In this document: in pieces, positions 1-64,000 of the stretch
Layout: each line of letters starts with the position of its first letter
Position numbering within the stretch: position 1 is the first letter of the stretch
Origin: an uncultured Gammaproteobacteria bacterium
Lineage (GTDB): Bacteria; Patescibacteriota; Patescibacteriia; UBA1558; GWA2-36-10
Reading direction: 5' to 3'
Assembly: GCA_964638415.1 (NCBI GenBank)
Contig: CAZWYP010000002.1
Coordinates: 97,997-161,996 of the forward strand
Length of the DNA: 64,000 nt
The notes under the pieces: model-generated
What the model was told of the DNA's origin: nothing
Seen by the model: the letters and a program-made list of their open reading frames with translations, nothing else
Database searches by the model: none
Program-made: the position numbers and the translations under genes

Positions 1-705
1 ATTATTATTGTAATCATTGTTATTTTAGCCGGTTGGTGGTTCGGTAAGGATTATATTTTCCCCGAAAAAGTCATTCCGGTTAGTAATGAACAAATTGAAG
101 ATCAGCAGAATAATAATCAGGTTAATAGTCAACAGAGCGTTTTTACTTTCGTAAATGGTTTATCAGAAGAAGATCAAGCCAAGGTGCGCAACTCTGAAGA
201 ATTTACTCTAATGTTGAAGACACAGCAAGTTTGTAGCCGTTTGTCAGAAGAGGATAAAAATGATTGTTTAGCAGATTTGCAAATCCAGCAGTTGATGGTA
301 GTTAATCGTTTAGATCTTTGCCCCCAGACAATAGCGGAAGATAGCTGTTATTACTATCTAGCGGTTAATAATTCTAACAGTCAAGGCTGCAATCAGATAG
401 CTGACCAGAGTTTAAAGAGTGACTGTTTAAATTCCGTATATCAGTCGCAAGCCAGCAGTCAGAAGAATATTAACAGCTGTGCCAGTATCAGTGATGAGTC
501 TTTAAAGGACAACTGCTATCAAAATATTTTCTACCAGCAGACTGATTTAGCTTTTTGTGACGAACAGGCAGTGGTTAATAATAATTTAAAAAATAAATGC
601 CAAAGCTTGATTTTATTTAATCAGGCAGTGAGACAGGGAGATTCAGCTATTTGTCAGCAAATCCCCCTGGATGAATATAAACAAAGTTGTTTGGCAGAGT
701 TATAA
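1..705 (+). CDS. 5'-truncated membrane-anchored Cys-rich repeat protein. A TM helix (IIIVIIVILAGWWF) is followed by roughly six ~23-aa units, each with two Cys (D/K-x-x-C ... C pattern).
   Basis: The frame is open from nt 1. The ORF track shows 184..705, but the same frame continues upstream without a stop. A hydrophobic helix is followed by Cys-paired repeats. No recognisable family. Confidence 0.45.
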   Translation: MIIVIIVILAGWWFGKDYIFPEKVIPVSNEQIEDQQNNNQVNSQQSVFTFVNGLSEEDQAKVRNSEEFTLMLKTQQVCSRLSEEDKNDCLADLQIQQLMVVNRLDLCPQTIAEDSCYYYLAVNNSNSQGCNQIADQSLKSDCLNSVYQSQASSQKNINSCASISDESLKDNCYQNIFYQQTDLAFCDEQAVVNNNLKNKCQSLILFNQAVRQGDSAICQQIPLDEYKQSCLAEL

Positions 706-720
706 TTAATTTTAAAAGCT

Positions 721-1536
721 ATGTTTGATGATCTAAAAAAAGATCAACAATTGAATAATACAGGACAAAATTCTTTTGGCAGCGATGCTAACAATGTTGC
801 ATCAGCACCAAAGAAATCTTTAGATGATATGTTTGGAGATGTTGACCCAGTGGCAGAAGCAGCGCCCAAACCCGCAGCGCCATTAATGGATAAACCCAGT
901 GCTGTGCAAACCGGAAAATTGCGGCCGGTCAGTGAGCAGAGCTATGGATCAATGGCAACTACGCCGGTTAATCAGTTGGCGGCTTCCCAGATGCTGATGG
1001 AAGAAGAACATGGACATGGCTCATTGCTTAAAAAATTATTAGTGGCTTTAGTTGGTTTGGTTTTAGTTGGTGTGGCAGCTACGATTACTTATTATTTGAT
1101 TATTAAAGATAAGCCGGAAGATAATCAGAATAATAATACGCCGGTAGTAGAAGAACAGCCGAAGCAAAACAATAATCAAAATAATAATGTTGTTACACCA
1201 CCAGAAAACAATAATCCCAGCATAGAAGACGACGATGCTGATGGCTTATCTAATGCTGATGAATTAATTTTTGGCACTAATCCCAATAAAGCAGATAGCG
1301 ATGAAGATGGTTTGTATGATCGGGAAGAAATCAAGACTTATAATACTGATCCTTTAGAGGCAGATTCAGATAATGACGGTTTAAATGACTGGGAAGAAAA
1401 ATTTAAATGGAATACTGATCCTTTAGATTCTGATTCCGACAATGATACTTACTTTGACGGAGTTGAGACTTCGCGAGGCTATAATCCTAATGGTCCAGGA
1501 TTATTACCAGAAGCAATTAATACGCCACAACCTTAA
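721..1536 (+). CDS. Single-pass membrane protein with an N/Q-rich linker and four thrombospondin-type-3-like Ca-binding repeats (D-x-D-x-D-G-x-x-D).
   Basis: TM helix LLKKLLVALVGLVLVGVAATITYYLII. Repeats DDDADGLSNADE, DSDEDGLYDREE, DSDNDGLNDWEE and DSDSDNDTYFDG. Confidence 0.55.
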   Translation: MFDDLKKDQQLNNTGQNSFGSDANNVASAPKKSLDDMFGDVDPVAEAAPKPAAPLMDKPSAVQTGKLRPVSEQSYGSMATTPVNQLAASQMLMEEEHGHGSLLKKLLVALVGLVLVGVAATITYYLIIKDKPEDNQNNNTPVVEEQPKQNNNQNNNVVTPPENNNPSIEDDDADGLSNADELIFGTNPNKADSDEDGLYDREEIKTYNTDPLEADSDNDGLNDWEEKFKWNTDPLDSDSDNDTYFDGVETSRGYNPNGPGLLPEAINTPQP

Positions 1537-1548
1537 GTTAAATAAATT

Positions 1549-2862
1549 ATGACTGACAATATCAGAGAACAAAATAATAATGCAGAGAAGCTGGAAAAAG
1601 AATCCCAGCAAGTTTCTAATGAGATTAATACCATAGTTAATCAGGAAATCGGTAAAAATAAAGAAAAGGAAGCTATTACCATAGATGCTGACAGTATACA
1701 TGTCATGCCTAAGAGATTTTTGCCGCAGTCTCCCAAGAAAAAACTGAGTAATAAGCAGAAATTCGTTTTAGCAATCATTGGCTTTGTTTTATTTCTAATT
1801 ATGGTAGTAGGGGTGATGTTGTGGTTTGCTGATAGGAGCATTAAGCAGTTGCCAAGTGAGCAGAATAATAGTAATAATCAACAGAATAGTAATCAGCAAG
1901 CTCAGCAGTTGACTCACGATGAGCAGATTATTAAAGACTTGGAAGAAATTAACAGCGCTTTAAGGAGATATTATACTGAATTTAAAGTGTATCCCAGCTC
2001 TTTATCAGTTTTGTCCGATTATTTTGATAATGGCGTGCCACGGGGACCCGACGGCTTAAATTATGATTATGAATTAACTGAACTTGGTAATAATTTTATT
2101 ATTTTGATTGATTTTGATGGTTCTGATCAAAAAAATCGAGTAGGCAAGTATCAATACACTAAGAATGGCTTAACTTATTATAATCCTGATCAGCCTCAAA
2201 ATAACAATCAGGTAATCACTCCACCACCGCCACCACCCAGTAATAACGCTACTTCCACCCCTATTACTCCACCACCGCCACCACCGACTGTAGCCAATCT
2301 CGATGTAGATGCTGATCAATTAACTGCTGATGAGGAAAATATTTATAATACTGATCCTAATGATGAAGATTCTGATAATGATGGTTTTAAGGACGGGGTA
2401 GAAATTACTAACTTGTACAATCCTTCTTCAACTTCTGGGCAATTATTAGATTCCGGTTTAGTCTCTATTTATAATAGTGCTGGTTACAGTTATAGCGTAT
2501 TTTATCCGACTTCTTGGGTAGTGGAAGCTATTGATGAAGAAGATAAACAAATAGTCTTCTTATCCGATACAGAAACTGGAGAATTTATTAGCGTTCAGAT
2601 TTTTACCAATGATTTTGCTTTGACTATGTCAGATTGGCGGGATAGGGTGGGCGTAGATAGCCAGTGGGTAGGATACACCTTAGGTAAAAAACAAAAATTG
2701 ACAGCTTACAAAACCACAGATGGTAATCATGTCTTATTTGTCAAAGATGGCAGCGGCAGCAGCGCTTATTTAATCTCTCACAATATTGAACAAGGAGAGC
2801 AAAAGCATTTTAATATTACTTTTGAAATGATGTTAAGCAGTTTTGAAATAACTAATGATTAG
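1549..2862 (+). CDS. Membrane-anchored protein with a pseudopilin/GspG-like domain, poly-Pro linkers, a TSP3-like repeat and a C-terminal globular domain.
   Basis: TM helix FVLAIIGFVLFLIMVVGVMLWFA. Segment IIKDLEEINSALRRYYTEFKVYPSSLSVL...PRGPDGLNYDYEL resembles type II secretion/type IV pseudopilin cores. There is no G/FTLIE prepilin cleavage site. PPPPPPS motif occurs twice. DEDSDNDGFKDG repeat. Confidence 0.5.
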   Translation: MTDNIREQNNNAEKLEKESQQVSNEINTIVNQEIGKNKEKEAITIDADSIHVMPKRFLPQSPKKKLSNKQKFVLAIIGFVLFLIMVVGVMLWFADRSIKQLPSEQNNSNNQQNSNQQAQQLTHDEQIIKDLEEINSALRRYYTEFKVYPSSLSVLSDYFDNGVPRGPDGLNYDYELTELGNNFIILIDFDGSDQKNRVGKYQYTKNGLTYYNPDQPQNNNQVITPPPPPPSNNATSTPITPPPPPPTVANLDVDADQLTADEENIYNTDPNDEDSDNDGFKDGVEITNLYNPSSTSGQLLDSGLVSIYNSAGYSYSVFYPTSWVVEAIDEEDKQIVFLSDTETGEFISVQIFTNDFALTMSDWRDRVGVDSQWVGYTLGKKQKLTAYKTTDGNHVLFVKDGSGSSAYLISHNIEQGEQKHFNITFEMMLSSFEITND

Positions 2863-3277
2863 GCAGCAATTTGAACTATTAATCAATAAGCGTAGCTTAT
2901 CTGCAGATTTTTCCTGGCTACCTGAATTAGCCAAAATAATTAATCGTAAATTTTCTTTGCAAAAAGAAATATCAGTAGCGTTGGCTTCAGAGGGGGAGAT
3001 TAAGAAACTAAACAAGATTTACCGTCATAAGAATAAAGTTACCGATGTTCTGTCTTTTATTATATCTTCACCGCAAATTTTAGGAGAAGTGATAATTTGT
3101 CTTTCGCAAGCTAAGCGTCAGGCAAAAGCCGCCGGCCATAGCTTGCGCCGAGAATTGCAGGTCTTGACCATTCACGGCATTTTGCACTTATTGGGGTATG
3201 ATCATGAGCGCAGTAAAGCAGAAGCCAAGCGGCAGGAAAAGTTGGAAAAAATAATATTAGCACAACTTAACAAATGA
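2855..3277 (+). CDS. ybeY: Endoribonuclease YbeY (rRNA maturation factor).
   Basis: H-x3-H-x5-H zinc motif HGILHLLGYDHE. Size about 140 aa. Confidence 0.85.
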   Translation: MIRQQFELLINKRSLSADFSWLPELAKIINRKFSLQKEISVALASEGEIKKLNKIYRHKNKVTDVLSFIISSPQILGEVIICLSQAKRQAKAAGHSLRRELQVLTIHGILHLLGYDHERSKAEAKRQEKLEKIILAQLNK

Positions 3278-3615
3278 GGCGTTGGTATAAGAGTTTTCAT
3301 CATGCAGTATTAGGCTTGAAAACGGTTTTTAAAACAGAAAAGAGTTTTAGATTCCATGTTTTAATTGCTGTTGCTGTTTTAATTGCTGCGGGGCTTTTTA
3401 AACTGGATGAGTTGCGTTTAATTATTATTTTTTTAACAATTGCTTTAGTTTTAGCCCTGGAGATAGTAAATTCAGCAGTAGAAAGACTAGTGGATATGTT
3501 GGCCCCGAAGACGCATTCCTTTGCCAAAGAAGTTAAGGATTTAATGGCAGCGGTGGTATTGGTTGCATCTATTTTCGCTCTCTTGATAGGATTGTTGATT
3601 TTTGTCATAAGATAG
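3274..3615 (+). CDS. dgkA: Diacylglycerol/undecaprenol kinase DgkA family (short form).
   Basis: LEIVNSAVERLVD motif. Three TM helices. Operonic with ybeY. Confidence 0.8.
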   Translation: MRRWYKSFHHAVLGLKTVFKTEKSFRFHVLIAVAVLIAAGLFKLDELRLIIIFLTIALVLALEIVNSAVERLVDMLAPKTHSFAKEVKDLMAAVVLVASIFALLIGLLIFVIR

Positions 3616-3702
3616 GTAATTTTATTTGGCAAATGATGGAATTTTAGCTATAATTAGTTTATAAAATTTATCAATTTTATTTTTTACACTTTTTTGTGAT
3701 TT

Positions 3703-4947
3703 ATGGCTAGTAATAAGGAAATAATTACTGGTTTAGACGTTGGTAGCAGCGCTATCCGCATTGTCATGGGCCAAAGATTGGCAAACGGCTCCCTGCAGAT
3801 AATTGGAGCAGCGGATACTCAGGCTGAAGGCGTCAGCAAAGGCAGTATTACTTCCATTGAGGAAGCGGTTTCTTGTATTTCAGAGACTGTGGAGAAGTGT
3901 GAAAGAATGACCGGTTTTACTATTGATAAAATGATTGTAGGCATTTCCGGTACGCATATTAAGACTTTAAATAGCCGGGGAGTAGTGGCAGTTGCTAAAG
4001 CCAATGAGCAGGTGCAAGAAACTGATATTGATCGAGCTTTGGAGGCTGCCCAAGCCATTGCTACGCCGCCTAATTATGAGATTTTACACGTATTACCAAC
4101 CAATTACCATTTGGATGATCAGAAAAACCTTAAGGATCCAGTAGGTATGTCCGGGGTGCGCTTGGAAGTTGAGACCCAGATTATTATGGGTTTGTCTTCC
4201 CAGATAAAAAATTTAACCAAGTGTATTTATCGTACTGGTATTGATATTGAAGATTTGGCTTTTTCCATTTTAGCTACTGCTGAAGCGGTTCTGACTAAAA
4301 AACAAAGAGATTTAGGCGTAGCGGTAGTTAATATTGGAGAAGCCACCACTTCTTTGGCGGTTTTTGAGGAAGGAGATATTTTACATACTGCTGTTTTACC
4401 AATTGGTGCTGGGCATGTTACTAATGATTTAGCTATTGGTTTACGCACTTCGGTGGAAACAGCGGAAATGGTAAAACTGGATCAAGCCCAAGCATTATCT
4501 GAGCCGATTTCTAAGCGTGATGAAGTGGATTTGAATAAATATTCCGATGAAGAGAAAAAAGGCACCTTTGTTTACAAAAAAGACATCGCTTCTATTGCCG
4601 AGGCTAGAATGGAAGAGATTTTTAGTTTAGTCAATAAAGAGTTGAAAACAATCGGCAGAGATGGTAAATTACCAGCAGGTTTGGTGCTTACCGGCGGCGG
4701 CGCTAAGCTACCCTTGGTGGTAGATTTAGCTAAAGAGGTTTTTAAACTTCCGGTTTTTCTAGGTTTACCCACAGAACGTAATTTTCCCATTGATAAGCTT
4801 AATGACCCTCAATTTACCACAGCTTTAGGGCTGGTAATTTGGGCGGAGCGCAATCTTAGTTCCCATCAGAATTTTTTATCTAACTTTTCTTCAATAAAAA
4901 ACACCACCAACAAAATGGTAGGCTGGTTTAAATCTTTATTACCTTAA
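3703..4947 (+). CDS. ftsA: Cell division protein FtsA.
   Basis: Actin-like ATPase motifs (GLDVGSS...). Located directly upstream of ftsZ. Confidence 0.9.
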
Positions 4948-4952
4948 ATAAC

Positions 4953-6128
4953 ATGTCCAAGAAAAACATTCAAGAAGTATCACCATCAGTGGAGACTTTT
5001 GCTAACATCAAAGTAGTAGGAGTCGGCGGTTCCGGCGGTTCAGCAATTAATCGAATGGTTAATTCCAATATTAGAGGAGTGGAATTTATTGCTGTTAATA
5101 CCGATGCCCAGGCCTTACATCATTCTGTTTCTCCTAATAAGATTCACATTGGCCGCAATACTACTAAGGGCTTAGGAGCGGGCATGGATCCTGATTTGGG
5201 ATCAAAATCAGCGGAAGAAAATGAAGCGGATATTGTTGGTACTTTGACTGGTGCCGATATGGTTTTTATTACCTGCGGCTTGGGCGGCGGTACTGGCACG
5301 GGAGCCGCGCCGATTATTGCCGATATTGCCAGAGAAGTGGGCGCTTTAACCGTAGCGGTAGTGACTAAGCCTTTTACTTTTGAAGGCGTGCAGCGACGGG
5401 AAATTGCCGAGCGCGGTTTAGATCGCTTAATAGATAAAGTAGATACCATTATTACTATACCCAATGACCGCTTGTTGCAAATTATTGATAAAAAAACATC
5501 TTTATTAGAAGCATTTTCCATTGTTGATGAAGTTTTAAAACAGGGTGTGCAGGGAATTTCCGAATTAATTACCGTGCCAGGTTTGGTGAATGTTGACTTT
5601 GCCGATGTTAAGGCAATTATGAAACAAGCGGGTTCCGCTTTGATGGGTATTGGTAAAGCCACTGGTGAAAACAGAGCGCAGGAGGCTGCTAAAGCCGCAA
5701 TTGACAGCCCCTTATTAGAGTTATCAATTAATGGTGCAACTGGAGTTTTGTTCACCATTGCCGGCAGTTCTGATTTGTCCATGTTTGAAGTTAATGAAGC
5801 AGCAGAGGTAATTACTGCTGCTTGTGATCCAGAGGCTAAAGTTATTTTTGGCGCCGTGATTGACGAAAGTTTAGGCGACGAAGTAAAGGTGACGGTTATT
5901 GCTACTGGTTTCCGTGAACATAATGAACGTCAGCCAGAAAGAGCGCCAGTACAACCAAATATTTCTTACCAGGAAACTTTTGCTAAAAAAGCAGAAGAGC
6001 GCACTATTAAAAAGGCTTTTAATAAGGAGAGGGAAGAAGTAGAAGAGGTGGAAGAATTACCAAAAACCAAGGAAGAAGAAGAATTAGATATTCCTGCTTT
6101 CTTGCGTAAAAAGCTAAAGAATCATTAA
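4953..6128 (+). CDS. ftsZ: Cell division GTPase FtsZ.
   Basis: Tubulin signature [23 protein letters not shown]. Confidence 0.95.
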
Positions 6129-6590
6129 ATGTATTGCCCATTTTGCAACAATAAGGAAACTAAAGTGATTGACTCTCGTCTTAGCGGCGAGGGTTTTAGC
6201 ATTAGGCGCCGTCGGGAATGTCTGAAATGCGAACAGAGGTTTTCTACTTTGGAAGAAGTAGAAATTCTTGATTTGATAGTCATTAAACGAGATGGCCGTC
6301 GAGAAAATTACAGCCGGGAAAAGCTGATGCGTGGTTTGCGCACTGCTTTGGAAAAAAGACCTTATTTGGAGGAAAATTTTCAGCGTCTATTGAGGGAGAT
6401 TGAAAGGGATATCCAAAAAAAAGCCAATCAGGAAATTACTTCCAAAGATTTAGGTGATATTGTCATGAAAAGATTAAAGAGTTTTGATCAGGTTGCTTAT
6501 ATTCGTTATGCTTCAGTCTATAGATCTTTTAAGGATGTTAATACTTTTCAGGCGGAGGTTAACCGCTTGATTAGGCAAAAGAATAAGTAA
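6129..6590 (+). CDS. nrdR: Transcriptional repressor NrdR (zinc ribbon plus ATP-cone).
   Basis: MYCPFCNNKETKVIDSR...CLKCEQRF N-terminal zinc ribbon. Size about 153 aa. Confidence 0.9.
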   Translation: MYCPFCNNKETKVIDSRLSGEGFSIRRRRECLKCEQRFSTLEEVEILDLIVIKRDGRRENYSREKLMRGLRTALEKRPYLEENFQRLLREIERDIQKKANQEITSKDLGDIVMKRLKSFDQVAYIRYASVYRSFKDVNTFQAEVNRLIRQKNK

Positions 6591-6604
6591 TTTTTATTAA
6601 TCTT

Positions 6605-6988
6605 ATGACTCCGGAAGAACTGGAAAAAATAGTTAAAGCGAATCAATTATCTTTAGCTAGAATTGAAGAGCAATTGGATAAAATTACCCGTAAGCTTTTA
6701 TGGAATAGAGTAGCGGGAATTTTAAAAATTATTTTAATTTTAGCACCTATTATCTTAGCTTATCTTTATCTGACTCCTTTATTGAGAAATACTTTAGGAG
6801 GATCCTGGGATACTTTATTTTCCGGTTTAAAAATTTATTCTACGAATCTAGATGATCTAGTAGCAGAACCTAGCAGCAGCACATCGCAAGATGCGGAAAA
6901 AACCAAAATTGATGCGGCTAATAGCCTGTTAAAAAACATTTGTGACCCAAACTTACGGGAAGTTTATGTAAGAAATTTATGTAAGTGA
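6605..6988 (+). CDS. Hypothetical small membrane protein.
   Basis: ORF with one or two hydrophobic helices. No family recognised. Confidence 0.4.
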   Translation: MTPEELEKIVKANQLSLARIEEQLDKITRKLLWNRVAGILKIILILAPIILAYLYLTPLLRNTLGGSWDTLFSGLKIYSTNLDDLVAEPSSSTSQDAEKTKIDAANSLLKNICDPNLREVYVRNLCK

Positions 6989-7010
6989 GCGTATAATAGT
7001 TAATAATGAT

Positions 7011-8198
7011 ATGAAGAAGACATTAGCTATTATTTTAGTGAGCACTTTTTTAGGCGGTTTATTCGGCTCTTATTTAACCATAAATTTTTTAGATAAATTA
7101 CCCTGGTCTCAAGGTAATAATTTGCAAAGCATTATTAAAGAGGAAGTTGTGCAGCTCACAGAAGAGTCGGCCGTTATTGAAGTAGTTAAAAAAGCTAGTC
7201 CTTCAGTGGTTTCTATTGTGATTAAGAAAAATGTTGCCAATAATTACAATTATCTTAGTCCTTTTGATTGGTTTTTTGGTACTCCTCAGGGTGTTCCGGA
7301 ACAAAATGATGAGCCAGATTACCAAAAAGTTGGTGGTGGCTCTGGCTTTATTATTTCTGCTGACGGACTTATTTTAACAAATAAACACGTAATTAATGAT
7401 GATTCGGCTCAATATTCGGTTGTTTTAAACGACGGCAAAGAGTATGATGCTGAGGTCATTGGCACGGACATATTTAATGATATTGGAGTTTTGAAGATTG
7501 AAGCTAAGGATTTGCCGGTCATAGAATTAGGCGACTCTGATAATTTAGTGATTGGCCAGCAGGTTGTAGCCATCGGCAATGCTTTAGCTGAATTTAGCAA
7601 TACCGTTACTTCTGGCGTAGTTTCCGGCATTGGGCGCAGTATTGTAGCCAGCAGTAATTTTGGCCAAGCGGAAAAATTAGAAGACGTGATTCAAACTGAT
7701 GCAGCGATTAACCCCGGTAATTCTGGCGGGCCTTTATTGAATTTATCCGGTCAGGTGATTGGTATCAACACCGCTATTTCCCAGCAAGGGCAGTTGATTG
7801 GTTTTGCTATTCCTATTAATTCAGCCAAGCAGATTATTGATAGCGTCAAGGCTACCGGTGAAATTGTCAGACCATATTTAGGCGTTCGTTATTTAATGCT
7901 TAGTCAAGCGATTGCTGAACAGAATAATTTAGAAATTTCCGAAGGAGCTTTAATAGTCCGTGGCGAGGATCGTACTCAATTGGCAGTTATACCTGGTTCA
8001 CCAGCAGATAAAGCCGGTTTGCAGGAGAATGACATCATTTTGGAAATTAATGGTGAGAAATTAACCGTAGACAATCATTTAGCTGAAGTTGTTAGCAGGT
8101 TCAAGCCGAATGAAACGATTAAGTTAAAAGTTTGGTCAAAGGGGGAAGAGAAGGAAATTTCTTTAACTTTGGCTAAATACGAGAATGTAAATAATTAA
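7011..8198 (+). CDS. htrA: HtrA/DegP-family serine protease with a C-terminal PDZ domain.
   Basis: TNKHVI (His), DIGVLKI (Asp) and GNSGGPLLN (Ser) triad motifs. A PDZ segment follows. Confidence 0.85.
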   Translation: MKKTLAIILVSTFLGGLFGSYLTINFLDKLPWSQGNNLQSIIKEEVVQLTEESAVIEVVKKASPSVVSIVIKKNVANNYNYLSPFDWFFGTPQGVPEQNDEPDYQKVGGGSGFIISADGLILTNKHVINDDSAQYSVVLNDGKEYDAEVIGTDIFNDIGVLKIEAKDLPVIELGDSDNLVIGQQVVAIGNALAEFSNTVTSGVVSGIGRSIVASSNFGQAEKLEDVIQTDAAINPGNSGGPLLNLSGQVIGINTAISQQGQLIGFAIPINSAKQIIDSVKATGEIVRPYLGVRYLMLSQAIAEQNNLEISEGALIVRGEDRTQLAVIPGSPADKAGLQENDIILEINGEKLTVDNHLAEVVSRFKPNETIKLKVWSKGEEKEISLTLAKYENVNN

Positions 8199-8206
8199 AA
8201 TTATTA

Positions 8207-9295
8207 TTGGTGGATAATCTTAAAAAACAGCTGGATGATTTTATAGAAAAAGTGGCGATAGCCATACAAGCTTTGCGTTTAAAAGAAAAAGAAGATAAAT
8301 TGGAATTTTTAAAACAACAAATGTCTGCTGTGGATTTTTGGCAAGATCAACAGCAAGCTAAAATGCTAACTACGGAATACCATAATTTAGAGACAGTGGT
8401 TAGTAATTGGCGTCAGTTGGAAAAAAATTTAACTGACTTAGCATCATTACTTCAAGAAAAACAGGCCGAAGAATTAGTTGATGAATTGGAACAAAACTTA
8501 TTGGAATTGCAGAAGATTTACGATGAATTGAAAGGCCAGCTTTATTTGCAGGGTAAGTATGACAACTTATCTGCTATTATTACCATTAATGCCGGTGCCG
8601 GCGGAGATGACGCTCAAGATTGGGCGCAGATGCTGGAGAGAATGTATCTGCGTTTTGCGGAAAAGCAGAACTGGCCAGTAACTTATCTATCTCGTTCATC
8701 AGGAGCAGAAGCGGGTATTAAATCTGCCACTTTTAAAGTTAATGGATTGGATGCTTTTGGCTATTTACAGGCAGAAGCGGGAGTTCATCGCTTGGTTAGA
8801 CTATCTCCGTATGATGCAGATCACGCTCGCCATACTTCTTTTGCTATGGTGGAAGTTTTACCGGCTTTGCCGGAGGCCGAAGTTAAAATTGATCCGACAG
8901 AATTAAAAATTGAAACTTATCGTTCTTCTGGTCATGGCGGGCAATCGGTTAATACTACAGATTCTGCGGTTAGAATCACTCATTTACCGACTGGTTTATC
9001 AGCGAGCTGCCAAAATGAGCGCTCACAACAGCAGAATAAAAGTCAGGCTTTAAGCTATCTTTACAGCAAGTTGCAGAAATACCAGGAAAGTAATAGAGAG
9101 GAGGAGCGCCGGGCGCTTAAGGGTGAATATACTGAAGCTGCTTGGGGTAATCAGATAAGATCTTATGTTCTGCACCCCTATAAAATGGTTAAAGATCATC
9201 GTACTAATTACCAAGTTAGTGACCCGGATAAGGTTTTAGACGGGGATATTATGGAATTTATTAAGGCTCGTTGGCAGCAGCAGGTAACCCAATAA
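8207..9295 (+). CDS. prfB: Peptide chain release factor 2.
   Basis: GGQ motif (SGHGGQSVNTTDSAVRITHLPTG). SPY tripeptide at the SPF position of RF2. Continuous ORF with no +1 frameshift site. Confidence 0.9.
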   Translation: MVDNLKKQLDDFIEKVAIAIQALRLKEKEDKLEFLKQQMSAVDFWQDQQQAKMLTTEYHNLETVVSNWRQLEKNLTDLASLLQEKQAEELVDELEQNLLELQKIYDELKGQLYLQGKYDNLSAIITINAGAGGDDAQDWAQMLERMYLRFAEKQNWPVTYLSRSSGAEAGIKSATFKVNGLDAFGYLQAEAGVHRLVRLSPYDADHARHTSFAMVEVLPALPEAEVKIDPTELKIETYRSSGHGGQSVNTTDSAVRITHLPTGLSASCQNERSQQQNKSQALSYLYSKLQKYQESNREEERRALKGEYTEAAWGNQIRSYVLHPYKMVKDHRTNYQVSDPDKVLDGDIMEFIKARWQQQVTQ

Positions 9296-9337
9296 ACCTA
9301 TTTAGATGTTTTTTCATTTTTATGCTATAATATAGCT

Positions 9338-10801
9338 ATGTTTGAGCATCTGAGTCCAAAAGTGAGACAGAGCAGCGGACAAAAAAGAGTTAAATTAAAA
9401 GTATACTCTTGGTTTTTACTGTCTGCTTTGTTTATTTTTGCTTCGGCCTGGGGATTAACCAGAGGCACGGGATCTAATGCCCAAAATAATCCGCAAATTA
9501 CCGCGGCGGTTTATACTACGGATAAATACTCTGATAATCAGGTGGTTTTAGACACTCCTAAGCTAACGGTTTTTGATTTTGTCATTAAAACTAATTCTTC
9601 CCAAATCTTTTTGAATCAGCTTAATATTCAAGTTAGCGGAGTTTATAATGAAGAATGGCTGGCAGATTTGTTGCTTTATAATCAAGGTACGCAATTGGGG
9701 CAGATTACCAACTTAGGAGACGGTCAGTTGCATTTTGACATTGGCCATTATCAGCTGCAGAATGGGGAGAACTATTTTCAATTACGCTTAAATCATTCTG
9801 ATAATTTATCTTTAGCTGATGCTGCTACTTTTACAATTAACAGCGCTCAGGATATTATTTTGTTTTATTTAGATCATCCTTTTACTCCTGAAGGGGTTTT
9901 CCCTATTTCTAGCCGCAAATTTTCTGTGATAGAACAAGGCCAATTATTAGCTTACAACAACTTAGTTCGCACGAATTTTTCTGTTCCAATAGAGAAAAAT
10001 GAATTATTAGCTGATTTTTCTTTTTCCAGCCAGAAGGAAACAGTCACCTTGAAGCAAGTGGTTATTAATGTAGAAAGTAATAATCCTTTATTGTCCGAAG
10101 AATTTTATTTGTCTTACCAAGGAGGAATAATAGCCAAGGCAGTGAGTGAGGATAACCAGTTGTCTTTTAGTTTTACTGAGCCGATAATTGTCAGGACTGA
10201 TCAGGATTTGAATTTATCTCTCTGGTCAAATTTAACTTCTGAAGGGGAATACTCATTTAAATTAGCTGAAGTTTTAGGCCAAGGATTTATTTCCGGCAAG
10301 GCAATAAGCTTAAATAATGAGTTGCTATTAAGTAAAGTAAAATCACTGGCTAATATGCCATACTTTACCGCTGATAAGCAAAGTAAATTATTATCTGACG
10401 GCTGGAACAGTTTGTATCAGCTGAAAGTTATTAATCCTGCTTCCCAAGCTTTAGTTATTGATAAATTAACCTGGCAATTGGATAATTTCGGTGTGCAGAT
10501 AACAGCTTTGGAATTATGGGTGGATAATGAACCTTACCAAGTCAATTTAACCCTTAATAATAATATAGTAACTGCTGATTTTACTGATCAGCCATTAAAG
10601 GTGGATTCAGCTAAAGAAGTATTGCTAATGGTTAAAGTCCAAAATTTAGCCGACAAGACCAGACTGCAGGCTAATCTGCTTAATGATAGTGTTCCCGACA
10701 AGGAACAGGGTGCTAATTTATTGTGGTCAATTGTTGACGAGCAATTTAACGGCTATTTATTGCCTAATTTTCCCTTAGCTCCCGCAATTTTGAGCAACTA
10801 G
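9338..10801 (+). CDS. Hypothetical N-terminally anchored secreted protein.
   Basis: N-terminal hydrophobic anchor (YSWFLLSALFIFASAWG). No recognisable domain. Confidence 0.4.
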   Translation: MFEHLSPKVRQSSGQKRVKLKVYSWFLLSALFIFASAWGLTRGTGSNAQNNPQITAAVYTTDKYSDNQVVLDTPKLTVFDFVIKTNSSQIFLNQLNIQVSGVYNEEWLADLLLYNQGTQLGQITNLGDGQLHFDIGHYQLQNGENYFQLRLNHSDNLSLADAATFTINSAQDIILFYLDHPFTPEGVFPISSRKFSVIEQGQLLAYNNLVRTNFSVPIEKNELLADFSFSSQKETVTLKQVVINVESNNPLLSEEFYLSYQGGIIAKAVSEDNQLSFSFTEPIIVRTDQDLNLSLWSNLTSEGEYSFKLAEVLGQGFISGKAISLNNELLLSKVKSLANMPYFTADKQSKLLSDGWNSLYQLKVINPASQALVIDKLTWQLDNFGVQITALELWVDNEPYQVNLTLNNNIVTADFTDQPLKVDSAKEVLLMVKVQNLADKTRLQANLLNDSVPDKEQGANLLWSIVDEQFNGYLLPNFPLAPAILSN

Positions 10802-10847
10802 TTGACGGCCGTAAGAATTTATTTTAAACTGCCAACAATAAAGCGAT

Positions 10848-12305
10848 TTGATGGGCAAAGCCAGATTCTTTCTGACAGGCAGTCTTCTTTTTTTATTGGT
10901 TAACTTCTATTTGAATTTTAACCAAGGTTTATTATCTTTACTGGATAATTATCTCTTAGAGGCTTGGTTGGTATTTGTTAGTTTATTATTTTTGACTTTT
11001 GTCGGTAAATATTTTTGGTGGCCGTTAATAGTCTTGGCGGCTATTTTACGTTTTTATTATTTTATCCAGCCGGAAGTCTTAACTCAAAATAATTTTGTTT
11101 ATGATCGTCAGTATTCTTTCATTGCGGAAATTATTGATTGGGATAAGAAGCTGAATGGCTGGCAATTGGTAGTTTTGCCCAAGGATTTAAATGATTTTTA
11201 TGGAAAAGTCCTAGTTAATGTTGAGCTTTATCCGGAATATGAACCGCAGCAGATTATTAGGATTAACTGCCGTCTGCGTCAGCCAGAACCGATTGCTAGC
11301 GATAATGGCCGTTTATTTTTCTATGATAAATATTTAGCCAAAGATGGAATTTTTGCTACTTGTTATTGGCCGCAAGTAGAGAGTATAGGCAAGAATAATA
11401 ATTTTTTAAGCCGATTGTGGTCAACTCAGGAATTTTTTCTTAATAATCTGAATAAAAATTTAGTAGAACCGGCTGGCAGTTTGGCTAAAGCGATGTTTTT
11501 TGACCAGCGGCGGGAAATGTCCAAAAGATTGCAGGTTGTATTTTCCCAGACCGGCTTAAGCCATGTAGTGGCTATTTCCGGGTCCCACATTGTAATTATT
11601 GTCTGGCTGTTGGAAATTTTCTTATTAACATTTTTTTACCGCCAGCAGGTAGTTTGGTTGATTGCCTCCATTATTATTATTTATTTATGGTTAATTGGTT
11701 TCCCTAGCGCGGCAGTCAGATCAGCTATTATGGTCGGCCTAATGATGCTTGGTCCTTATTTAGGAAGGCAGAGCGCTTCAATTTACGGTTTGCTGCTTAC
11801 GGCAGATATATTGGTTTGGTGGCATCCTTACGCTTTGATTTATGATATTGGTTTTCAGTTGTCATTTTTGGCTGTGGCTGGCTTGATTTTTTACAGCCGC
11901 TGGTGGGGAGACAAATTAAAATTTATTACTGAGCGCTGGAAATTACGCGAAATGGTTAGTGTTACTTTAGCCGCTCAGATGTTCGTCTGGCCTTTGATTG
12001 TCTACTACTTTGGCATTTTTTCTGTGGTGTCGGTTTTGGCTAATATTTTTATCTTGCCGCTCTTGCCAATGATTCTGCTCTTAGGCTTAAGCCTAGCCTT
12101 GTTGGGATCCTGGTGGTGGCTAGCGCCAGTTTTTAGCTGGCCTTTGTTCTTATTGCTGGAATTAATGATTTGGCTGTCAGAAAAATTTTCTCAAATTCCC
12201 TATGCTTATTTTTATTGGTCGGATTTTTCTTTAGGGCAGCTAGTGGTGATTGCTATTTTTATTATTATTTTTACTGCGATTATTAAACCCCATGAAGTCA
12301 GGTAA
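10848..12305 (+). CDS. comEC: ComEC/Rec2 DNA uptake channel (DUF4131 plus competence domain). It lacks the metallo-beta-lactamase domain.
   Basis: Motif QTGLSHVVAISGSHIVII. Polytopic membrane protein. Confidence 0.8.
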   Translation: MMGKARFFLTGSLLFLLVNFYLNFNQGLLSLLDNYLLEAWLVFVSLLFLTFVGKYFWWPLIVLAAILRFYYFIQPEVLTQNNFVYDRQYSFIAEIIDWDKKLNGWQLVVLPKDLNDFYGKVLVNVELYPEYEPQQIIRINCRLRQPEPIASDNGRLFFYDKYLAKDGIFATCYWPQVESIGKNNNFLSRLWSTQEFFLNNLNKNLVEPAGSLAKAMFFDQRREMSKRLQVVFSQTGLSHVVAISGSHIVIIVWLLEIFLLTFFYRQQVVWLIASIIIIYLWLIGFPSAAVRSAIMVGLMMLGPYLGRQSASIYGLLLTADILVWWHPYALIYDIGFQLSFLAVAGLIFYSRWWGDKLKFITERWKLREMVSVTLAAQMFVWPLIVYYFGIFSVVSVLANIFILPLLPMILLLGLSLALLGSWWWLAPVFSWPLFLLLELMIWLSEKFSQIPYAYFYWSDFSLGQLVVIAIFIIIFTAIIKPHEVR

Positions 12306-13131
12306 ATTAAAATTTTTCTTATTGTTCTCTTTAGCGATTATCTATCTTTTATTTGATATTTATTTTCCCCAAGCTAATTTGCAGGTAGATTTCCTAGCTA
12401 TTGGTCAGGGTAATGCAGTATTAATGCAGACGCCAAGTGGACAAACCATCTTATTTGACGGCGGACCAGATAATACACTGTTAACGGAGTTAGGCGAGGT
12501 ACTCCCTTGGTGGAAGCGCCGGATAGATTATGTGCTGATTAGTCATTACCATGCCGATCATTTTGCTGGTTTGCTGGAATTAGCCGAGCATTACCGTTTA
12601 GGAGAAGTAATTGTAACTGGCCATCAGCCAAGTAATGATCTGTTGTTTCAGCTTTGGCAGAACAAGATAGCAGAATATAATATTAAAGTGACAGTTGCTT
12701 ATCCCGGTGAAAAATGGGAGTTAGGTAATAATTTAAGCTGGCAGGTTTTATCTGCAGATGCCGGCCAGCAGGATTACAATGATAATTCTTTGGTAGTTAG
12801 GGTTTCTTATGGACAGATGGATTGGCTATTTCCCGGAGATCTAACTGCTCTTAAGGAAAAAGAAGTGTTGGCTAGCGGTTTCACTTTAGATTCGGAGGTG
12901 CTTAATGTTGGTCATCATGGCAGTAAATATTCTTCCTCTCCAGATTGGCTACAAGCCATTAGTCCGGAACTTTGCCTGATTCAATCTGAAGAGGGTAATT
13001 CTTTCGGTCATCCGCATCAGGAGCTGTTACAGAGGCTAGAAGAGGTTAATTGCCGGGTGGAAAGAAATGACCAACAGGGGAGAATTACCGTATTTTCCGA
13101 TGGCCAGGACTGGTGGATAAAGGCCAGGTAA
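12294..13131 (+). CDS. Membrane-anchored metallo-beta-lactamase-fold protein, equivalent to the ComEC C-terminal domain encoded separately.
   Basis: HxHxDH motif (ISHYHADHFAGL). ATG at 12294 overlaps the comEC stop in a different frame. N-terminal signal/TM segment. Confidence 0.75.
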
Positions 13132-13189
13132 AATACTTGCTTTCTGCTTAATTTTGCCCTATAATTAATACACTTAAGCAATAAAGATA

Positions 13190-13588
13190 TTGAATATTAT
13201 GAGCGACCAAAAAGTTAAAATTTTATTGATTGAAGATGAAGAAATGCTGGCCAATATGTATGAGGTTAAGTTCAAGAATGAAGGTTTTGAGCTGACCAAA
13301 GCTTTAGATGGTGCTTCCGGTTTGGAGCAGGCCAAAAAAATTAAGCCGGACTTTGTTTTGCTGGATGTTATTATGCCTAAAATGGATGGATTTTCCGTTT
13401 TGAAGTCTTTAAGGGAAGATCCTACTACTAAGGATCTGCCGGTAATGCTGCTTACTAATTTAGGTCAGGATGAAGATGTGAAGAAAGGTAAAGAATTAGG
13501 AGTAGTTGGTTATTTGGTTAAGGCTAATGTAACTCCATCAGAGGTGGTAGAAACCGTTAAGAAAGAATTAGCTAAATTAAATAAATAA
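13190..13588 (+). CDS. Stand-alone response-regulator receiver (CheY-like) protein.
   Basis: KILLIEDEE...LLDVIMPKMDGF...K motifs. No output domain. The start may be the ATG at 13199. Confidence 0.8.
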   Translation: MNIMSDQKVKILLIEDEEMLANMYEVKFKNEGFELTKALDGASGLEQAKKIKPDFVLLDVIMPKMDGFSVLKSLREDPTTKDLPVMLLTNLGQDEDVKKGKELGVVGYLVKANVTPSEVVETVKKELAKLNK

Positions 13589-13636
13589 TTTAATATTATT
13601 AAGCTAGCTTTACGGCTAGCTTTAGCGTAAGCAATT

Positions 13637-14146
13637 ATGAACGAGAATTTAGAGAGAAGTTTAATTTTACTCAAGCCAGATGCTATTGACCGAGGATTAA
13701 TCGGGGAGATTTTAAACAGATTTGAAAGAACTGGTTTAAAAGTTGTCGGCTTGAAAATGGTTTGGTCGGATAAGGATACGGCCTTAAAGCATTATACTGA
13801 AGATATTGCCCAGAGAAGGGGACAGCGCGTCAGAGATATTTTAATAGAAATGATCACTCAAGGCCCGATTGTGGCTATTGTCCTGGAGGGTATTGAGGTA
13901 GTAGAGGTTTGCCGTAAGTTAGTGGGGGAGACTGAACCCAAGTCTGCTGCTCCTGGTACCATAAGGGGAGATTATGCCCACTTGTCTTTTAAGTATGCAG
14001 ACAAAAAGGATGTGGCAGTATTTAATTTAATTCATGCTTCAGCCAATCCCACAGAAGCTAAGGCGGAAATTGCTGTCTGGTTCCAGGATTTTGAGCTTCA
14101 GAACCATAAACCTAGTTATACCAAACATACCTTATTGGAAGATTAA
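13637..14146 (+). CDS. ndk: Nucleoside diphosphate kinase.
   Basis: ERSLILLKPDAIDRGLIGEI... and NLIHASAN (catalytic His). AVWF motif. Confidence 0.85.
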   Translation: MNENLERSLILLKPDAIDRGLIGEILNRFERTGLKVVGLKMVWSDKDTALKHYTEDIAQRRGQRVRDILIEMITQGPIVAIVLEGIEVVEVCRKLVGETEPKSAAPGTIRGDYAHLSFKYADKKDVAVFNLIHASANPTEAKAEIAVWFQDFELQNHKPSYTKHTLLED

Positions 14147-14151
14147 ATAAT

Positions 14152-14180
14152 AAAACTCCCTAAAATTTAGGGAGTTTTTG
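14152..14180 (+). terminator. Rho-independent terminator after ndk.
   Basis: AAAACTCCCTAAAATTTAGGGAGTTTTT hairpin plus T-run. Confidence 0.7.
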
Positions 14181-14239
14181 CTAATCTTAGTCTATTTGAT
14201 TTTGGACTTTATCAGTGATAAAATTAAAGGGTTCAAGGA

Positions 14240-14443
14240 GTAAATATTTGCAATTCTACAATTGCGCTAACAGGGATCTCAATATTTACCAAAATCGTGG
14301 TTTTGGTGTGCGAGAACCCACCTGACTTTCAGGGGTTAGCAAATAATTTACTGGCTTGAACATCTAAGAAACCATAAGATAATTATGGGGAACAAGAAGT
14401 AAAAGCCTGCTCTTTGGCAACTAGCCAATCAGCGGGCTTTTTG
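14240..14443 (+). ncRNA. Candidate small RNA or leader of about 200 nt, of unknown class.
   Basis: ORF-free interval. Possible promoter TTGATT-17-TAAAAT (14204-14232). Ends in a hairpin AAGCCTGCT...AGCGGGCTTTTT (14402-14443). Relatively GC-rich internal hairpins (GGTGTGCGAGAACCCACC). Confidence 0.2.
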
Positions 14444-14476
14444 ATATGATAAAAATATAAAAATTAAATAAAAAAT

Positions 14477-14818
14477 ATGCAACTTATTATTCGTTGGTTA
14501 ATTAATGCTTTAATTTTATTATTAGCAGCTTATTTAATCCCGCAAATAACAGTAGAGAGCTTTTATGCCGCTTTGATGACGGCTCTGGTTTTGGGCATTG
14601 TCAATGCTTTAATCAGGCCGATTATTATTATCCTGACTTTGCCAATTAATATCTTAACACTGGGATTATTTACTTTAGTCATTAATGGTTTGCTAATAAT
14701 GTTTGTCGCTAGCTTTGTTAAAGGTTTTGCGGTAGCTGGATTTTGGCCGGCTGTCTTATTGTCCTTAATCCTATGGTTAGGCTCCTGGCTGACTAATGCT
14801 TTGTTGTCAGACAAATAA
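14477..14818 (+). CDS. DUF360 / phage-holin-family-4-like small membrane protein.
   Basis: 113 aa with four hydrophobic helices. Typical YvlD-like architecture. Confidence 0.5.
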   Translation: MQLIIRWLINALILLLAAYLIPQITVESFYAALMTALVLGIVNALIRPIIIILTLPINILTLGLFTLVINGLLIMFVASFVKGFAVAGFWPAVLLSLILWLGSWLTNALLSDK

Positions 14819-14820
14819 AA

Positions 14821-14858
14821 AATCCCCGCTTGAAATTTAATCCGGCGGGAATTTTTAA
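14821..14858. terminator. Bidirectional terminator hairpin between the DUF360 gene and rpmB.
   Basis: A-run, TCCCCGC...GCGGGAA hairpin, then T-run. Confidence 0.6.
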
Positions 14859-14864
14859 TAGTAG

Positions 14865-15044
14865 TTATTTGACGTTAGAATTTTTGAATGCTTTAAGGCA
14901 GGACGTGCAGATAGTGATTCTGCGTCCGTCAACCTTTTTGCTTTGCAGGTTGATGTGCATGCGGCGCTTACTGGCAATATTAGAGTGGGAGCGGCTGTTG
15001 CCGACCACGGCCTTGCGCTGACAGATTGAACATACTTTGGCCAT
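14865..15044 (-). CDS. rpmB: 50S ribosomal protein L28, the zinc-binding (C+) form.
   Basis: Hand translation of the minus strand gives MAKVCSICQRKAVVGNSRSHSNIASKRRMHINLQSKKVDGRRITICTSCLKAFKNSNVK (59 aa). Not in the ORF track because it is under 60 aa. The plus-strand ORF 14830..15021 is its antisense artefact. Confidence 0.8.
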   Translation of the reverse strand: MAKVCSICQRKAVVGNSRSHSNIASKRRMHINLQSKKVDGRRITICTSCLKAFKNSNVK

Positions 15045-15139
15045 ATCCTTGATTTTTTAACTTAATTTTTCTATACTTAGCAGACTAATGAAAATAGTGT
15101 TTATGAGTTTAGCATAGATAATTAATTTTGTAAAGACTG

Positions 15140-15769
15140 ATGTTATTTGAGTTATTATTTAAAAACCAAGAGCTGTTTTTGACCATTATTTTATCCATTA
15201 TTTACGCTTTGACCATTCATGAGTTTGCCCATGCCTGGGCCGCAACCGCTTTAGGCGACCAAACAGCAAAATATGCCGGTCGCTTATCTCTTAATCCTTT
15301 GCGCCATTTGGATTTTTTTGGAACCCTGATGCTGGTTTTTGCTGGATTTGGCTGGGGCAAGCCAGTTCCGGTTAATGTTTATAATTTACGCTGGAGCCGG
15401 TGGGGGGAGGCGGTTGTTTCACTCGCTGGGCCAGTTAGTAATTTTTTAAGCGTTATTTTTTTTATTATTCTATTCTCTTGGATCGGGCCCTTACTGCCGC
15501 CTAATAATTTATTATTCATTTTCCTTTCCAGTTTGATTATTGTTAATGCTATTTTGGGAATTTTTAACCTCATACCGATTCCGCCGCTGGATGGCTCTAA
15601 GATCTTATTTGCTTTCTTGCCGGATAGATTTAATCATCTCAAGCAGCAATTGTCTGTTAATGGTATCTGGATCCTCCTGGCATTATTAATCTTGGACGAT
15701 TTGACTCGTATTAATATTTTCGGACGGATAATAGATGGTTTTCTCAATATCATCTATTACTTCCTTTAA
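15140..15769 (+). CDS. Site-2 protease family (peptidase M50) membrane metalloprotease.
   Basis: HEFAHAWAA HExxH motif within a TM helix. Polytopic. About 209 aa. Confidence 0.7.
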   Translation: MLFELLFKNQELFLTIILSIIYALTIHEFAHAWAATALGDQTAKYAGRLSLNPLRHLDFFGTLMLVFAGFGWGKPVPVNVYNLRWSRWGEAVVSLAGPVSNFLSVIFFIILFSWIGPLLPPNNLLFIFLSSLIIVNAILGIFNLIPIPPLDGSKILFAFLPDRFNHLKQQLSVNGIWILLALLILDDLTRINIFGRIIDGFLNIIYYFL

Positions 15770-15781
15770 TTAATAATTATA

Positions 15782-15813
15782 ATAAGCCGGTTGCTTGACA
15801 AACCGGCTTTTTT
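15782..15813 (+). terminator. Rho-independent terminator after the M50 protease gene.
   Basis: AAGCCGGTT-gcttgaca-AACCGGCTTTTTT. Confidence 0.7.
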
Positions 15814-16380
15814 ATATTATGGTGAGAATATAAAGCGTTCTTTGCACGTAATTCACCTGAAAGCGCTGCTGCTTACATGCTAAGTGTAAGGTCAGGATTA
15901 GTCCCCTGGCCAAAGCAATTACCATGTCTATGCGTGGAGCACTTTCCTTGGCGCTTGCCTTGGTAGTACTAAAAATCTTTTTTCCAGAGGTTTCCGAACT
16001 TCTGTTGAAAATTATTATTAGTGCCCTAGGCATTCTCCTAGAAGCTATTGATCAAATACAGCTAACCTCAGGTTAGCACCACCATATTTAGACTTCTGCT
16101 CCGGCAGAAGTCTTTTCTTGACAAAAACAATATTTATCTGTATTTTAGTATAGATATATGAGTTCCAATTAAATTTGACTATAGTCAGCAATCCGTCGCT
16201 TACAGTTTGGGTATGGCCAAAAGTTCAGTCTATACTGGTCAAAATTTAGATCTGACTTACCTCCTCACTGTCCTCGGCGCGCCCGCCTTGATGTAGATTG
16301 CCTGCTGGCAATTCTGATTTGAACGCTGACTTAGTCATTAGCCCCTCTTGTGTTATGGCAGGAGGGGTGTTTTTTATCTC
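15814..16380 (+). other. ORF-poor, GC-enriched segment with two terminator-like hairpins (16090-16118 and about 16340-16378). It may hold one or two small RNAs of unknown class.
   Basis: No ORF of 60 aa or more on the plus strand. The only minus-strand ORF (15812..16033) has atypical composition. Hairpins AGACTTCTGC-tccg-GCAGAAGTCTTTT and GCCCCTC...GGAGGGGTGTTTTTT. Local GC is well above neighbouring genes. Confidence 0.25.
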
Positions 16381-16408
16381 TTGACAAAGTTTTTATTTTT
16401 TGTATAAT
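16381..16408 (+). promoter_or_regulatory. Near-consensus sigma70 promoter (TTGACA-16-TATAAT).
   Basis: ttgacaaagtttttattttttgtataat. It drives the ORF-free transcript below. Confidence 0.55.
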
Positions 16409-16414
16409 ACTATG

Positions 16415-16940
16415 GTTACCTCATGGTACGTCCTCTAAAATATTTGATTTGAAGTCAGCTCAATTCTTCAAAATTCTTGCCACATCAGGCTCACAGCTGT
16501 CCGCGCGTTGGTCCACCTCCTTATGAGGATATTGCACCACAAGCCGGAATTACAGACCTGAAACGTGCTCATGATGTGATTGTGAGGTTTTGAGCAATTG
16601 CTTGTTCGGTAATGACAGGAATTCTGTCGTCTTGCACTGGCAACGGTAGTAAGCCTACAAACAAACTGTCATTGATTAGAACCCGTCTCCGCTGAAAGGA
16701 GGGAGACAAAACGATTGTATTTCAATCTAGGATTAGCCAGCTAATATGAGTCATTTGGAGTATTCCGAAGTGGCCGCACACTATAGGCTGAGCATTTTGG
16801 GCATTTTACATGGCGCCCTATTTTCCTGATTGAAGTAGTTGAGCTGACTCATTTTTTTGAAAGTCTGCCGGCATTTTCTCCGGTGTTGGTGATGTTGCCA
16901 AGCAGACTTGCCAAAACCCGATAGCGTTTACGCCATCGGG
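16415..16940 (+). ncRNA. Candidate large structured ncRNA of about 525 nt, class unknown. Alternatively a MITE-like element.
   Basis: It lies between a consensus promoter and an intrinsic terminator (AAAACCCGAT...ATCGGGTTTTCTTTTT at 16904-16940). No ORF of 60 aa or more on either strand. GC-rich stems. An 11-bp long-range complement pairs 16453-16463 (AGTCAGCTCAA) with 16839-16849 (TTGAGCTGACT). No clear RNase P, tmRNA or SRP signature was found. Confidence 0.35.
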
Positions 16941-17021
16941 TTTTCTTTTTGACAATATTTTTTAATTAAATTAAGCTTAATTTCAGTCCATAGTTCTTAT
17001 TATTTTTGCAAGGAGACAGTT

Positions 17022-17558
17022 ATGCGTAGCTGGTTTTTGGCTTTGATCATGTTGGTTGTTGCTCTTCCATGTTTCGCTCAGATTAATGTGGATTTCAACA
17101 TTGGTAGCCAGTTTTCTTGGGTAGAGCAAGGTACGGAAGTATCAATTACTGTCCGTTCTGCCTATTGGCGGCCATATCTGGATTCGGTGGAAGTAATTTT
17201 GGATCCTGATCCTGATCCTGTGTTTGCAGACTTAGCTCCCAGTTTAGGGTATTTGGATCCTGATCAATATCCGGTGATACAGATCAATTGTGCATCTGGC
17301 CCCAGTGATTTTGGCTACGAAATGAATGTGATGATCAATGAAGATCTTGGCTTGGCTGGGCATGCTCCTGATTCCGCTCTGGTTATAGCTACCGTTGACT
17401 TTGTTGTACCCTATAGCCTGCAGCCAGAAACTGAATTCATTTTAGGCATTGTATTTTTTGGCTGGTCAAATAGTCCACCGGTCAATTGCTACCCAAGTGT
17501 TTGTTTTGATGTCGGGTGCACAGTGGTAACTCCTAGTTACCAAGCTATGCTCAGATAG
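17022..17558 (+). CDS. Secreted hypothetical protein with a signal peptide, DPDPDP motif and Cys pairs.
   Basis: MRSWFLALIMLVVALPCFAQ signal peptide. Codon usage is more GC-rich than the ribosomal genes. Confidence 0.45.
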   Translation: MRSWFLALIMLVVALPCFAQINVDFNIGSQFSWVEQGTEVSITVRSAYWRPYLDSVEVILDPDPDPVFADLAPSLGYLDPDQYPVIQINCASGPSDFGYEMNVMINEDLGLAGHAPDSALVIATVDFVVPYSLQPETEFILGIVFFGWSNSPPVNCYPSVCFDVGCTVVTPSYQAMLR

Positions 17559-17576
17559 AGCTCCTTTTTACCGCTT

Positions 17577-17610
17577 GCCCGCTTAAACCTATGGTTTAGG
17601 CGGGCTTTTT
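17577..17610 (+). terminator. Rho-independent terminator.
   Basis: GCCCGCTTAAACC-tatgg-GGTTTAGGCGGGCTTTTT. Confidence 0.7.
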
Positions 17611-17612
17611 GC

Positions 17613-17640
17613 TTGACAAACTTAGATACAGTAATATAAT
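17613..17640 (+). promoter_or_regulatory. Consensus-like sigma70 promoter (TTGACA-16-TATAAT, with a second TATAAT 5 nt downstream).
   Basis: cttgacaaacttagatacagtaatataattaatataatt. Confidence 0.5.
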
Positions 17641-17736
17641 TAATATAATTATTGTTCAATTATTTACGCCGTCTGCCTGCATAGGGCGACTATACTTGTT
17701 GGAAAACAGCCACCCCAAACCTCGGAGGAATCCTCT

Positions 17737-17820
17737 ATGATTGTGACGTCCAAGACGAACAAGAACACGACGGCCAAGAAGAAGAACGGCAATTTCGGCG
17801 CCAGCGCGGCCATCACCTAG
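17737..17820 (+). CDS. 27-codon GC3-rich small ORF (MIVTSKTNKNTTAKKKNGNFGASAAIT) with a GGAGGA Shine-Dalgarno sequence and its own terminator.
   Basis: GGAGGA lies 7 nt upstream of the ATG. Codons acg/tcc/aag/aac/gcc/ggc are atypical for this AT-rich genome. Followed by a GGTACG-tcag-CGTACC hairpin and terminator 17872-17909. Confidence 0.3.
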   Translation: MIVTSKTNKNTTAKKKNGNFGASAAIT

Positions 17821-17871
17821 TCGGCGCGCCAGCCGGCAAAAGTGGTACGTCAGCGTACCAAACCTTAACCA

Positions 17872-17909
17872 AGCCCCCTGAAGCTTCACCTTTTGGGGGC
17901 TTCATTTTG
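17872..17909 (+). terminator. Rho-independent terminator upstream of the rpsL promoter.
   Basis: AGCCCCC-tgaagcttcacctttt-GGGGGCTTCATTTT. Confidence 0.6.
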
Positions 17910-18015
17910 CTCTAAGTATTGACTTACTAAATTTAATATGCTACTTTATGGTAGCAATTTAAGGCAAAATTTGCTTTTTTATTTAATTTAAAAATTTACT
18001 AATCGGCACATCAAT

Positions 18016-18435
18016 ATGCCAACAGTCAATCAATTATTAAAAAAACCAAGAAAAACCGTTAAGGTTAAGACTAAAACCCCAGCTTTACGTGTGGTTTTAA
18101 ACAGCTTGAGACGTCGTCGTCATGAGTTGCCTAAAGGCGCTCCGTTTAAGCGTGGTGTTTGCGTCAAGGTTACTACTGTCACTCCTAAGAAGCCTAACTC
18201 CGCTTTGCGTAAAATCGCCCGTGTCCGTTTGTCCAATGGCATGGAAGTTACTGCTTACATTCCCGGCGAAGGCCACAATCTGCAGGAACACAGCATTGTG
18301 CTTATCCGTGGCGGTCGTGTTAAAGACTTGCCTGGCGTGCGTTACCATGTAGTCAGAGGAGTATATGACACTCAAGGAGTACAAAACCGCAAACAGGGAC
18401 GCTCCTTGTATGGTGCTAAAAAAGACAAGAAATAA
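18016..18435 (+). CDS. rpsL: 30S ribosomal protein S12, with an insertion of about 15 aa near the N-terminus.
   Basis: PTVNQL...[22 protein letters not shown]... Confidence 0.95.
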
Positions 18436-18444
18436 TTTTAAGCT

Positions 18445-18909
18445 ATGAGAGGAAAACAAGCTCCGAAAAGAGTAATTAAAGCTGATCCAAAGTTCAATCG
18501 TTTGGATATTGCCAAATTTATTAACAAGATCATGAAAGGCGGCAAGAAGACTACTGCTCAAAAAGTAGTTTATGGCGCTTTTGCTTATATCTCCAATAAA
18601 ACCAAGCAGGATCCGCTGGAAATTTATGATGGTGCTATCCGCAATGTTTCTCCAACTTTGGAAGTAAAGGGTAAGAGAATTGGCGGTGCTAATTACCAGG
18701 TGCCGATTGTGGTCAGTGGTGAGCGCCGCTTGATTTTAGCTCATCGCTGGTTAATTGAAGCCGCACAGAATCGCAAGGGAGCAGCTATGGCTACCCGTTT
18801 GGGAGAAGAGCTGATGGCGGCTGCAAAAGGCGAAGGCAATGCCATGAAGAAACGGGAAGATGTGCAGAAGATGGCAGAAGCCAATAAAGCCTTTGCTCAC
18901 TTCGCTTAA
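18445..18909 (+). CDS. rpsG: 30S ribosomal protein S7.
   Basis: Typical S7 sequence. str operon order. Confidence 0.95.
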   Translation: MRGKQAPKRVIKADPKFNRLDIAKFINKIMKGGKKTTAQKVVYGAFAYISNKTKQDPLEIYDGAIRNVSPTLEVKGKRIGGANYQVPIVVSGERRLILAHRWLIEAAQNRKGAAMATRLGEELMAAAKGEGNAMKKREDVQKMAEANKAFAHFA

Positions 18910-18995
18910 TTAAAAATGTTTAATTATTATAAAATGCAGGGCTTTATTATCTAGTCTGCATTTTATTGTTTTAAAAGTTAATATTATATAATTTT

Positions 18996-21092
18996 ATGCC
19001 GCGTAAGCATCCTTTAGAGAAAGTAAGAAACATTGGCATTATTGCCCATATTGATGCCGGTAAGACTACCGTTACCGAGCGTATTTTGTTCTATACCGGT
19101 AAAAAGCACAAAATTGGCGAAGTCCATGAAGGACAGGCTGAAATGGACTGGATGGAACAGGAAAAAGAGCGCGGTATTACTATTACTTCCGCCGCTACTA
19201 CTTGTTTCTGGCCTATTGCTGACTGGTTAGGCGGCGGCGAGGCTAATATTAATATTATTGACACTCCCGGCCACGTTGACTTTACCGTGGAAGTAGAGCG
19301 CTCTTTGCGTGTCTTGGATGGCGGCGTTATTGTCTTTGATGGAGTAGCCGGCGTAGAGCCGCAGTCAGAAACTGTCTGGAGACAGGCAGATAAATACCAT
19401 GTGCCTCGTTTGGCTTTCATCAACAAAATGGACCGCATGGGTGCTGACTTTTACTTTGACCTTAAGACTATCCATGAGCGCTTAACTAAAAACGCTTATC
19501 CGGTACAGCTGCCCATTGGTGCTGCCGAAACCTTTGAAGGAATTATTAACTTATTTGAACGGGAAGCTTGGTATTATCTGGATGCAGAAGGCAAGCAGTA
19601 TGAAAAGCGGGAAATTCCTGCTGATATGAAAGATAAGGTAGAGGAATATCGCGCCAGATTAGTGGAAGCGATTGCGGAAAATGACGAAGCCTTGATGGAT
19701 AAATATCTAAACGGCCAGGAGATTGAAATGAATGAATTAAAGAAGGGTTTGCGTCAGGCCGTAGTGAATAACAAATTGGTGCCGGTTTTTTGCGGTTCCG
19801 CTTTGAAGAATAAAGGCGTGCAGTTTTTGTTGGACGCTATTACTTCCTATTTACCGTCACCATTAGATGTGCCGTCTATGAAAGGCCATGATCCGCGTGA
19901 TGAGGAAAAAATTATTGAAGTCCATGCCAGCGATGATGAACCGTTTGTCGGCTTAGCTTTTAAAGTCGCTACCGATCCTTATGTTGGTAAATTGACTTTT
20001 GTCCGCGTTTATTCCGGTCATTTGGAAGCTGGTTCTTATGTCTATAATGTCAATTCAGAAAATAAAGAGAGAATTGGCAGAATTGTTAGAATGCATGCTA
20101 ATTCTAGAGAAGAGGTGACGGAAGTCTATGCTGGAGATATCATTGCTGTGGTTGGCTTAAAGGCGACTACTACCGGACATACTTTAGCCGCAGAAAACCA
20201 TAAAGTTATCTTGGAAAGCATGGACTTTCCTGATCCGGTTATCCATGTGGCAGTGGAGCCTAAGACTAAGGCTGACCAGGAAAAGATGGGCATGGCTTTA
20301 GCTAAGCTTACCGAAGAAGATCCTACCTTTACTGTCAGAACCGATGAAGAAACCAACCAAACAATTATTGGCGGTATGGGAGAATTGCACTTGGAAATCA
20401 TTGTGGATCGTATGAAGAGAGAGTTTTCTGTAGAAGCCAATGTTGGTGCTCCCCAGGTGGCTTACAAGGAAACCATTACTGCTGGTGCTGAAGGTGAAGG
20501 TAAATACATCAAGCAATCTGGCGGCCGCGGTCAATATGGACATTGCTGGTTGCGCTTGGCTCCTAAGGAAAGAGGAACTGGCTTTGAATTCGTGGATGAA
20601 ATTAAGGGTGGTGCTATTCCTAAGGAATATGTGCCGGCTATTGAAAAAGGTATTAAAGAAACCATGGATAATGGTATTTTAGCTGGTTTCAAGATTGAAG
20701 ATATTGAAGCTACTGTCTATGATGGTACTTACCATGATGTTGACTCTTCCGAAGCAGCCTTCAAGATGGCTGGTTCTATGGCCTTTAAAGAAGCTTTCAA
20801 TAAAGCTAAACCGGTTATTTTAGAGCCGATCATGAAAGTGGAAGTAGTGACTCCAGAACAGTATATGGGTGATGTAATTGGCGACCTGAATTCTAAGAGA
20901 GGACAGATTAATGAAATGACCGATAGAGCTGGTGCTAAAGTTATTCATGCTGATGTGCCTTTGTCTGAAATGTTTGGTTATGCTACTGGTTTGCGCAGTA
21001 TGACTCAGGGCAGAGCCAGCTACAGCATGGAGTTTAACCGTTACCAGGAAGCTCCTAAGAATATTGCTGAAGGTATAATTAAGAAGAAATAG
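18996..21092 (+). CDS. fusA: Elongation factor G.
   Basis: [17 protein letters not shown] and NKMD GTPase motifs. 698 aa. Confidence 0.97.
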
Positions 21093-21183
21093 TTAATTAA
21101 AGCCGCTCCTTTGTTGGGAGCGGTTTTTTATTTGACAAAAACCCATATTTTCCATAAGATACCGGTGCATAAAGCTATATTTT

Positions 21184-21552
21184 ATGGCCAAATTTAAAGA
21201 TATAGATAAAGTTTTGGAGCTAGTTGCCAAAACCGGGGATAAGGTAATTATTATGTCGGAAACTCAGGAACCAATGGTAATTATGGGTTTTCGGGATTAT
21301 GATCACTTATTAATCTCCGCCGCTGGCGTCAATCATCTGACCGAAGCTCAGTTGATGGACAAAATTAACCGAGATATTGCTATCTGGAAGGCAGCTCAGC
21401 CTGATGCCAATTATAACTTAGATGAATTCCGAGTAGATGAATTGGCTAAAAAGTGGGTAGATTCGCCCAAAACAGAGCCAAAAGTTGAGGAAAATACTAC
21501 TGATTTACCAGCAGAAGAGGAAGATAAGTACTATATTGAGCCAGTAGATTAA
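21184..21552 (+). CDS. Hypothetical protein inserted between fusA and tuf. The N-terminal part weakly resembles the Phd/YefM antitoxin fold.
   Basis: Segment VIIMSETQEPMVIMGFRDYDHLL is like the YefM pattern [22 protein letters not shown]. Acidic C-terminal tail. Confidence 0.35.
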   Translation: MAKFKDIDKVLELVAKTGDKVIIMSETQEPMVIMGFRDYDHLLISAAGVNHLTEAQLMDKINRDIAIWKAAQPDANYNLDEFRVDELAKKWVDSPKTEPKVEENTTDLPAEEEDKYYIEPVD

Positions 21553-21626
21553 AGTGGCTTAAAAAGTAATATTTTGGCTAAAATTAGCATAAAATTGCCA
21601 AAGCAAGGCAAGGGTCTTTAATGGTC

Positions 21627-21655
21627 TTGCCAAAAATAAATTTGTTTGCTATAAT
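21627..21655 (+). promoter_or_regulatory. Sigma70-like promoter upstream of tuf (TTGCCA-17-TATAAT).
   Basis: cttgccaaaaataaatttgtttgctataatc. Confidence 0.5.
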
Positions 21656-21768
21656 CTTTGTGTTTTATAAAAACAATTAATTAACCAAATAATTTAATTT
21701 AAAAGATAGCTGGGTAACAAAAATCCTTTGCTTTTAAAGGGTTGCTATCACGAGGAGAAAATATAAAA

Positions 21769-22956
21769 ATGGCAGAAGCATTCAATCGATCAAAACCACA
21801 CGTAAACATTGGTACGATCGGACACGTCGATCACGGTAAAACTACCTTGACCGCTGCTATCCTTAAGGTTTTAAGGGCTCATGGTGGCGTTGCTCAGGAT
21901 AAAAATGTTGACCAGATTGATGGAGCTCCTGAAGAAAGAGAGCGCGGTATTACTATCGCGACTGCTCATGTGGAGTATGAAACAGAAAAGCGTCACTATG
22001 CTCACGTTGACTGTCCCGGTCACGCTGACTATGTGAAGAACATGATTACCGGTGCTGCTCAGATGGACGGTGCGATTTTGGTCGTGTCTGCTGCTGACGG
22101 TCCGATGCCACAGACTCGCGAGCACATTTTATTAGCTCGTCAGGTCGGTGTGCCTTATATCGTTGTTTTCTTAAATAAAGTTGATCAGGTAGATGATCCG
22201 GAATTAGTTGATTTAGTTGAGGAAGAAATTCGCGACTTATTGAAGAAATATGAATTCCCTGGTGATCAGACCCCGATTATCCGCGGTTCTGCCTTAAAAG
22301 CCTTGGAAGATCCTTCTGGTGAAGCTTCCAAAGCAGTGATGGAATTATTGGCTAAGGTTGATGAATACATCCCAGAGCCAGTTCGCGATATTGACCATCC
22401 ATTCTTGATGCCAATTGAAGATATCTTCTCCATTGAAGGTCGTGGTACTGTTATTACCGGACGTATTGAGCGCGGTATCGTTAAATTGAATGAAGAAGTG
22501 GAATTAGTCGGTTTGAAGCCAACTGCTAAAACTACCATTACTGGTATTGAAATGTTTAACAAGCAGTTAGACGAAGGCCGGGCTGGCGATAACGCTGGTT
22601 TACTGTTGCGTGGTACCAAGAAAGAAGAAGTAGAGCGCGGTCAGGTAGTTGCCAAGCCAGGCACTATTACTCCTCACACTGAGTTTGAAGCGGAAGTTTA
22701 CGTTTTAAGCAAGGATGAAGGCGGACGCCATACTCCATTCTTCAAGGGTTACAAGCCCCAGTTCTATATCCGGACTACTGATGTGACCGGTGAAGTTACT
22801 TTGCCGGAAGGCACTGAAATGGTTATGCCGGGAGATACCACCAGATTGGTAATTAAATTAATTGCTCCAGTTGCTTTGGAAGAGAAGTCTCGCTTTGCTA
22901 TTCGCGAAGGTGGACGCACTGTCGCTTCTGGCGTAGTTACCAAAATTCTTAAATAA
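21769..22956 (+). CDS. tuf: Elongation factor Tu.
   Basis: [18 protein letters not shown] and NKVD motifs. AGGAG RBS. The ORF-track start at 21742 is an upstream TTG. The ATG at 21769 matches the canonical N-terminus. Confidence 0.97.
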
Positions 22957-23037
22957 ATTATTTAGCTCCACTCTGACTTCAATCAGGGTGGAGCTGAATA
23001 TTGAAATTAATTAGTAATTTAACATAGTACCTTATCC

Positions 23038-23361
23038 ATGAAGGCCAAAGAAGAAACTCAGTCAAGAATTCGTATTAAGATCCGAGCCTATGACCACAAG
23101 ATCATTGATCAGTCTACCAAGACGATCATTGAGACGGTTGAACGCAGCGGCGCCAAAGTAGTCGGTCCGATTCCTTTGCCCACCGAAAAGAAGAAATTCA
23201 CGGTTTTACGCTCAACTTTTGTTCATAAAAATTCCCGGGATCAGTATGAAATGAGAACCCACAAGCGAATGTTGGACATTATTAATCCAACTCCGCAAAC
23301 CGTGGATTCTTTGATGAATTTAAGTTTGCCAGCCGGCGTGGATATTGAAATTAAAATGTAA
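23038..23361 (+). CDS. rpsJ: 30S ribosomal protein S10.
   Basis: Typical S10 sequence. Confidence 0.95.
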
Positions 23362-23476
23362 ATTAGAGGTTGATCGATTCGCATAACCCCCAGGGAAGTG
23401 TGTGGAAAGATTAATGCTTTATTAAGGATAAATCAGCAAGATAATTTTTTTCAAAATTAAGATCAAATTTCTAAAG

Positions 23477-23529
23477 ATCGTGATTTTGTCCTTAAAAAGT
23501 ATTTTTGAGTATAGAATCACGATTTTTAT
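23477..23529 (+). promoter_or_regulatory. 9-bp stem hairpin plus T-run in the unusual 180-nt rpsJ-rplC spacer. Attenuator or terminator-like.
   Basis: ATCGTGATT-28 nt loop-AATCACGATTTTT. Confidence 0.4.
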
Positions 23530-23542
23530 TTAACTTAAGACC

Positions 23543-24259
23543 ATGGCCAAGTTTATTTTAGGAAAAAAGATAGAAATGACCCAGAAGTTCTTGGAAGACG
23601 GAACAGTGGTGCCAGTAACGGTGGTTAAAGCCGGTCCCTGCACTATTACACAGGTCAAAAAAGACAGTCCTGACGGTTATACCGCCTTGCAGGTTGGTTT
23701 TGCTAAAACCAAGAAATTAACCAAGAGTTTAGCCGGCCATTTGCAGGGTTTGGACAATTTCCGCTATTTGCAGGAATTTAGAATGGATAAAGTGGACGGT
23801 TTTAAACGAGGTAAGGTTTTTGATGTCACCAGTTTTACCCCTGGAGATATGCTGTCGGTAACCGCTACTTCCAAAGGTAAGGGTTTTCAGGGTGTAGTTA
23901 GACGCCATGGTTTTGCCGGTTCACCAGCTACCCATGGTCATAAAGATCAGTTGCGTATGCCTGGTTCTATTGGTTCTACTGGACCACAGCGCGTATTTAA
24001 AGGTACTCGCATGGGTGGCCATATGGGAGATGAAACTGTAACAGTTCATAATTTAGAGTTAATTGAAGTTGATGCTGCTAATAATTTGTTGTACATCAAA
24101 GGAGCAGTGCCAGGAGCTAGAAATACTTTGGTCACGGTTGCCGCTGACGGTGAATTGAAATTATTAGAAGCTAAGGCTGAAGCCAAGCCAATAGAAACTA
24201 AGATCGAAGATGCTCCAGAAGCTGAAGCTAAGGCAGAGGATCAAGTTAAACAAGAGTAA
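23543..24259 (+). CDS. rplC: 50S ribosomal protein L3, with an acidic/Lys-rich C-terminal extension.
   Basis: L3 core sequence. Operon position. Confidence 0.93.
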   Translation: MAKFILGKKIEMTQKFLEDGTVVPVTVVKAGPCTITQVKKDSPDGYTALQVGFAKTKKLTKSLAGHLQGLDNFRYLQEFRMDKVDGFKRGKVFDVTSFTPGDMLSVTATSKGKGFQGVVRRHGFAGSPATHGHKDQLRMPGSIGSTGPQRVFKGTRMGGHMGDETVTVHNLELIEVDAANNLLYIKGAVPGARNTLVTVAADGELKLLEAKAEAKPIETKIEDAPEAEAKAEDQVKQE

Positions 24260-24261
24260 TT

Positions 24262-24897
24262 ATGTCAGACAGAAAAGTAAAATTATATAGTTTTGACGGC
24301 AAGGAAATCGGCGAAGAAAAATTAGACGCTGATTTGTTTGGCGTTAAAGTTGATCCCCGTGTTATTTACGAAGTAGCCATTGCTCAGCGCCATAATTCTC
24401 GTGAAGTATTAGCGCATGCCAAGGGCCGCAGTGAAGTGCGCGGTGGTGGCCGCAAGCCTTGGAAACAAAAAGGCACTGGCCAGGCTCGCCATGGCTCTAT
24501 CCGTTCTCCATTGTGGGTCGGTGGTGGTATTACTTTTGGTCCGACTCGCGAAAGGAATTTTTCCGTCAAGGTCAATAAGAAATTGAAAGTTAAAGCTTTG
24601 ACTATGGTCTTGAGCGATCGGGTAGCGGAAAATAAATTGGTCTTAGTTGATGGATATAATCTGCCGGAAGCTAAAACCAAAGCTTTGAACAAGTTTTTGA
24701 GCAAATTGCCAGGTTATGGCAAGAAGATGATGATTGTCACCAAGAGCGCCAAAGATAGCCTGGTATTGGCTAGCCGTAATTTGCCGAAAGTGGCTACTAT
24801 TAACTACGCTAGTTTGAATGTTTTGGATTTATTGAAATACGAATATTTGCTGTTAAACAAAGAGTTAATTGAAAAGATCAAGCAACATTATTTATAA
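24262..24897 (+). CDS. rplD: 50S ribosomal protein L4.
   Basis: L4 core. Operon position. Confidence 0.93.
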   Translation: MSDRKVKLYSFDGKEIGEEKLDADLFGVKVDPRVIYEVAIAQRHNSREVLAHAKGRSEVRGGGRKPWKQKGTGQARHGSIRSPLWVGGGITFGPTRERNFSVKVNKKLKVKALTMVLSDRVAENKLVLVDGYNLPEAKTKALNKFLSKLPGYGKKMMIVTKSAKDSLVLASRNLPKVATINYASLNVLDLLKYEYLLLNKELIEKIKQHYL

Positions 24898-24901
24898 AAT
24901 T

Positions 24902-25297
24902 ATGAAATTATTTGGTCGAAAAACTAAAGAAGGTAAGGATGCTAAAACAGTAGCTCCAGTTAAAGCTGTTAGTAAATCAGCAGAAACCAAACCGGTTGTT
25001 GTTAATTTATCTATGGGCAGCCATCGCATTTTAATTAAGCCCTTAGTGTCAGAAAAGGCTACCATGGCTAATGCTTTGAATAAGTATGTTTTTGTCGTCA
25101 GCCGTTCTGCTAATAAGGTGGAAATTAAAAAAGCGGTTAAAGAGATTTATGGTGTCATGCCTCAGGCAGTTAATATCATTAATAAAATGGGCAAGTACAC
25201 TTTTTTGCGCGGCCGTTTAGGCAAAACCAAAGATTTTAAAAAAGCTATTGTTACTTTGAAAAAAGGCGATAGCATTAAGATTTACGAAGGTATTTAA
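24902..25297 (+). CDS. rplW: 50S ribosomal protein L23, with an N-terminal extension of about 35 aa.
   Basis: ILIKPLVSEKAT L23 core. The ATG at 24902 is 4 nt after the rplD stop. The ORF-track alternative start at 24869 overlaps rplD. Confidence 0.85.
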   Translation: MKLFGRKTKEGKDAKTVAPVKAVSKSAETKPVVVNLSMGSHRILIKPLVSEKATMANALNKYVFVVSRSANKVEIKKAVKEIYGVMPQAVNIINKMGKYTFLRGRLGKTKDFKKAIVTLKKGDSIKIYEGI

Positions 25298-25303
25298 ACC
25301 ACT

Positions 25304-26143
25304 ATGGCTATTAAACTTTACAAACCAACTACTCCTTCCCGACGCCGCACCAGCGTTTTGGTTAATCGGAATTTGAGTAAGCAAAGACCTCATAAATCTT
25401 TGTTAGTGATCAAAAAGAAGAATGCTGGCAGAAACAATCAGGGTAAGATTACTGTTCGCCATCAAGGCGGCGGTGTTAAACGATATATCCGTTTGGTAGA
25501 TTTTATCCGCAATAAATTTGACGTGCCAGCCAAGGTAGAGAGATTAGAATATGATCCGAATCGTAATTCCAATGTCGCTTTATTGCTTTACGCTGATGGC
25601 GAAAGACGCTATATTGTGGCGCCGGAAGAATTAAAGGTTGGTGATCAGGTTTTATCTTCAACCAAGAAAGTTCCAGTTAAGCCAGGTAATCATACTTCTT
25701 TAAAGAATATTCCGGTTAGTACCATGGTGTATAATGTGGAATTGCAGCCTGGCAAGGGCGGCCAATTGGCTCGCGCTGCCGGCAACGGCATTATCTTGAT
25801 GGGCTTAGATAACGGCATGGCACAGTTAAAGATGCCTAGCGGTGAAGTTCGCTTGGTGGCTGAAAATTGCATGGCTACTATTGGCATGCCTAGTAATGCT
25901 GAATACCGCAATATCCGTTGGGGAAGCGCTGGACGTATGCGCCATCGTGGTATTAGACCGACAGTTAGAGGTAAGGTAATGAATCCAGTGGATCACCCGC
26001 ATGGCGGTGGTGAAGGTTCAAATCCAATCGGTTTGAAGCATCCCAAGACTTATACTGGTAAACGCGCTTACGGTGTTAAAACTCGTAAAGGCAATAAGCC
26101 GTCAGATAAGTTTATTATTAAGCGTCGTAAGATTAGAAGCTAA
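25304..26143 (+). CDS. rplB: 50S ribosomal protein L2.
   Basis: Typical L2 sequence including GGGEG. Confidence 0.97.
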
Positions 26144-26148
26144 AATAT

Positions 26149-26436
26149 ATGTCAAGAAGTTTAAAAAAAGGTCCTTATACCGATCCTAAATTATTGAAGA
26201 AGGTAATGAATCTGAAGCCGGAAGATCGCCGGGTAATTAAAACCTGGTCACGCTCTTCAGTGATTACCCCGGCTATGGTTGGCTATACTTTTGGCGTGCA
26301 TAACGGCAAGGCCCATACTCCGGTTTATGTGGTGGAAAACATGGTTGGCCATCGTTTAGGAGAATTTGCACCAACCCGTAAATTCGTTGCCCATGGCGGT
26401 AAGATGGCCAAGGGTCAGAAGGAAGAAGGAAAATAA
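26149..26436 (+). CDS. rpsS: 30S ribosomal protein S19.
   Basis: S19 sequence. Confidence 0.95.
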
Positions 26437-26458
26437 ACAAGAAGAGTAAGTAAATTAT

Positions 26459-26983
26459 ATGATTGAAACTAGAGCAAAATTAACCAATGTCAAAGTTTCG
26501 CCTAAGAAAGCGAGATTAATTGCTGATGCTGTGCGCGGCCTAACGGTGGCGGAGGCTTTGGTTCGTTTGCCAGTGATGTATAAAACCACTGCTCCGCTTA
26601 TGCTGAAGCTAATCAAGTCAGCGGCCGCTAATGCTTATGATCAGTATGAAGTAGCGATTGATGATTTGGTTATTAAAAGCGTTATTGTCAACAAAGGCTT
26701 GGATTTGAAGCGCTGGCAGCCAGCTGCCTTTGGTCGCGCTCATCCTTTCAAGCGCCATTTTTCCCATATTGAAGTAGTTTTAGCAGCTAAAGAAGGCGTT
26801 AAAGCCGTTAAAAAGGAGAAAATCAAGGAAGTGGAAACTGTAAAATTGAGTGAAGTAGCTGATGCTGCCAAAAAAGACAAAACTGACAAGAAATCAGACA
26901 AAAAAGCTGACAGTAAAGCTTCTTTGAAATCTACCGCCAACAGACAGGCAACACGCATAGATAAACATACGACTAATAAATAA
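26459..26983 (+). CDS. rplV: 50S ribosomal protein L22, with a Lys-rich C-terminal extension.
   Basis: L22 core. Operon position. Confidence 0.9.
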   Translation: MIETRAKLTNVKVSPKKARLIADAVRGLTVAEALVRLPVMYKTTAPLMLKLIKSAAANAYDQYEVAIDDLVIKSVIVNKGLDLKRWQPAAFGRAHPFKRHFSHIEVVLAAKEGVKAVKKEKIKEVETVKLSEVADAAKKDKTDKKSDKKADSKASLKSTANRQATRIDKHTTNK

Positions 26984-26986
26984 ATT

Positions 26987-27721
26987 ATGGGACGAAAGAT
27001 CAATCCAAAATTATTCAGATTAGGCTTGAGCGAAAGCTGGAATTCCCGCTGGTATGCCAGCAAGGATTATGTTGATTTTCTGCGATCAGATGTTACTATC
27101 CGGAATTTCTTGAAGAAGAAATTAAAAGAAGCCAGCTTGGAAAGCATTAATATTGAGCGTAATCGCGGAGAAATTGTCATTAATATTACCGCTGCCAAAC
27201 CGGGTATTATCATCGGCCGCGGCGGCGCTGGTATTGAAGATTTAAAGAAAGAGATTATCCGTAAATTCTTAGGCACTGGCACCAAAATCCAGGTCAATGT
27301 AACGGAAGTTGCCAAGCCTAATTTATCTGCTCCGGTTATTGTTCAGGCGATTATTGAAGATATTGAGAAGCGTATTCCTTTCCGCCGGGTTATGAAACAG
27401 AATATTGAAAAAGTAATGAAAGCAGGCGCTCAGGGTGTAAAGATAATTATTGGTGGACGCTTAAATGGCGTAGACATTGCCCGCACTGAGAAATTAGTCA
27501 AAGGTAAAATTCCCGTTGGTACTCTGCGTTCGGATATCAGCTACAGCCGGGGAGCTGCTCATACCACTTATGGCGTGATCGGCATCAAGGTCTGGATTTA
27601 CAAAGGAGAGTATTTCGGCAATGTTAATAAGAAAAAGACTGAAAAGAAAGCCGAAGTGAAATCAGTTAAATTATTCGGCAAAGAAAGACCGACTATTCAA
27701 AAAATTGAAAAGAGTAAATAA
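26987..27721 (+). CDS. rpsC: 30S ribosomal protein S3.
   Basis: KH-domain S3 sequence. Confidence 0.95.
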   Translation: MGRKINPKLFRLGLSESWNSRWYASKDYVDFLRSDVTIRNFLKKKLKEASLESINIERNRGEIVINITAAKPGIIIGRGGAGIEDLKKEIIRKFLGTGTKIQVNVTEVAKPNLSAPVIVQAIIEDIEKRIPFRRVMKQNIEKVMKAGAQGVKIIIGGRLNGVDIARTEKLVKGKIPVGTLRSDISYSRGAAHTTYGVIGIKVWIYKGEYFGNVNKKKTEKKAEVKSVKLFGKERPTIQKIEKSK

Positions 27722-27726
27722 ATAAT

Positions 27727-28143
27727 ATGTTATCACCAAAAAAAGTAAAACATAAAAAGTGGCAGCGCGGCGATAAGATCAGAGGCAAAGCCACCAGAAT
27801 GACCAAGCTAAGCTTTGGTGATTATGGTTTGAAGAGTTTGCAGGCTGGTTGGATTAGTTCCCGTCAGATTGAAGCTGCTCGCCGAGCGATTACCGGTCAT
27901 GTCCAGCGTGGTGCCCAGGTCTTTATCCGCATTTTCCCTGACAAGCCAATTACCGCTAAAGGCAGTGAAATGCCAATGGGTAAAGGTAAGGGTGCGGTAG
28001 ATCATTATGTGGCAGTAGTTAAACCGGGCACGATTATGTTTGAAATTAATGGTGCTGATGAAGCGACAGCTAAGCGCTCTTTGCAGTTAGCTGCTTACAA
28101 ATTATCAGTTAAAAGCAAGATTGTTAGTAAAGAGTTAGTATAA
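27727..28143 (+). CDS. rplP: 50S ribosomal protein L16.
   Basis: L16 sequence. Confidence 0.95.
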
Positions 28144-28147
28144 AATT

Positions 28148-28345
28148 ATGAAAGCTAGTGAATTAAGAAATATGGCAGCAGAAGATCTGCGGAAGAAGTT
28201 AGCTGAATTACGCAAGAAAGTTCAGGAGTTTAATTTTAGCATTGCCAACAATCAATTAGCTAAGGTACGGGAAGTGCGTCAGGCCAAGAAAGATATTGCC
28301 CGTATTTTAACCATTTTAAATTCAGGTAAAGATCAGAATAAATAA
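28148..28345 (+). CDS. rpmC: 50S ribosomal protein L29.
   Basis: Size and position. Confidence 0.9.
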
Positions 28346-28350
28346 TTTTT

Positions 28351-28611
28351 ATGAATCAGACAGCAATTAAAAGAAAATTAGAAGGTGAAGTCGTCAGTGA
28401 TAAAATGGATAAGACGGTGGTGGTTAAAGTTACCACGATCAAGACTCACCCTAAGTATAAAAAACAGTACAAAGTCAGCAAGAAGTACAAGGCTCATGAT
28501 GAAAAGAATGAGTATAAAGCTGGAGATAAAGTAGTAATTGCCGCTTCCCGCCCGATTTCCAAAGACAAACGCTGGTATGTAGTTAAGAAAGTAGCGGTTA
28601 TTACCCAGTAA
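28351..28611 (+). CDS. rpsQ: 30S ribosomal protein S17.
   Basis: Size and position. Confidence 0.9.
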
Positions 28612-28637
28612 TTCATTAGCAGAATAATCAAATCAAT

Positions 28638-29009
28638 ATGATCCAAGATCGTTCCATGTTACAAGTAGCCGACAACTCTGGTGCCAAGCTAGTGCAGTGC
28701 ATCAAGGTTTTAGGTGGTCATAAAAAGCGCTATGCTCGCATTGGCGATGTGATTACCGTGGCCGTCAAAGTTGCTCAGCCGCATGCTACCGTTAAGAAAG
28801 GACAGGTTGAACAGGCAGTGATTGTCAGACAGCGCAAGGAAATCAGGAGAGATAACGGCATTTATGTTCGTTTTGACGATAATGCTGTGGTAATTATTGA
28901 TACCAAGAACAAAGAGCCTAAAGGCACTCGTATCTTTGGCCCAGTGGCCAGGGAGTTAAGAGCTAAAGGCTTCAATAAGATTATTTCATTAGCTCCGGAA
29001 GTATTATAA
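28638..29009 (+). CDS. rplN: 50S ribosomal protein L14.
   Basis: [17 protein letters not shown]. Confidence 0.95.
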
Positions 29010-29014
29010 ATATT

Positions 29015-29329
29015 ATGAAAATCAGAATCAACGACAAAGTGCAAATAATGAAAGGCAAAGATCAGGGCAAGTCAGGCAAGGTGATCCAGGTTTTTGCTGG
29101 CATGAATAAAATCGTAGTAGAAGGCGTTAATACCATGTATAAGCATATCCGTTCCAATAAGCGGGGAGAGAAGGGACAGCGCGTGGAATTTAATGGGCCG
29201 ATTGCCATTAGCAATGTCGCTTTGATTTGCCCTAAATGTGGCAGAGCATCACGTTTAGGATATAAATTATTGGAAGAAGGAAAACAAAAAGCTAGAATGT
29301 GTAAAAAATGTAAAGAGGTAATTGATTAA
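29015..29329 (+). CDS. rplX: 50S ribosomal protein L24. Its C-terminal tail is replaced by a CxxC-x17-CxxC zinc-ribbon-like segment.
   Basis: KOW core plus CPKCGRASRLGYKLLEEGKQKARMCKKCKEV. Confidence 0.9.
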   Translation: MKIRINDKVQIMKGKDQGKSGKVIQVFAGMNKIVVEGVNTMYKHIRSNKRGEKGQRVEFNGPIAISNVALICPKCGRASRLGYKLLEEGKQKARMCKKCKEVID

Positions 29330-29343
29330 TTTTACCAAAAAAT

Positions 29344-29895
29344 ATGAAAGGTTTAGGAGAAAAATATCAAAAAGAGCTGAGAGCTAAGATCCAAAAAGAG
29401 TTGGGCTTGGATAATGTTATGTCAGTGCCCAAAGTACAAAAGGTGGTATTGAATGTTGGTTTAGGCAAAGCTCGTCAGAATAAGGAATGGATTGAAATTG
29501 TGCGTTCAATCTTGGAAAGAATTACCGGACAGAAGCCGGTGATGACCAAGGCGCGTAAATCTATTTCCAACTTCAAAATCCGCGAAGGCATGATTGTCGG
29601 CTCCAAAGTAACTTTACGCGGACAGAGGATGTATGATTTTTTGGAAAAATTAGTCAATATTACTTTTCCCCGTTTCCGGGATTTTCACGGCTTGGATCCG
29701 AAAAAAGGTTTTGATAAGCGCGGTGGTTATATCCTAGGCATTAAAGAGCATATTGTTTTTCCGGAAATCGGCATGGAAGATGTAGATAAAATCCATGGTT
29801 TGGAAATCTGTGTTACCACTTCTGCTGCTAATGATGAACAAGCGAGAGTTTTGTTGACCACTTTGGGTTTTCCTTTTAAAAAAAGTAAGAAATAA
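29344..29895 (+). CDS. rplE: 50S ribosomal protein L5.
   Basis: L5 sequence. Confidence 0.95.
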   Translation: MKGLGEKYQKELRAKIQKELGLDNVMSVPKVQKVVLNVGLGKARQNKEWIEIVRSILERITGQKPVMTKARKSISNFKIREGMIVGSKVTLRGQRMYDFLEKLVNITFPRFRDFHGLDPKKGFDKRGGYILGIKEHIVFPEIGMEDVDKIHGLEICVTTSAANDEQARVLLTTLGFPFKKSKK

Positions 29896-29901
29896 ATAAT
29901 T

Positions 29902-30096
29902 ATGGCTACTGAAGCACAAATTGCAAAAAGTAATAAATCACTGATTCGTCCCAAGTATTCCACCAGAGTAGTCAGACGCTGTTGGCGTTGCGGCAAGAAA
30001 AGAGCGTATATGCGCCAATTCGGCATTTGCCGCATCTGTTTCCGTGAATTAGCCTCCAAAGGTGAATTGCCGGGAGTTAAGAAATCAAGTTGGTAA
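29902..30096 (+). CDS. rpsZ: 30S ribosomal protein S14 type Z (zinc-binding).
   Basis: 61 aa. [23 protein letters not shown]. Confidence 0.9.
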
Positions 30097-30131
30097 ATTT
30101 AACTATCTAAAATAATACCTAGTAAAATATT

Positions 30132-30521
30132 ATGACAGATCCTATCGCAGACATGTTAACAAGAATCAGAAATGCCGTCGCCGTAAAGAAGGCGGAGGTA
30201 TTACTGCCTTTTTCCAAGGTTAAGTTTAATATTGCCAAAGTTTTGGAAAAGGAAAATTATGTCAGCCGGGTAGAAAAAACCAATCAAGGTAAGCTGCCAG
30301 TAATTAAGATTGTTTTAAAATATGAAGACGGTCGTCCGGCGATTACTCACTTGAAGAGGATTTCTAAACCAGGTCAGAAGATTTATGTAAATAATCAGGA
30401 GATTAAGAAAGTTTTGAACGGTTATGGTTTGTCTATTATTTCTACTTCCCGCGGCCTATTAACTGACCAAGAAGCTCGCCAGCAGAAATTAGGCGGGGAA
30501 TTAATGTGTGAAATTTGGTAA
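30132..30521 (+). CDS. rpsH: 30S ribosomal protein S8.
   Basis: S8 sequence. Confidence 0.95.
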   Translation: MTDPIADMLTRIRNAVAVKKAEVLLPFSKVKFNIAKVLEKENYVSRVEKTNQGKLPVIKIVLKYEDGRPAITHLKRISKPGQKIYVNNQEIKKVLNGYGLSIISTSRGLLTDQEARQQKLGGELMCEIW

Positions 30522-30525
30522 ATAT

Positions 30526-31077
30526 ATGTCTAGAGTTGGTAAAAAACCTATTATTATACCCACCGGAGTAGAAGTTAAAATTGCTTCCGCTAATGGCCAT
30601 TTTTCGGTGTCGGTTAAAGGGCCTAAAGGTAATTTGCAAGTTGATCTTCCCCGGGAAGTTTCGGTTGCAGAACAAGACAAGCAATTGGTTTTTTCAGTTA
30701 AGAACCAAGAGAATAAGGATGAAAAAGCCTTGTGGGGTTTGGCTAGAAATTTAGTCAATAATGCTGTTTTAGGTGTCACTGGCGGTTATGTTAAGAATTT
30801 AGAGATTAATGGCGTTGGTTTTAAAGCAGCGGTGCAGGGCAAGAATCTAGTATTAAATGTCGGCTTTTCCCATCCGGTTAATTTCCCTATTCCTGAAGGC
30901 ATTAATATTACGGTAGAGAAAAACCAGATTTCAATTAGTGGTATTGATAAACAATTAGTAGGACAGACTGCGGCGGAAATCAGGCATATTAAAAAACCGG
31001 AGCCATATAAAGGCAAGGGCATTAAATATGCTGATGAAGTTATTAGACGCAAGGCCGGCAAGGTGGTCAAAGCTTAA
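30526..31077 (+). CDS. rplF: 50S ribosomal protein L6.
   Basis: MSRVGKKPIIIP. The ATG at 30526 is 4 nt after the rpsH stop. Confidence 0.93.
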   Translation: MSRVGKKPIIIPTGVEVKIASANGHFSVSVKGPKGNLQVDLPREVSVAEQDKQLVFSVKNQENKDEKALWGLARNLVNNAVLGVTGGYVKNLEINGVGFKAAVQGKNLVLNVGFSHPVNFPIPEGINITVEKNQISISGIDKQLVGQTAAEIRHIKKPEPYKGKGIKYADEVIRRKAGKVVKA

Positions 31078-31087
31078 TTTAAAACAT

Positions 31088-31444
31088 ATGAAAGATTTTA
31101 ATAAAATTAAAAAAGCCAAAGCAGTTCGCCGCCAACGCCGGACTAGAGCCAAGATTACTGGCACGGCCAATAAGCCGCGCTTGTCAGTATTCAAGAGCTT
31201 GCGCCATATTTATGTCCAGGCCATTGATGATGTTAACGGTAAGACTTTAGCGGCAGCTTCAGATAAGGAAATAAAAGCTAAAGCCAAGCCTTTAGCTTTG
31301 GCTTCCCAGGTCGGCGAATTATTAGGCGCTAAGCTTAAAGAGAAGAAGATTAGCTTTGGCATTTTTGACAAGGGCGCTTATAAATACCACGGCCGGGTGA
31401 AAGCTTTAGCCGATGGCATTAGAAAAAGCGGAATAAATTTTTAA
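31088..31444 (+). CDS. rplR: 50S ribosomal protein L18.
   Basis: L18 core. ATG at 31088 follows rplF. Confidence 0.9.
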   Translation: MKDFNKIKKAKAVRRQRRTRAKITGTANKPRLSVFKSLRHIYVQAIDDVNGKTLAAASDKEIKAKAKPLALASQVGELLGAKLKEKKISFGIFDKGAYKYHGRVKALADGIRKSGINF

Positions 31445-31453
31445 ATCAAAGTC

Positions 31454-32077
31454 ATGGATAAAGTGAAAGAATTTAAAAAACCAATGGCCGGTCCAGAAGG
31501 TAATCAGGACCGCAAGCCAAGGCCAAAAGGCCGTGGCCGCAGGCCGCAGGGCAGTAAGCCGGAGATTGCTGAAGATTTTCAGCAGCGCTTGGTTGATTTA
31601 GCCAGAGTGACTCGTGTGATGGCCGGCGGTAAGCGCATGAAATTCCGCGCCTGCTTGGTAATTGGTGACGGCAAGGGAAGAGTAGGGGCAGCGGTTGCTA
31701 AAGGTGCTGATGTTTCTGATGCTATTGCCAAGGCAGTGATTAAAGCTAAAAAGCACATGATTAAAGTGCCGATTATTGACGGCACCATTCCCCATGATAT
31801 TTATATCAAATTTAAAGCGGCTAAGTTGTTAATTAAACCCGCCCGCAAGGGTAGCGGTATTAAAGCTGGTGGCGTCGTCAGAATTATTCTGGATTTGGCC
31901 GGCGTTAAAGACGCAGTAGGCAAGATTTTAGGTGGCAGCAACAAGTTAAACAATGTAGAAGCTACTCTGGAAGCCTTGCGGTCTTTCAAGACTTCCGCTA
32001 TTAGAAAACTAGAGAAAAAATCTGCTGAACAGGTTGATAAAATTCAGCCGGTTGCTAAAGAAGAGAGAAAGTCATAA
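31454..32077 (+). CDS. rpsE: 30S ribosomal protein S5, with a basic N-terminal extension of about 30 aa.
   Basis: S5 core VTRVMAGGKRMKFRA...GDGKGRVG. Confidence 0.93.
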   Translation: MDKVKEFKKPMAGPEGNQDRKPRPKGRGRRPQGSKPEIAEDFQQRLVDLARVTRVMAGGKRMKFRACLVIGDGKGRVGAAVAKGADVSDAIAKAVIKAKKHMIKVPIIDGTIPHDIYIKFKAAKLLIKPARKGSGIKAGGVVRIILDLAGVKDAVGKILGGSNKLNNVEATLEALRSFKTSAIRKLEKKSAEQVDKIQPVAKEERKS

Positions 32078-32086
32078 AATAAACTT

Positions 32087-32566
32087 ATGTTAACTTTACA
32101 CAGTTTAAAACCAGCTAAAGGAGCTACTAAAACTAGCAAGCGTCGCGGTCGCGGTAATTCTTCTGGTCGCGGTAATTATTCTACTCGTGGCTTGAAAGGA
32201 CAGCGCGCTCGCTCTGGCGGCCGTTCTGGCCTACAATCCCGCAGTATTAAGGGATATTTATTGCGTATTCCTAAGAATAGGGGATTCCAGTCAATTAAAC
32301 AGGGATTGGTAACTATTAATCTGCAGGATTTAGAGAATAATTTTACCAATGGTGCCAAAGTAAATGCCAGAGAGTTATTGAAGAAAAAATTGATCCGCAC
32401 CACTATGTCTGGTTTGAAAATATTATCTGCCGGCAAATTAACTAAAAAATTAATTGTAGAGGCTGATGCTTTTTCCAAGCTGGCCATGGAGCAGATTAAA
32501 CAGGCCGGCGGCCAAGCTATCTTAATTACTCGCAAAAAAGTAGAGAAAGCTACTGCTAAAAAATAA
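32087..32566 (+). CDS. rplO: 50S ribosomal protein L15. It follows S5 after a 9-nt gap, so there is no rpmD/L30.
   Basis: L15 sequence. No room for L30. Confidence 0.9.
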   Translation: MLTLHSLKPAKGATKTSKRRGRGNSSGRGNYSTRGLKGQRARSGGRSGLQSRSIKGYLLRIPKNRGFQSIKQGLVTINLQDLENNFTNGAKVNARELLKKKLIRTTMSGLKILSAGKLTKKLIVEADAFSKLAMEQIKQAGGQAILITRKKVEKATAKK

Positions 32567-32568
32567 CT

Positions 32569-33846
32569 ATGCTTAAAAAATTACAACAAATTTGGAAAGC
32601 TAAAGATATTCGTAATAACATTTTTTATGTTTTAGCTTTGCTGGTTGTATTCAGAATTGCCGCTCATATTCCCATTCCGGGAGTTGATCCTAGCGGGTTG
32701 AAGGAGATTTTTGCTAATAATCAAGTCTTGGGCTTTATTGATTTATTTGCCGGCGGCGGTTTTAGCAATTTTTCCATTGTGATGTTAGGCGTTGGTCCCT
32801 ATATTACCGCTTCTATTATTTTCCAATTATTGCAGATGATTGTTCCTTCCCTGGAGGCAATGTCTAAAGAAGGAGAGCAGGGACAGCAGCGGATTAACCA
32901 ATATACCAGACGCTTAACCGTTCCCTTAGCGGCTCTGCAAGGCTGGGGCTTTATTAATTTATTAAACCAGCAAACCGGTGGTCAGTTATTAGGTAATATT
33001 TCCACTTTTCAGTTTATTACCTCAGTTTTGGTGGTAACCGCCGGATCTATTTTCTTAATGTGGCTGGGCGAATTAATTACCGAAAAGAAGATCGGTAATG
33101 GCATTTCCCTTTTGATTTTCGCCGGTATTGTGGCGCAATTACCACAGACTTTCGGTAATACCTTATTTGCTTTTGACAGCTCCCAAGTTTTGAATTTGAT
33201 TATCTTTATCTTGATTGCCTTATTGACCATTGCGGTAATTGTTATTATTACCGAAGGACAGAGAAATATTCCGGTCTCTTATGCTCGCCATATTGTCGGG
33301 CAGCGCAGCATGGGTGGCGTGCGCACTCACTTGCCGTTAAGAGTTAATCAAGCGGGAGTTATTCCAATTATCTTTGCTATTTCCGTGGTATTGTTTCCGC
33401 CGATGATTGCTCAGTTTTTCCTGCATTCCGATATTGCTTGGGTGGCTAGCGGCTCCCAATCTGTTATTGATTTGTTTAATAATCGGGTTTTCTACGGAGT
33501 ATTTTACTTTTTAGCCGTAGTGATCTTTACTTATTTCTATACTTCAATTATTTTCAAGCCCATTCAGATCTCCGAGAATCTGCAGAAGCAGGGCGGCTTC
33601 ATTCCCGGCATTCGTCCCGGCAGACATACTGCCGAATATTTGAATGCAGTGATGATGAGGATTATCTTAGCGGGAGCTCTGTTTTTGGGATTAGTAGCCG
33701 TTTTACCCTTAATTGTTTCGCCGATTACCGGAATAACCACCATGTCTTTGGGAGGTACTAGTATTCTAATTACCGTGGCTGTAGTTATTGAGACCGTGAA
33801 GCAAATTGACGCGCAATTGGTTATGCGCGATTATGAAGGGTTTTAA
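32569..33846 (+). CDS. secY: Preprotein translocase subunit SecY.
   Basis: Ten TM helices with SecY motifs. Confidence 0.95.
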   Translation: MLKKLQQIWKAKDIRNNIFYVLALLVVFRIAAHIPIPGVDPSGLKEIFANNQVLGFIDLFAGGGFSNFSIVMLGVGPYITASIIFQLLQMIVPSLEAMSKEGEQGQQRINQYTRRLTVPLAALQGWGFINLLNQQTGGQLLGNISTFQFITSVLVVTAGSIFLMWLGELITEKKIGNGISLLIFAGIVAQLPQTFGNTLFAFDSSQVLNLIIFILIALLTIAVIVIITEGQRNIPVSYARHIVGQRSMGGVRTHLPLRVNQAGVIPIIFAISVVLFPPMIAQFFLHSDIAWVASGSQSVIDLFNNRVFYGVFYFLAVVIFTYFYTSIIFKPIQISENLQKQGGFIPGIRPGRHTAEYLNAVMMRIILAGALFLGLVAVLPLIVSPITGITTMSLGGTSILITVAVVIETVKQIDAQLVMRDYEGF

Positions 33847-33900
33847 GCAGTATTTTCTGAAGCCCCTTAAATAGGGGCTTTTAATATTGTCTGGATAAAA

Positions 33901-33929
33901 TTGAGAAAAACCAACTATTTTGCTATAAT
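33901..33929 (+). promoter_or_regulatory. Sigma70-like promoter upstream of adk (TTGAGA-17-TATAAT), preceded by a weak hairpin at 33859-33884.
   Basis: ttgagaaaaaccaactattttgctataat. Confidence 0.4.
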
Positions 33930-33952
33930 TTTTATATTAGTTATTAATTAAA

Positions 33953-34600
33953 ATGCTGAAGAAAATAAAAAGCAGGATTATTCTTATCGGGCCGCAAGGT
34001 TCTGGTAAAAGCACACAAAGCCAGGTTATTGCCAATGTCCTGGATATTGTGATTATCGCCACGGGAGATATTTTACGGGAAGAGATCAAGCAAGGAACGG
34101 AATTAGGTGAGAAGCTTAAGCAGTATGTTAATAATGGTTTGTTAGCTCCAGATGAGCTCATCATTGACCTAATGATCAGTCATTTGCCAAAAGACAGCGA
34201 TGGTTTTTTATTAGACGGTTTTCCCCGCGATTTGCATCAAGCTAAGATTTTTCACGCTAAGCAACCGATAGATCACGTCTTTAACATTGAGATTTCAGAC
34301 AAAGTGGCGGTAGATAGAATTATTGGCCGGCGGATGTGCCCCAATGGCCATCTTTGGCACATTCAATACCGTCCAACAAAGCAAGAAGGTATTTGTGATA
34401 TTTGCGGAGAGAAATTAAGGCAGCGGCAGGATGATCAGGAAGAGATCGTTCGTAAGAGATTAAGTATTTATCGCCAGGAAACTAGTAAATTACTGGATTA
34501 TTACAAAGAAATGGGAAAATTAGTGGTATTTAACGGCGAACAGGCAATTGAGCAGGTAAGTAAAGATATTTTTGATTTTCTAAATAAAAATGCTAGATAA
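33953..34600 (+). CDS. adk: Adenylate kinase with a Zn-binding lid.
   Basis: P-loop GPQGSGKST. Lid CPNGH...CDICG. Confidence 0.93.
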   Translation: MLKKIKSRIILIGPQGSGKSTQSQVIANVLDIVIIATGDILREEIKQGTELGEKLKQYVNNGLLAPDELIIDLMISHLPKDSDGFLLDGFPRDLHQAKIFHAKQPIDHVFNIEISDKVAVDRIIGRRMCPNGHLWHIQYRPTKQEGICDICGEKLRQRQDDQEEIVRKRLSIYRQETSKLLDYYKEMGKLVVFNGEQAIEQVSKDIFDFLNKNAR

Positions 34601-35345
34601 AAAAACAACTGAGGAAATAGAAATTCTACGGGAAGGAGGAAGAATCCTGGGCCAGATTTTGCAGCAATTAGCTAGTGAAGTGAAGCCGGGCATGACCGGT
34701 TGGCAGCTGGATGAATTAGCGGAGAAATTGATTCTTCAGGCAGGGGGTGAACCGGCTTTTTTGCATTTTCACGGTTTTCCTAACAGTTTATGCGTGTCAA
34801 TAAATGAAACGGTAGTTCATGGCATTCCTACTAAAAAGCCTTTTGAAGAAGGGGATATTGTCGGCCTAGATTTAGGTTTGAAGTATAAAGGGTTATTTAC
34901 TGACGCTGCTTTAACCGTGCCAGTAGGTAAAATTGATGCTGAAACAGAGAAATTTATTAACATCACCAAAGAATCATTAGAAATAGCAATTAGCCAGGTT
35001 AGTCCCGATGGCTATATTGGAGATATTGGTCGGGCGATTGAAAAATTTGTTAAGCCCCATGGTTATGGCATAGTAAAGGATTTGTCTGGACACGGAGTCG
35101 GCAGGCAGGTTCATGAAGACCCTTATATTCCCAATTTTGACGTGGGAAGAAAATTGCAGAAAATGTTTCCTGGTTTAGTCTTAGCTATTGAACCAATGCT
35201 GGTTATGGGTGGTAATGATGAAATTAAGATCAGCCACAATGGCTGGGATGCTCAAGCTAAAGATGGCAGTTTGACCGCTCATTTTGAGCATACCATTGCT
35301 GTGACTGAAGATGGTTATTTAATCTTAACTGATCCAGCCCAATGA
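34590..35345 (+). CDS. map: Methionine aminopeptidase type I.
   Basis: MetAP pita-bread fold motifs. Confidence 0.93.
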   Translation: MLDKKTTEEIEILREGGRILGQILQQLASEVKPGMTGWQLDELAEKLILQAGGEPAFLHFHGFPNSLCVSINETVVHGIPTKKPFEEGDIVGLDLGLKYKGLFTDAALTVPVGKIDAETEKFINITKESLEIAISQVSPDGYIGDIGRAIEKFVKPHGYGIVKDLSGHGVGRQVHEDPYIPNFDVGRKLQKMFPGLVLAIEPMLVMGGNDEIKISHNGWDAQAKDGSLTAHFEHTIAVTEDGYLILTDPAQ

Positions 35346-35719
35346 AAATCTTAGGCATTGATTATGGTGATAAAAGAATCGGCTTAGCTTTAGCAGAAAG
35401 CAATAGTATTGCTGTGCCTTATATGGTTTTGGAGAATAATCATCGCTTAATTGATCAATTGAAAGACGTAGTAGCTAAAGAGAATATTGATTTAATTGTT
35501 GTTGGCTTGCCTTATAGCTTATCTGGAAAAATTAATGAAAGATTAACGCTAACTAAAGAATTTATAGCTAAAATTAGCCAAAATATAGCTATACCAGTAG
35601 AGACGGTTAATGAGCAGTTTACTTCCAAGATTTACACTAAGCTGGGAGTAAAAAAAGATTTAGACAAGCATGCCGCTACCGCTATTTTAGAAACTTGGCT
35701 GCAGAAAAAACATGATTGA
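35342..35719 (+). CDS. ruvX: Holliday-junction resolvase-like RuvX/YqgF.
   Basis: MKILGIDYGDKRIGLALAE. Confidence 0.85.
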   Translation: MKILGIDYGDKRIGLALAESNSIAVPYMVLENNHRLIDQLKDVVAKENIDLIVVGLPYSLSGKINERLTLTKEFIAKISQNIAIPVETVNEQFTSKIYTKLGVKKDLDKHAATAILETWLQKKHD

Positions 35720-36776
35720 TTACCAATTAAAATTTATTTTAGTTTTTTTTAGCAGTTTGGCGATAGCGATAATCCTAACTAAGATTTTTATTGGCTTAGC
35801 CAAACGCTGGCAGATTGTTGATAAGCCCGGCTTGGACAGAAAAATTCATAGCCAGCCTATACCATTATTGGGCGGCTGGCCGATTTTTTTAACGGTATTG
35901 ATTATGACTGGCTTGTTGTTTTTTAAGGGACAGTTATTAGATCCGCGTATTTCCAGTACGGCGGTGTTATTTTTTTTATTAGCCGGTTTAGTTTTAGTGA
36001 TTAACGGGTATTTTGATGATAAGTTCTCCTGGCCAGCTAAGTATAGTATCTGGGGTCCAATTATTGCTACTATCTTAGTTTTAGCTTCTGGTCTAAGAAT
36101 TACCTATGTAACTGCTTGGGATGGCGGGGTTTTTTATTTGGATAATTTATTAGCTGGGGATTTTATTATTCTCATTTTAACCGCTTTATGGCTGTTAGGA
36201 ATGACTTATACTACCAAATTGCTGGACGGATTAGACGGTTTGACCTCGAGCATTGGCTTAGTGGCTAGCTTTATTATTTTTATTGTAAGCTTGTCTTGGG
36301 ATGTAGTTGGTTCCACCACTTCTCTATTGGCGATTATTTTGGCCGGCAGTTTGGCGGGATTCTTGCTATGGAATTGGCAGCCAGCTAAGATTTTTTTAGG
36401 CGAAGGCGGCAGTACTTTTATTGGTTTTTCTTTGGGTGTTTTAGCTATTATTTCCGGCAGTAAGATTGCCACCGCTTTACTGGTGATGGGCTTGCCGGTA
36501 CTGGATGTGGTTTTAGTAATTATTAACCGCTGGCGCCGCCGCCAGCCGATTTGGCACGGTGATCAGGAGCATTTGCATTTCCGTCTATTGCACTTAGGTT
36601 TAACCCAGTGGCAAGTAGTGCTCTTTTTGTCTTTAGTAAGCCTGTTATTCGGTTCAGTTTCTCTGTTTTTTACCACTAAGGCTAAATTAGCCGCTTTATC
36701 TTTGTTATTATTACTGATGCTGGCTTTAAGCTTATGGCTTAATTGGCGTTTGCGGAAGCCTTCCAAATCAGCATGA
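35712..36776 (+). CDS. Glycosyltransferase family 4 polyprenyl-phosphate sugar-1-phosphate transferase (WecA/TagO/MraY-like).
   Basis: Polytopic membrane protein. DDxxD-like FDDKFS motif and LDGLDGL motif. Confidence 0.7.
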   Translation: MIDYQLKFILVFFSSLAIAIILTKIFIGLAKRWQIVDKPGLDRKIHSQPIPLLGGWPIFLTVLIMTGLLFFKGQLLDPRISSTAVLFFLLAGLVLVINGYFDDKFSWPAKYSIWGPIIATILVLASGLRITYVTAWDGGVFYLDNLLAGDFIILILTALWLLGMTYTTKLLDGLDGLTSSIGLVASFIIFIVSLSWDVVGSTTSLLAIILAGSLAGFLLWNWQPAKIFLGEGGSTFIGFSLGVLAIISGSKIATALLVMGLPVLDVVLVIINRWRRRQPIWHGDQEHLHFRLLHLGLTQWQVVLFLSLVSLLFGSVSLFFTTKAKLAALSLLLLLMLALSLWLNWRLRKPSKSA

Positions 36777-37225
36777 AAAAAATCTTTGGCATTTTAATAT
36801 TATTAGCCGTTATTCTGTCTTATTTTTTATTGAGCAATACAACAGAAAGCGGAGTAAGTATAAATGGAAAGGTTTTTGAGGTAAGCTTGGCTGTTTCCCA
36901 AGCAGAGCAGATTAAAGGATTGTCAGGAAGGGAAAGTTTATCTTTTGATGAAGGTATGCTGTTTGTTTATCCAGACAGAGCAGAGCGCCAGTTTTGGATG
37001 AAGGATATGAATTTTAATATTGATATTATCTGGATTGAGGGAGAGACAGTAGTTGGCTGGGTAAAGGATGTGCCAAAACCGCTGCCTAACACTCCAGAGT
37101 CAGAAATTCCAAAGGTTAATTCCAGAGCTAAGGTTGATAAAGTGCTGGAATTGGCCGCCGGCGCTATAGATAGTCTTAATTTACAGGTGGGCGATAAGGT
37201 AAAATTTGAGAATATTAAATACTAG
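36773..37225 (+). CDS. DUF192 (COG1430) secreted or anchored protein.
   Basis: MLFVYPDRAERQFWMKDMNFNIDIIWIEGE motif. N-terminal hydrophobic helix. Confidence 0.6.
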   Translation: MKKIFGILILLAVILSYFLLSNTTESGVSINGKVFEVSLAVSQAEQIKGLSGRESLSFDEGMLFVYPDRAERQFWMKDMNFNIDIIWIEGETVVGWVKDVPKPLPNTPESEIPKVNSRAKVDKVLELAAGAIDSLNLQVGDKVKFENIKY

Positions 37226-37261
37226 AATTATTATTTTGATAGTGCTAAGATATAGTCAATT

Positions 37262-37990
37262 ATGAGGAATTTATTGCCATTTATAGTGCCTTTTTTGCTG
37301 GCCGTTGGCTGGTGGCAGATATTGGATAATCCCGATCTTGTTTTTTGGGTCAGCGTTTTGTCAGTGGCTTTAATTTGGCTGACCGGCCGCAGTTTAGCTC
37401 GCCGTCATTTTTGGCAGTATCTTCGCTTATGGATTAATTTATCTTTAGTATATTTAGCTCAAGGTGCTTTCTTGATTTTATTGCTTTCTAATTCCGCTAA
37501 ATATTGGTTATTGGTTTTGTGGGTGGTTATTTGGCTAGCGGTTTTTTGGCTATTAAAGAATTATTTCCAAAAGTTAAAGAATATCACTGATACTGACTAT
37601 TTGTCATTTAATCGTTTTTTGTATTATTTAGCTTTCTGGTTGTTAACCACCAGCATATTTTATTGGATTATTTTTATCCAGTTCTCCTTATGGTATGGCT
37701 TAGGCTTGGTTTTAGTTGCTGGTTATTTGTGGACCAGGGAATTATTATTGCTAGCAGAAGAGGAAGTTAGCCCTTATTTTATCTGGCTGCTGCTATTATT
37801 AACTGCTCAAGTATTTTTGGCTGCCTATCTTTTGCCGTTAAGCTTTTTATTGGGAGGCACTATTGTATCTTTGTGGTATTATTTTATTGTAGATTTTGTT
37901 ATTAACCGTGAAAGAAAATTTAAGAAATACTTATTTTTTTTCCTGGGAGGATTAGTAATAATTCTCATCAGCTCATTTATTAATTATTAG
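37262..37990 (+). CDS. Hypothetical polytopic membrane protein.
   Basis: Multiple Trp/Leu-rich TM helices. No family. Confidence 0.4.
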   Translation: MRNLLPFIVPFLLAVGWWQILDNPDLVFWVSVLSVALIWLTGRSLARRHFWQYLRLWINLSLVYLAQGAFLILLLSNSAKYWLLVLWVVIWLAVFWLLKNYFQKLKNITDTDYLSFNRFLYYLAFWLLTTSIFYWIIFIQFSLWYGLGLVLVAGYLWTRELLLLAEEEVSPYFIWLLLLLTAQVFLAAYLLPLSFLLGGTIVSLWYYFIVDFVINRERKFKKYLFFFLGGLVIILISSFINY

Positions 37991-37997
37991 AAAATTT

Positions 37998-39080
37998 ATG
38001 GAAGAAAGACAGAAGCATTTTGAGCGGCCAACCACTGAAAGACCGCAGTCATTGCTAAATTTGACCCTGCTAGCGGCTTTATTTGGCCTCTTAAGCGGTT
38101 TTATCGGTTATGTTATAGCCCATAAGGCAAATGTAGTCGGTATTGATAGCCCGGACAACAGAGGAGGCTTAAATATTAATATTGAACAGCCCATAGTTAA
38201 CATTGCTCGTAAATACCAGCAGAGCATTGCGGGAGTGTATGCCCATAAGGCAGCAGGTTCTGCAAATATTCCGGTTTTATATGATCAGGATGATTATTTA
38301 GGTTCAGCAGTAGCAGTAACCAGCGATGGCTGGATGATGTCTACTGATCAGGTGATTAAGGATAATAAAGCGGATATTGTTTTTGGCGGCAAAGTTTATG
38401 CTATACAGGAAATTAAGCAGGATGCTTTCACTGGTTTGGTATTCTTTAAAATAGAGGCAAATAATATTCAGCCGGTGGATTTCCAACTGACCGATGATTT
38501 ATCCGTTGGGGAAAGGTTGTTTGCTAATTTGGATTTTGCTAACAGTTTGGATCATCTCTACCAATCCGTTTATATGGCGCATGATCATTATGTGGTTAAT
38601 AAATTCTTGTCCAGTGATCAGGCGGACTATTTTATTAAAGTGAGCAGCCCAGTAGGGGAGGTTAATTTCTTAGGATCGGCTTTCTTCAATACCAATGGTG
38701 ATGTAATTGGTGTTTATTACCGACTTAATGATGAGCAAACTTTAGTGCCCGCTGAATATATCCGACAGGCAGTAAAGCATCTATTAGATGGCACAGAGCG
38801 GGTTTTATTAGGTGTGCATTATATTGATGCGGAAAATAATCCAGAGTTAGGATTAAGGGGCAATCAATTATATAATCCGACTGTCAGAGCGGTTGATCAG
38901 AATTCTATTGCCGCTAAAGCTGGCTTATTGGTTAATGACCAGATTATTGCTGTTAATAATGATAGAGTATCTGCTAAAAGGACTTTAACTTCGCTTCTAC
39001 AGGATTATCGGGTGGGTGATAAAGTAATTTTCAAAGTGATTCGCGGCGGATCTGAATTGGATATTGAAGTCCAGCTATAG
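37998..39080 (+). CDS. Membrane-anchored HtrA-like protein with a PDZ domain. The catalytic triad appears degenerate, so it is probably a pseudo-protease.
   Basis: TM anchor and C-terminal PDZ. TNKHV is replaced by MSTDQV. GNSGGP is replaced by GSAFFN. Confidence 0.5.
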   Translation: MEERQKHFERPTTERPQSLLNLTLLAALFGLLSGFIGYVIAHKANVVGIDSPDNRGGLNINIEQPIVNIARKYQQSIAGVYAHKAAGSANIPVLYDQDDYLGSAVAVTSDGWMMSTDQVIKDNKADIVFGGKVYAIQEIKQDAFTGLVFFKIEANNIQPVDFQLTDDLSVGERLFANLDFANSLDHLYQSVYMAHDHYVVNKFLSSDQADYFIKVSSPVGEVNFLGSAFFNTNGDVIGVYYRLNDEQTLVPAEYIRQAVKHLLDGTERVLLGVHYIDAENNPELGLRGNQLYNPTVRAVDQNSIAAKAGLLVNDQIIAVNNDRVSAKRTLTSLLQDYRVGDKVIFKVIRGGSELDIEVQL

Positions 39081-39094
39081 ATAAATTAATTTAA

Positions 39095-39127
39095 TAAACC
39101 CCATACTTGATATGGGGTTTATTTTAT
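39095..39127. terminator. Bidirectional terminator between convergent genes.
   Basis: AAACCCCATA-cttga-TATGGGGTTTATTTT. Confidence 0.7.
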
Positions 39128-39405
39128 TCTGGTTCAACTAATTTAAAACTGGGACTGTATTTTTTATTGCTTATTTTCCATTTATCTACATATTGGCCTA
39201 GCCCTTGTTTGTGGAATTGATTACGGCGTCTGGTGGATAATTGCGACCATTCCACCAAGGATGAGAAATTTATTTTATATCTTCCTTTTACAACAACATA
39301 ACGAACCTCTTCTTTGCGAATAGCTTCCCTAATAGCCTTTTGGGAAACGCCGAATAACTTAGCTGCTTCAGAAACGGAAACTCTAATTATATTTTCCATA
39401 ATCAT
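39124..39405 (-). CDS. Small helix-turn-helix DNA-binding protein (excisionase/MerR-like HTH_17 type).
   Basis: VSEAAKLFGVSQKAIREAIRK HTH segment. Lone minus-strand gene. Confidence 0.5.
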   Translation of the reverse strand: MIMENIIRVSVSEAAKLFGVSQKAIREAIRKEEVRYVVVKGRYKINFSSLVEWSQLSTRRRNQFHKQGLGQYVDKWKISNKKYSPSFKLVEPE

Positions 39406-39757
39406 TAAAATATCAATTTAAGTATAGAATATTCTACACCTTAAGGCAAATATGTGGATAAATATGGTTGTGTATAAAGTCAATGTATGGCTATTTATAA
39501 GATATTGGATTGATCTAAGTGTATAGAACAATAGTTGTTGATAAATTAATCCTGTTTTTTAGAAAAAATTGTGCTATAATCTTTACATTAAATAAAGGTT
39601 ATTATTATTTACAAATCAGGCATAATATTATATAATATTAGTCATTAAGCTGATTATTTAATAACAACCTTTAATTTATATAGTTTTTTTGGCTAATTTT
39701 AGCCAATTAATTTTTTTATAAAACTGTAACATTTTTGACGTTTATTCGTCTTTAACT

Positions 39758-40312
39758 ATGCAAAGCATTAAAAGCAATTTGAAAGAAAAAATCTCATTTT
39801 TACGCTTGAAATCAGGAGATGTGGAGGCTTTTGGCTTTTTTTATGACAAATACGTTAAGCAGATTTATCGGTTTATACTGATTAAAGTATCCAATAAAGA
39901 AGTAGCCGAAGACTTAACGCAAGAAGTTTTTTTAAAAACTTGGCAGCATTTAGTGGATCAGAAATCCCTAAGCAATTTCCGCGCTTTCATTTTCCGCATT
40001 GCTCATAATATCGTAGTGGACCATTACCGGAAATTGAACATCCAGTCTTTGCCGCTTGATTCCGCTGATGAAGTGGAAGAAGAAGTGGTCTTTGTCGACA
40101 AGATAGAATTAGCGCTGGATACCGAAGGATTAATTAAGTATCTGCGCCAGCTTAAGCCGGAATACCAGGAAGCCTTAGTCTTGCGTTATGTAGAAGAGCT
40201 CAGTTTGGATGAAATTGCCGAAGTGCTGCAGAAGGATAAGAATAATGTTCGGGTAATTCTGCACCGGGCCATCAATAAATTAAAAACGATTATCAATAAT
40301 AAAGTTAAATAA
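39758..40312 (+). CDS. ECF-type RNA polymerase sigma-70 family factor.
   Basis: Region 2 (FYDKYVKQIYRFILIKV...DLTQEVFLKTW) and region 4 (ALVLRYVEELSLDEIAEVL...VRVILHRAINKLK). Confidence 0.85.
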   Translation: MQSIKSNLKEKISFLRLKSGDVEAFGFFYDKYVKQIYRFILIKVSNKEVAEDLTQEVFLKTWQHLVDQKSLSNFRAFIFRIAHNIVVDHYRKLNIQSLPLDSADEVEEEVVFVDKIELALDTEGLIKYLRQLKPEYQEALVLRYVEELSLDEIAEVLQKDKNNVRVILHRAINKLKTIINNKVK

Positions 40313-40316
40313 TCTT

Positions 40317-41576
40317 ATGAGTTTAGAAAGAAAATTTTCCCAACTGAAGAATGCTCCCGAGTTTTCTTTGGATAATAATTGGGAAAAGACTACTAAACAC
40401 AACTTGCTTTCAGAGCTCCATGCGCAAAATCGTCTGATGAAGATCCAGAAATTAACTACTGGTGAGAAAATGGATTTGCTGGTGATGAGTTTTATGCGTC
40501 GGCTGGTGCCCTCAACCGCTAAGATAGTGGCGGCTTTTTTGATCGTTATGATGGGAGCTGGTACTAGTTTGGCGGCGCAAGCGGCTGTGCCTGGTGAACC
40601 GCTTTGGCCGGTAAAGCGGTCTATTGAAAAAGCGGAAATCACCCTGGCTATGAATCCGGTCAAGGAAGCGGAGATCCACATCAAGCATATTAATAATAGA
40701 TTGAGCGAGATAGATAAAATTGTCGGCAGTGCTAAAAATGAAGTTTCACCGGATAAAGTTGCTAAAAAAGAAAAGGCCATTAAGCAGGTAGTCAGGCATT
40801 TGGAAAAAGATGTGGCAGCCGTTGACAGCACTTTAAAGATTGTTAAAGAAGAAAAAAAGCCAATGGAGACTGTGAATCTGGTAAAGAAAGTGAAAGATGT
40901 GGCCAAAGAAACTAAGCAGAAAGCTAATTCTTTAGCTAATGAAGTACCGAAAGAAAAGAGCGAAGTGATTGGCGAAGCATTGACTAGCGTAGCGGCGATA
41001 AACAATGCGGTGACGGAAACAGTGGTAAATATCGCTGTAGAGCTTCATCAGGAAGCAGTAGCACAAGAAGCGCAGGCTGAGACTACCGCAGAAAATTCGC
41101 CAGCACCAGTTGATGAAGCAACTAAGACAGAATTAGAAGCAGTTAAAACTGCCGCGGTAGAAATTCTAAATGATGAAATTAACCAAATTTCCTCGGAAAT
41201 CCAGGAATCCAAAGATAAAGTAGTGACTAGTGAGACTGTTGATGCAGCGCCTAGCGAGCAGACTAAGCAGGAAATTTCTGAAGTAAAAGGAAAGACTGAA
41301 CAGGCGGAAAGCGTTTTAGGCGAAGCCAAAGCCTTATTGGATGGCGGATCAATCAAAGACGCGGCCGATAAAGTCTTGGTCAGCAAAGAAATCAACAAAC
41401 AAGCGGAAGCCGGCTTGCAGCAGTTAACCAAGCCTATTAACACCATTCCAGTCAATAATACTTCTACAGATCCGGTTATTCCTACTGAAAACAACACCAC
41501 CACGATTGAATCAGCCGCCTTACCGAATACGGAAATTGATTTAATTGAAGGCAAGGAAGTAGAAGAGGTTAAATAA
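40317..41576 (+). CDS. Membrane-anchored DUF5667-type protein, a probable anti-sigma factor partner of the upstream ECF sigma. Long helical/coiled extracytoplasmic region.
   Basis: TM helix (VAAFLIVMMGAGTSLAAQAAV) followed by PGEPLWPVKRSIEKAEI, the hallmark PGxPLYxVKR motif of DUF5667. Confidence 0.6.
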   Translation: MSLERKFSQLKNAPEFSLDNNWEKTTKHNLLSELHAQNRLMKIQKLTTGEKMDLLVMSFMRRLVPSTAKIVAAFLIVMMGAGTSLAAQAAVPGEPLWPVKRSIEKAEITLAMNPVKEAEIHIKHINNRLSEIDKIVGSAKNEVSPDKVAKKEKAIKQVVRHLEKDVAAVDSTLKIVKEEKKPMETVNLVKKVKDVAKETKQKANSLANEVPKEKSEVIGEALTSVAAINNAVTETVVNIAVELHQEAVAQEAQAETTAENSPAPVDEATKTELEAVKTAAVEILNDEINQISSEIQESKDKVVTSETVDAAPSEQTKQEISEVKGKTEQAESVLGEAKALLDGGSIKDAADKVLVSKEINKQAEAGLQQLTKPINTIPVNNTSTDPVIPTENNTTTIESAALPNTEIDLIEGKEVEEVK

Positions 41577-41666
41577 TTTTAAATATAAGTTTTGAAAATT
41601 TATATTACCATCCTAATTTAGCGCGAAAGATAGGTTGTGGGTACATAGCTTTTCTCCTTGAGGAAA

Positions 41667-41711
41667 GCTATAATCCCTAACTTATCGCTATAATCGCGCG
41701 CGATTAGGGAT
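41667..41711. promoter_or_regulatory. Composite operator-like element upstream of the giant surface-protein gene. A perfect 16-bp palindrome TAATCGCGCGCGATTA (41691-41706) is flanked by ATCCCTAA/TTAGGGAT arms and a duplicated GCTATAATC (-10-like) box.
   Basis: Read directly. The palindrome overlaps a TATAAT. Confidence 0.5.
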
Positions 41712-41934
41712 GGTATGTTCCTAGAAAATTAAATTGTGTTTTTTGAGCCTAAAGAACTCAAAACTTATTTGTGGCCTATAAGTCCAATGTCCAGAAAGGT
41801 CGACGCCGTTAAGGGGTTGGGAATTGGAGATTATAGTTTAGTCCGTTATTCTTGCAAAAGAATAAGGATGCTCGCAGATAGGACCGCACATTTATGTTCT
41901 AGCGTAACATCTTATAATTAATAAAAACGAATAC

Positions 41935-44900
41935 ATGAATTTAGTAAAGAAGTTTTTTGTCTTTGCTTTAATGCTGACCACTGTAACCACATTGTCAGTT
42001 ACCCCAGCTTTTAAGGTAGAAGCTGCTGGTAGCTATGGCACTGGCTCACTCTTGGCCTTACAAGGTGCGTCCGATGCCGCAGTGTACTACATTGGTTCAG
42101 ATGGAAAGAAATATGTCTTTCCAGATGCGAAAACATATTTCACCTGGTACGAAAACTTTGACAATGTTGTCCGAGTCCCAGTATCAGAATTAGATATGTA
42201 CCCAGATGGCGGAGCGGTTACCTACCGTGCCGGTACCAAATTGGTAAAGCATATCAATACTGCTAAAGTGTATGCCGTTGAACCAGGCGGAGTCGTCCGC
42301 TGGATCACCGACGAAGCTACTGCTATCTCCTTGTTTGGAGCTAACTGGGCTTCTCGCGTCCAGGACGTTATCCCAGGTTACTTCTCATCCAGCTATACAG
42401 TTGGTGATGATATGGGCAACACTTTACCAACCGGTTCTTTAGTCATGGAACCAGGTGGCAGCACTTACTACTACATTGAAAATGGCACCAAGAGACCATT
42501 TGCTTCCGCTGATGCGTTTGAAGCTAACGGTTTTGACTATGACAATGTATTGACTATGAGTTTATCAGGTTACACCGAAGGTGATTCTATCACCGGTGAG
42601 GAAGCTGAATTGTCAGGCTTTATGCCAGGCGAAGGCGGCCAGACTCCAGTCGGTGGTGACTTGAATGTTTCTTTGGCCTCAGACACTCCAGCTGTTGGTG
42701 TAGCTGTTACTGGAGCCGCTCGCTTACCTTTTACCAAGGTTAGATTGCAGACTGGTGCTTTGGGTGTGACCATTGATTCTATTGTTGTTGAGCGTGGCGG
42801 ATTAGGTCAGGATGGCGCTTTTACTAGCGTTGATATCTTAGATTCTAATATGTTGCCTTTTGACAACAACTCTAAGAGTTTTAATTCTACTCATCAGGCT
42901 ACCTTCACCAAGGATATTACTATCCCTGCTAACACCACTATGTATATTTACTTAGCTGGTAATATGGGAACTATTGGTAACACCTATGCCGGTGAATATC
43001 CAACTTTGGGTATTTCCAGCATTACTTTAGCTGGCGGTGGTTCAGTGATTGGTTCTTTGCCAATTTTCGGTAACTACATGACTACCAATGGCACTTTAGC
43101 TATTGGTTCAGCAACAGTTTCCCGTGGTTCTTACACCAACTCTACTTCTTCAACTTTGGAAGTCGGTCGCACTGATTACAGCTTCTTCTCCTTCCAGGTA
43201 GAAAATACCGGAAATGAAGACTTATCTTTGCGCCAACTGAGCGTGTACCAACAAGGTACCGCTGATCCAGACACTGATTTATCTGATTTTGAGTTGTTTA
43301 GAGACGGTACTAAGTTAGCTGATGGTATGGTTAATGGTGATTACATTAATTTTGTATTAACTTCACCATTGCTTATTCCTGAAGATCAGATTTACCAATT
43401 CCAGGTAAAAGCTGATATTGTTGACGGTTCTGCTAGAACAATAGATTTAGGTGTTTACCGTGCCACTGACCTATTATTTATGGGTCAGACCTATGGTTAC
43501 AATGTAACTCCTACCTATTCTGGAACTGGTTATTCAACAAACTCACCAGTTTTAAGTGATAATGAATTCACTATTTCTACTGGTACTTTGACTGTTGAAC
43601 GGAGCACCACTGTTGGTTCTGAAAATATTTCCATTGGAAATAATCAGGTCTTAGGTGCTTTCAAATTCACTGTTAAAGGTGAGCCAATTAGTATTACCGA
43701 TTTAACTTTGGCCATTGCGTCTACTACAGGTGCAACCACACAGAAGGTGGGCGCTTTGGAGGCAGTAAAATTAGTAAATGCTACTTCAAATACAACCTTG
43801 GCTGGCCCAACAGATCATCTTGATGGTTCTACTAACATTGTCTTCTCTGACACCTTTACTTTGCCAGTAGGAGATACAGTAGTGAAAGTGGTTGGTAATT
43901 TACGTGTCAACAAGGGTTGGGATACTGATGATACAATTTATGCCAGTATTGCTGCTCCAGAAACAGATATTACTGCCGAAGGAGAAGTTACTGGTAATAA
44001 TTTAACTGCGGCTGAAATTACTCCAACCGCAGCTGTTTCTACCAATACCCAAACTGTTAAAGGAGCTTACTTAGCTGTTACCCGCAACACTTTACCAGCT
44101 TCTGGTACAGTAATTGCCGGTCAGCAGGATGTAGAATTAGGTTCTTGGACCTTTAACGCCACTAACTCTGGTGAAGATGTTCGCGTAACCACTATTGCTT
44201 TTGCAGCCTCTTCCTCAGCAGCTACCAATTTAACTGTGTTTGACGGTACTACCGCCTTAACGCCAGTTAATGATGCTCCAGATTCAACAGTTGACGGTGC
44301 AACCACTACATTTAATTTTGATTCACCAATCATTATTACCAAGGGTACTTCCAAGACTATTAAATTAGTTGGTGACATTAACACTAATGCCACCGCTGAT
44401 CAGTCCTCACAGTTTGGTATTACTGATGCTTCTACTTACGACAATCCATCGGTACAGGCTTATGGTGTTTCCACCAATGCCCGCGCCTACACAGCAATTA
44501 CTGCTGATAACGGCGCTATCTTTACCTACTCTGGTACTGGTACTGTAACTGTCAGCAACAACAATAATCCAAACAATGGATTTGTTCGCGCTGGTTCAAC
44601 CGGTAATATCTTCGGTTATATCAAGATTGATGCTTTGAATGAAGATTTAGATCTTGATGAATTACATGTCTTTGTAGCGGATGGCGGTGTTACTGGTACT
44701 GCTACTGGTAACTATCAAGATGTTGCTATGTTATACATCTACGATGGTTCAACCTTATTAGGCAGCGCTTCCAGTCCAACTGACCAATCTACTGGTATGT
44801 ATGATTTCGACTTCCCGAATGGTACTTTGACTGTCGCCAAAGATAGTTACAAGACTTTGACTGTCAAGGCTGACATGGCTACTATCAGCCAAACTGTTGA

Positions 44901-45708
44901 TAATGCCCCTGGTACTCCGGGAGTTGACATCAAGTTCGGCTTAGGCGGAACTGATGGCTTCAAGTTCACTGGTAACGCTTCTAACAGCACTATTACCTCT
45001 GAAACTTACAATGGTTCTACCACTTCTGCTATGGTCTTGCACAAAGCTATCCCAACCGTAACCTTCTCAACTACTTCTAATCGTTTGGGTGCCGCTTCTG
45101 CTTTGACTAACGGCGCGGTGGATCTGTATGCCTTCAATGTTGCTGCCGACAATGGTGGTAACGAAGTGTTGCTCTATCGAGCCACCTTTGAAGTTGCTAC
45201 TTCTGGTGCCGGTGCTTGGGGTCTAACTAACTGTATTTTGAAAGACGGTTCTGGCAACACTGTTGGTGCTGCCACTACCCCAACTGGCGCGGATGCAACT
45301 GCTATGAACTTGTTGACTTATACTTTCAATAATCCAAATATTTCTGCCGGTGATGCACAAGAAGCCTTGACTATTGCTACTGGAAGTTCAGCTACTTATA
45401 CCTTGAATTGTCAGGTATCTGGCGCTGATTCTGGAGACGTTGTCAGTGTTGCCTTAGTTGGTGATGCTGCTTCATCCACCCCAGCTGCCAGTCATGGTAC
45501 TCCAGCTGCCGCTGGTCAGAATACCGCCGCTGCTTGGTCTGCTTATGACAAGGGTAACTTTGTCTGGTCAGACAACTTCAAGAATCGTGGTTTAGCTACC
45601 GACGGTGCTAATGCTACCGCTTACGGTCAATGGTATAATGGTTACTTAGTGCCAGGTATTGGTACTGTAGGAACCACTTCTGCCTACACTGTTGGTTGGT
45701 CAAGCTAA
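41935..45708 (+). CDS. Giant (1257 aa) secreted cell-surface protein, S-layer or adhesin-like. Signal peptide, then three tandem aromatic-rich repeats of about 55 aa, then a long Thr/Ser/Gly/Asn-rich beta-rich region.
   Basis: MNLVKKFFVFALMLTTVTTLSVTPAFKVEAAG signal. Repeats VYYIGSDGKKYVFPDAKTYFTW, KVYAVEPGGVVRWITDEATAISLFG and TYYYIENGTKRPFASADAFEANGF. The remainder is more than 30% T+S+G+N. Confidence 0.7.
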   Translation: MNLVKKFFVFALMLTTVTTLSVTPAFKVEAAGSYGTGSLLALQGASDAAVYYIGSDGKKYVFPDAKTYFTWYENFDNVVRVPVSELDMYPDGGAVTYRAGTKLVKHINTAKVYAVEPGGVVRWITDEATAISLFGANWASRVQDVIPGYFSSSYTVGDDMGNTLPTGSLVMEPGGSTYYYIENGTKRPFASADAFEANGFDYDNVLTMSLSGYTEGDSITGEEAELSGFMPGEGGQTPVGGDLNVSLASDTPAVGVAVTGAARLPFTKVRLQTGALGVTIDSIVVERGGLGQDGAFTSVDILDSNMLPFDNNSKSFNSTHQATFTKDITIPANTTMYIYLAGNMGTIGNTYAGEYPTLGISSITLAGGGSVIGSLPIFGNYMTTNGTLAIGSATVSRGSYTNSTSSTLEVGRTDYSFFSFQVENTGNEDLSLRQLSVYQQGTADPDTDLSDFELFRDGTKLADGMVNGDYINFVLTSPLLIPEDQIYQFQVKADIVDGSARTIDLGVYRATDLLFMGQTYGYNVTPTYSGTGYSTNSPVLSDNEFTISTGTLTVERSTTVGSENISIGNNQVLGAFKFTVKGEPISITDLTLAIASTTGATTQKVGALEAVKLVNATSNTTLAGPTDHLDGSTNIVFSDTFTLPVGDTVVKVVGNLRVNKGWDTDDTIYASIAAPETDITAEGEVTGNNLTAAEITPTAAVSTNTQTVKGAYLAVTRNTLPASGTVIAGQQDVELGSWTFNATNSGEDVRVTTIAFAASSSAATNLTVFDGTTALTPVNDAPDSTVDGATTTFNFDSPIIITKGTSKTIKLVGDINTNATADQSSQFGITDASTYDNPSVQAYGVSTNARAYTAITADNGAIFTYSGTGTVTVSNNNNPNNGFVRAGSTGNIFGYIKIDALNEDLDLDELHVFVADGGVTGTATGNYQDVAMLYIYDGSTLLGSASSPTDQSTGMYDFDFPNGTLTVAKDSYKTLTVKADMATISQTVDNAPGTPGVDIKFGLGGTDGFKFTGNASNSTITSETYNGSTTSAMVLHKAIPTVTFSTTSNRLGAASALTNGAVDLYAFNVAADNGGNEVLLYRATFEVATSGAGAWGLTNCILKDGSGNTVGAATTPTGADATAMNLLTYTFNNPNISAGDAQEALTIATGSSATYTLNCQVSGADSGDVVSVALVGDAASSTPAASHGTPAAAGQNTAAAWSAYDKGNFVWSDNFKNRGLATDGANATAYGQWYNGYLVPGIGTVGTTSAYTVGWSS

Positions 45709-45747
45709 AATTTACTTTCAGTAAATTAAGCTTTCAAGCTAACAAGT

Positions 45748-45780
45748 CAGCCCCCGCAATAATTTTGCGGGGGCTGCTTG
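45748..45780 (+). terminator. Strong GC hairpin after the giant gene (weak T-run).
   Basis: CAGCCCCCGC-aataatttt-GCGGGGGCTG. Confidence 0.45.
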
Positions 45781-45831
45781 TCAAAAGGGGATAAATATAA
45801 TAGAATTAGCAGGTATTTATTATTTTAAATT

Positions 45832-46521
45832 ATGAAAAAAGAAGGCAAAAAATATACAATTATTATCCTTATTGTGGTGGTTATTGGCATAGTGGCTATT
45901 GTTATTTTTAATAGTCTTGACAATAAAGATAATAAGCCAAAGGTAGTTGATATCAGCCATGTTTATGTGGCCGCGGATTTTCCCAACAGTACTTTGGATG
46001 AGAAGAATTTAAATGTTTTTTTAGAAAAATTGAACCGCAATTATGATTTTCTGCGCCAGGACTCCGGCTTTGATCCTTATGACCTGTGGGTAGATATTGG
46101 CAATACCAAGTTAGGACTTAATGATTATAATGGAGCTATTGAAGCCTGGGAGCAGGCGATTAGCTTAAACGAGCTTAATCCCTTGGCTTATGCTAATTTA
46201 GCCAATCTCTACAAGGATTTTGTTAAGGATTACGCTCAGGCGGAAAAATATTATGATTTGGCGATTAGCAAGGATAATATTGGTTATTTTCCGGACTACC
46301 AGTCTTTTGCTGAATTGCACATTCATTATTTGCCGGAAAACAGCGGTAAGGTAGAAGCGATTATGCTTTCCGGCGCGGAAGTGGCCCAAGGTAATAATAA
46401 AATTCCTTTTTATTACTACCTTTATGATTATTTTAAAGAAAAAGACAAGTCTAAAGTGGACTACTACCGTCAGCAGATATTAACGGTTGACCCCAATTTT
46501 GACTGGTCTCAATATGAATAG
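45832..46521 (+). CDS. N-terminally anchored TPR-repeat protein.
   Basis: TM helix then TPR-like AWEQAISLNELNPLAYANLANLY. Confidence 0.5.
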   Translation: MKKEGKKYTIIILIVVVIGIVAIVIFNSLDNKDNKPKVVDISHVYVAADFPNSTLDEKNLNVFLEKLNRNYDFLRQDSGFDPYDLWVDIGNTKLGLNDYNGAIEAWEQAISLNELNPLAYANLANLYKDFVKDYAQAEKYYDLAISKDNIGYFPDYQSFAELHIHYLPENSGKVEAIMLSGAEVAQGNNKIPFYYYLYDYFKEKDKSKVDYYRQQILTVDPNFDWSQYE

Positions 46522-46529
46522 ATAACAAC

Positions 46530-48872
46530 ATGCTAGTGAATAAAAAAATATTAAGTCGTTTTATTTGGGTATTGTTGGGGTTAATAATGTTAACTCCACT
46601 GTATGTTAATAGCGACTGGTTTTTCCCTTATATTTTTTCTAAGACTTTAGCCTTTAGAATTCTGGTTGAAGTCTTATTTTTAGTCTGGCTAGCCTGGCTT
46701 TATACTGCTAGAGAAAAAATAAAAATAGACTGGTTGACTATTATCTTTACTGTCTTCATGTTAACCATGTTTATTTCTTCGCTATTCGGCCCTTATTTTT
46801 ATTTCAGTTTTTGGAGCAATATTGAGCGCAGCGAAGGTTTGTTACTCTGGTTGCACTTATTTGCTTTATTCTTAGTCCTGCGCAATTTTATTGTCGGCCG
46901 TAATCAGTGGAAAATTTTGATAAACATATTCTTTGCTTCCGCCCAGATTGTCGCCTTAATCGGATTATTGCAGTATTTTAACGTGGATTTTATTAATCAT
47001 GGAGCTGCTAGTGATGAACGAGTTTCTTCCACTATTGGTAATGCCGCTTATTTAGCTGGATATTTATTATTTGCCGCTTACTTTGGCTTGTATTTATTAT
47101 TTAAGCACCGCCAGAACATTTATCTGAAGGCTTATTATCTTGCTTTTGTCTTGATGGATCTTTTTGTAATGGCGCAGACCGGTACTAGAGGAGCTTTTTT
47201 GGCCTTAATTATTACCGCTTTTTTATTCTTAGTTTACAATGTTATCCAGTTAAAAAATAGAAAGTTTAAATACTCCTTACTATTAGTCGGAGTTTTAATT
47301 GCTTTAAGTATTGTTTTAGTTTATTTAAATAAAGATAGTAATTTTGTAAAAAACAGTCTGCCTCTGCAGCGCTTAGCTAACATTTCTTTTAGTGAGAGGA
47401 CCGCTCAAACTCGCTTAATGGCCTGGAATGCGGCCTGGCAGGGCTTTTTAGATAGGCCACTGTTAGGCTGGGGCAATGAGAATTATTATATTGTATTCAA
47501 TAGGTATTTTGATCCGGAGATTTATTCCCATGCTGGGTCTCGCGTTTGGTTTGATCGGGCGCATAATATTTTCTTGGATCATTTGGTGAACGGAGGAATA
47601 ATTGGTTTTATTGCTTATTTATTTTTCCTTTTCGGTCCGATCTGGATTTTATTTAAAAGGGGAGTCTGGTCTAATTCTTTATGGTCTAAATTTAGGAAAA
47701 AATTGCCAATAGGAGCTCCGGTTAAAATGAATTTTGGTAATCAGATGCTGTTGTTGTCTACGCTTGCTTTCGTGATTCAAGGATTATTAGTATTTGAAGC
47801 TCTGGTTACTTATCTTCCCTTACTGATAATCTGGGCTATGATTGGCGAGAAGTATTTTAAGACCAAGTGGGAAATAGGTAGTCGTAATATATTCTTATGG
47901 ACTACAGTTGTTTATTTACTGGCCCTTTTTCCTATTATGTATTATGTAAATTACCGCGAAGCCAAGGCTAGTGGTGCGGTCATTGAAGCTTTGCGTTTAG
48001 AAAACGCTGATTATGCCGCTTCCAAGGAAATTACCAGTAATAATTATATTAAAGCTATTGAGACCTACTACCAAGCTATTAATTACAACAGTTCAGGGAC
48101 CAATGAATATCGCCGTAGATTAGCAGAGTATGTTGATGGACTAGTGGTTGGCCGGAATATTACTCCTTATGAGGCTTTGAAATACGTAGAGGAATTAGAT
48201 AAGGAATTATATAAGCGTTTGGAGGAAAATCCTTATGATGCCGCTAATTTAATACTGCTAATGCGCCATTATAATTATACTTATATTTTAAATTATAACC
48301 GCTTGTATGAAGTCGCTAAAATTGGAGAATTATTAAAAGCCTTAAGTCCAACTAGACCCCAGCTTTATCATGAATTAGGCTATGCCGATCTTTATTTATA
48401 CCAGCATTTTAGGGACGCCGGCGATACAGTGCAAGCAGAAAAATACCAGAAATCATTGTTAGATAATTTCCAATACGCTATTGATTTGAACAATGACGTA
48501 GTGGAATCTTATGTTAATATGATTATGTCTTTAATTGCTTCTGATCAGCCGGATAAGGTACAAGGTTATTTAGATATTATGGATCAGATGCAGCTCAATT
48601 ATTACCGGGAAGATTATCTGAACCGTATGGTTAATTCCGCTATTAATGCCAAGGATTATTTTTGGATGGAGAAACTGTTGAATGTTCTTATTGAAAAATA
48701 CCCAGAGAACCCTAACTATTTAATCCGTTTAGCTGTTGCTTATGCTTCCCAGGATAAGGATGATTTAGCCATTTCCACAGCAGAGAGAGTAAAAAGTTTT
48801 GGCGCCCAGTATAATTCTCAAGTAGATGAATTTGTCAGGCAAGTTCGAGCAGGAACTTTCCAGATTGAATAA
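46530..48872 (+). CDS. O-antigen ligase/polymerase (Wzy_C) family polytopic membrane protein fused to a TPR-like C-terminal domain of about 350 aa. Candidate O-oligosaccharyltransferase.
   Basis: About 12 TM helices. Wzy_C-like region with GTRGAFLAL...AHNIFLDHLVNGGIIG. Long TPR-like tail. Confidence 0.65.
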   Translation: MLVNKKILSRFIWVLLGLIMLTPLYVNSDWFFPYIFSKTLAFRILVEVLFLVWLAWLYTAREKIKIDWLTIIFTVFMLTMFISSLFGPYFYFSFWSNIERSEGLLLWLHLFALFLVLRNFIVGRNQWKILINIFFASAQIVALIGLLQYFNVDFINHGAASDERVSSTIGNAAYLAGYLLFAAYFGLYLLFKHRQNIYLKAYYLAFVLMDLFVMAQTGTRGAFLALIITAFLFLVYNVIQLKNRKFKYSLLLVGVLIALSIVLVYLNKDSNFVKNSLPLQRLANISFSERTAQTRLMAWNAAWQGFLDRPLLGWGNENYYIVFNRYFDPEIYSHAGSRVWFDRAHNIFLDHLVNGGIIGFIAYLFFLFGPIWILFKRGVWSNSLWSKFRKKLPIGAPVKMNFGNQMLLLSTLAFVIQGLLVFEALVTYLPLLIIWAMIGEKYFKTKWEIGSRNIFLWTTVVYLLALFPIMYYVNYREAKASGAVIEALRLENADYAASKEITSNNYIKAIETYYQAINYNSSGTNEYRRRLAEYVDGLVVGRNITPYEALKYVEELDKELYKRLEENPYDAANLILLMRHYNYTYILNYNRLYEVAKIGELLKALSPTRPQLYHELGYADLYLYQHFRDAGDTVQAEKYQKSLLDNFQYAIDLNNDVVESYVNMIMSLIASDQPDKVQGYLDIMDQMQLNYYREDYLNRMVNSAINAKDYFWMEKLLNVLIEKYPENPNYLIRLAVAYASQDKDDLAISTAERVKSFGAQYNSQVDEFVRQVRAGTFQIE

Positions 48873-48885
48873 TTAATTATTAGTA

Positions 48886-50586
48886 ATGAAATTAGCCATT
48901 GGTTTGTCAAAAATTAAGTGGCCGCAAATCGCTATAGTAGCTATATTATTATTAGCTACTATTTTGCGTTTTTACGCGCTGGATCGGGCTGATGTCTTGA
49001 CTGACGAAGCTTCAGTCAGCTTCCGCTCCATTGGCTATTTTGACTGGCTGGCTACTCCTTACCAAACTACGCCCTTAGAGTGGCTGTCTAGCCGTCCCAC
49101 TTGGACTTATTTATCTTTTCATGATCATCCTCCTTTCAGCTTTTTGCTGCAATTCTTGCAATTTAAAATTACTGGCGTTTCCATTTTAACTATGCGGTTC
49201 TGGCCGGCTCTCTATGGCGTATTAAGCGTTTGGCTGGTTTATTTAATTGGCCGCCGTTTATTCTCCAACAGCCTTGGTCTATTAGCAGCTGGGTTATTAG
49301 CTGTTAACAATCTGCATATCTGGATCTCTCGTTTAGCTTTGCAGGAGTCATTGGTTGTCTTATTGATTTTAACCAGCTTTTACTGGTGGCTGAAATTTTT
49401 GGAAAATAGGAAGTATTTTTATTGGTTGGGGTTATTCATAGGTTTAAGCTTATTGGCCAAATTAACAGCCATTATTTTACTGCCGATAATCTTTGGCTAT
49501 CTTATTTTCTGGCGGAAAGATATTCTACGCTGGCGGGAATTTTACTGGGCAGTAATTATTGCACTGGCCGTCTGGTCGCCTTATTGGGTTTATAATATTA
49601 TTTTGTATCAGAATTTCGGCCATTTTGATTTCCAATTATCCTGGCTTTTAGGACAGCCGGTAGAAGCTTGGCAACAGCGCCCCGGGCGTACGGAAGTGCC
49701 TAATAAGTCATCAGCTTTGTTTTTTATCTTTGGCGGCCTTAAGTATAGCTTGTCTCCAATATTCTTTTGGCTGGTTAATTTGAGCTTAGTGGCAGGGATA
49801 ATTAAGTTATTTAAGGATAAATTCAGCGATAAGAATTTTTCTTATTTACTATGGATAATTTTATCTCATCTTATCCTTTTGATTTTTATCGGCAGCAGCG
49901 CCAGATTTCTTGCTCTGCTCACCCCTTGGCTGTGCTTATTGTTAGCCTATGCTTTATTAATTTGGCATCGTTATTTTTCCCAGGTCTTCATGATTATTAT
50001 TTTATGCTTGATATTTGTGGTCGAAGTTTTTTATAGCTATAATACCAATATTAATTATGTTTTTTGGGGCAAGAAGAATATTACTTATTCGCCGTTGAAG
50101 AGCCAGGCTTATCCTTATGGCTATAACCAGCTAGAAAATTATTTTGATAATCTGTTATCCAACCAGAAACCAGCTGTGCTGTTATCTGTAGTGAATCCAA
50201 ACATTAATAATTTTATTAAAGAGCAAGTTGCTAAAAATACCGGACAGCCGCAAGCTAAGATGGTCATTTATGACCAGCGCTTGCAAGGGGAGAGCTTACT
50301 GTGGTTTTTTACCAGAAGATTTTTTTACCAAGGCTGGCCTATGCTGCCCTATGATACTTACCAGCAGGCCCTATCTTTGCAAGGCGAGGATTTATTTCGC
50401 CAGTTGGGAATCAAAGACTTTTACTATGTGATGCCCACTGATGTGCTGCCGCTGGATTTAACTAATGAGGCGGCTAATAATGAGCTTGTTAATTTTGTTT
50501 CTCGTTTACAAGAACAGGGGATACAGCCGCAAAAAATATTTAATCATCAGGGGAAATTAATATTTGAAGTTTACCATTTTAATTAA
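48886..50586 (+). CDS. GT-C fold glycosyltransferase of the PMT/ArnT (GT39/GT83-like) family.
   Basis: Polytopic N-terminus with a first-loop DE motif (LTDEASVSF). HDHPPFSFLL motif. Large C-terminal soluble domain. Confidence 0.7.
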   Translation: MKLAIGLSKIKWPQIAIVAILLLATILRFYALDRADVLTDEASVSFRSIGYFDWLATPYQTTPLEWLSSRPTWTYLSFHDHPPFSFLLQFLQFKITGVSILTMRFWPALYGVLSVWLVYLIGRRLFSNSLGLLAAGLLAVNNLHIWISRLALQESLVVLLILTSFYWWLKFLENRKYFYWLGLFIGLSLLAKLTAIILLPIIFGYLIFWRKDILRWREFYWAVIIALAVWSPYWVYNIILYQNFGHFDFQLSWLLGQPVEAWQQRPGRTEVPNKSSALFFIFGGLKYSLSPIFFWLVNLSLVAGIIKLFKDKFSDKNFSYLLWIILSHLILLIFIGSSARFLALLTPWLCLLLAYALLIWHRYFSQVFMIIILCLIFVVEVFYSYNTNINYVFWGKKNITYSPLKSQAYPYGYNQLENYFDNLLSNQKPAVLLSVVNPNINNFIKEQVAKNTGQPQAKMVIYDQRLQGESLLWFFTRRFFYQGWPMLPYDTYQQALSLQGEDLFRQLGIKDFYYVMPTDVLPLDLTNEAANNELVNFVSRLQEQGIQPQKIFNHQGKLIFEVYHFN

Positions 50587-50592
50587 AATCTT

Positions 50593-52341
50593 ATGGAATT
50601 CATGCAAAAATTTTGGCGCAAATTAAATCAGCGGGAATTGATTTTATTAGGGATTATTTTATTATTCGGCGCTTGGTTAAGATTAGTCAATCTGGACCGT
50701 GCTGACATGCTGTCTGATCCGGCAATTAACGCTTTTCGCGCTATTGGCTTGACTGACTTCCTAACTTCTCCGACGCAAACCACGCCTATGCAGTGGTTTG
50801 ATACTAAGCAATGGTGGCAGAATTTATCTTTTCATGACCACCCAATCCTGACTTTTTTAACCGAGCACATTTTCTTTAAAGCTTTTGGCGTTTCCGTCAC
50901 CGTCGCGCGTCTGCCCTTTGCGCTATTAGGAGCTTTAAGCATTTGGCTTATTTATTTATTAGCCAGTAGAGTTTTTAACAAGCAGATTGGTTTATTGTCT
51001 GCCGGATTATTGGCAGTAGTCAATTTCCATGTTTGGCTTTCCCGTTCCGGTTATTTGGAGTCATTTGTCATTGTTTTTATCCTGTTGTCATTATTTTTTG
51101 CTTACCAAGCCAGGAAAGAAAGAAAACATCTGTATTGGGCTGCATTATTTTTAGGCTTGGGATTATTGTCTAAATACACAATAATGTTTATCATTCCGTC
51201 TTTAATTATTTGGTGGCTTATTTATGACCGTAAGATTTTTGTTAATAAGCATTTTTATTTATCCATAGCTTTATTATTGTTAGTTATTAGCCCGATCATT
51301 ATCTACAATCTTAATATGTTTTGGACCAGGGGGCATTTTGATGCTGCTTTATCCAGTATGGTCGGACAAACCCCTGATGATTTTAAATTACTACAAAGGT
51401 CATTAGCTTCAGATTATCTAGGCAATATCTTGCTGCAGCTTAAAGAATTATCTCGAATTTTTAGTCCTGCTTCTATTATTGCCTTCATTCTAGGTTTAGC
51501 ATATTTTTTACTGCGCTGGTGGAAAACTAGCGATACCAAGCGCTTTGCTATTATACTCATACCATTAGCTTTCCTTTTCCTGCAAAATATATTTTTAGGC
51601 AATATCTGGTTTTTTAGCTTATACATTCCATTCTTGGTGATCATCTTATCTTACGGAATATACAAGCTAGCCATTTTTGTTAATAGGAAATTCAAGAAGT
51701 TTAGTGGTATTTTAATTATCCTCTTATTTGTTTTCTTTGTTTATGAAGCATTTTACAGTATTAATACCAATGTATTGTATCGGACAGTGGGTAGCAGCCC
51801 CTGGCTTTATTCTGAACACCGGCAAGAAAATTTCGGGTATAATCGTCTAGATAAGTATTTAAATAATGTTTTAGCAGATTACCATGGTAGCCTATTCTTA
51901 GATTACTACAAGGATTATCCCCAGGTTTCTAGTTATTATGCAAGATTACAAGAGCAGCCATTGAATTATTTGCCTAGGGGAGAAAAGCAGACTGACGTGG
52001 TATATATTTATGATCCGCGGGTAGATTGGTTTGCTCAGATGTGGATTTTTGAGCGCAGAAAAATTTATCAGCAATTTACTATGCTGACCGTTGACCAATT
52101 CGCTTTCCTTTTAGGTAATAACGGATTTAAGCCTTTTGAGGAAAGCGGCTTGACCAAGTATTATTTTATTAACACTACGGATAAGGTTACCAGAGATAGT
52201 AAATTGACAACCGCTCAGGGAGATATATTAGCTAATTATTTAGCAGAGAAAAATATACAACCGATTGATGAGATATATAATAACCGCAATGAAATTGCTT
52301 TTGTGATTTATGAGATACCGCCAGAAGTGCTGTTGAAGTAA
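50593..52341 (+). CDS. Second PMT/ArnT-like GT-C glycosyltransferase, a tandem paralog.
   Basis: Same architecture (LSDPAINAFRAIGLTDF...HDHPILTFL). Clearly homologous to the upstream gene. Confidence 0.7.
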   Translation: MEFMQKFWRKLNQRELILLGIILLFGAWLRLVNLDRADMLSDPAINAFRAIGLTDFLTSPTQTTPMQWFDTKQWWQNLSFHDHPILTFLTEHIFFKAFGVSVTVARLPFALLGALSIWLIYLLASRVFNKQIGLLSAGLLAVVNFHVWLSRSGYLESFVIVFILLSLFFAYQARKERKHLYWAALFLGLGLLSKYTIMFIIPSLIIWWLIYDRKIFVNKHFYLSIALLLLVISPIIIYNLNMFWTRGHFDAALSSMVGQTPDDFKLLQRSLASDYLGNILLQLKELSRIFSPASIIAFILGLAYFLLRWWKTSDTKRFAIILIPLAFLFLQNIFLGNIWFFSLYIPFLVIILSYGIYKLAIFVNRKFKKFSGILIILLFVFFVYEAFYSINTNVLYRTVGSSPWLYSEHRQENFGYNRLDKYLNNVLADYHGSLFLDYYKDYPQVSSYYARLQEQPLNYLPRGEKQTDVVYIYDPRVDWFAQMWIFERRKIYQQFTMLTVDQFAFLLGNNGFKPFEESGLTKYYFINTTDKVTRDSKLTTAQGDILANYLAEKNIQPIDEIYNNRNEIAFVIYEIPPEVLLK

Positions 52342-52344
52342 AAT

Positions 52345-52380
52345 AAAAACGCCTGGACTATTATTCCAGGCGTTTTGTTT
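52345..52380. terminator. Bidirectional terminator between convergent genes.
   Basis: AAAACGCCTGGA-ctattat-TCCAGGCGTTTTGTTT. Confidence 0.75.
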
Positions 52381-52386
52381 AGAAGT

Positions 52387-52782
52387 TTATATTTTAGCAA
52401 ACGGCTCCATAGACATGATTATTTGACTTTCTTGGTGGCTGATTAGTTTTCTATTTTCAACAGTTTCTACCAGTTTGAGTAATTTATTATCCTCTTTGCG
52501 GATCATGACGATGAGATCACCGCGTAGATCCATTAGCTTTTCATCTAAGTAATCCTTGGTGACTATTTTATTTTGGATGATGCTTTCAACATTAGTTAAT
52601 CTTTGATCTAAACCATCGAATCTGTTCTCCAGGCCATCGAACCTGTTTTCTAAACCATCGAATCTGTTTTCCAGTGTATTAAACCTATTTTCCATATGTT
52701 CCGCAAAAGTATTAACTGCTGACAATACAGTATCAATAGATTGTTGTAAATCCTCCTTAGTTAAATAATCGTTTTTCTTCAT
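52387..52782 (-). CDS. Coiled-coil protein with tandem heptad repeats (ENRFDGL x3-4).
   Basis: Repeats NRFNTLENRFDGLENRFDGLENRFDGLDQRL. Encoded by 21-nt tandem DNA repeats. Confidence 0.45.
   Translation of the reverse strand: MKKNDYLTKEDLQQSIDTVLSAVNTFAEHMENRFNTLENRFDGLENRFDGLENRFDGLDQRLTNVESIIQNKIVTKDYLDEKLMDLRGDLIVMIRKEDNKLLKLVETVENRKLISHQESQIIMSMEPFAKI
52608..52693. repeat. Four tandem 21-nt repeats (consensus AAACCATCGAATCTGTTTTCC on the plus strand) inside the coiled-coil gene.
   Basis: Direct reading. The units are in frame and encode the ENRFDGL heptads on the minus strand. Confidence 0.7.
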
Positions 52783-52839
52783 ATTTTCTTCTTAATTTAT
52801 TAGATTTTAATTATATTCCAGCTTATTTTATTAGTCAAA

Positions 52840-54027
52840 TTAAAATAGTTTACAGTATAATTTTTCCGTTTCTGCTAGAGTTTTATTTAAAGAAAATCTG
52901 GTGCGGATATTGTGTTCGTTGTTTTCAATAAGTTTTTTACTTAAAATCTGGTTATTAGCAAGAGTTTCCATAGCCTTCAGCAAGGAAAGAGGATTAGCGG
53001 GAGTGGTTAATAATCCAGTTTCATTATCGGTTAAGATTTCCGGAATGCCGCCAACGCGGGAAGCAATGGTGGGAATTCCTGCTAGTCCTGCTTCCAGAAT
53101 AGTATAGGGCAACCCTTCTTTGACGGAGGGGAGGATAAAGTAGTCAAAAGCTTTTAAAAATTTCCAGTCATTATTTTTAGCTGGTACTATTTTAATATAC
53201 TCCTGCAGATTATTGCGTTCTATTTTCCCTTTAATATTATTTTCTTCCGGACCTTCGCCAATAAAAATCCAACGATGATTTTGTAATAATGGTGACTTTT
53301 GCTCAACTAAGCTTTTTATTGCTTCAATTAAATAGGGATAGCCTTTAGTCTCATAGAAACTGGCGATGGTGCCAAAGTATTTTTTATCTTCAGACAAGCC
53401 AAGCTCTTGTTTGGCTTCGGCTTTGGACAAGAAATCGTATTCAGAAAAATCCAGTCCATTATGAATAGTGATCATTTTCCTGGCTGGGCAGATCTTATTA
53501 TCTAAAGCGCTTTGCTTGTCAAAGTCAGAAACAGTAATAATAGCAGTCTGCAGCCCAGTAGAGAATTTCTCTGACATTTTATAGATCAACTTCTGCAGTT
53601 TATTTAGCGGCTCATTAAAGACAAAGCCGTGCGCAGTATAGACTATTCTGGTTCTGACATTGAGAGGATTCATATTGTATCCTTGGGCGGCTAAAGTGCC
53701 TAATAGGCCGACCTTAGAGCTGTTAAGATGAATTAAATTATATTGCCCTTGCTTAATAATCTTACTTAAGTCTCTAATAGCGGACAGCTCTTTGGCTGGT
53801 TCAATGTTGCGCATTAAGTTTTTAACAGGAATAGTTTTAATGCCTAATTTATCTGCTTGGTCAAGAAAAGTCTGATCAAGATTGGCAATTTCCCCATAAG
53901 CAATTTCTACTTGATTATCTTTGGCAAAATATTTAGCCAATTGCCAGACATACTTTTGCGCGCCACCCCATTTAGTTTGAGTGACTATGTAGAGAATTTT
54001 TTTACCTGATAGTTTATTTTCTGGCAT
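52840..54027 (-). CDS. Glycosyltransferase family 4 (GT-B, RfaB-like).
   Basis: C-terminal EGLPYTILEAGLAGIPTIASRVGGIPEI motif. Confidence 0.8.
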   Translation of the reverse strand: MPENKLSGKKILYIVTQTKWGGAQKYVWQLAKYFAKDNQVEIAYGEIANLDQTFLDQADKLGIKTIPVKNLMRNIEPAKELSAIRDLSKIIKQGQYNLIHLNSSKVGLLGTLAAQGYNMNPLNVRTRIVYTAHGFVFNEPLNKLQKLIYKMSEKFSTGLQTAIITVSDFDKQSALDNKICPARKMITIHNGLDFSEYDFLSKAEAKQELGLSEDKKYFGTIASFYETKGYPYLIEAIKSLVEQKSPLLQNHRWIFIGEGPEENNIKGKIERNNLQEYIKIVPAKNNDWKFLKAFDYFILPSVKEGLPYTILEAGLAGIPTIASRVGGIPEILTDNETGLLTTPANPLSLLKAMETLANNQILSKKLIENNEHNIRTRFSLNKTLAETEKLYCKLF

Positions 54028-54056
54028 ATTTTGGCTAAAATTAGCTATATTTTAGA

Positions 54057-54085
54057 TTGACTTTTTACTTGATTATTGGTATAAT
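54057..54085 (+). promoter_or_regulatory. Sigma70-like promoter (TTGACT-17-TATAAT) for the downstream glycosyltransferase operon.
   Basis: ttgactttttacttgattattggtataat. Confidence 0.5.
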
Positions 54086-54125
54086 TTTATAGAATTTAAG
54101 AAGATAAATCAAGAGCAGCGGAAGC

Positions 54126-55253
54126 ATGAAAATATTAATTGCTACAGGAATATTTAAACCGGAAATCGGCGGGCCGGCTACTTATGTGGATAAGATAGCT
54201 AAGGAATTTTTGCGCTTAGGACATCAAGTGTCGGTTTTAACCTACAGTGATCAATATTTTCCAGAATTAGATAAACAATTGGATTATCCTGTTAAAAGAG
54301 TGATTAGAACTAATAAGCTGCAGAATTATTGGCGGTATTACCAGGCAGTCAAAGAAATTAGCCAGCAGAACAATTTTGATTTGCTTTATTGTTTTGATCA
54401 TTTCAGCGCCGGTTTACCTGTTGCTATGGCTAATTTAAAATTACACCGGCCTTTATTTATCCGCGTCGGCGGAGATTTTATCTGGGAAAGATATTTAGAG
54501 CAGTCTGGAAATTTAGTCACTTTGCGTCAATTCTATTTGCAGAAACTCCATTTAAAAACAGAAGCTTGGCGCTTTAAAATTATTAAGTGGGTTTTTAGTA
54601 AGGCCACCAAAATAATTTTTACTACGGAATTTCAAGCCAATATCTTTATTAAGAATTATAAATTAAAGTCAGATAAGCTGGCAATAATTAAAAATCCAGT
54701 GGAGAATAATTTAGTAATTAATGAAGATCATCAAAGGAGTAAGGAAATAGTTTTTATTGGCAGGTTGATTAATAACAGTAATTTAAAAAATTTAATTACA
54801 GCTTTTGACAAGATTAAAGATAAAAGTTTTTCTTTACATATAATCGGTGAAGGTCCATTGTGGAATAAGCTGCAGAATTTGATATTAAAATATGAAAATG
54901 TTTATTTAGAGCATAAGGTATTAGATCAGGAATTATTAGAGAGATTGCAACGGGCTTACCTGGTTGTTTTTCCCCAATTGACGAATATTAGCCCTAACAC
55001 CATGCTAGAATGTTTAAAGTTACAGACCCCTTTTATTAGCACTCAGGAAATAGGCTTTAACTGGTTAAAAGATAGCATTATTACTTTTAATCCACTGGAT
55101 ATTGATGACATGTCAAATAAGATTAGTTATTTGACTGATACTAACCATTATACTGAATATTGTAAAAAATTGTCGCAAATTGAATATTCTTATGACTACC
55201 AGCAAGCAGCGGACGATACGCTGAAGTTATTTAAAGAGCGGTCACCAAAATAA
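54126..55253 (+). CDS. GT4-like glycosyltransferase.
   Basis: N-terminal KILIATGIFKPEIGGPATYV GT4 N-domain. GT-B C-terminal domain. Confidence 0.65.
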   Translation: MKILIATGIFKPEIGGPATYVDKIAKEFLRLGHQVSVLTYSDQYFPELDKQLDYPVKRVIRTNKLQNYWRYYQAVKEISQQNNFDLLYCFDHFSAGLPVAMANLKLHRPLFIRVGGDFIWERYLEQSGNLVTLRQFYLQKLHLKTEAWRFKIIKWVFSKATKIIFTTEFQANIFIKNYKLKSDKLAIIKNPVENNLVINEDHQRSKEIVFIGRLINNSNLKNLITAFDKIKDKSFSLHIIGEGPLWNKLQNLILKYENVYLEHKVLDQELLERLQRAYLVVFPQLTNISPNTMLECLKLQTPFISTQEIGFNWLKDSIITFNPLDIDDMSNKISYLTDTNHYTEYCKKLSQIEYSYDYQQAADDTLKLFKERSPK

Positions 55254-55258
55254 TCAAT

Positions 55259-56383
55259 ATGAATATAGTTAATATTGGCATAGATAAAAGTTTGGTCGGC
55301 GGCCGACAATTAGGTGATGCGGTGGCCAGGCATAAAAAGTATGGTGAATATACCGATCATCTGGATATTATCGTTTATACCGATCAGGAAGATAAGCTGG
55401 AAAAATATTATATTTCAGATAAGGTTTTAGGCCATCCTACCAATTCCCGGTCAAAATTGAATTTCTTTTTTGATACCCAAGAGATTTTTAAGAAGATAAA
55501 TGAACAGCATCCGGTAGATATTATTGTCTGCCAAGATCCATTTATTTGCGGTTTAATCGGCATTTGGCTGAAAAAGAAATTTCCCGTCAAAGTGCAAATA
55601 AATTTCCACGGCGATTTCTGGCAGAATACCAATTGGCTCAAAGAGCGCTGGTTAAATTTTATCTTTCTATTAGTTTCCAAATACACAGTATTTAAAGCTG
55701 ACGCCATTAGGGTGATGAGCGAAGGGCAGAAAGAAAAATTAATTAAAGCCGGCATTAAAGCCAATAAGATTAGAGTAATTTCTACGCCGGTTAATATCGA
55801 CAATTTCCTTGCTAAACAACCTTTACCAGCAGAATTAAAGACAGAAAAAAAGGTAATATTAATGGTAGGAAGAAAAGATAAGGTTAAAGATTTTTCAACC
55901 CTATTTAAAGCTATTTGTTTGGTCTATGAAAAGTTTGTTAATCTAGAATTTTGGTTAGTAGGCAATTACACAGAAGAGGAAAAATCAAAATTGCCACTCC
56001 CACCAAAATTAACTGTTAAGCTTTTTGGCAGAACAGATATTAATGACTTGCCAAAGTATTACCAAGCAGCTGATTTAACAGTCTTATCGTCCACTTCAGA
56101 AAGTTTCGGCAAAGTTTTGGTAGAAGCTAATGCTGCCGGGAAACCGGTTATTGCTACTACTACCACCGGCGCTAAAGAAATAATTCAGGATGGGCACAAT
56201 GGATACTTGGTGCCCATTAAGGATTACCAGGCTTTGGCAGATAAGGTTCTTTATTTATTAAACAATCCAGATCAGGCTAAAAAGATGGGCGAGAATGGCT
56301 TAACTTTAGTTAAGGAAAGGTTTTCGGATAATACGGATAAAATAATTAATTTCTGGCAGGATATTATTAATAATAAGTTGTGA
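55259..56383 (+). CDS. Glycosyltransferase family 4.
   Basis: ESFGKVLVEANAAGKPVIATTTTGAKEII motif. Confidence 0.8.
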   Translation: MNIVNIGIDKSLVGGRQLGDAVARHKKYGEYTDHLDIIVYTDQEDKLEKYYISDKVLGHPTNSRSKLNFFFDTQEIFKKINEQHPVDIIVCQDPFICGLIGIWLKKKFPVKVQINFHGDFWQNTNWLKERWLNFIFLLVSKYTVFKADAIRVMSEGQKEKLIKAGIKANKIRVISTPVNIDNFLAKQPLPAELKTEKKVILMVGRKDKVKDFSTLFKAICLVYEKFVNLEFWLVGNYTEEEKSKLPLPPKLTVKLFGRTDINDLPKYYQAADLTVLSSTSESFGKVLVEANAAGKPVIATTTTGAKEIIQDGHNGYLVPIKDYQALADKVLYLLNNPDQAKKMGENGLTLVKERFSDNTDKIINFWQDIINNKL

Positions 56384-57078
56384 AATACTTAGTAGTAGTT
56401 CCCACATATAATGAAGCGGAAAATATCGTTAAACTAATTGACGAGATTTTTGCTTTAGCAATTGAGCAGTTATCTATTTTAGTGGTGGATGATAATTCTC
56501 CTGACCATACTGCTGAATTAGTTGAGGAATTAAAAAATAAATATCCAGATAAATTATTTTTAGCCAAACGCTCTGGGAAGCTGGGTTTGGGTTCAGCTTA
56601 CCAGTTCGGCTTTGCCTGGGCATTGGATCATGGTTATAACTTTGCTTTTTCCATGGATGCAGATTTTTCTCATAATCCCCAGGATTTGGTAAAATTAATG
56701 GAGGTTAGTAAGGATTATGATATTGTCTTAGCTTCGCGCAAAATTCCTGGTGGCAAAATTATTGGTTGGAATTGGCGCCGTTATTTAGCCAGTCATGGTG
56801 CGATGGCTTTATCCCGCTTGATTCTTTGGCTTAAAACCCACGATGTAACCGCTGGCTTTAAATGCTATAGCCGCAGATATTTGGAATTTTTGTTGAGTAA
56901 GAACATTAAGAGTAATGGCTATGCTTTCCAGATTGAGACTATATATCTGGCAGAAAAAAATAAATTTACTGTCAAAGAAATTCCTACTACTTTTGTGGAT
57001 CGCAAGTTTGGACAATCTAAATTATCTAGTAAGGACATTATTGAATTCTTTATTAATGTTATTAAATTAAGGTTTTAG
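56380..57078 (+). CDS. GT2 polyprenyl-phosphate glycosyltransferase (Dpm1/GtrB-like).
   Basis: VVVPTYNEAENI, VDDNSPDHT and DADFSHNPQD motifs. Confidence 0.8.
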   Translation: MKYLVVVPTYNEAENIVKLIDEIFALAIEQLSILVVDDNSPDHTAELVEELKNKYPDKLFLAKRSGKLGLGSAYQFGFAWALDHGYNFAFSMDADFSHNPQDLVKLMEVSKDYDIVLASRKIPGGKIIGWNWRRYLASHGAMALSRLILWLKTHDVTAGFKCYSRRYLEFLLSKNIKSNGYAFQIETIYLAEKNKFTVKEIPTTFVDRKFGQSKLSSKDIIEFFINVIKLRF

Positions 57079-57080
57079 GG

Positions 57081-58124
57081 ATGAAGCTGTTGATGATCAC
57101 TAGAAAAGTTGACAGAGCAGACGGTTTAGCCGGCTTCACTTATAATTGGATAAAAAAGCTGTCTCAGCATTTGGATCAACTATATGTTATCTGCTTAGAG
57201 AAGGGTGATGCTGATAACCTACCTCCTAATGTAGAAATATTTTCCTTAGGCAAGGAAAAAGGAAAGAACAAAATTAGAGAATTTATTAATTTTCATAAAT
57301 TTGCTGCTAAATTAGTTCCTAAAGTTGACGGCATTTTTGCCCATCAAAATCCGGAGTATGGTATTTTAATATCTCCCTGGGCCAAGATTCACCGCAAAAA
57401 ACTGATTGCCTGGTATGTGCATAAGCAAGTCGGTTTTAAATTAAAACTTCTTAATATTTTGGTAGATAAAATAATTTCTATTAATAAACAGAGTTTGCGT
57501 TTAGCAAGCAAGAAAGTAGTTTGGTTACATCACGGTATTGATACTGATATTTTTTCTTTTCAAAATAGAACCCACCATGAAGAAACACGCTTATTAACTG
57601 TAGGTAGAATTTCACCAACTAAAAGGATTGATCTAATGATTGATTTATTGAGCATTTTAAAGAAAAAATTGACTGGAAGAATAATTTTTAAAATAGCTGG
57701 TGAGCCAACATTATTAATTGATCATGATTATTTATCAAGTTTAAAGAATAAGGTAAAAGAACTTAATTTAGAAGAAAATGTTATTTTTTTAGGGTCGGTA
57801 GCCAATGATCAAGTGCCTGTTGTATATCAATGGGCTGATATTTTTTTTAATTTTAGTAAAACAGGCAGCGTAGATAAAAATGTGCTGGAAGCAGCTAGTT
57901 GTGGTAATTTGATTTTAACCAATAATCCGGCTTTTGATTTTTTACCTGGAATTTGCCGAGCGGAAAATGATAATATTGAACAGTTGCTTGCTAAACTTGA
58001 AAAACTAATTAATTTACCAGATAGCGAGCGCGAAGCTTTATCCCGACAGTTAAGATTAATTGTTGTTAGAGAACATAATTTAGATAACTTAGTAGAAAAA
58101 ATTATTGATCAATTTTATGGATAA
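57081..58124 (+). CDS. Glycosyltransferase family 4.
   Basis: GT-B C-terminal domain pattern. About 347 aa. Confidence 0.7.
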   Translation: MKLLMITRKVDRADGLAGFTYNWIKKLSQHLDQLYVICLEKGDADNLPPNVEIFSLGKEKGKNKIREFINFHKFAAKLVPKVDGIFAHQNPEYGILISPWAKIHRKKLIAWYVHKQVGFKLKLLNILVDKIISINKQSLRLASKKVVWLHHGIDTDIFSFQNRTHHEETRLLTVGRISPTKRIDLMIDLLSILKKKLTGRIIFKIAGEPTLLIDHDYLSSLKNKVKELNLEENVIFLGSVANDQVPVVYQWADIFFNFSKTGSVDKNVLEAASCGNLILTNNPAFDFLPGICRAENDNIEQLLAKLEKLINLPDSEREALSRQLRLIVVREHNLDNLVEKIIDQFYG

Positions 58125-58737
58125 ACAGGTTAATAAAAGTCATTATAATTTCGGTAAATATTGTTTTTATGAGCGTTGGGCCAGTTATTGGTATCAGTTG
58201 GGTGAGATTTTTAAATTACAGCCGCAGTCAATTTTGGAAGTGGGAGTGGGCGACAAAGTCATCAAAAATTATCTGCAAACCAATACTAATATATCTTATC
58301 AAAGTGTTGATATTGCTGAGGATTTACAGCCGGACATTATCAGCAATGTTAATGATTTGAAAATTTCCGATAACAGCTTTGATGTGGTTTGCGCTTTTGA
58401 AGTTTTGGAACATTTGCCATTTGAGCAATTTGCCAGGTCTTTAAAGGAAATGAGGCGAGTAGCTAAAAAAAATATATTAATTAGCTTACCTCACTGGGGA
58501 CGACATTTTTCCTTGACTATGTGGCTGCCTGGATTGAAAAAAATTACCTGGCAGAAAAAACTCTCCTTATTGCCAGTTGAACATAAGTTTAACGGCCAGC
58601 ATTATTGGGAGATTGGTAAACAGGGATATGAATTAAAAAAAATCAGGCAGATAATAAAAGATTGTAATTTAAAGATAGTTAGGGATTATATTGCCCATGA
58701 ATCGCCTTATCATCATTTCTTTGTTTTGGAAAAGTAG
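58117..58737 (+). CDS. Class I SAM-dependent methyltransferase.
   Basis: ILEVGVGDKV (motif I) and FDVVCAFEVLEHL. The ATG at 58117 overlaps the upstream stop (ATGGATAA). Confidence 0.65.
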   Translation: MDKQVNKSHYNFGKYCFYERWASYWYQLGEIFKLQPQSILEVGVGDKVIKNYLQTNTNISYQSVDIAEDLQPDIISNVNDLKISDNSFDVVCAFEVLEHLPFEQFARSLKEMRRVAKKNILISLPHWGRHFSLTMWLPGLKKITWQKKLSLLPVEHKFNGQHYWEIGKQGYELKKIRQIIKDCNLKIVRDYIAHESPYHHFFVLEK

Positions 58738-58740
58738 GCT

Positions 58741-60588
58741 ATGTGTGGAATTAACGGATTTAATTTTAAAAACGAGCAGCTGATTCAGGCTATGAATCAA
58801 GCAATTCAACACCGCGGCCCGGATGATCAGGGAGTTTATGCTGATGATAATTTTACTTTTGGACATTTGCGTTTGAGTATTATTGATTTATCCGCTGCTG
58901 GCCATCAACCGATGTTTAGCGCTGACGGAAACTTGGTGATTATTTATAACGGTGAGCTGTACAATTTTTTGGAAATTAAAAAGGATCTACTTCTCAAGGG
59001 ATATAATTTTCGCTCCAAATCCGATACTGAGGTCATTCTTTGCGCTTATCAGGAATACGGAGAAAATTGTTTGCAAAAGTTCAACGGCATTTTTTCTTTT
59101 GCCATCTGGAATAAAAAAACTAAAGAACTATTTGCCGCTCGTGATCATTTGGGAATCAAACCGTTTTTTTATTATTATCACCAAAATAAATTTATTTTTT
59201 CTTCAGAAATAAAAGGAATTTTAGCCCACCCCATTGATCGATCAATGAATTTTGACGCTTTGAATCTGTATTTTAGATTTTTGTATATTCCCGGTTTACA
59301 AACTCCTTTCCAGTATATAAAAAAATTACCACCGGCTTCTTATTTGAGATTTAAGGATAACAAACTGGAAATAAAAAAATACTGGCAGGCGGAAGTAAAA
59401 CCGGAAATTTTTTCTTTTGTCGAGGCCAAAGAGCAATTGAGAAAAACGTTTGATCAGTCGGTCAAGCGCCAGCTAATTTCCGATCGTCCACTAGGGTTGT
59501 TTTTGAGCGGCGGAATTGATTCTACAGCAGTGCTGGGAGCGATGTCGCAAGCGGCGGCAGGGCGGATAAAAACTTTTTCCGTCGGTTTTGACGTGGACGT
59601 GCAACAGGACAAGTTTAACCTGGATAGCATTTTGGCCAAAAAAACTAGCCAACACTATCATACCGAGCATCATGAGTTGATTCTTAAGCCTAGAGATATT
59701 CTAGATAATTTGGAAATGGTTGTTTACCATATGGACGATTTGGTATCAAACCATATTCAAACGGCAATGTATTTGCTGTCCAAAATGACCAAACAAACTG
59801 TTGATGTGGTATTGTCCGGCGATGGCGGTGATGAAATTTTTGGCGGTTATGATCGATACTATTATTATAATATTATTGAAAAATGGCAGAAATTTCCGAA
59901 AATTTTAAGAAAAAATTTTATCAGCCAAGGTTTATTTCAAATTCTTGGTAAACAGGATTGGTATCAAAAATTAAATGCCGATGATGTCCTTGGTGTTTAC
60001 TGGCAATTCAGAGCTCAACCGAAAGAGGAATTAGCTAGATTTTTGAAACCGGAATTTAATCGTCAAATATCAGCCGAGAGAATAGTCAACGATAGTTTTT
60101 TTACCGGCGATCATAAAAATTTAACGGACTATTTGATGCAAGTGGACCGAGACAATTGGCTGATTGACGAAGCATTGGCTAAAGCTGATCGAATGACCAT
60201 GGCGCATGCATTAGAGCAGCGTGTGCCTATTTTGGATAGAGAGTTAGTTGAATTGGCAGCTAAGATACCAAATAAGTTTAAGATTCACAGTTCCAGCCAG
60301 GGAAAATACGTTTTTAAAGAAGCGGTAAAGAACTACTTGCCAGAGTATATTTATCACAAGCCGAAAACCGGTTGGTTTTCACCGGCATCCAAGTGGCTCA
60401 GGACCGATTTAAAAGATATGGCTTATCAAGTCCTATCGCCGGATTATAATCAAGACACAGATAAATTTTTTGACTTCAAGGAAATTAGAAAAATTTTAGA
60501 CAGTCATATCAGCCAAGAGTATTATGCCTTGAACACTGTTTGGTCGTTGATTATTTTCCAAATCTGGTATAAAATGCAGAAACAATAA
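58741..60588 (+). CDS. asnB: Asparagine synthetase B-family glutamine amidotransferase.
   Basis: N-terminal MCGI (Ntn Cys2). SGGIDS PP-loop. Confidence 0.85.
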   Translation: MCGINGFNFKNEQLIQAMNQAIQHRGPDDQGVYADDNFTFGHLRLSIIDLSAAGHQPMFSADGNLVIIYNGELYNFLEIKKDLLLKGYNFRSKSDTEVILCAYQEYGENCLQKFNGIFSFAIWNKKTKELFAARDHLGIKPFFYYYHQNKFIFSSEIKGILAHPIDRSMNFDALNLYFRFLYIPGLQTPFQYIKKLPPASYLRFKDNKLEIKKYWQAEVKPEIFSFVEAKEQLRKTFDQSVKRQLISDRPLGLFLSGGIDSTAVLGAMSQAAAGRIKTFSVGFDVDVQQDKFNLDSILAKKTSQHYHTEHHELILKPRDILDNLEMVVYHMDDLVSNHIQTAMYLLSKMTKQTVDVVLSGDGGDEIFGGYDRYYYYNIIEKWQKFPKILRKNFISQGLFQILGKQDWYQKLNADDVLGVYWQFRAQPKEELARFLKPEFNRQISAERIVNDSFFTGDHKNLTDYLMQVDRDNWLIDEALAKADRMTMAHALEQRVPILDRELVELAAKIPNKFKIHSSSQGKYVFKEAVKNYLPEYIYHKPKTGWFSPASKWLRTDLKDMAYQVLSPDYNQDTDKFFDFKEIRKILDSHISQEYYALNTVWSLIIFQIWYKMQKQ

Positions 60589-60592
60589 ATTC

Positions 60593-61279
60593 ATGGAATT
60601 ACGTAGTATTAGCAACAATCTGGGGTTATGGAAAGATATCTGGCGGGAGTCAATTAAAGGTAAGACTGTTGACCGAATTTTACTTAACCACGGTTTGCGC
60701 CAAATTAAATTAAGCGGGGAAGTTTTAGATTTGGGCTCGGGCGGCAAAGCGGGCAGTTACCATCGGTTTATAGATTATCAGAAACCTTATCATGTTTATT
60801 GTACCGATTTATATCGTCGTCCGGACAGTCAAGATATAATTGAGTTGGATTTGGAAAAGAAATTTGATTTACCGGAGGCGCAATATGACGCTGTGACTTG
60901 TTTCAATGTTTTGGAGCATATTTATGATCACCATAATTTAATTGCTGAATCAACTAGAGTTTTAAAGCCCGGTGGTAAATTTATCGGCAGTGTTCCGTTT
61001 TTGGTTGGTTATCATGCTGATCCCAATGATTATTGGCGCTATACTCATCAGAGTTTGGAACGCTTGTTTAACCAGCACGGATTACAAGTGGAGAAAATGT
61101 TTGTTTTGGCTTTTGGTCCGCTGACGGCAGCTTGGATTCAATGGGAGTTTGTTTGGCCTGGATTTTTGAAGCCGATTTTTTTGTTTTTTATCATCAATAT
61201 AGATATCTGGCTTATAAAGTGGAAAAAATTTTTGCAGCATAAATTTGTTTTGGGGTATTTATTTGTAGCTAGGAAATAA
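60593..61279 (+). CDS. Class I SAM-dependent methyltransferase.
   Basis: VLDLGSGGKAG, VTCFNVLEHI and LKPGGKFIGSVP. Confidence 0.65.
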   Translation: MELRSISNNLGLWKDIWRESIKGKTVDRILLNHGLRQIKLSGEVLDLGSGGKAGSYHRFIDYQKPYHVYCTDLYRRPDSQDIIELDLEKKFDLPEAQYDAVTCFNVLEHIYDHHNLIAESTRVLKPGGKFIGSVPFLVGYHADPNDYWRYTHQSLERLFNQHGLQVEKMFVLAFGPLTAAWIQWEFVWPGFLKPIFLFFIINIDIWLIKWKKFLQHKFVLGYLFVARK

Positions 61280-61282
61280 TGT

Positions 61283-62377
61283 ATGAAAGTTTTTTATGTT
61301 ATTTATGAAGATTTTGGAGACAGCCGTGCTAGTAATTGGCAGATAGTGAATACGGCTAATCATTTAGAGCGGGAGGGCTTAAGTGTAGAATTGATCTTTC
61401 CTTATGAATTTTCTACTGACAAGTATCAGATAAAAAATAAAACATTTTTTTTATTTAATAAGCCAATAAACATTTTCAGTAAATTTAATTTATTAAAATT
61501 TAATTTTAAACTTTTTTTATTTTTAAAAAGTAAAACCCAAGAAGGTGATATTATTTATTTTCGGCATTTATTATTACTCCCCGGCATTTTTTTAATCAGC
61601 CGATTATTGCCGAAAATAAAAGTTGTTTACGAAGTTCATCGTGAAGTTAATAGTGCCATAGGAAGATTTTTTGAAAAGAAATTAGTATTAAAAAATACTA
61701 AAGTTATTACAATTTCAGAAAAACTAAAGAAAATTTATCAGCGCAGTTATTCATTATCCCCAAAACAGATAGAAGTGATTCATGATGCTGTTGATTTTCA
61801 AAAATTCAGCGTAAACTTAACTAAAGAAGAGGCAAAAAAGCAGTTAAATATAAATTTTGATCGCCCGGTTGTTATGTATTTGGGCACATTATGGTCAGTT
61901 AAAGGAGTAGAGTTACTGTTTAATGCTGCCGTAAAGATGCCTGAATATAACTTTTATTTTATTGGTAAAATTCATCCAGAATTTCATGAGATAGTCAAAA
62001 AGTATCAAGGTATTCCGAATATTTTTATTCTGCCAGCGGTAGTCCAGACAGAGGTTGCAGTTTATCAACGGGCCGCTGATCTATTAGTTATTCCGCATTT
62101 GGATAATAACTTATCGCAGTCACCATTAAAATTATTTGAATATTTAGCTTCCGGTACTCCTATTTTAGCCGCTAAACTAGAAAATTTAGAGGAAGTATTG
62201 CCGCTGGAAAATTTGTATTTTTCTCCAGGATCAATTGAAGACTTAATTGATAAAATAAAAATATTTTTTGCTGAATCTGTGAAATATCAACAACAGGCCA
62301 AAAACAACCCGATGATTGCTCAAAAATACTCCTGGCAGAATCGAGCGCAATTAATAAAAGAATTTATTTTTAGATAA
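61283..62377 (+). CDS. Glycosyltransferase family 4.
   Basis: GT-B architecture with E-x7-E-like C-terminal motif region. Confidence 0.65.
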   Translation: MKVFYVIYEDFGDSRASNWQIVNTANHLEREGLSVELIFPYEFSTDKYQIKNKTFFLFNKPINIFSKFNLLKFNFKLFLFLKSKTQEGDIIYFRHLLLLPGIFLISRLLPKIKVVYEVHREVNSAIGRFFEKKLVLKNTKVITISEKLKKIYQRSYSLSPKQIEVIHDAVDFQKFSVNLTKEEAKKQLNINFDRPVVMYLGTLWSVKGVELLFNAAVKMPEYNFYFIGKIHPEFHEIVKKYQGIPNIFILPAVVQTEVAVYQRAADLLVIPHLDNNLSQSPLKLFEYLASGTPILAAKLENLEEVLPLENLYFSPGSIEDLIDKIKIFFAESVKYQQQAKNNPMIAQKYSWQNRAQLIKEFIFR

Positions 62378-62378
62378 T

Positions 62379-63407
62379 ATGGATTTTATTTGTCCCAAAG
62401 ATAGTAATATTTTAAGTCGCGAAACATCAGGCTTCCTTTGTGCTAAATGTTCGTCATTCTACCCATTGATTGATGGAGTTCCCAATTTTGTCAAAAAAGA
62501 TTTTTATTGGGGAGAGATACCCCAGGCTGGTATGGAATCTTTATTAGCAATAATCAAACAAGATGGCTACCAAGCAGGCTTAGATTATTTAGATAAGAAT
62601 TTTCCCGGCCGGTCAAAGTTTGTTTTTGATGTCACGCGCTCTGATTGGCGTTGGCCAATTGATATACAACCCGGAATGAAAATATTGGATCTTGGTTGTG
62701 GTTGGGGGACACATACATTTCCTTTAGCTAATTTAGATACAGAAGTATACGCCGTAGATTTAACTAAACAACGGGTTGATTTTGTGGAAGCCAGGAAAAG
62801 ATTTGAAAATAGAAATAACATTTTCCCCTTGGTGGCCAATGTTATGGAATTGCCTTTTTCGGGGGAAAGTTTTGATTTGATTGTAAGTAATGGCGTATTG
62901 GAATGGGTTGGTTTGCAAACCGAATTCGGTGGACCAGTAGAGGTACAAATCAAGTTCTTGCAAAAAATGAGAAATTTATTAAAACCAGGTGGAGTTTTGT
63001 ATATAGGTATTGAAAATCGTTACGCTCAAGCATATTTTTACAAAGGCATTGACCATTCAGGAATTAAATATACTAGTTTATTACCTCGTTTTTTGGCCAA
63101 TTTGTATACTAAATGGAAAATAAAAAAACCATATATTACTTATACTTATTCCCATACTGGATTTATAAACTTATTTAAAAAAAGCGGATTTACTAAAGTA
63201 GAAACCTATCTGCCATTTCCTGGGTACAATAATCCCATTTCTTTAGTTCCTTATGACGATTTTAATTCTTTTAAATTTTTTCTAAAAACCCGGGGGAGAA
63301 TTGCCAAGATCAAACCCGAGTGGCTCAAGAATTTACTGCTTAATAAATTTTTTGTTAAGTTGTATCGTTTTTTTATTTACAGTTTTGCTTTTTATTTAAA
63401 GAAATAG
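62379..63407 (+). CDS. Methyltransferase with an N-terminal Trm112-like zinc ribbon.
   Basis: CPKDSNILSR...CAKCSSFYPLIDGVPNF ribbon. ILDLGCGWG motif I. LKPGGVLYIG. Confidence 0.6.
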   Translation: MDFICPKDSNILSRETSGFLCAKCSSFYPLIDGVPNFVKKDFYWGEIPQAGMESLLAIIKQDGYQAGLDYLDKNFPGRSKFVFDVTRSDWRWPIDIQPGMKILDLGCGWGTHTFPLANLDTEVYAVDLTKQRVDFVEARKRFENRNNIFPLVANVMELPFSGESFDLIVSNGVLEWVGLQTEFGGPVEVQIKFLQKMRNLLKPGGVLYIGIENRYAQAYFYKGIDHSGIKYTSLLPRFLANLYTKWKIKKPYITYTYSHTGFINLFKKSGFTKVETYLPFPGYNNPISLVPYDDFNSFKFFLKTRGRIAKIKPEWLKNLLLNKFFVKLYRFFIYSFAFYLKK

Positions 63408-63408
63408 A

Positions 63409-64000
63409 ATGATAAATTTTCTTAAAAAATATATAGCCAAAAATTATTTAGATATTCAGGCTGAATCCGATCAATTAAGTATCATTAAAACTCAAAACGG
63501 ACTAGGACAATGGGATCGCAAGATAGTTTTTTATGTTATGAAAAAAAATTTAAATCACCCGTCTTTAGTGGTCTATTCAGCCAGGAGTCAGTCGGCTAAC
63601 GAGGTTTTGATAAACTCCATATCGTCATTAGAACTTAACCAACAATTTGGGCCAAAATTATTATTTAAAGATTATTATCAAGATATTATATTTTGGGGTG
63701 TTGAATTTTTAAATGGTCGAAAACTTAATTTAGAAAATAAAGTAGATATGAACCTGTCTTGGGAATACTTAATGCAAACTTTTAGCCAGACAGATCTGCT
63801 GCAAAAAACACTGGAAGATTTTTATCAAGAGCTCAAGAAAAAGTTTTTACAATTGGGTTTAAATATTAATTCTTTCCTTTCACCTTTACCGGATAATGTT
63901 GGCTCATTGTCATTACCAATTATTCCTCAACATGGAGATTTTCAGGATAATAACCTTTTTATCGTTGATAAAAGACTAAAAATAATAGATTGGGATGATT
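63409..64000 (+). CDS. 3'-truncated kinase of the aminoglycoside/choline-kinase phosphotransferase (APH) fold.
   Basis: QHGDFQDNNLFI...IIDWDD catalytic/Brenner-like motifs. Open to the window end. Confidence 0.45.
   Translation, partial: MINFLKKYIAKNYLDIQAESDQLSIIKTQNGLGQWDRKIVFYVMKKNLNHPSLVVYSARSQSANEVLINSISSLELNQQFGPKLLFKDYYQDIIFWGVEFLNGRKLNLENKVDMNLSWEYLMQTFSQTDLLQKTLEDFYQELKKKFLQLGLNINSFLSPLPDNVGSLSLPIIPQHGDFQDNNLFIVDKRLKIIDWDD

Follow-up and report, generated by a model that had tools for sequence, protein, structure and literature searches.

Tandem sibling sRNA genes such as OmrA/OmrB, PrrF1/PrrF2 and LhrC1-5 each carry their own promoter and terminator, and the members of such sets are mutually alignable and conserved across species. 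Large non-coding RNAs (OLE, GOLLD, ROOL, HEARO, raiA), the GC-rich ncRNA islands, flexible or hypervariable islands at chromosomal hot spots and the genes for small hydrophobic proteins, including the type I toxins Hok, Fst and TisB and the membrane regulators AcrZ and MgrB, are the other systems closest to the locus analyzed here. This locus is a segment (positions 15770-17021) of a 64-kb stretch of DNA, hereafter the window, from a Komeilibacteria-like Patescibacteria genome, which a preliminary description had read as one or more large unclassified structured RNAs. For Patescibacteria and the candidate phyla radiation, a literature search on structured and non-coding RNAs brought up nothing relevant.

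The segment shares features with each of these systems and differs from all of them. Like the sibling sRNA genes, two of its units, cassettes 2 and 3, are adjacent on one strand, have a promoter and a terminator each and share a short core (AGTCAGC/GCTGACT); unlike them, they do not align significantly with each other and no conservation was found for them in 220 loci, and cassette 3 (~530 nt) far exceeds typical sRNAs in length. Like OLE, GOLLD, ROOL, HEARO, raiA and the GC-rich ncRNA islands, the segment is ORF-poor, richer in GC than intergenic DNA, several hundred nt long and bounded by discrete signals. Unlike them, it has no Rfam match, its cassettes 2 and 3 show no conservation in the 220 loci and fold locally at background level, and its GC excess is common to the protein-coding cargo of relatives at the same island; the Rfam 15 models of OLE, GOLLD, ROOL, HEARO, raiA and group I/II introns gave no covariance-model match. 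As in hypervariable islands, the flanks (an M50 protease gene and rpsL) are conserved, the content differs among similarly related genomes, orphan secreted proteins, lipoproteins and small proteins make up the cargo, and the composition is atypical in relatives. Unlike such islands, its borders revealed no integrase, tRNA attachment site or direct repeats, and each cargo unit has a native-looking AT-rich promoter and terminator.

Organization of the segment and its surroundings

The window is 92.6% coding, and 15770-16952 is its longest stretch lacking a stop-to-stop ORF of at least 100 codons. Our ORF scan agreed that the minus-strand frame 15812-16033 is the sole ORF of at least 60 aa in the segment. 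The features of the segment and of the DNA up to rpsL are as follows.

15784-15809, + strand: intrinsic terminator (hairpin with 9-bp stem, T-run) of the M50 protease gene that precedes the segment (15140-15769)
15795-15823, + strand: cassette 1 promoter-like site, TTGACA-17-TATGGT, 10/12 consensus positions
15830-15923, + strand: cassette 1 5' leader, ~95 nt, its start placed from the promoter
15924 or 15930-16076, + strand: small-protein gene, 50 aa (ATG 15924) or 48 aa (conserved ATG 15930), from homology and codon-position divergence
16090-16113, + strand: cassette 1 terminator, 10-bp stem, loop of 4, T-run, from hairpin search and folding scan
16118-16146, + strand: cassette 2 promoter-like site, TTGACA-17-TATTTT, 10/12
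16153-16340, + strand: cassette 2 body, ~190 nt, GC 0.44, orphan, no homologue in the searched loci
16341-16368, + strand: cassette 2 terminator, 11-bp stem, T-run, from hairpin search
16381-16408, + strand: cassette 3 promoter, TTGACA-16-TATAAT, 12/12
16415-16912, + strand: cassette 3 body, ~500 nt, GC 0.45, orphan, no homologue in the searched loci
16913-16944, + strand: cassette 3 terminator, 15-nt arms (16913-16927/16930-16944) 93% complementary, followed by TTTTCTTTTT, from hairpin search and folding scan
16949-17605, + strand: cassette 4, with promoter-like TTGACA at 16949, a gene and a terminator at ~17571-17605, from signal and ORF search
17022-17558, + strand: cassette 4 gene, 178 aa, with Shine-Dalgarno (SD) sequence and signal-peptide-like N-terminus, from ORF search
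17613-17905, + strand: cassette 5, promoter TTGACA...TATAAT and terminator, from signal search
17737-17820, + strand: cassette 5 ORF, 27 aa, Lys-rich, SD-led, from ORF search
17919 and 18016, + strand: rpsL promoter and rpsL start

The near-perfect promoter of the preliminary description, at 16381-16408, matches the consensus at all 12 positions, and its three terminators were recovered at 16090-16113, 16341-16368 and, for the third, 16913-16944. Two additional promoter-like sites (15795-15823 and 16118-16146, both 10/12) had gone unnoticed. The upstream part, described as partitioned by hairpins, instead holds separate units: since each of these sites lies right after a terminator, the segment resolves into three tandem monocistronic cassettes of ~285, 220 and 530 nt, as predicted from the sequence signals between promoter and terminator. 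The -35 hexamer of cassette 1 sits in the loop of the M50 terminator hairpin 15784-15809, and the cassette 2 site begins 5 nt after the cassette 1 terminator. Half of the plus-strand TTGAC[AT]-N-TAnnnT sites of the whole window (6/12) fall within the 2.1 kb of 15795-17919. The segment would make up the first three members of an array of five monocistronic cassettes placed back to back. In each of them a putative sigma-70-type promoter, at most ~12 nt from the terminator before it, is followed by a short body that ends in an intrinsic terminator.

Measured against the window as a whole, the reported GC enrichment is slight (0.408 vs 0.385); it is clear against other intergenic DNA (0.43-0.45 in the cassettes, 0.28 in other intergenic DNA and 0.39 in coding DNA of the window). 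Its reading as an ncRNA signature is not supported; the excess is a property of the whole island that relatives' protein genes share. Rfam 15 was searched at gathering score over the 64 kb and at E <= 10 with permissive filters over 15600-17200; no family reached gathering score in the window, and the E-value mode returned terminator-type noise only. ARAGORN found no tRNA or tmRNA in the window. In a 120-nt sliding folding scan (background mean z -0.47, sd 1.3), only the terminators and one hairpin within the cassette 1 ORF fell below the 5th percentile of the background.

The truly conserved structured RNA of this neighborhood is found 1.4 kb upstream of the segment, at 14225-14345; it covaries and matches no Rfam family.

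By synteny, we compared 80 GTDB loci retrieved via the M50 protein together with contigs encoding six M50 and four cassette 1 homologues. An M50 gene followed by rpsL is a conserved arrangement, with a gap of 67-364 nt in most of 42 loci versus 2268 nt here. Relatives of similar M50 identity either lack the island (L083, L086, L221) or carry unrelated cargo (L082, L087, L002, L029, L022, L184, L210, L212). In relatives this locus is 52-65% GC, with protein genes of GC3 0.8-0.9, and only promoters and protein genes are conserved among these islands. The gap content of the fetched loci was not alignable with the window except at the cassette 3 promoter. This promoter is 84-88% identical over 33-38 nt to the first post-M50 promoter in L029, L022 and L184; no other part of the segment is conserved at the M50-rpsL locus of relatives. 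A metagenome scan with the promoter pattern returned 120 stretches and showed it to be a generic strong promoter; only L184, a new relative, and L112, a re-match of the contig already taken as L029, were relevant.

Cassette 3 may therefore be said to occupy the position of the relatives' cassette, which is served by the same conserved promoter and there encodes small proteins; its content here is unrelated and could be diverged or decaying small-ORF cargo. Cassettes 1 and 2 would lie between the M50 gene and this ancestral island promoter. The relatives' island proteins (a WLLPDD peptide, a lipoprotein and a K-rich peptide) gave no significant match to the window, and the gene after M50 in L082, the closest relative, shows no similarity that would mark a pseudogene of it in the window. 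For the 178-aa protein of cassette 4, likewise an orphan, a search of 5.8 billion proteins brought up nothing but the protein itself. Taken together, the data make it reasonably probable that a five-unit array fills a lineage-specific, fast-turnover island from the M50 gene to the rpsL operon, with cassette 1 a protein gene and cassettes 2 and 3 orphan transcripts without known family or demonstrable structure.

A small hydrophobic protein gene in cassette 1

Homology and the pattern of divergence show cassette 1 to be an ordinary protein-coding gene for a predicted hydrophobic protein of 48-50 aa, which no gene caller had annotated. The preliminary description had allowed for a missed protein gene in an alternative genetic code; a gene had indeed been missed, but it uses the standard code. 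Its product, MSMRGALSLALALVVLKIFFPEVSELLLKIIISALGILLEAIDQIQLTSG, has a mean Kyte-Doolittle hydropathy of 1.1-2.3 in 15-residue windows and a net charge of ~ -1, and is probably inserted into the membrane. A phmmer search of 1.84 billion representatives returned four matches of 46-54 aa (P0122-P0125, E 2.1e-7 to 6.2e-4), which align end to end with residues 1-45 of the 50 at 46-62% identity in the alignment, 64% identity being given for the best match (E 2.1e-7). Gly5, Ala6, Leu9, Leu16, Phe19 and Pro21 are invariant. By these alignments the protein belongs to a small uncharacterised family that is found at other loci in other Patescibacteria; the genomic neighborhoods of its homologues differ, and no member was found in viral contigs or PHROGs.

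The closest comparison is with L214, to which promoter, leader and ORF are 76% identical. Over codons 1-25, 9 are identical, 12 differ synonymously only and 4 non-synonymously, and the nucleotide differences by codon position 1/2/3 number 4/2/14, a distribution that reveals purifying selection at the protein level. The GC1>GC2,GC3 pattern of the ORF is that of a neighboring real gene and its codon score is 0.038 per codon. The minus-strand frame 15812-16033 (73 aa) was rejected as a gene; it has a negative codon score and no Pfam match and overlaps the conserved plus-strand ORF, and is a shadow ORF opposite the plus-strand gene.

The flanking signals are partly conserved. Terminator hairpins are present at all five homologue loci (the window, L214, L215, L219 and L220), while aligned TTGAC promoters are found in the window, L214 and L220 and are not evident in L215 and L219; in L214 and L220 the motif upstream of the homologous gene is likewise TTGACAA. 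The leader contains a hairpin at 15872-15890 (CUUACAU-GCUAA-GUGUAAG), for which L220 has UUAUACA/UGUAUAA, so that the stem is kept via changes on both sides in a comparison of three sequences only. Across the leaders of all five homologues there is no robust common fold, and the hairpin is common to the three closest only. Folded without its terminator, cassette 1 has a z of -3.5 against a background of -0.73 +/- 0.68.

The resemblance to described small-protein genes is one of kind. Like Hok, Fst, TisB, AcrZ and MgrB, the cassette 1 product is hydrophobic and at most 50 aa long, and like their genes cassette 1 is monocistronic, with a long leader that carries a conserved hairpin, no SD sequence and its own terminator. 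Unlike them, it is without sequence relation to any named family; the nearest resemblance, to the first helix of MscL, is sub-threshold (E 0.009, 16 bits vs a cut-off of 225). A small hydrophobic ORF within an mRNA of predicted structure is what a type I toxin-antitoxin system would present, but unlike most toxins, which are cationic, the protein has a slight negative charge, and unlike in type I systems no antisense RNA or antitoxin partner was identified. The sole minus-strand promoter-like site nearby (15801-15773, 9/12) is situated upstream and faces away from the gene. Complementarity between cassettes 1 and 2 amounts to only 12 nt, in the spacer of the cassette 2 promoter, and cassette 1 homologues occur without cassette 2.

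Cassettes 2 and 3

Cassettes 2 and 3 belong to no known RNA family, and neither is demonstrably a structured RNA. Searches of the 220 fetched loci, 1.6 Mb in all, with blastn, nhmmer and tblastn turned up no homologue of either; there was no match in phage and plasmid DNA collections and none to an Rfam family, and neither cassette contains an SD-led ORF of at least 18 aa or a codon-usage signal. Without its terminator, cassette 2 as a whole unit folds with a z of -1.9. Cassette 3 has a z of -5.4 at full length and -3.3 without its terminator, and 490-nt background windows reach -4.6. The 120-nt windows inside the two cassettes span z +0.7 to -1.6 (background mean -0.47), so that their folding energies are not clearly beyond the genomic background, as those of a novel structured ncRNA should be. 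The proposed large structured RNA fares unevenly: discrete promoter-to-terminator units outside any known RNA family are indeed present, but the first ~300 nt are a protein gene and the interiors of the other two units, which fold like background, offer no positive evidence for it. The analysis lends no support to a novel class of large structured RNA, and the ~840 nt of cassettes 2 and 3 may still be untranslated transcripts. As read from the signals, cassette 2 would yield a short orphan transcript of ~220 nt and cassette 3 would still be transcribed into an RNA of ~530 nt.

Within these bodies some elements stand out. In cassette 2, 16176-16189 (TGACTATAGTCAGC) is able to pair with 16325-16337 (GCTGACTTAGTCA) in a 13-bp closing helix, and cassette 3 contains a perfect 11-bp long-range helix between 16453-16463 and 16839-16849. 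The arms of both helices share the 7-nt core AGTCAGC/GCTGACT, by which cassette 2 is possibly related to cassette 3, and TGACT/AGTCA pentamers occur 8 times versus 1.8 expected. An origin of the two as paralogues was rejected, their local alignment being not significant (z 2.6) and exceeded in score by shuffles. The same pairs of inverted arms might be the terminal repeats of a MITE-like element, for which the 64-kb window showed no other copy and no flanking duplication. The longest ATG ORF of cassette 2 has 27 aa (16213-16296) and no SD sequence. Cassette 3 carries CACCTCCTTA at 16514-16523 and the complementary AAGGAGG at 16696-16702. Its first ~180 nt, in frame 16423-16593, display a codon-like GC periodicity (0.58/0.45/0.30 by codon position, the spread reaching at least the 99th percentile of the null); this frame comprises 56 codons, with a single TGA at 16450 that would break it once and no TAA or TAG. 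The remainder, 16594-16911, shows no periodicity.

These transcripts, provisionally orphans, could be lineage-specific sRNAs, micropeptide mRNAs or decaying island cargo. That consensus promoters and strong terminators surround 840 nt of apparently non-coding DNA in so densely coding a window argues that cassettes 2 and 3 are kept for a function, as sRNAs more than as decaying remnants, and the shared core helix and pentamer excess hint at a common RNA- or DNA-level architecture that our best explanation leaves unexplained. If they were functional lineage-specific ncRNAs, they might be sibling sRNAs with an AGUCAGC/GCUGACU closing helix that act by base-pairing, one candidate pairing element being an anti-Shine-Dalgarno-like CCUCC / CACCUCCUUA at 16259 and 16514. 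Their own promoters and terminators, a GC content of 0.44-0.45 vs 0.28 in other intergenic DNA, the lack of SD-led ORFs and codon signal, the shared core of the closing helices, the enriched palindromic motif and the full-length z of cassette 3 all fit this proposal, as does the occurrence of ACCTCCT only three times on the plus strand of the 64 kb, two of them in these cassettes. We nevertheless regard it as unlikely: no conservation was found even in L082, the closest relative at the locus, interior folding is at background level, the two cassettes do not align significantly, the high GC is an island property seen also in relatives' protein-coding cargo, and the CCTCC of cassette 3 lies in the codon-periodic frame, where it encodes PPPY. 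The same periodicity (16420-16620) would be expected if the cassettes were SD-less mRNAs for very small proteins, like cassette 1 and rpsL; candidates are three ORFs of 27 aa (at 16213, 16612 and 16746) and one of 38 aa that begins with TTG (16477-16593). Cassette 1 proves that SD-less small genes have been overlooked here, the equivalent cassettes of relatives encode peptides of 25-50 aa, and the stop-free stretch 16453-16590 (46 codons, which holds the 38-aa ORF) scores 0.06 per codon vs 0.038 for cassette 1. Yet Pfam matches none of the candidate ORFs, no gene finder of the public collection called one, 5.8 billion proteins include no relative of the translated cassette 3 frame, 27-aa ORFs are expected by chance and most of cassette 3 (16594-16911) is aperiodic, which together make this explanation distinctly unlikely.

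Two further identities were considered for these units, both of far lower probability. A normal-sized protein gene hidden by an alternative code in which TGA is sense would occupy frame 16408-16965, whose 185 codons include 8 TGA and no TAA or TAG; no other frame stood out under the alternative codes tried. Such a frame arises in only ~3% of Markov shuffles and is periodic at its 5' end, but its presence (p ~0.03) is explained by the TGA-rich, TAA-poor composition of the whole of cassette 3 (19 vs 4), in which TGA is similarly frequent in all three plus-strand frames (6-8 each). Conserved genes, including EF-G and EF-Tu, are intact under code 11, TGA ends 4 of the 44 long ORFs of the window, the frame passes through the terminator hairpin, and its translation with X at TGA has no homologue even at E <= 10. 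An alternative-code gene in cassette 3 is thus largely refuted and we consider it very improbable. A strong promoter, a discrete terminator and plausible lengths could also suit a highly divergent housekeeping RNA (RNase P RNA, tmRNA, SRP RNA or 6S RNA), the first three of which the preliminary description had suggested in divergent form. Within the reach of Rfam and ARAGORN these are excluded: there was no match to the respective models at E <= 10 with permissive filters over 15600-17200, and ARAGORN found no tmRNA. Close relatives moreover lack the units at this locus and the sequence of the units did not turn up elsewhere, whereas a housekeeping RNA should be conserved, like the RNA at 14225-14345. 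Given this lack of conservation, a housekeeping identity appears effectively refuted, with only the slightest chance left to it.

Implications for Patescibacteria

The finding is mostly ordinary. It cautions that in compact, AT-rich Patescibacteria an ORF-free, GC-richer stretch with a perfect promoter and terminator does not in itself amount to a structured-RNA gene; of the present segment, one third is an overlooked 50-aa protein gene and the rest unconserved island cargo. A bolder combination, in which the M50-rpsL gap is a dedicated expression slot with a conserved strong promoter and rapidly exchanged, individually terminated cassettes, and in which cassettes 2 and 3 are also new lineage-specific regulatory RNAs whose AGUCAGC/GCUGACU closing helix and anti-Shine-Dalgarno-like CCUCC would target ribosome-binding sites, strikes us as distinctly unlikely as a whole. 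What is new is a small hydrophobic protein family at varied loci in Patescibacteria, and a hot spot of recombination or insertion that lies between the M50 gene and rpsL, with its cargo under native-looking promoters. In relatives this cargo is strikingly GC-rich and comprises orphan lipoproteins and peptides, possible host-interaction factors in these episymbionts.

Promoter-to-terminator cassettes between the M50 protease gene and rpsL

The flagged segment (15770-17021), which contains the window's longest run of sequence lacking any ORF of at least 100 codons, is flanked by the gene for an M50 site-2 protease, whose closest named relatives in a protein search are from Candidatus Komeilibacteria, and by the rpsL operon. 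The window, part of a Patescibacteria chromosome, is ~93% coding with a GC content of 38.5%. The preliminary description had read the segment as gene-free DNA specifying one or more large structured RNAs; its consensus promoter and three terminators were borne out, the latter being confirmed as real, and the signals are arranged as follows.

Features of the M50-rpsL interval
15140-15769: M50 site-2 protease gene, left flank
15795-15823, + strand: promoter-like site (10/12)
about 15830-16120, + strand: cassette 1 (c1), monocistronic
15924-16076, + strand: c1 ORF, 50 aa (48 aa if started at the conserved ATG 15930)
16090-16113, + strand: terminator
16118-16146, + strand: promoter-like site (10/12)
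about 16153-16375, + strand: cassette 2 (c2), monocistronic
16341-16368, + strand: terminator
16381-16408, + strand: c3 promoter, perfect TTGACA-16-TATAAT
about 16415-16950, + strand: cassette 3 (c3), monocistronic
16913-16944, + strand: terminator
16949, + strand: promoter of cassette 4, then a 178-aa gene (17022-17558) and a terminator, the same pattern as in c1-c3
17613-17905, + strand: cassette 5, with promoter at 17613, Shine-Dalgarno (SD)-led 27-aa Lys-rich ORF (17737-17820) and terminator
17919, + strand: rpsL promoter, directly after cassette 5
18016: start of the rpsL-rpsG-fusA-tuf operon, right flank

Each promoter-like site begins a few nucleotides from the previous terminator, and this placement of a promoter directly after each terminator resolves the 1.25 kb into three tandem monocistronic cassettes, the first three units of a five-cassette array. 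Of the twelve TTGAC[AT]-N-TAnnnT sites that the 64 kb has on its + strand, six fall within the 2.1 kb of this array. These signals lead us to infer that each cassette yields a discrete RNA. The 178-aa protein of cassette 4 combines a signal-peptide-like N-terminus with an Asp/Pro-rich stretch, belongs to no Pfam family and matched only itself among 5.8 billion proteins. The cassette 5 ORF (MIVTSKTNKNTTAKKKNGNFGASAAIT) displays strong GC periodicity.

The small-protein gene of cassette 1

No gene caller recorded the c1 ORF. In a phmmer search of 1.84 billion cluster representatives its product gave end-to-end alignments with four proteins, 46-54 aa long (E 2.1e-7 to 6.2e-4; 46-62% identity in the alignment), which share the N-terminal motif MRGALSLALALVVLKIFFPEV. 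Their genes are monocistronic, have their own terminators and lie in varied neighbourhoods on other Patescibacteria-type contigs. At the DNA level c1 shares 76% identity with the locus of the nearest homologue (L214) across promoter, leader and ORF; in the first 25 codons 12 differences are synonymous only and 4 non-synonymous, with 4/2/14 nucleotide differences by codon position, and such mostly synonymous, third-position change is what a translated gene would be expected to show. GC is higher at the first codon position than at the second and third, as in the neighbouring real gene. The ORF lacks an SD sequence, as does rpsL of this genome. The product has no family match in Pfam, NCBIfam, PHROG or PDB and resembles only the first helix of MscL, below threshold. 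These comparisons identify c1 as a conserved + strand protein gene, so the view of the segment as holding no gene falls, and the 73-aa minus-strand ORF that had been singled out in it is the shadow of the c1 gene. The c1 ORF also contains the only interior stretch of the segment whose local folding is unusual (15940-16059, z -3.7).

The most widespread homologue (P0124, on 21 contigs) is encoded directly 3' of a tyrosine recombinase (Phage_integrase) gene (L215-L218, 3795-5162), a hint that c1-type small genes may travel with mobile DNA; no integrase was found near the c1 gene in the window.

The M50-rpsL gap in relatives

The order M50 then rpsL is widely conserved in Patescibacteria; across 42 loci the gap mostly measures 67-364 nt, versus 2268 nt in the window. 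Among the relatives compared (M50 59-76% identical to that of the window) the gap is only about 100-145 nt in L083-85, L086 and L221/222, and elsewhere it holds varied cargo.

Gap content in fetched relative loci
L087: prs gene and a 150-nt cassette
L002: two short cassettes
L212: three ORF-poor cassettes
L082, closest relative: a different protein gene
L029, L022, L184, L210: GC-rich arrays (GC-rich islands at L029 6700-7765, L022 6675-8715, L184 3219-5290)

The L029, L022 and L184 islands reach a local GC of 52-65% versus ~39% for their genomes, and AT-rich, native-looking promoters and terminators flank their GC3-rich genes, a composition contrast that hints at a foreign origin in the recent past or at unusual selection. 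The arrays carry real protein genes (GC3 0.8-0.9), among them a 216-aa lipoprotein (L184 vs L022 52% identical, E 1e-75) and a small "WLLPDD" protein starting M-L-x-W-L-L-P-D-D (L184 vs L029 49% identical, E 8e-8). Lys-rich peptides of ~35 aa ending ...IA are also encoded there (L022 8552-8655; L184 about 4100-4210); they match each other weakly (E 0.006), and the similar cassette 5 peptide has no significant match to them. The relatives' island proteins and DNA have no match to the window except at the c3 promoter: in L029, L022 and L184 the first promoter that follows M50 shares 84-88% identity with it. By position, c3 corresponds to the cassette that this conserved promoter drives in the relatives; c1 and c2 are placed between the M50 gene and the promoter. 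With short gaps or unrelated cargo in relatives and little shared with the window, the locus is, by this comparison, a fast-turnover island.

The ~250-nt 5' leaders of the lipoprotein genes in L184 (about 4290-4565) and L210 (about 4940-5212) are alike by eye, one reading GTTTGTAAAAGTTCGTTGCA...TTAATTTATAGATTTCACGCAACTTTTGC and the other GTTTGTTAAAGTTCATTGAA...TTAATTTATAGATCGTTCACGCAGCTTTTGG, a likeness that blastn of the island DNA did not report; they may contain a conserved leader element.

The GC enrichment noted earlier stands relative to other intergenic DNA (0.43-0.45 in c1-c3 vs 0.28; coding DNA 0.39) and is marginal against the window average (0.408 vs 0.385). It had been taken as a sign of structured RNA, but protein genes in the relatives' islands are GC-rich too; raised GC is a property of island cargo, protein genes included, and not a signature of RNA structure.

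Cassettes 2 and 3 and the large-RNA reading

The Rfam check that had been proposed assigned no known family to the segment. No Rfam 15 family reached its gathering score anywhere in the 64-kb window, and a permissive E-value filter over 15600-17200 returned weak terminator-type matches only, with none to RNase P, tmRNA, SRP, 6S or large RNAs. ARAGORN found neither tRNA nor tmRNA, and nothing similar to the segment occurs in phage and plasmid collections. Known RNA families are absent from the segment.

A structured RNA in these data is exemplified by a unit just downstream of ndk, in the gap (14147-14476) before the next gene.

The ndk-downstream RNA
14196-14440, + strand: conserved structured RNA, core 14225-14345
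within this unit, + strand: its own promoter-like TTGATT-17-TAAAAT and terminator (14403-14440)

The core is 88% identical in nucleotides to L082, whose M50 protein is only 76% identical, and in a profile search 13 distinct Patescibacteria loci carry the core after ndk. RNAalifold predicted 16 pairs, and compensatory changes are seen in 12 of these; 91.8% of cells pair, compared with 70.6% in shuffles, of which 0/500 attain the real figure, and no more than 53.5% with slid partners. UCUACAA, GGG...CCC, a CGUGG loop and UGCG are among its invariant elements. With no Rfam 15 match at E <=10, it looks like a new RNA motif.

c2 and c3 display none of these features. Full-length fold z-scores are -5.4 for c3 and -5.8 for c1, with much of the signal from terminators; without these the + strand values are -3.5 (c1), -1.9 (c2) and -3.3 (c3), against a background of -0.73 +/- 0.68 at 260 nt and -1.37 +/- 1.65 at 490 nt (minimum -4.6). 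In a 120-nt sliding scan the c2 and c3 interiors (z +0.7 to -1.6) are indistinguishable from background, and blastn, nhmmer and tblastn found no homologues among 220 fetched loci (1.6 Mb). c2 and c3 therefore have neither conservation among these loci nor exceptional local structure. A few background control windows were very stable (z -4.6 and -3.9 at 490 nt, -7.3 at 120 nt) and may be terminators or other structured elements, e.g. ribosomal-protein operon leaders.

Both cassettes can close by a helix with the common core AGTCAGC/GCTGACT, although their alignment is not significant. TGACT/AGTCA pentamers number 8 versus 1.8 expected, and the window's two TGACT-N(0-3)-AGTCA palindromes are both in c2. 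c3 contains CACCTCCTTA, which is identical to the 16S rRNA 3' tail, with a complementary AAGGAGG 173 nt downstream.

Since c1 is a protein gene and c2 and c3 are unconserved and structurally unexceptional, the data lend no support to a new class of large structured RNA, or to a divergent housekeeping RNA, which finds no Rfam or ARAGORN match. That c2 and c3 are functional lineage-specific sRNAs is a reading that their own promoters and terminators would accommodate; their orphan status, which holds among the fetched loci, with metagenome and genome collections scanned by M50 anchor and promoter pattern, leaves us considering it unlikely.

Micropeptide mRNAs we regard as quite improbable. Neither cassette has an SD-led ORF of at least 18 aa, and the best six-frame codon score is <=0.08 per codon versus 0.2-0.3 in the adjacent gene. 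The first ~180 nt of c3 do show codon-like periodicity (GC 0.58/0.45/0.30 by position, with a spread no lower than the null's 99th percentile) in a frame running from ATG 16423 to 16593, interrupted by TGA at 16450. This frame has 8 TGA and no TAA or TAG up to 16965 (p about 0.03), and c3 has 19 TGA versus 4 TAA (1248 versus 1847 window-wide). An alternative-code gene was rejected, because each of the three frames holds a similar number of TGA codons (6-8), code 11 leaves the window's conserved genes intact, and the translation with X at TGA found no homologue even at E <=10 in the word-indexed protein search. Such searches covered M50, the 178-aa protein and this translation; the exhaustive search was that of the c1 ORF. 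A decayed or very short coding remnant in c3 is possible.

We favour the reading in which the conserved island promoter would drive, in c3, small-ORF cargo that has diverged or is decaying, and c2 would be a short orphan transcript. In so compact a genome, their intact consensus signals argue for some function of both cassettes.

Follow-up and report, generated by a model that had tools for sequence, protein, structure and literature searches.

The window, that is, the whole 64-kb stretch of DNA that was analysed, comes from a bacterium of the CPR (Patescibacteria), Parcubacteria/Komeilibacteria in type, as indicated by the source names of the best homologues of its RpsL and M50 protease. Between an M50 protease gene and rpsL, which is followed by rpsG and fusA in that order, lies a lineage-specific 2.2-kb insertion (15770-18015) with five promoter-to-terminator units. 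The last of these five, the subject here, carries a 27-codon small open reading frame (sORF); it is flanked most closely by the genes for an orphan secreted protein and the M50 protease and by rpsL (Table 1). Relatives with 86-89% identical RpsL show the order L28 (minus strand), M50 protease, a spacer of 85-135 nt, and rpsL-rpsG-fusA, and one relative, L086, has an additional 214-aa gene in the M50/rpsL interval. With the M50 protease as a search anchor, the closest relative (76% identity) was seen to have another gene behind M50 and others to have rpsL directly; the 178-aa protein encoded just upstream of the sORF unit, used as an anchor in the same manner, had itself as its sole match. No tRNA or tmRNA was detected with ARAGORN.

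Table 1. Features of the sORF unit and its flanks, in window coordinates
Feature	Position	Strand	Remarks
Upstream 178-aa orphan ORF	17022-17558		own terminator downstream
Intrinsic terminator of the 178-aa orphan gene	17577-17605	+	13-bp stem, then TTTTT
Sigma-70-type promoter, TTGACA, 16-nt spacer, TATAAT	17613-17640 (TTGACA 17613-17618; TATAAT 17635-17640)	+	12/12 matches
Predicted 5' leader, ~90 nt	17647-17736	+	inferred start site near 17647
Shine-Dalgarno-like GGAGGA	17724-17729	+	ATG 8 nt beyond GGAGG (7 nt from GGAGGA)
sORF, 27 codons plus TAG, MIVTSKTNKNTTAKKKNGNFGASAAIT	17737-17820 (ATG 17737; TAG 17818-17820)	+	
Stop-codon hairpin GUCGGC-GCGCCA-GCCGGC	17820-17837	+	first base is the last base of the stop codon
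Second hairpin GGUACG-UCAG-CGUACC	17844-17859	+	
Rho-independent terminator, AAGCCCCC ... GGGGGCUU, then U run	17871-17909	+	GC-rich stem within 17871-17904
rpsL promoter TTGACT-N14-TGc-TACTTT	17919-17947	+	outside the sORF unit; its 3' boundary
rpsL start	18016	+	followed in order by rpsG and fusA

The terminator of the 178-aa gene forms the 5' boundary of this mini-gene, with TTGACA beginning eight bases further on, and the promoter is one of only two perfect-consensus promoters in the window. The motif CGCCGTCTGC occupies 17667-17676 of the leader, and AAAAGUGG (17838-17845) stands directly 3' of the stop-codon hairpin. The initial annotation, made from the letters of the window, had described a promoter, leader, Shine-Dalgarno (SD) sequence, ATG, 27-codon ORF, the GGTACG/CGTACC hairpin and a terminator, and each was found at the position it had been given. 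Its description of an independent promoter-to-terminator unit held up as well: the unit has its own promoter and its own terminator, and rpsL has a separate promoter. The whole is most likely a free-standing monocistronic small gene, with a predicted transcript of about 260 nt.

A consensus rpsL promoter, TTGACT-N15-TATGCTAyTyT, is kept together with a 5'UTR hairpin in 10 loci, six of which have no sORF unit; in these six, the rpsL promoter comes right behind the upstream gene or behind one extra gene. The corresponding hairpin of the window, at ~17960-17980, is 3' of the sORF terminator. Because this promoter and hairpin are conserved even in relatives that do not have the unit, the sORF unit, judged from these comparisons, is not the rpsL leader. 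The rpsL promoter is unchanged 3' of the sORF terminator, and the window is therefore regarded as carrying a 2.2-kb insertion upstream of that promoter.

Six further copies come from three related assemblies (one in L081, three in L085 and two in L168), in each case just ahead of the rpsL promoter; this gives four loci in all, whose copies are not independent, and each unit in these relatives has a near-consensus promoter and a terminator. L081, a Logan assembly with an identical RpsL protein and 91% DNA identity overall, has one almost unchanged unit, with the same second hairpin and a terminator whose sole change is in the loop. L085 (RpsL 89%) has its three copies in two transcription units, the peptides MIVRSKNTSVCTPATKKSAIDKKAERGAQMRFI and MIVLGCESTTLSKKDTAKKATKKSTIGARVRST behind one perfect promoter and MYVSNTNVACNIVVWESAIKKTASVVYY behind a second. 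These promoters lie at 26-54 and 584-612 (each 12/12), and the -10 region, AATAATATAATTAATATA, is the same in L085 as in the window; the L085 terminators (~505-545 and 834-872), which the terminator scan does not list, were recognised in the sequence itself and as helices in the folds. In L168 (RpsL 89%), two copies encoding MRVPNTTKSISLKTATKKMDSAKAIGRNTC and MIVFSSSSKKAKITKATDEPKSGAAVRA share one promoter (172-200, 11/12) and one terminator, which the terminator scan places at 692-724. The motif CGCC(G/A)TCT is common to the window leader and both L085 leaders. At the equivalent position of the leader there is a 5' hairpin in L085 and L168 and a weak hairpin in the window, while the second hairpin was not seen in L085 or L168.

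A DNA profile made from the window and the third L085 copy recovers the other L085 copies at E = 8e-10 and 0.15. On L168, the same-unit DNA model finds the start region alone, at a non-significant E = 1.1; that region is nearly identical there (GGAGGAUCCCAAAAAUGAUUGUG). Because DNA similarity is limited to the surroundings of the start codon, the membership of L168 rests on position, architecture and initiation region.

Beyond these four loci the unit was absent from ~175 other rpsL or M50 loci, and rpsL-anchored scans of genome and metagenome contigs covered 160 loci at 64-83% RpsL identity, none of them with the unit. Phage and plasmid collections gave no blastn match, and a start-region pattern scan of viral contigs gave three chance matches with unrelated ORFs. 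None of the seven peptides was present in a 15-billion-protein collection, none of the copies had been called by gene callers, and nothing on this sORF family was found in the literature on CPR small proteins. Most likely, the copies are a lineage-specific group that has undergone tandem duplication and quick divergence, and that occupies a variable M50/rpsL insertion in a few Parcubacteria/Komeilibacteria-like CPR bacteria.

Taken by itself, the 27-codon ORF of the window is within chance expectation (P(>=27 codons) = 0.53 in shuffles); what recurs in the relatives is the combination of promoter, SD, an ORF of 27-33 codons, GC3 phase and terminator. Most of the ORFs start with ATGATTGTG, and GGAG begins at -11 to -14 in all seven copies. 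Stop codons are found in frame +1 in 7/7 copies and in frame +2 in 4/7, and in frame 0 in none. The per-copy P values for ORF length are 0.06-0.10 (dinucleotide shuffles), and their product of 3e-7 overstates the significance, since the copies are related. A start signal, an open frame and a frame-specific composition are thus all conserved in relatives, which is the pattern generally looked for in sORFs that encode small proteins. A conservation check had been proposed at the outset; as the ORF, start region, length and codon phase all recur in relatives, this is not a chance ORF, nor is it a clear case of a conserved RNA whose ORF is not conserved.

At the peptide level, only the first three residues are conserved. 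The peptides otherwise share a composition rich in S, T, N, A, K and G and a loose T-A-K-K / x-G-A pattern. Net charge is +4 to +6 in five of the six distinct peptides, +5 in that of the window; GRAVY lies between -0.26 and -0.74 in six of the seven listed peptides, and the only hydrophobic stretch is the MIV start. Such hydrophilic products speak against the toxin-like peptide that the initial annotation had offered as one possibility. Toxins of type I toxin-antitoxin systems are hydrophobic peptides that insert into membranes and have an antisense RNA gene overlapping or beside them; over 17640-17910, a scan with a simple consensus gave no promoter-like site on the minus strand. Amino-acid conservation within the family appears weak: leave-one-locus-out profiles reached the omitted peptides marginally (E = 0.07-0.7 in a 430-sORF set) and missed the window peptide, and pairwise BLOSUM scores are no better for frame 0 than for the shifted frames. 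Between the window and L081 the sORF differs by three substitutions, one synonymous and two non-synonymous; third positions changed in 2/28 codons of the sORF vs 43/295 of rpsL plus rpsG, a difference that is not significant. A TCGGCG nucleotide motif that had seemed to be conserved in different frames was dropped, as it consists of two peptide motifs (S-A-I and x-G-A), each of them consistent in frame.

The peptides have no Pfam or NCBIfam match at E<=10, and a PDB profile search gave only two noise matches, both to non-ribosomal chains (E = 0.8 and 9.9). When compared with family profiles or ribosomal chains, they showed no homology to bL34, bL36, bS21, bS22, bTHX and others. The suggestion of a divergent small ribosomal protein thus received no homology support from Pfam, NCBIfam or PDB, and fast divergence in multiple copies fits it poorly.

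The codon usage is, as had been remarked from the window alone, unlike that of the host. The sORF has GC1/2/3 of 0.26/0.48/0.93, the last value compared with 0.371±0.046 and a maximum of 0.44 for the window genes (n=49). This GC3 is the top value among the small ORFs of the window, where the sORF is also the only intergenic ORF to combine such a GC3 with a preceding SD, and in each of the seven copies the third codon position is richer in GC (0.64-0.93) than the other two. Selection for high expression had been suggested as the reason; it does not agree with the codons themselves. The genes rpsL, rpsG, fusA and tuf favour codons that end in T (ACT 49, ACC 29, ACA 3, ACG 2; GCT 79, GCG 7; TCG 0), whereas the sORF copies use the rare ACG for 9/23 Thr, GCG for 10/22 Ala and TCG for 4/20 Ser. 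The enrichment extends along the transcript, with G+C of 0.46 in the leader, 0.55 in the ORF and 0.56 in the 3'UTR vs 0.24 and 0.16 in the adjoining intergenic DNA, with the same tendency in the units of L085 and L168. Selection (for stability or hairpins) may act on the G+C content of the mRNA as a whole and be satisfied at synonymous sites inside the ORF; selection of this kind, met at third positions, would explain both the odd GC3 and the rare codons. Because the bias has persisted across species, it appears to be maintained rather than freshly imported. The SD and GC3, foreign to this genome, are what would be expected of a horizontal origin, yet the cross-species persistence argues for selection over recent import.

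The ribosome-binding signal is likewise out of keeping with its surroundings. An SD core (GGAG, GAGG or AGGA) lies upstream of only 2/59 window genes; besides the sORF, only the neighbouring orphan gene at 17022 has a strong SD, and rpsL, rpsG, fusA and tuf have no SD core. About half of the Parcubacteria have no anti-SD motif in their 16S rRNA (PMC9297842). If that were so in this host, whose 16S gene lies outside the window, GGAGG could not act as an SD, though a role of some kind is suggested by how strictly it is conserved and spaced. In the SD-blind Bacteroidia, as described in two reports, the single strongly SD-led gene is rpsU, encoding bS21, and is autoregulated (PMC13000453, PMC7797042). 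Measured against that description, the mini-gene resembles rpsU in its small basic product, in being one of the few SD-bearing genes, and in lying beside ribosomal protein genes; it differs in being multi-copy and variable and in having no bS21 homology. One could speculate, as a long shot, that the SD limits translation of the sORF to a particular ribosome state, as for rpsU in Bacteroidia, and that the basic peptide, linked to the str operon beside it, is a new microprotein that associates with the ribosome or with rRNA; if true, the peptide would regulate translation, or serve as an accessory part of the ribosome, in CPR bacteria specifically.

The reading we favour, at a probability of about 0.6, is that the unit is a translated, fast-evolving gene for a basic 27-residue microprotein, a member of a lineage-specific tandem family whose mRNA is also constrained. 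The mini-gene is independent and probably strongly expressed; its transcription, its translation and any activity of its peptide we infer, as follows. The consensus sigma-70-type promoter would drive a transcript of ~260 nt, in which the ribosome-binding GGAGG, exceptional in an almost SD-free genome, would initiate the 27-codon ORF behind the 90-nt leader. The product would be a small, hydrophilic, lysine-rich peptide. After the hairpin at the stop codon and the second hairpin, the intrinsic terminator would end the transcript ahead of the rpsL promoter. Selection would act on three things: initiation together with ORF length, the composition and charge of the peptide rather than its exact sequence, and the G+C content of the whole mRNA. 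As to activity, charge and composition allow the guess that the peptide binds a polyanion (RNA, ribosome or DNA).

Small proteins of 50 aa or fewer, encoded by sORFs with their own promoter and terminator, have been catalogued for E. coli, Salmonella and Staphylococcus. The mini-gene is like these in being a free-standing unit of ~260 nt with a strong ribosome-binding site and an ORF under 50 codons, uncalled and of narrow phylogenetic range. It is unlike them in having no Pfam, NCBIfam or PDB relative, in its fast tandem copies, in the combination of high GC3 with rare codons, and in using an SD in an SD-poor genome. Annotations systematically miss small proteins, especially in uncultivated CPR bacteria, and the present family is a clean comparative example, in which a consensus promoter, an SD where such signals are scarce, a frame-locked GC3 excess made up of rare codons, tandem duplication and rapid divergence come together at a variable site beside the str operon. 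It has no bearing on any long-standing open question. It offers a way to ask if SD-dependent initiation still works in Parcubacteria, and its product, if expressed as strongly as the signals suggest, could rank among the more abundant in the cell.

The strongest competitor of a microprotein gene, though we consider it unlikely, is that the RNA itself is the functional product, either a small RNA that acts in trans or one with a dual function, with translation of the sORF incidental or part of the RNA's own regulation. The unit is a GC island between promoter and terminator, like structured RNAs in AT-rich genomes. Its leader motif CGCC(R)TCT, its initiation region and the motifs of its 3'UTR (the stop-codon hairpin, YCGGC..AAGU(A)GG and AAACCUUNACCA) are conserved at least as well as the peptide. 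After the stop codon, a motif like YCGGC-N(1-4)-AAGU(A)GG was read from the sequences of 4/6 distinct copies, with a weaker form, UCGGCUGAUGUG, in the second L085 copy, and AAACCUUNACCA is present in 3/6 (the window, the second L085 copy and copy B of L168). From 17609 to 18015 there are about 15 differences between the window and L081 units, most of them located in hairpin loops or beside the start site, as compared with 23/140 third positions (16%) of rpsL and roughly 30% in the upstream gene; other nearby intergenic DNA is equally conserved between the two (0/106 and 1/86 positions changed), so the unit is not exceptional in this respect. In L081, 5/6 stem pairs (GUCGG/CCGGC) of the stop-codon hairpin are retained, and wherever this hairpin or the terminator has changed, the change is in a loop or next to one. 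In the third L085 copy the hairpin reads GUCGA-AGC-UCGGC, with one double compensatory change from G-C to A-U. The + strand folds only slightly better than shuffles (z = -2.0), and z-scores overall are mildly negative, from -1.4 to -4.1.

A functional RNA would, however, leave the 3-nt GC phase in one frame, the SD-ATG spacing and the 27-33-codon length without a reason. The Rfam covariance-model search that the initial annotation had recommended gave no family at the gathering threshold anywhere in the window, and at a permissive E-value the intervals 17500-18050 and 15760-17030 gave only terminator-shaped noise. Across species, structure conservation goes no further than generic hairpins. 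The sequences are too few for a covariation test, and RNA-level conservation drawn from four loci amounts to anecdotes rather than covariation statistics. Among known dual-function RNAs that encode peptides are RNAIII with delta-haemolysin, SgrS/SgrT and SR1/SR1P. The mini-gene shares with them a short terminated transcript, a tiny ORF and conserved non-coding segments; unlike in those RNAs, it is the ORF and start region, not a seed, that are most consistently kept, and there is no Rfam match.

That the unit is a cis-acting leader-peptide attenuator we regard as improbable. In such a scheme, ribosomes translating the rare codons of the sORF would govern how often transcription passes the terminator, and the strong upstream promoter would thereby add to the transcription of rpsL-rpsG-fusA. 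The arrangement does recall leader-peptide attenuators such as His_leader (RF00514), in which a promoter, a short ORF and a terminator precede an operon and rare codons are used; in every case the sORF points the same way as rpsL and directly precedes it, and the hairpin starts from the stop codon, such that a terminating ribosome would melt it. His_leader is also the best permissive Rfam match, a weak one at 24.2 bits vs a threshold of 49, though it aligns to the terminator hairpin only. The copies have no run of a single codon type in common that could be regulatory, the folds show no conserved alternative antiterminator pairing, and rpsL has its own conserved promoter 3' of the terminator, which relatives that have no unit keep along with the same 5'UTR. 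In L085, moreover, there are two complete tandem units, the last terminator being 100 nt from the rpsL promoter.

A somewhat poorer prospect still is that the unit has no function in itself, being either a remnant of imported or mobile DNA in decay or an ORF that arose by chance. In favour of this, the 2.2-kb insertion in which the unit lies is lineage-specific and occupies a variable junction, the adjacent 178-aa gene is an orphan, and neither the SD nor the GC3 matches the rest of the host genome. A remnant would not be expected, however, to keep promoter, SD, ORF and terminator intact in genomes whose RpsL is 11% different, to be near-invariant between the window and L081 despite the rpsL and upstream-gene changes given above, or to show a GC3 that has not drifted to the host value, and the phage and plasmid collections and viral contigs gave it no match.

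A microprotein gene on the + strand remains the preferred reading, and it is hardly credible that the real gene is instead a 77-aa ORF of the minus strand (17656-17889), whose GC1-high, GC3-low phase would look host-like: antisense ORFs are open at all loci, with weak mutual similarity (E = 0.004-0.07) and one called by the gene finder in L168, but this one has no SD, begins inside the terminator and crosses the leader, a simple-consensus scan of the minus strand over 17640-17910 found no promoter-like site, and it was rejected on the frameshifts in L081, where two 1-nt indels alter both ends of the product and leave the frame open only opposite the sORF. Openness there is an expected by-product, because hardly any codon of the sense frame ends in A.

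The junction between the M50 protease gene and rpsL is a variable hot spot within the clade (coordinates in the table). In most relatives it is 85-135 nt long. Locus L086 holds an additional 214-aa gene there, and L181, whose M50 protease is 76% identical, carries another promoter and gene (MFDVKRWSS...), while in the window, L085 and L168 the place is taken by cassettes with small ORFs (sORFs; the window's has 27 codons).

The first 1.25 kb of the window's insertion, in which every ORF is 75 aa or shorter, is made up of three more promoter-to-terminator units, with the next TTGACA lying only a few bases past each terminator. These may be additional small-gene or sRNA cassettes of the sORF insertion; an Rfam search of the three units gave nothing above noise. 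Within the first unit there is a 50-codon ORF without a Shine-Dalgarno (SD) sequence, whose hydrophobic product, MSMRGALSLALALVVLKIFFPEVSELLLKIIISALGILLEAIDQIQLTSG, looks like a small membrane peptide.

Positions of features at the junction, in the insertion and in the neighboring region
Feature	Locus	Position	Strand	Remarks
M50-rpsL junction	window	15770-18015
M50-rpsL junction	L181	1927-2247
M50-rpsL junction	L086	553-2000
Three-unit segment	window	15770-17021
Unit promoter	window	15795		10/12 consensus matches
Unit promoter	window	16118		10/12 consensus matches
Unit promoter	window	16381		12/12 consensus matches, perfect
Unit terminator	window	16090-16113
Unit terminator	window	16341-16368
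Unit terminator	window	~16907-16935
50-codon ORF	window	15924-16076	+
178-aa ORF	window	17022-17558	+	N-terminus signal-peptide-like: MRSWFLALIMLVVALPCFAQ
L28 gene	window	14865-15044	-
NDK-L28 spacer	window	14147-14864
NDK-L28 spacer	L176	643-1460
NDK-L28 spacer	L169	1187-1509

The 178-aa protein encoded next in the insertion had no homologue except itself among 5.8 billion protein clusters. Its gene differs by roughly 30% at the DNA level between the window and the related locus L081; the flanking units are nearly invariant. SD usage across the window is almost nil, with a GGAG/GAGG/AGGA core in 2 of 59 genes, and the sole strong example among them is the AAGGAG of this orphan gene, which shares one insertion with the sORF. 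The only window gene of an annotated type biased in the sORF's direction is that for L28, with a GC3 of 0.63 vs 0.34-0.49 in the remaining ribosomal protein genes checked. In several relatives the adjacent NDK-L28 spacer spans 320-800 nt and contains no called gene.

The rpsL promoter, TTGACT-N15-TATGCTAyTyT, is kept in 10 loci; the region was compared at window 17919-18015 and upstream of rpsL in L084, L085, L086, L168, L169, L173, L176 and L182. Downstream of it the 5'UTR forms a hairpin. Most relatives have it as GACUUUAAAGC-loop-GCUUUAAA, and some differences among loci look compensatory, such as AAGCA/UGCUU vs AAGCCC/GGGCUU. This may represent an unrecognised str-operon leader element of CPR bacteria.

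Three RpsL homologues, P0001, P0002 and P0004 (loci L082 and L083), are 198-200 aa long, some 60 residues above the usual length. The additional residues do not extend the N-terminus, given that the gene start is rpsL-like. All three are encoded on short ENA contigs, and they outscored the identical 139-aa RpsL.

Follow-up and report, generated by a model that had tools for sequence, protein, structure and literature searches.

A Wzy_C-TPR fusion protein of Patescibacteria as a candidate protein O-oligosaccharyltransferase encoded near a giant secreted protein

To which acceptor does a membrane enzyme of the O-antigen ligase type transfer its glycan in a CPR/Patescibacteria cell? These ultra-small bacteria, which account for much of bacterial diversity, live in attachment to other cells, and to our knowledge there is almost no experimental knowledge of their envelope. 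The locus considered here lies in a 64-kb stretch of DNA, called the window below, and contains a gene that a first-pass annotation had read as a Wzy_C domain fused to a TPR tail, near the gene of a giant secreted protein, and had proposed to act in protein glycosylation. The features of the locus are collected in Table 1.

Table 1. Features of the Wzy_C-TPR locus, with positions in the window.
Feature	Position	Strand	Basis
WecA/TagO-like polyprenyl-phosphate GlcNAc-1-P transferase, candidate initiating enzyme	35712..36776	+	Pfam Glycos_transf_4; TIGR02380
ECF sigma factor, conserved first gene of the module	39758..40312	+	Pfam Sigma70_r2/r4, NCBIfam sigma70-ECF; synteny
DUF5667 protein, 419 aa, conserved partner of the ECF sigma factor	40317..41576	+	Pfam E 1.8e-10; synteny
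Long structured leader / intergenic RNA 5' of the giant gene	41577..41934	+	MFE -116.6 kcal/mol, z -6.8
Giant secreted protein, 1,257 aa, proposed acceptor	41935..45708	+	Signal peptide; composition; model; Foldseek
Small TPR protein, 229 aa, N-terminal membrane anchor	45832..46521	+	Pfam TPR_11 E 1.1e-7
Wzy_C-TPR gene, 780 aa	46530..48872	+	ORF with ATG start; Pfam Wzy_C; AlphaFold; Foldseek
Polytopic membrane domain, aa 1-473, 13 TM helices, N-terminus inside	46530..47948	+	Hydropathy, positive-inside rule, model helices, Foldseek
Pfam Wzy_C match, aa 206-364	47145..47621	+	Pfam; spans R220, R295, D342, H345
Large extracytoplasmic catalytic loop, aa 267-346, TM9-TM10	47328..47567	+	~90-aa loop with short helices; WaaL homology
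TM13 and stalk helix, aa 452-492	47883..48005	+	Single 41-residue model helix taking the chain outside
TPR domain, aa 502-773, 14 helices (~7 repeats), predicted outside	48033..48848	+	Model helices; family profile; Pfam in relatives
PMT_2 GT-C glycosyltransferase a, 566 aa, loop-1 DE motif	48886..50586	+	Pfam PMT_2 E 1.7e-22
PMT_2 GT-C glycosyltransferase b, 582 aa	50593..52341	+	Pfam PMT_2 E 3.3e-27
Palindromic terminator-like hairpin closing the smallTPR-Wzy_C-PMT_2-PMT_2 operon	52346..52376	.	12-bp stem, T run
Divergent GT4 glycosyltransferase	52840..54027	-	Pfam Glycos_transf_1 E 1.9e-32
Glycan-assembly genes	54126..63407	+	Pfam, NCBIfam

The reading frame is as the first-pass annotation had described it, and the HMM search that it had called for gives a clear answer: the protein matches Pfam Wzy_C (PF04932) with an E-value of 6.9e-20 and 71.8 bits, above the gathering score of 31.7, as do all 37 full-length relatives. 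Both of the signature motifs quoted earlier are present, TGTRGAFLAL at aa 217-226 and DRAHNIFLDHLVNGG at aa 342-356. Wzy_C and IPR007016 alone cannot tell O-oligosaccharyltransferases (O-OTases) from polysaccharide ligases, and in O-OTases of the PglL/PglS class the domains PglL_A and Wzy_C_2 co-occur with the ligase domain (PMC12645811). Neither domain is found in the window protein at E <= 0.1 in Pfam; Wzy_C_2 gives weak matches in 5 of the 37 relatives (best 7.3e-4), and PglL_A is absent among the 25 most-matched families listed for them.

Judged by source names, the family is confined to CPR bacteria, all named homologues coming from CPR/Patescibacteria MAGs. It comprises 5,479 clusters of 50% identity at E <= 1e-30 and is represented at 583 species loci or more. 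The cluster count was obtained with the full-length profile, and some of the proteins in it may have a TPR domain only. The names returned by cluster look-ups are either "O-antigen ligase family/related" or "hypothetical", none being more informative, and literature searches on CPR O-OTases, CPR S-layer glycoproteins and CPR "O-antigen ligase" turned up nothing relevant.

We now consider the fold and the catalytic residues. The AlphaFold model has a pLDDT of 94 and a pTM of 0.92, and its best fold match in the PDB is the ligase WaaL (7tpg_B, Foldseek E 3.7e-5, TM-score 0.65 on the target), followed in rank by TPR proteins. At the sequence level, a single-sequence phmmer search of the PDB with the membrane domain found nothing relevant; WaaL is reached by the family profile only, as the sole Wzy_C-type PDB sequence matched (E 1.7e-9). 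Residues R220 (47187-47189), R295 (47412-47414) and H345 (47562-47564) align with R191, R265 and H313 of WaaL 7tpg and are, together with D342, invariant across 74 relatives. The catalytic loop is homologous to the periplasmic loop of WaaL that bears the catalytic histidine, and the histidine equivalent to H345 is catalytic in PglS as well, where the H324A variant is inactive (PMC12800693). Further downstream, position 423 in the TM11-TM12 hairpin is acidic in 15 of 15 orthologues and paralogues checked, which makes E423, by its expected position rather than by alignment, a candidate equivalent of the acidic residues E404 of PglL and E379 of PglS.

These residues bear directly on the possibility that the protein is a Wzy-type polymerase of the repeat units of some capsule or exopolysaccharide that has no connection with the secreted protein nearby. 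Pfam Wzy_C does include polymerases, and the polymerase model TIGR04370 gives a weak match (E 2.7e-4), but its 20 bits lie below the cutoff of 40, and the invariance of the histidine and of the WaaL-like arginines speaks against this role. Furthermore, no flippase/Wzx, ABC exporter, Wzz or LCP gene was found among the Pfam-scanned window genes or within 10 kb on either side of 14 orthologous loci. In some genomes, Wzy_C-TPR paralogues stand in tandem beside the giant gene, two or three in number, and a division of labour between polymerase and ligase was considered for them. It was rejected, as all copies retain the ligase-type R/R/D/H/acidic residues; since the catalytic histidine and arginines are kept throughout, none of the copies resembles a separate polymerase. 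A polymerase of this unrelated kind is highly improbable.

Concerning the topology, the membrane domain extends to about aa 473 with 13 TM helices, somewhat further than the roughly 430 aa assumed earlier. Four TM helices, an even number, separate the catalytic loop from the TPR domain, the positive-inside rule is satisfied throughout, and the loop before TM13 is rich in Lys and Arg and therefore cytoplasmic. The TPR domain is accordingly predicted by the model and the charge distribution to be outside the membrane, on the same side as the catalytic loop, which agrees with the outward orientation proposed at the outset and answers the topology check suggested with it.

The TPR domain itself is real, on the indirect evidence of the relatives, the family profile and the model. 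Taken alone, the window protein gives only TPR_19 in Pfam (E 0.028), with 15.2 bits below the cutoff of 25. However, Pfam TPR models are matched by 33 of the 37 full-length relatives, the family profile matches TPR structures with E-values from 2e-68 (2.1e-68, consensus TPR) to 1e-29 (OGT), and the 14 paired helices of the model at aa 502-773 match TPR structures in Foldseek at E 1e-4. The tail proposed earlier is hence found, with a length of about 300 aa instead of 350 aa. Its polar residues E526, S606 and R609 are invariant in the 37 closer relatives, E526 even in all 74, and conservation reaches 90% or more at R579, N582, E615, Y618 and E659. The pTM of the model implies, as far as a predicted structure can, that the arrangement of the TPR domain is fixed relative to the membrane domain. 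It is important to mention that TPR domains occur in polysaccharide export scaffolds too, which counts against an O-OTase reading.

A second TPR protein is encoded directly upstream, its gene ending 8 bp before that of the enzyme. It matches TPR structures with an E-value of 2.7e-21. The idea that it is a detached copy of the TPR domain of the enzyme was considered and rejected, the best BLASTP E-value between the two being 0.09, which is not significant.

WaaL, to which the closest solved structure and the catalytic residues belong, is a ligase with a lipid acceptor, and one may therefore ask whether the enzyme could be a ligase onto a membrane glycolipid or lipoglycan anchor, that is, a monoderm analogue of LPS ligation producing a surface glycolipid layer. 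We consider this very unlikely. The rigid 300-aa TPR domain and the partner TPR protein are foreign to WaaL, and it would not account for the strict linkage to a secreted-protein gene (see below). The lipid A-core acceptor of WaaL itself would be unavailable, because CPR bacteria are regarded as monoderm and without LPS; the scanned genes of the window, which covers only 64 kb, include neither lpx nor waa genes.

Next, we consider the proposed acceptor. The first-pass annotation had pointed to a giant Ser/Thr-rich secreted neighbour, and this description holds: the protein has a signal peptide, Ser and Thr make up 21.9% of its residues compared to a background of 10.8%, and the Wzy_C-TPR gene is the second gene downstream. 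It has a pI of 4.2 and 0.2% Cys. The family is found only in CPR bacteria, with lengths of 1,170-1,300 aa and every member annotated as hypothetical. No domain was detected in Pfam, with the sequence whole or split and even at E 10, and no match was obtained against PDB sequences. The structural model (pLDDT 84) consists of three N-terminal alpha/beta repeats followed by tandem beta-sandwich domains, and Foldseek matches it to arrays of Ig domains, PrgB and the S-layer of N. maritimus among them. Some homologues contain a PG_binding_1 or dockerin domain, which is consistent with a wall-associated surface protein.

The leader 5' of the giant gene has no match in Rfam. A leader of considerable length and structure is present at all 15 related loci, but six leaders folded together with RNAalifold showed no convincing common structure. 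As a separate observation, the C-terminal NGYL motif of the giant protein recurs in another secreted protein of the window.

Turning to the other genes of the locus, the two PMT-like GT-C enzymes expected downstream are indeed the next two genes, both with clear PMT_2 matches. The glycan-assembly genes at the far end of the locus follow in the order GT4, GT4, GT2, GT4, methyltransferase, AsnB-type amidotransferase, methyltransferase, GT4 and methyltransferase, the GT2 resembling polyprenyl-P-sugar synthases. On the other side, the WecA/TagO-like transferase matches TIGR02380 (ECA_wecA) with an E-value of 3e-28, outscoring MraY, and a WecA-like gene occupies the same position at a second locus (L089).

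Comparison across CPR genomes links the enzyme to the giant protein. The orthologous loci counted were those with at least 33% identity and at least 6 kb of upstream sequence (n=18), and all 18 have the order ECF sigma, DUF5667, giant protein, small TPR, Wzy_C-TPR, GT4 on the opposite strand and GT cluster. A homologue of the giant protein is thus found upstream on the same strand in 18/18 orthologous loci, compared to 2/39 of the more distant family members, which makes the link much stronger than had been claimed. The small TPR gene directly upstream of the enzyme is conserved in these loci, the GT4 immediately follows the Wzy_C gene with 35-63% identity, and a search that starts from homologues of the giant protein, with identities as low as 29-39%, recovers the same module. 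The PMT_2 genes, in contrast, vary from 0 to 2 copies per orthologous locus. They were therefore rejected as a defining part of the system.

In the wider CPR family (up to ~32% identity), the majority of Wzy_C-TPR genes do not lie beside a giant-protein gene, and one giant-protein homologue retains the small TPR gene with no Wzy_C gene nearby. Because of these unpaired cases, the pairing is not obligatory. Another option is a general PglL-like O-OTase that serves many exported proteins, such as pilins and other surface proteins, and lies beside one abundant substrate by convenience. The size of the family, mostly not adjoining the giant gene, would fit this, as would the NGYL motif of the second secreted protein. 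However, the strict linkage in the orthologue group and the tandem paralogues beside the giant gene suggest dedicated enzymes, and we regard a general enzyme as quite unlikely.

The main rival predicts the conserved neighbourhood of surface-protein gene and GT cluster equally well. In this scenario, the enzyme would act on a secondary cell-wall polymer, either polymerising the lipid-linked glycopolymer or ligating it to a linkage unit, and the polymer would serve as a non-covalent wall ligand of the giant protein. The model for this is WpaA/WpaB of Bacillus anthracis, which belong to the same Pfam clan, are proposed to be wall-polysaccharide polymerases/ligases and disturb S-layer assembly when depleted (PMC6030368). 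The N-terminal triple repeat of the giant protein could bind such a polymer, and the loci of more distant family members are ordinary polysaccharide loci, in which Bac_transf, NeuB and epimerases occur. On the other hand, the WaaL/PglL-type His/Arg set and the 13 TM helices with an outer C-terminal domain fit ligases with a foreign acceptor rather than Wzy polymerases, the TIGR04370 score is only half of its cutoff, and Wzx, Wzz and LCP are missing among the Pfam-scanned window genes. In some giant-protein homologues, moreover, the N-terminal region is a PG_binding_1 domain, and no special polymer is therefore needed there. We judge the wall-polymer scenario to be unlikely; if it were true, the module would define how a surface protein of CPR bacteria is anchored through a wall polymer.

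The explanation that we put forward is that the Wzy_C-TPR enzyme is an extracytoplasmic O-OTase of the WaaL/PglL type that acts en bloc on the co-encoded giant protein, a proposal whose chances we see as evenly balanced. The choice of a protein instead of a polysaccharide as the acceptor is something that we infer. Points that count against the proposal are the missing PglL_A and Wzy_C_2 matches, the lack of a flippase or ABC exporter gene in the stretches scanned and the non-obligatory pairing with the giant gene. Of the earlier O-OTase interpretation, the Wzy_C domain, the TPR tail, its orientation and the link to the giant protein are retained, while the PMT_2 neighbours vary between loci and the generality of the TPR-tail architecture holds only in part.

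In the proposed mechanism, a glycan would be built on polyprenyl-pyrophosphate at the cytoplasmic face by the WecA-like initiator and the downstream GT4, GT2, methyltransferase and amidotransferase enzymes, and would then be flipped across the membrane by a transporter encoded elsewhere than nearby. The 13-TM Wzy_C domain would bind this lipid-linked glycan, with R220 and R295 contacting the pyrophosphate, while H345, with D342 and E423, could be the base that activates the hydroxyl of a Ser, Thr or Tyr. The glycan would thereby be moved en bloc onto the Sec-exported, acidic, Thr/Ser-rich Ig-array protein encoded two genes upstream. The outward TPR domain, positioned rigidly over the catalytic face, and the membrane-anchored small TPR protein may capture or present this acceptor. 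Finally, the PMT_2 GT-C enzymes might add further sugars, using polyprenyl-P-monosaccharides made by the small GT2.

A broader proposal can also be formulated, although only tentatively. The giant protein of ~1,250 aa would then possibly be the main S-layer-type glycoprotein of many Patescibacteria, the module of ECF sigma, DUF5667, leader, giant protein, small TPR, Wzy_C-TPR and GT cluster a dedicated system for the biogenesis and glycosylation of the surface layer, and the fused TPR domain the acceptor-binding arm of a new, CPR-wide O-OTase clade. Should the O-OTase reading be correct, the module would name candidates for a major surface glycoprotein, its glycosylating enzyme and an accessory TPR protein, which could be searched for in existing metaproteomic, metatranscriptomic and cryo-ET data. 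Protein O-glycosylation of the Wzy_C type would then reach beyond Proteobacteria and Firmicutes into an uncultivated radiation of very large size, and screens for enzymes useful in bioconjugate glyco-engineering could draw on thousands of additional, diverged O-OTase candidates.

It remains to compare the enzyme with known systems. Compared to WaaL of Cupriavidus metallidurans (PDB 7TPG/7TPJ), its best structural match with aligned R/R/H residues, the window enzyme has an extra C-terminal domain, the 413 aa of 7tpg being membrane domain only, and WaaL uses lipid A-core as its acceptor, a molecule not known to be produced by CPR bacteria. A TPR domain coupled to a glycosyltransferase is also seen in OGT, TMTC1-4 and TfpW, and for OGT and the TMTCs this domain is regarded as the binding site of the protein acceptor. 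The analogy is confined to function, as the catalytic folds and the donors differ; a TMTC-like PMT_2-TPR gene does occur in the same module at one further locus (L006). The putative enzymes WpaA/WpaB discussed above resemble the window enzyme in Pfam clan, monoderm host and connection to S-layer assembly (PMC6030368), but they belong to PF13425 rather than PF04932, with no TPR reported.

With PglL of Neisseria and PglS of Acinetobacter, the window enzyme has in common the 13-TM WaaL-like core, the outward C-terminal domain, which forms a cleft, and the histidine (PMC12800693). The substrate of PglS is encoded nearby, as the giant protein, the proposed acceptor, is here, and for TfpO, TfpM and PglS in general the substrate is typically encoded beside the OTase (PMC12645811). 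Unlike these enzymes, the one in the window has a C-terminal TPR domain of ~300 aa and seven repeats instead of a Wzy_C_2 domain of ~110 aa, lacks PglL_A and Wzy_C_2 matches and has a monoderm host.

The closest parallel is offered by the predicted S-layer protein O-OTases WsfB of Paenibacillus alvei and WsaA/WsaB of Geobacillus stearothermophilus (PMC2943079), where the comparison concerns architecture and locus, as described, and not sequence. A Wzy_C membrane enzyme and a monoderm host are common to all, and the glycan-assembly locus lies beside or near a surface-protein gene, provided that the giant protein is of S-layer nature. WsfB carries a TPR, fused C-terminally, whereas in the other system a small TPR gene, wsaA, lies directly upstream of wsaB; the window locus has both, and it also has an Asn-synthase homologue, as wsfA is (PMC2943079). 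These loci, which have been studied experimentally, thus support the parallel to S-layer glycosylation drawn earlier. The more general claim, that a Wzy_C domain with a TPR tail is the architecture of S-layer and pilin O-OTases, holds for WsfB but not for WsaB, which is without TPR, nor for PglL and PglS, which are defined by PglL_A and Wzy_C_2. The window system differs from the WsfB and WsaB ones in its CPR/Patescibacteria host, in its acceptor candidate, an unrelated CPR-specific Ig-array protein of 1,257 aa without SLH domains, in the ECF sigma/DUF5667 pair with which the module starts, and in that no Wzm/Wzt exporter was found near the gene. On the sequence data, the window enzyme is a plausible further representative of the enzymes that S-layer glycosylation systems have already brought to light.

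The open reading frame of the Wzy_C-TPR protein is genuine and codes for 780 aa, and both motifs cited for it in the first-pass annotation are found in its sequence. An HMM search places the Wzy_C family (Pfam PF04932) at aa 206-364, with an E-value of 6.9e-20 and 71.8 bits against a gathering score of 31.7, and this is the sole Pfam family at E ≤ 0.01. The C-terminal TPR tail that had been claimed is below Pfam significance in the protein itself (top match TPR_19, E 0.028), but it is recovered from the relatives, the family profile and the structural model. Of 37 full-length relatives, 33 have Pfam TPR matches; a profile built from 74 relatives finds consensus-TPR and OGT-TPR structures in the PDB (E 2e-68 to 1e-29); and in an AlphaFold model from the 74-relative alignment (mean pLDDT 94, pTM 0.92), aa 502-773 form 14 regularly paired helices, for which the Foldseek matches are TPR structures. 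These three independent lines, drawn from sequence comparison and structure prediction, establish the tail. The two-part layout also holds, with a membrane part of about 473 aa, longer than the 430 or so originally assigned, and a soluble part of about 300 aa, shorter than the 350 claimed.

Hydropathy and the model concur on 13 TM helices, and alternate loops of the membrane domain are short and K/R-rich, consistent with an N-in topology. This would put the 90-residue loop (aa 267-346), a homologue of the catalytic periplasmic loop in WaaL, on the outer side. After it come four TM helices (347-380, 402-417, 425-442 and 452-473), and since this number of crossings is even, topology prediction puts the TPR domain on the side of the catalytic loop, that is, outside the membrane as had been anticipated. 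The final TM helix runs on into the TPR domain as a single 41-residue helix, and the high pTM of the model indicates that the two domains would be fixed in position against each other.

Among PDB structures, Foldseek ranks WaaL, the O-antigen ligase of C. metallidurans, first (7tpg_B, E 3.7e-5, TM 0.65 on the target), and the same chain is the only one found when the membrane-domain profile is compared with the PDB (E 1.7e-9). The profile alignment pairs R220, R295 and H345 with R191, R265 and H313 of WaaL, and these three residues, together with D342, are invariant among the 74 relatives. In PglS, the equivalent histidine is the proposed catalytic base, the H324A variant being inactive, and a role in binding the pyrophosphate is proposed for arginines (PMC12800693). 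The TM11-TM12 hairpin has an acidic residue at position 423 in all 15 orthologues and paralogues checked; this residue may correspond to E404 of PglL and E379 of PglS. Another option considered was a Wzy polymerase. The oligosaccharide repeat-unit polymerase model TIGR04370 gives 20 bits with the target, under its 40-bit cutoff. Because of this score, the WaaL-like fold, the paired Arg/Arg/His residues and the acidic residue at 423, the protein resembles the ligases of the superfamily, and we consider a polymerase very improbable.

A word-indexed protein search returned 790 relatives, the best 120 of which are all about 680-810 aa long and, where the source is named, come from Patescibacteria/CPR only (Komeili-, Parcu-, Portnoy-, Buchanan- and Harrisonbacteria). 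Scanning species-representative genomes gave at least 583 loci; the best 80 lie on MAG contigs and are mostly labelled Patescibacteria/CPR, with a few unclassified and about ten under proteobacterial labels (one Lysobacteraceae, nine 'uncultured Gammaproteobacteria'). An exhaustive profile search reached 5,479 clusters at 50% identity (E ≤ 1e-30); TPR-only proteins may be among them, and almost all of the best 150 are full-length. Databases call the relatives 'O-antigen ligase family protein', 'O-antigen ligase/TPR repeat protein' or 'hypothetical', and the target itself has an entry, without a name, in the protein collection. We found no paper on Wzy_C-TPR proteins of CPR.

We now turn our attention to the surrounding genes.

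Features of the locus (window positions) and tandem Wzy_C-TPR paralogues in related loci of other genomes (positions in each locus)
Feature	Position	Strand	Remark
WecA-like initiating transferase	35712-36776		10 kb upstream
ECF sigma factor	39758-40312		top NCBIfam match BldN family, under cutoff
DUF5667 protein	40317-41576		
Leader/intergenic region before giant gene	41577-41934	+	358 nt
Giant secreted protein	41935-45708	+	1,257 aa
C-terminal motif region of giant protein	45559-45708	+	aa ~1209-1257
GC-rich hairpin CAGCCCCCGCAA-TAATT-TTGCGGGGGCTG	45748-45776	+	directly 3' of giant gene
N-terminally anchored TPR protein	45832-46521	+	229 aa
Wzy_C-TPR protein	46530-48872	+	780 aa
PMT_2 GT-C gene pair	48886-52341		
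Palindromic terminator	52346-52376		
Tandem paralogues, L003	7826-9988		
Tandem paralogues, L023	6669-9104		
Tandem paralogues, L027	6558-9098		
Tandem paralogues, L056	3777-5996		
Tandem paralogues, L090	14548-19071		
Tandem paralogues, L070	9821-14503		

The small TPR gene ends 8 bp before the Wzy_C-TPR gene, and two PMT_2 GT-C genes follow with gaps of 13 and 6 bp. A promoter-like TTGTCA-17-TAGAAT (45778-45806) lies just past the GC-rich hairpin, and the two elements suggest that the giant gene is transcriptionally separate from the downstream TPR/Wzy_C/PMT_2 operon. Past the palindromic terminator come a divergent GT4 gene and then nine glycan-assembly genes almost to the window end, including GT4s, a 232-aa GT2, three methyltransferases and an AsnB-type amidotransferase. 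The top matches of the GT2 (56380-57078), all sub-threshold, are the polyprenyl-phosphate sugar synthases PpgS, ArnC and PgfS, and loop 1 of the PMT_2 proteins has an Asp-Glu pair (LTDEAS) in the first paralogue and Asp-Pro (LSDPAI) in the second; these motifs and the GT2 suggest that the pathway has a branch of its own for polyprenyl-P-monosaccharides. No export component turned up in the surroundings of the locus.

The giant protein has a signal peptide and no other TM segment. It is rich in Ser+Thr (21.9%, background 10.8%) and Gly+Ala (21%), with 4.6% Lys+Arg, 0.2% Cys and a pI of 4.2. Named members of its family are all Patescibacteria; the family is strikingly constant in length (about 1,170-1,300 aa), and nearly all its members are annotated as hypothetical and lack a Pfam domain; some homologues carry PG_binding_1 or dockerin domains. 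The model (pLDDT 84) has three alpha/beta repeats at the N-terminus, after which beta-sandwich domains follow one another in a chain; its pTM of 0.46 is what a beads-on-a-string protein would be expected to give. Its Foldseek matches are generic Ig-domain arrays, including the adhesin PrgB and a Nitrosopumilus S-layer protein, which are compatible with a surface-layer or adhesin role without being diagnostic of it. At the C-terminus, 12 loci share a conserved F[IV]WSD ... W[YF]NG[YF]LV.G[LIM] and then a short Ser/Thr-rich tail, and a degenerate copy, LLWSIVDEQFNGYLLPN (10744-10801), ends a 487-aa protein at 9338-10801; the motif may be a sorting, anchoring or acceptor signal of CPR surface proteins. 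Two adjoining proteins at 721-2862 (271 and 437 aa) have TSP3_bac (bacterial thrombospondin type-3) calcium-binding repeats and are likely further secreted or surface proteins. Elsewhere in the window, ComEC is apparently split into two overlapping ORFs (DUF4131 and Competence, 10848-12305; metallo-beta-lactamase domain, 12250-13131); a frameshift, a misassembly or a gene that is truly split could account for this.

The leader of the giant gene folds with an MFE of −116.6 kcal/mol (z −6.8 against shuffled controls) and has no Rfam match. Such leaders are long (233-439 nt) and unusually stable (z −2.8 to −12.5) in all 15 loci, that is, the window and 14 related ones; sequence blocks are conserved among the window and the related loci L001 and L003, and no common structure was resolved. 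The leader could be a stabilising 5' UTR or an undescribed regulatory RNA.

The context was compared across 87 related loci. Among loci with a Wzy_C-TPR protein of 33% or more identity to the query and no less than 6 kb of sequence upstream, 18 of 18 have a giant-protein homologue upstream on the same strand, usually in the company of the small TPR gene and the sigma/DUF5667 pair; a divergent GT4 follows the Wzy_C-TPR gene. More distant family members have the homologue upstream in only 2 of 39, one of the two at 32.6% identity. The module is found again when the comparison sets out from giant-protein homologues (29-39% identity). One variant has PG_binding_1 at its N-terminus, and in that locus the small TPR gene is present but no Wzy_C gene is close by. 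The ECF sigma factor and DUF5667 protein are always ahead of the giant gene in orthologous loci, which points to a sigma/anti-sigma-type control devoted to the surface protein. The order SecY, Adk, Map, RuvX, WecA-like transferase, DUF192, 241-aa multi-TM protein and PDZ protease is common to the window (32569-39080) and the related locus L089 (569-7070), whose giant protein is only 39% identical; the surface-protein module therefore has a fixed place right after the ribosomal-protein operon.

Other parts of the module vary. PMT_2 genes number from 0 to 2, and in the related locus L006 a 594-aa PMT_2 GT-C protein with a C-terminal TPR fusion (6434-8218, loop-1 motif AYDDNDFF) is encoded between the small TPR and Wzy_C-TPR genes, an architecture as in the eukaryotic TMTC protein O-mannosyltransferases. 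Several CPR genomes have two tandem Wzy_C-TPR paralogues within the module, 23-30% identical to the query. The Arg/Arg/Asp/His set is retained in all but one (the L056 paralogue has Lys at 220) and the acidic residue at 423 in all, so that by their residues all look like ligases, possibly differing in glycan or acceptor specificity.

CPR bacteria are considered monoderms that lack LPS, and therefore offer no acceptor of the classical WaaL kind. A glycolipid ligase is in our view distinctly improbable. We favour, with moderate confidence, an en-bloc protein O-oligosaccharyltransferase (O-OTase) for the giant protein, because of the ligase-type chemistry, the PglS/PglL plan and the protein-interaction domain on the catalytic side, and because the orthologues stay linked to a gene for a secreted Thr/Ser-rich protein, one for a partner TPR protein and a glycan-assembly cluster. 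The layout is moreover that of Firmicute S-layer glycosylation loci, and it fits the rule that a dedicated O-OTase lies beside its substrate: the genes of TfpO, TfpM and PglS adjoin their substrate genes (PMC12645811). A general O-OTase with multiple substrates is less likely, and we regard it as improbable. It is important to note that these domains alone do not separate O-OTases from polysaccharide ligases (PMC12645811). The strongest rival, which we still judge unlikely, is a wall-polymer ligase or polymerase whose polymer would anchor the giant protein; for WpaA/WpaB of B. anthracis, a wall-polymer role has been proposed without biochemical proof (PMC6030368). The first-pass annotation had read the target as a candidate O-OTase acting on protein. 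Its Wzy_C-TPR architecture stands and this reading is partly supported; we infer the protein acceptor, as we do the donor and the role of the TPR domain; on present evidence the target is a candidate O-OTase.

The envelope of the CPR radiation is essentially uncharacterised, and the value of the result lies in the conserved module, which offers concrete candidates for a surface glycoprotein, for the enzyme that modifies it and for a TPR accessory protein. By Pfam match, fold and catalytic residues, the target belongs to the Wzy_C/O-antigen-ligase superfamily. It falls outside the domain definition of the PglL/PglS class, PglL_A and Wzy_C_2 having no match in it, but shares with those enzymes the plan of 13 TM helices and an outer C-terminal domain. 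It fits the architectural definition of the WsaB/WsfB type. In the Firmicute S-layer loci, the TPR protein WsaA precedes WsaB, WsfB ends in a TPR of its own, and WsfA is homologous to Asn synthase (PMC2943079). The target is thus a CPR-wide addition to a known kind of enzyme and not a new kind of system.
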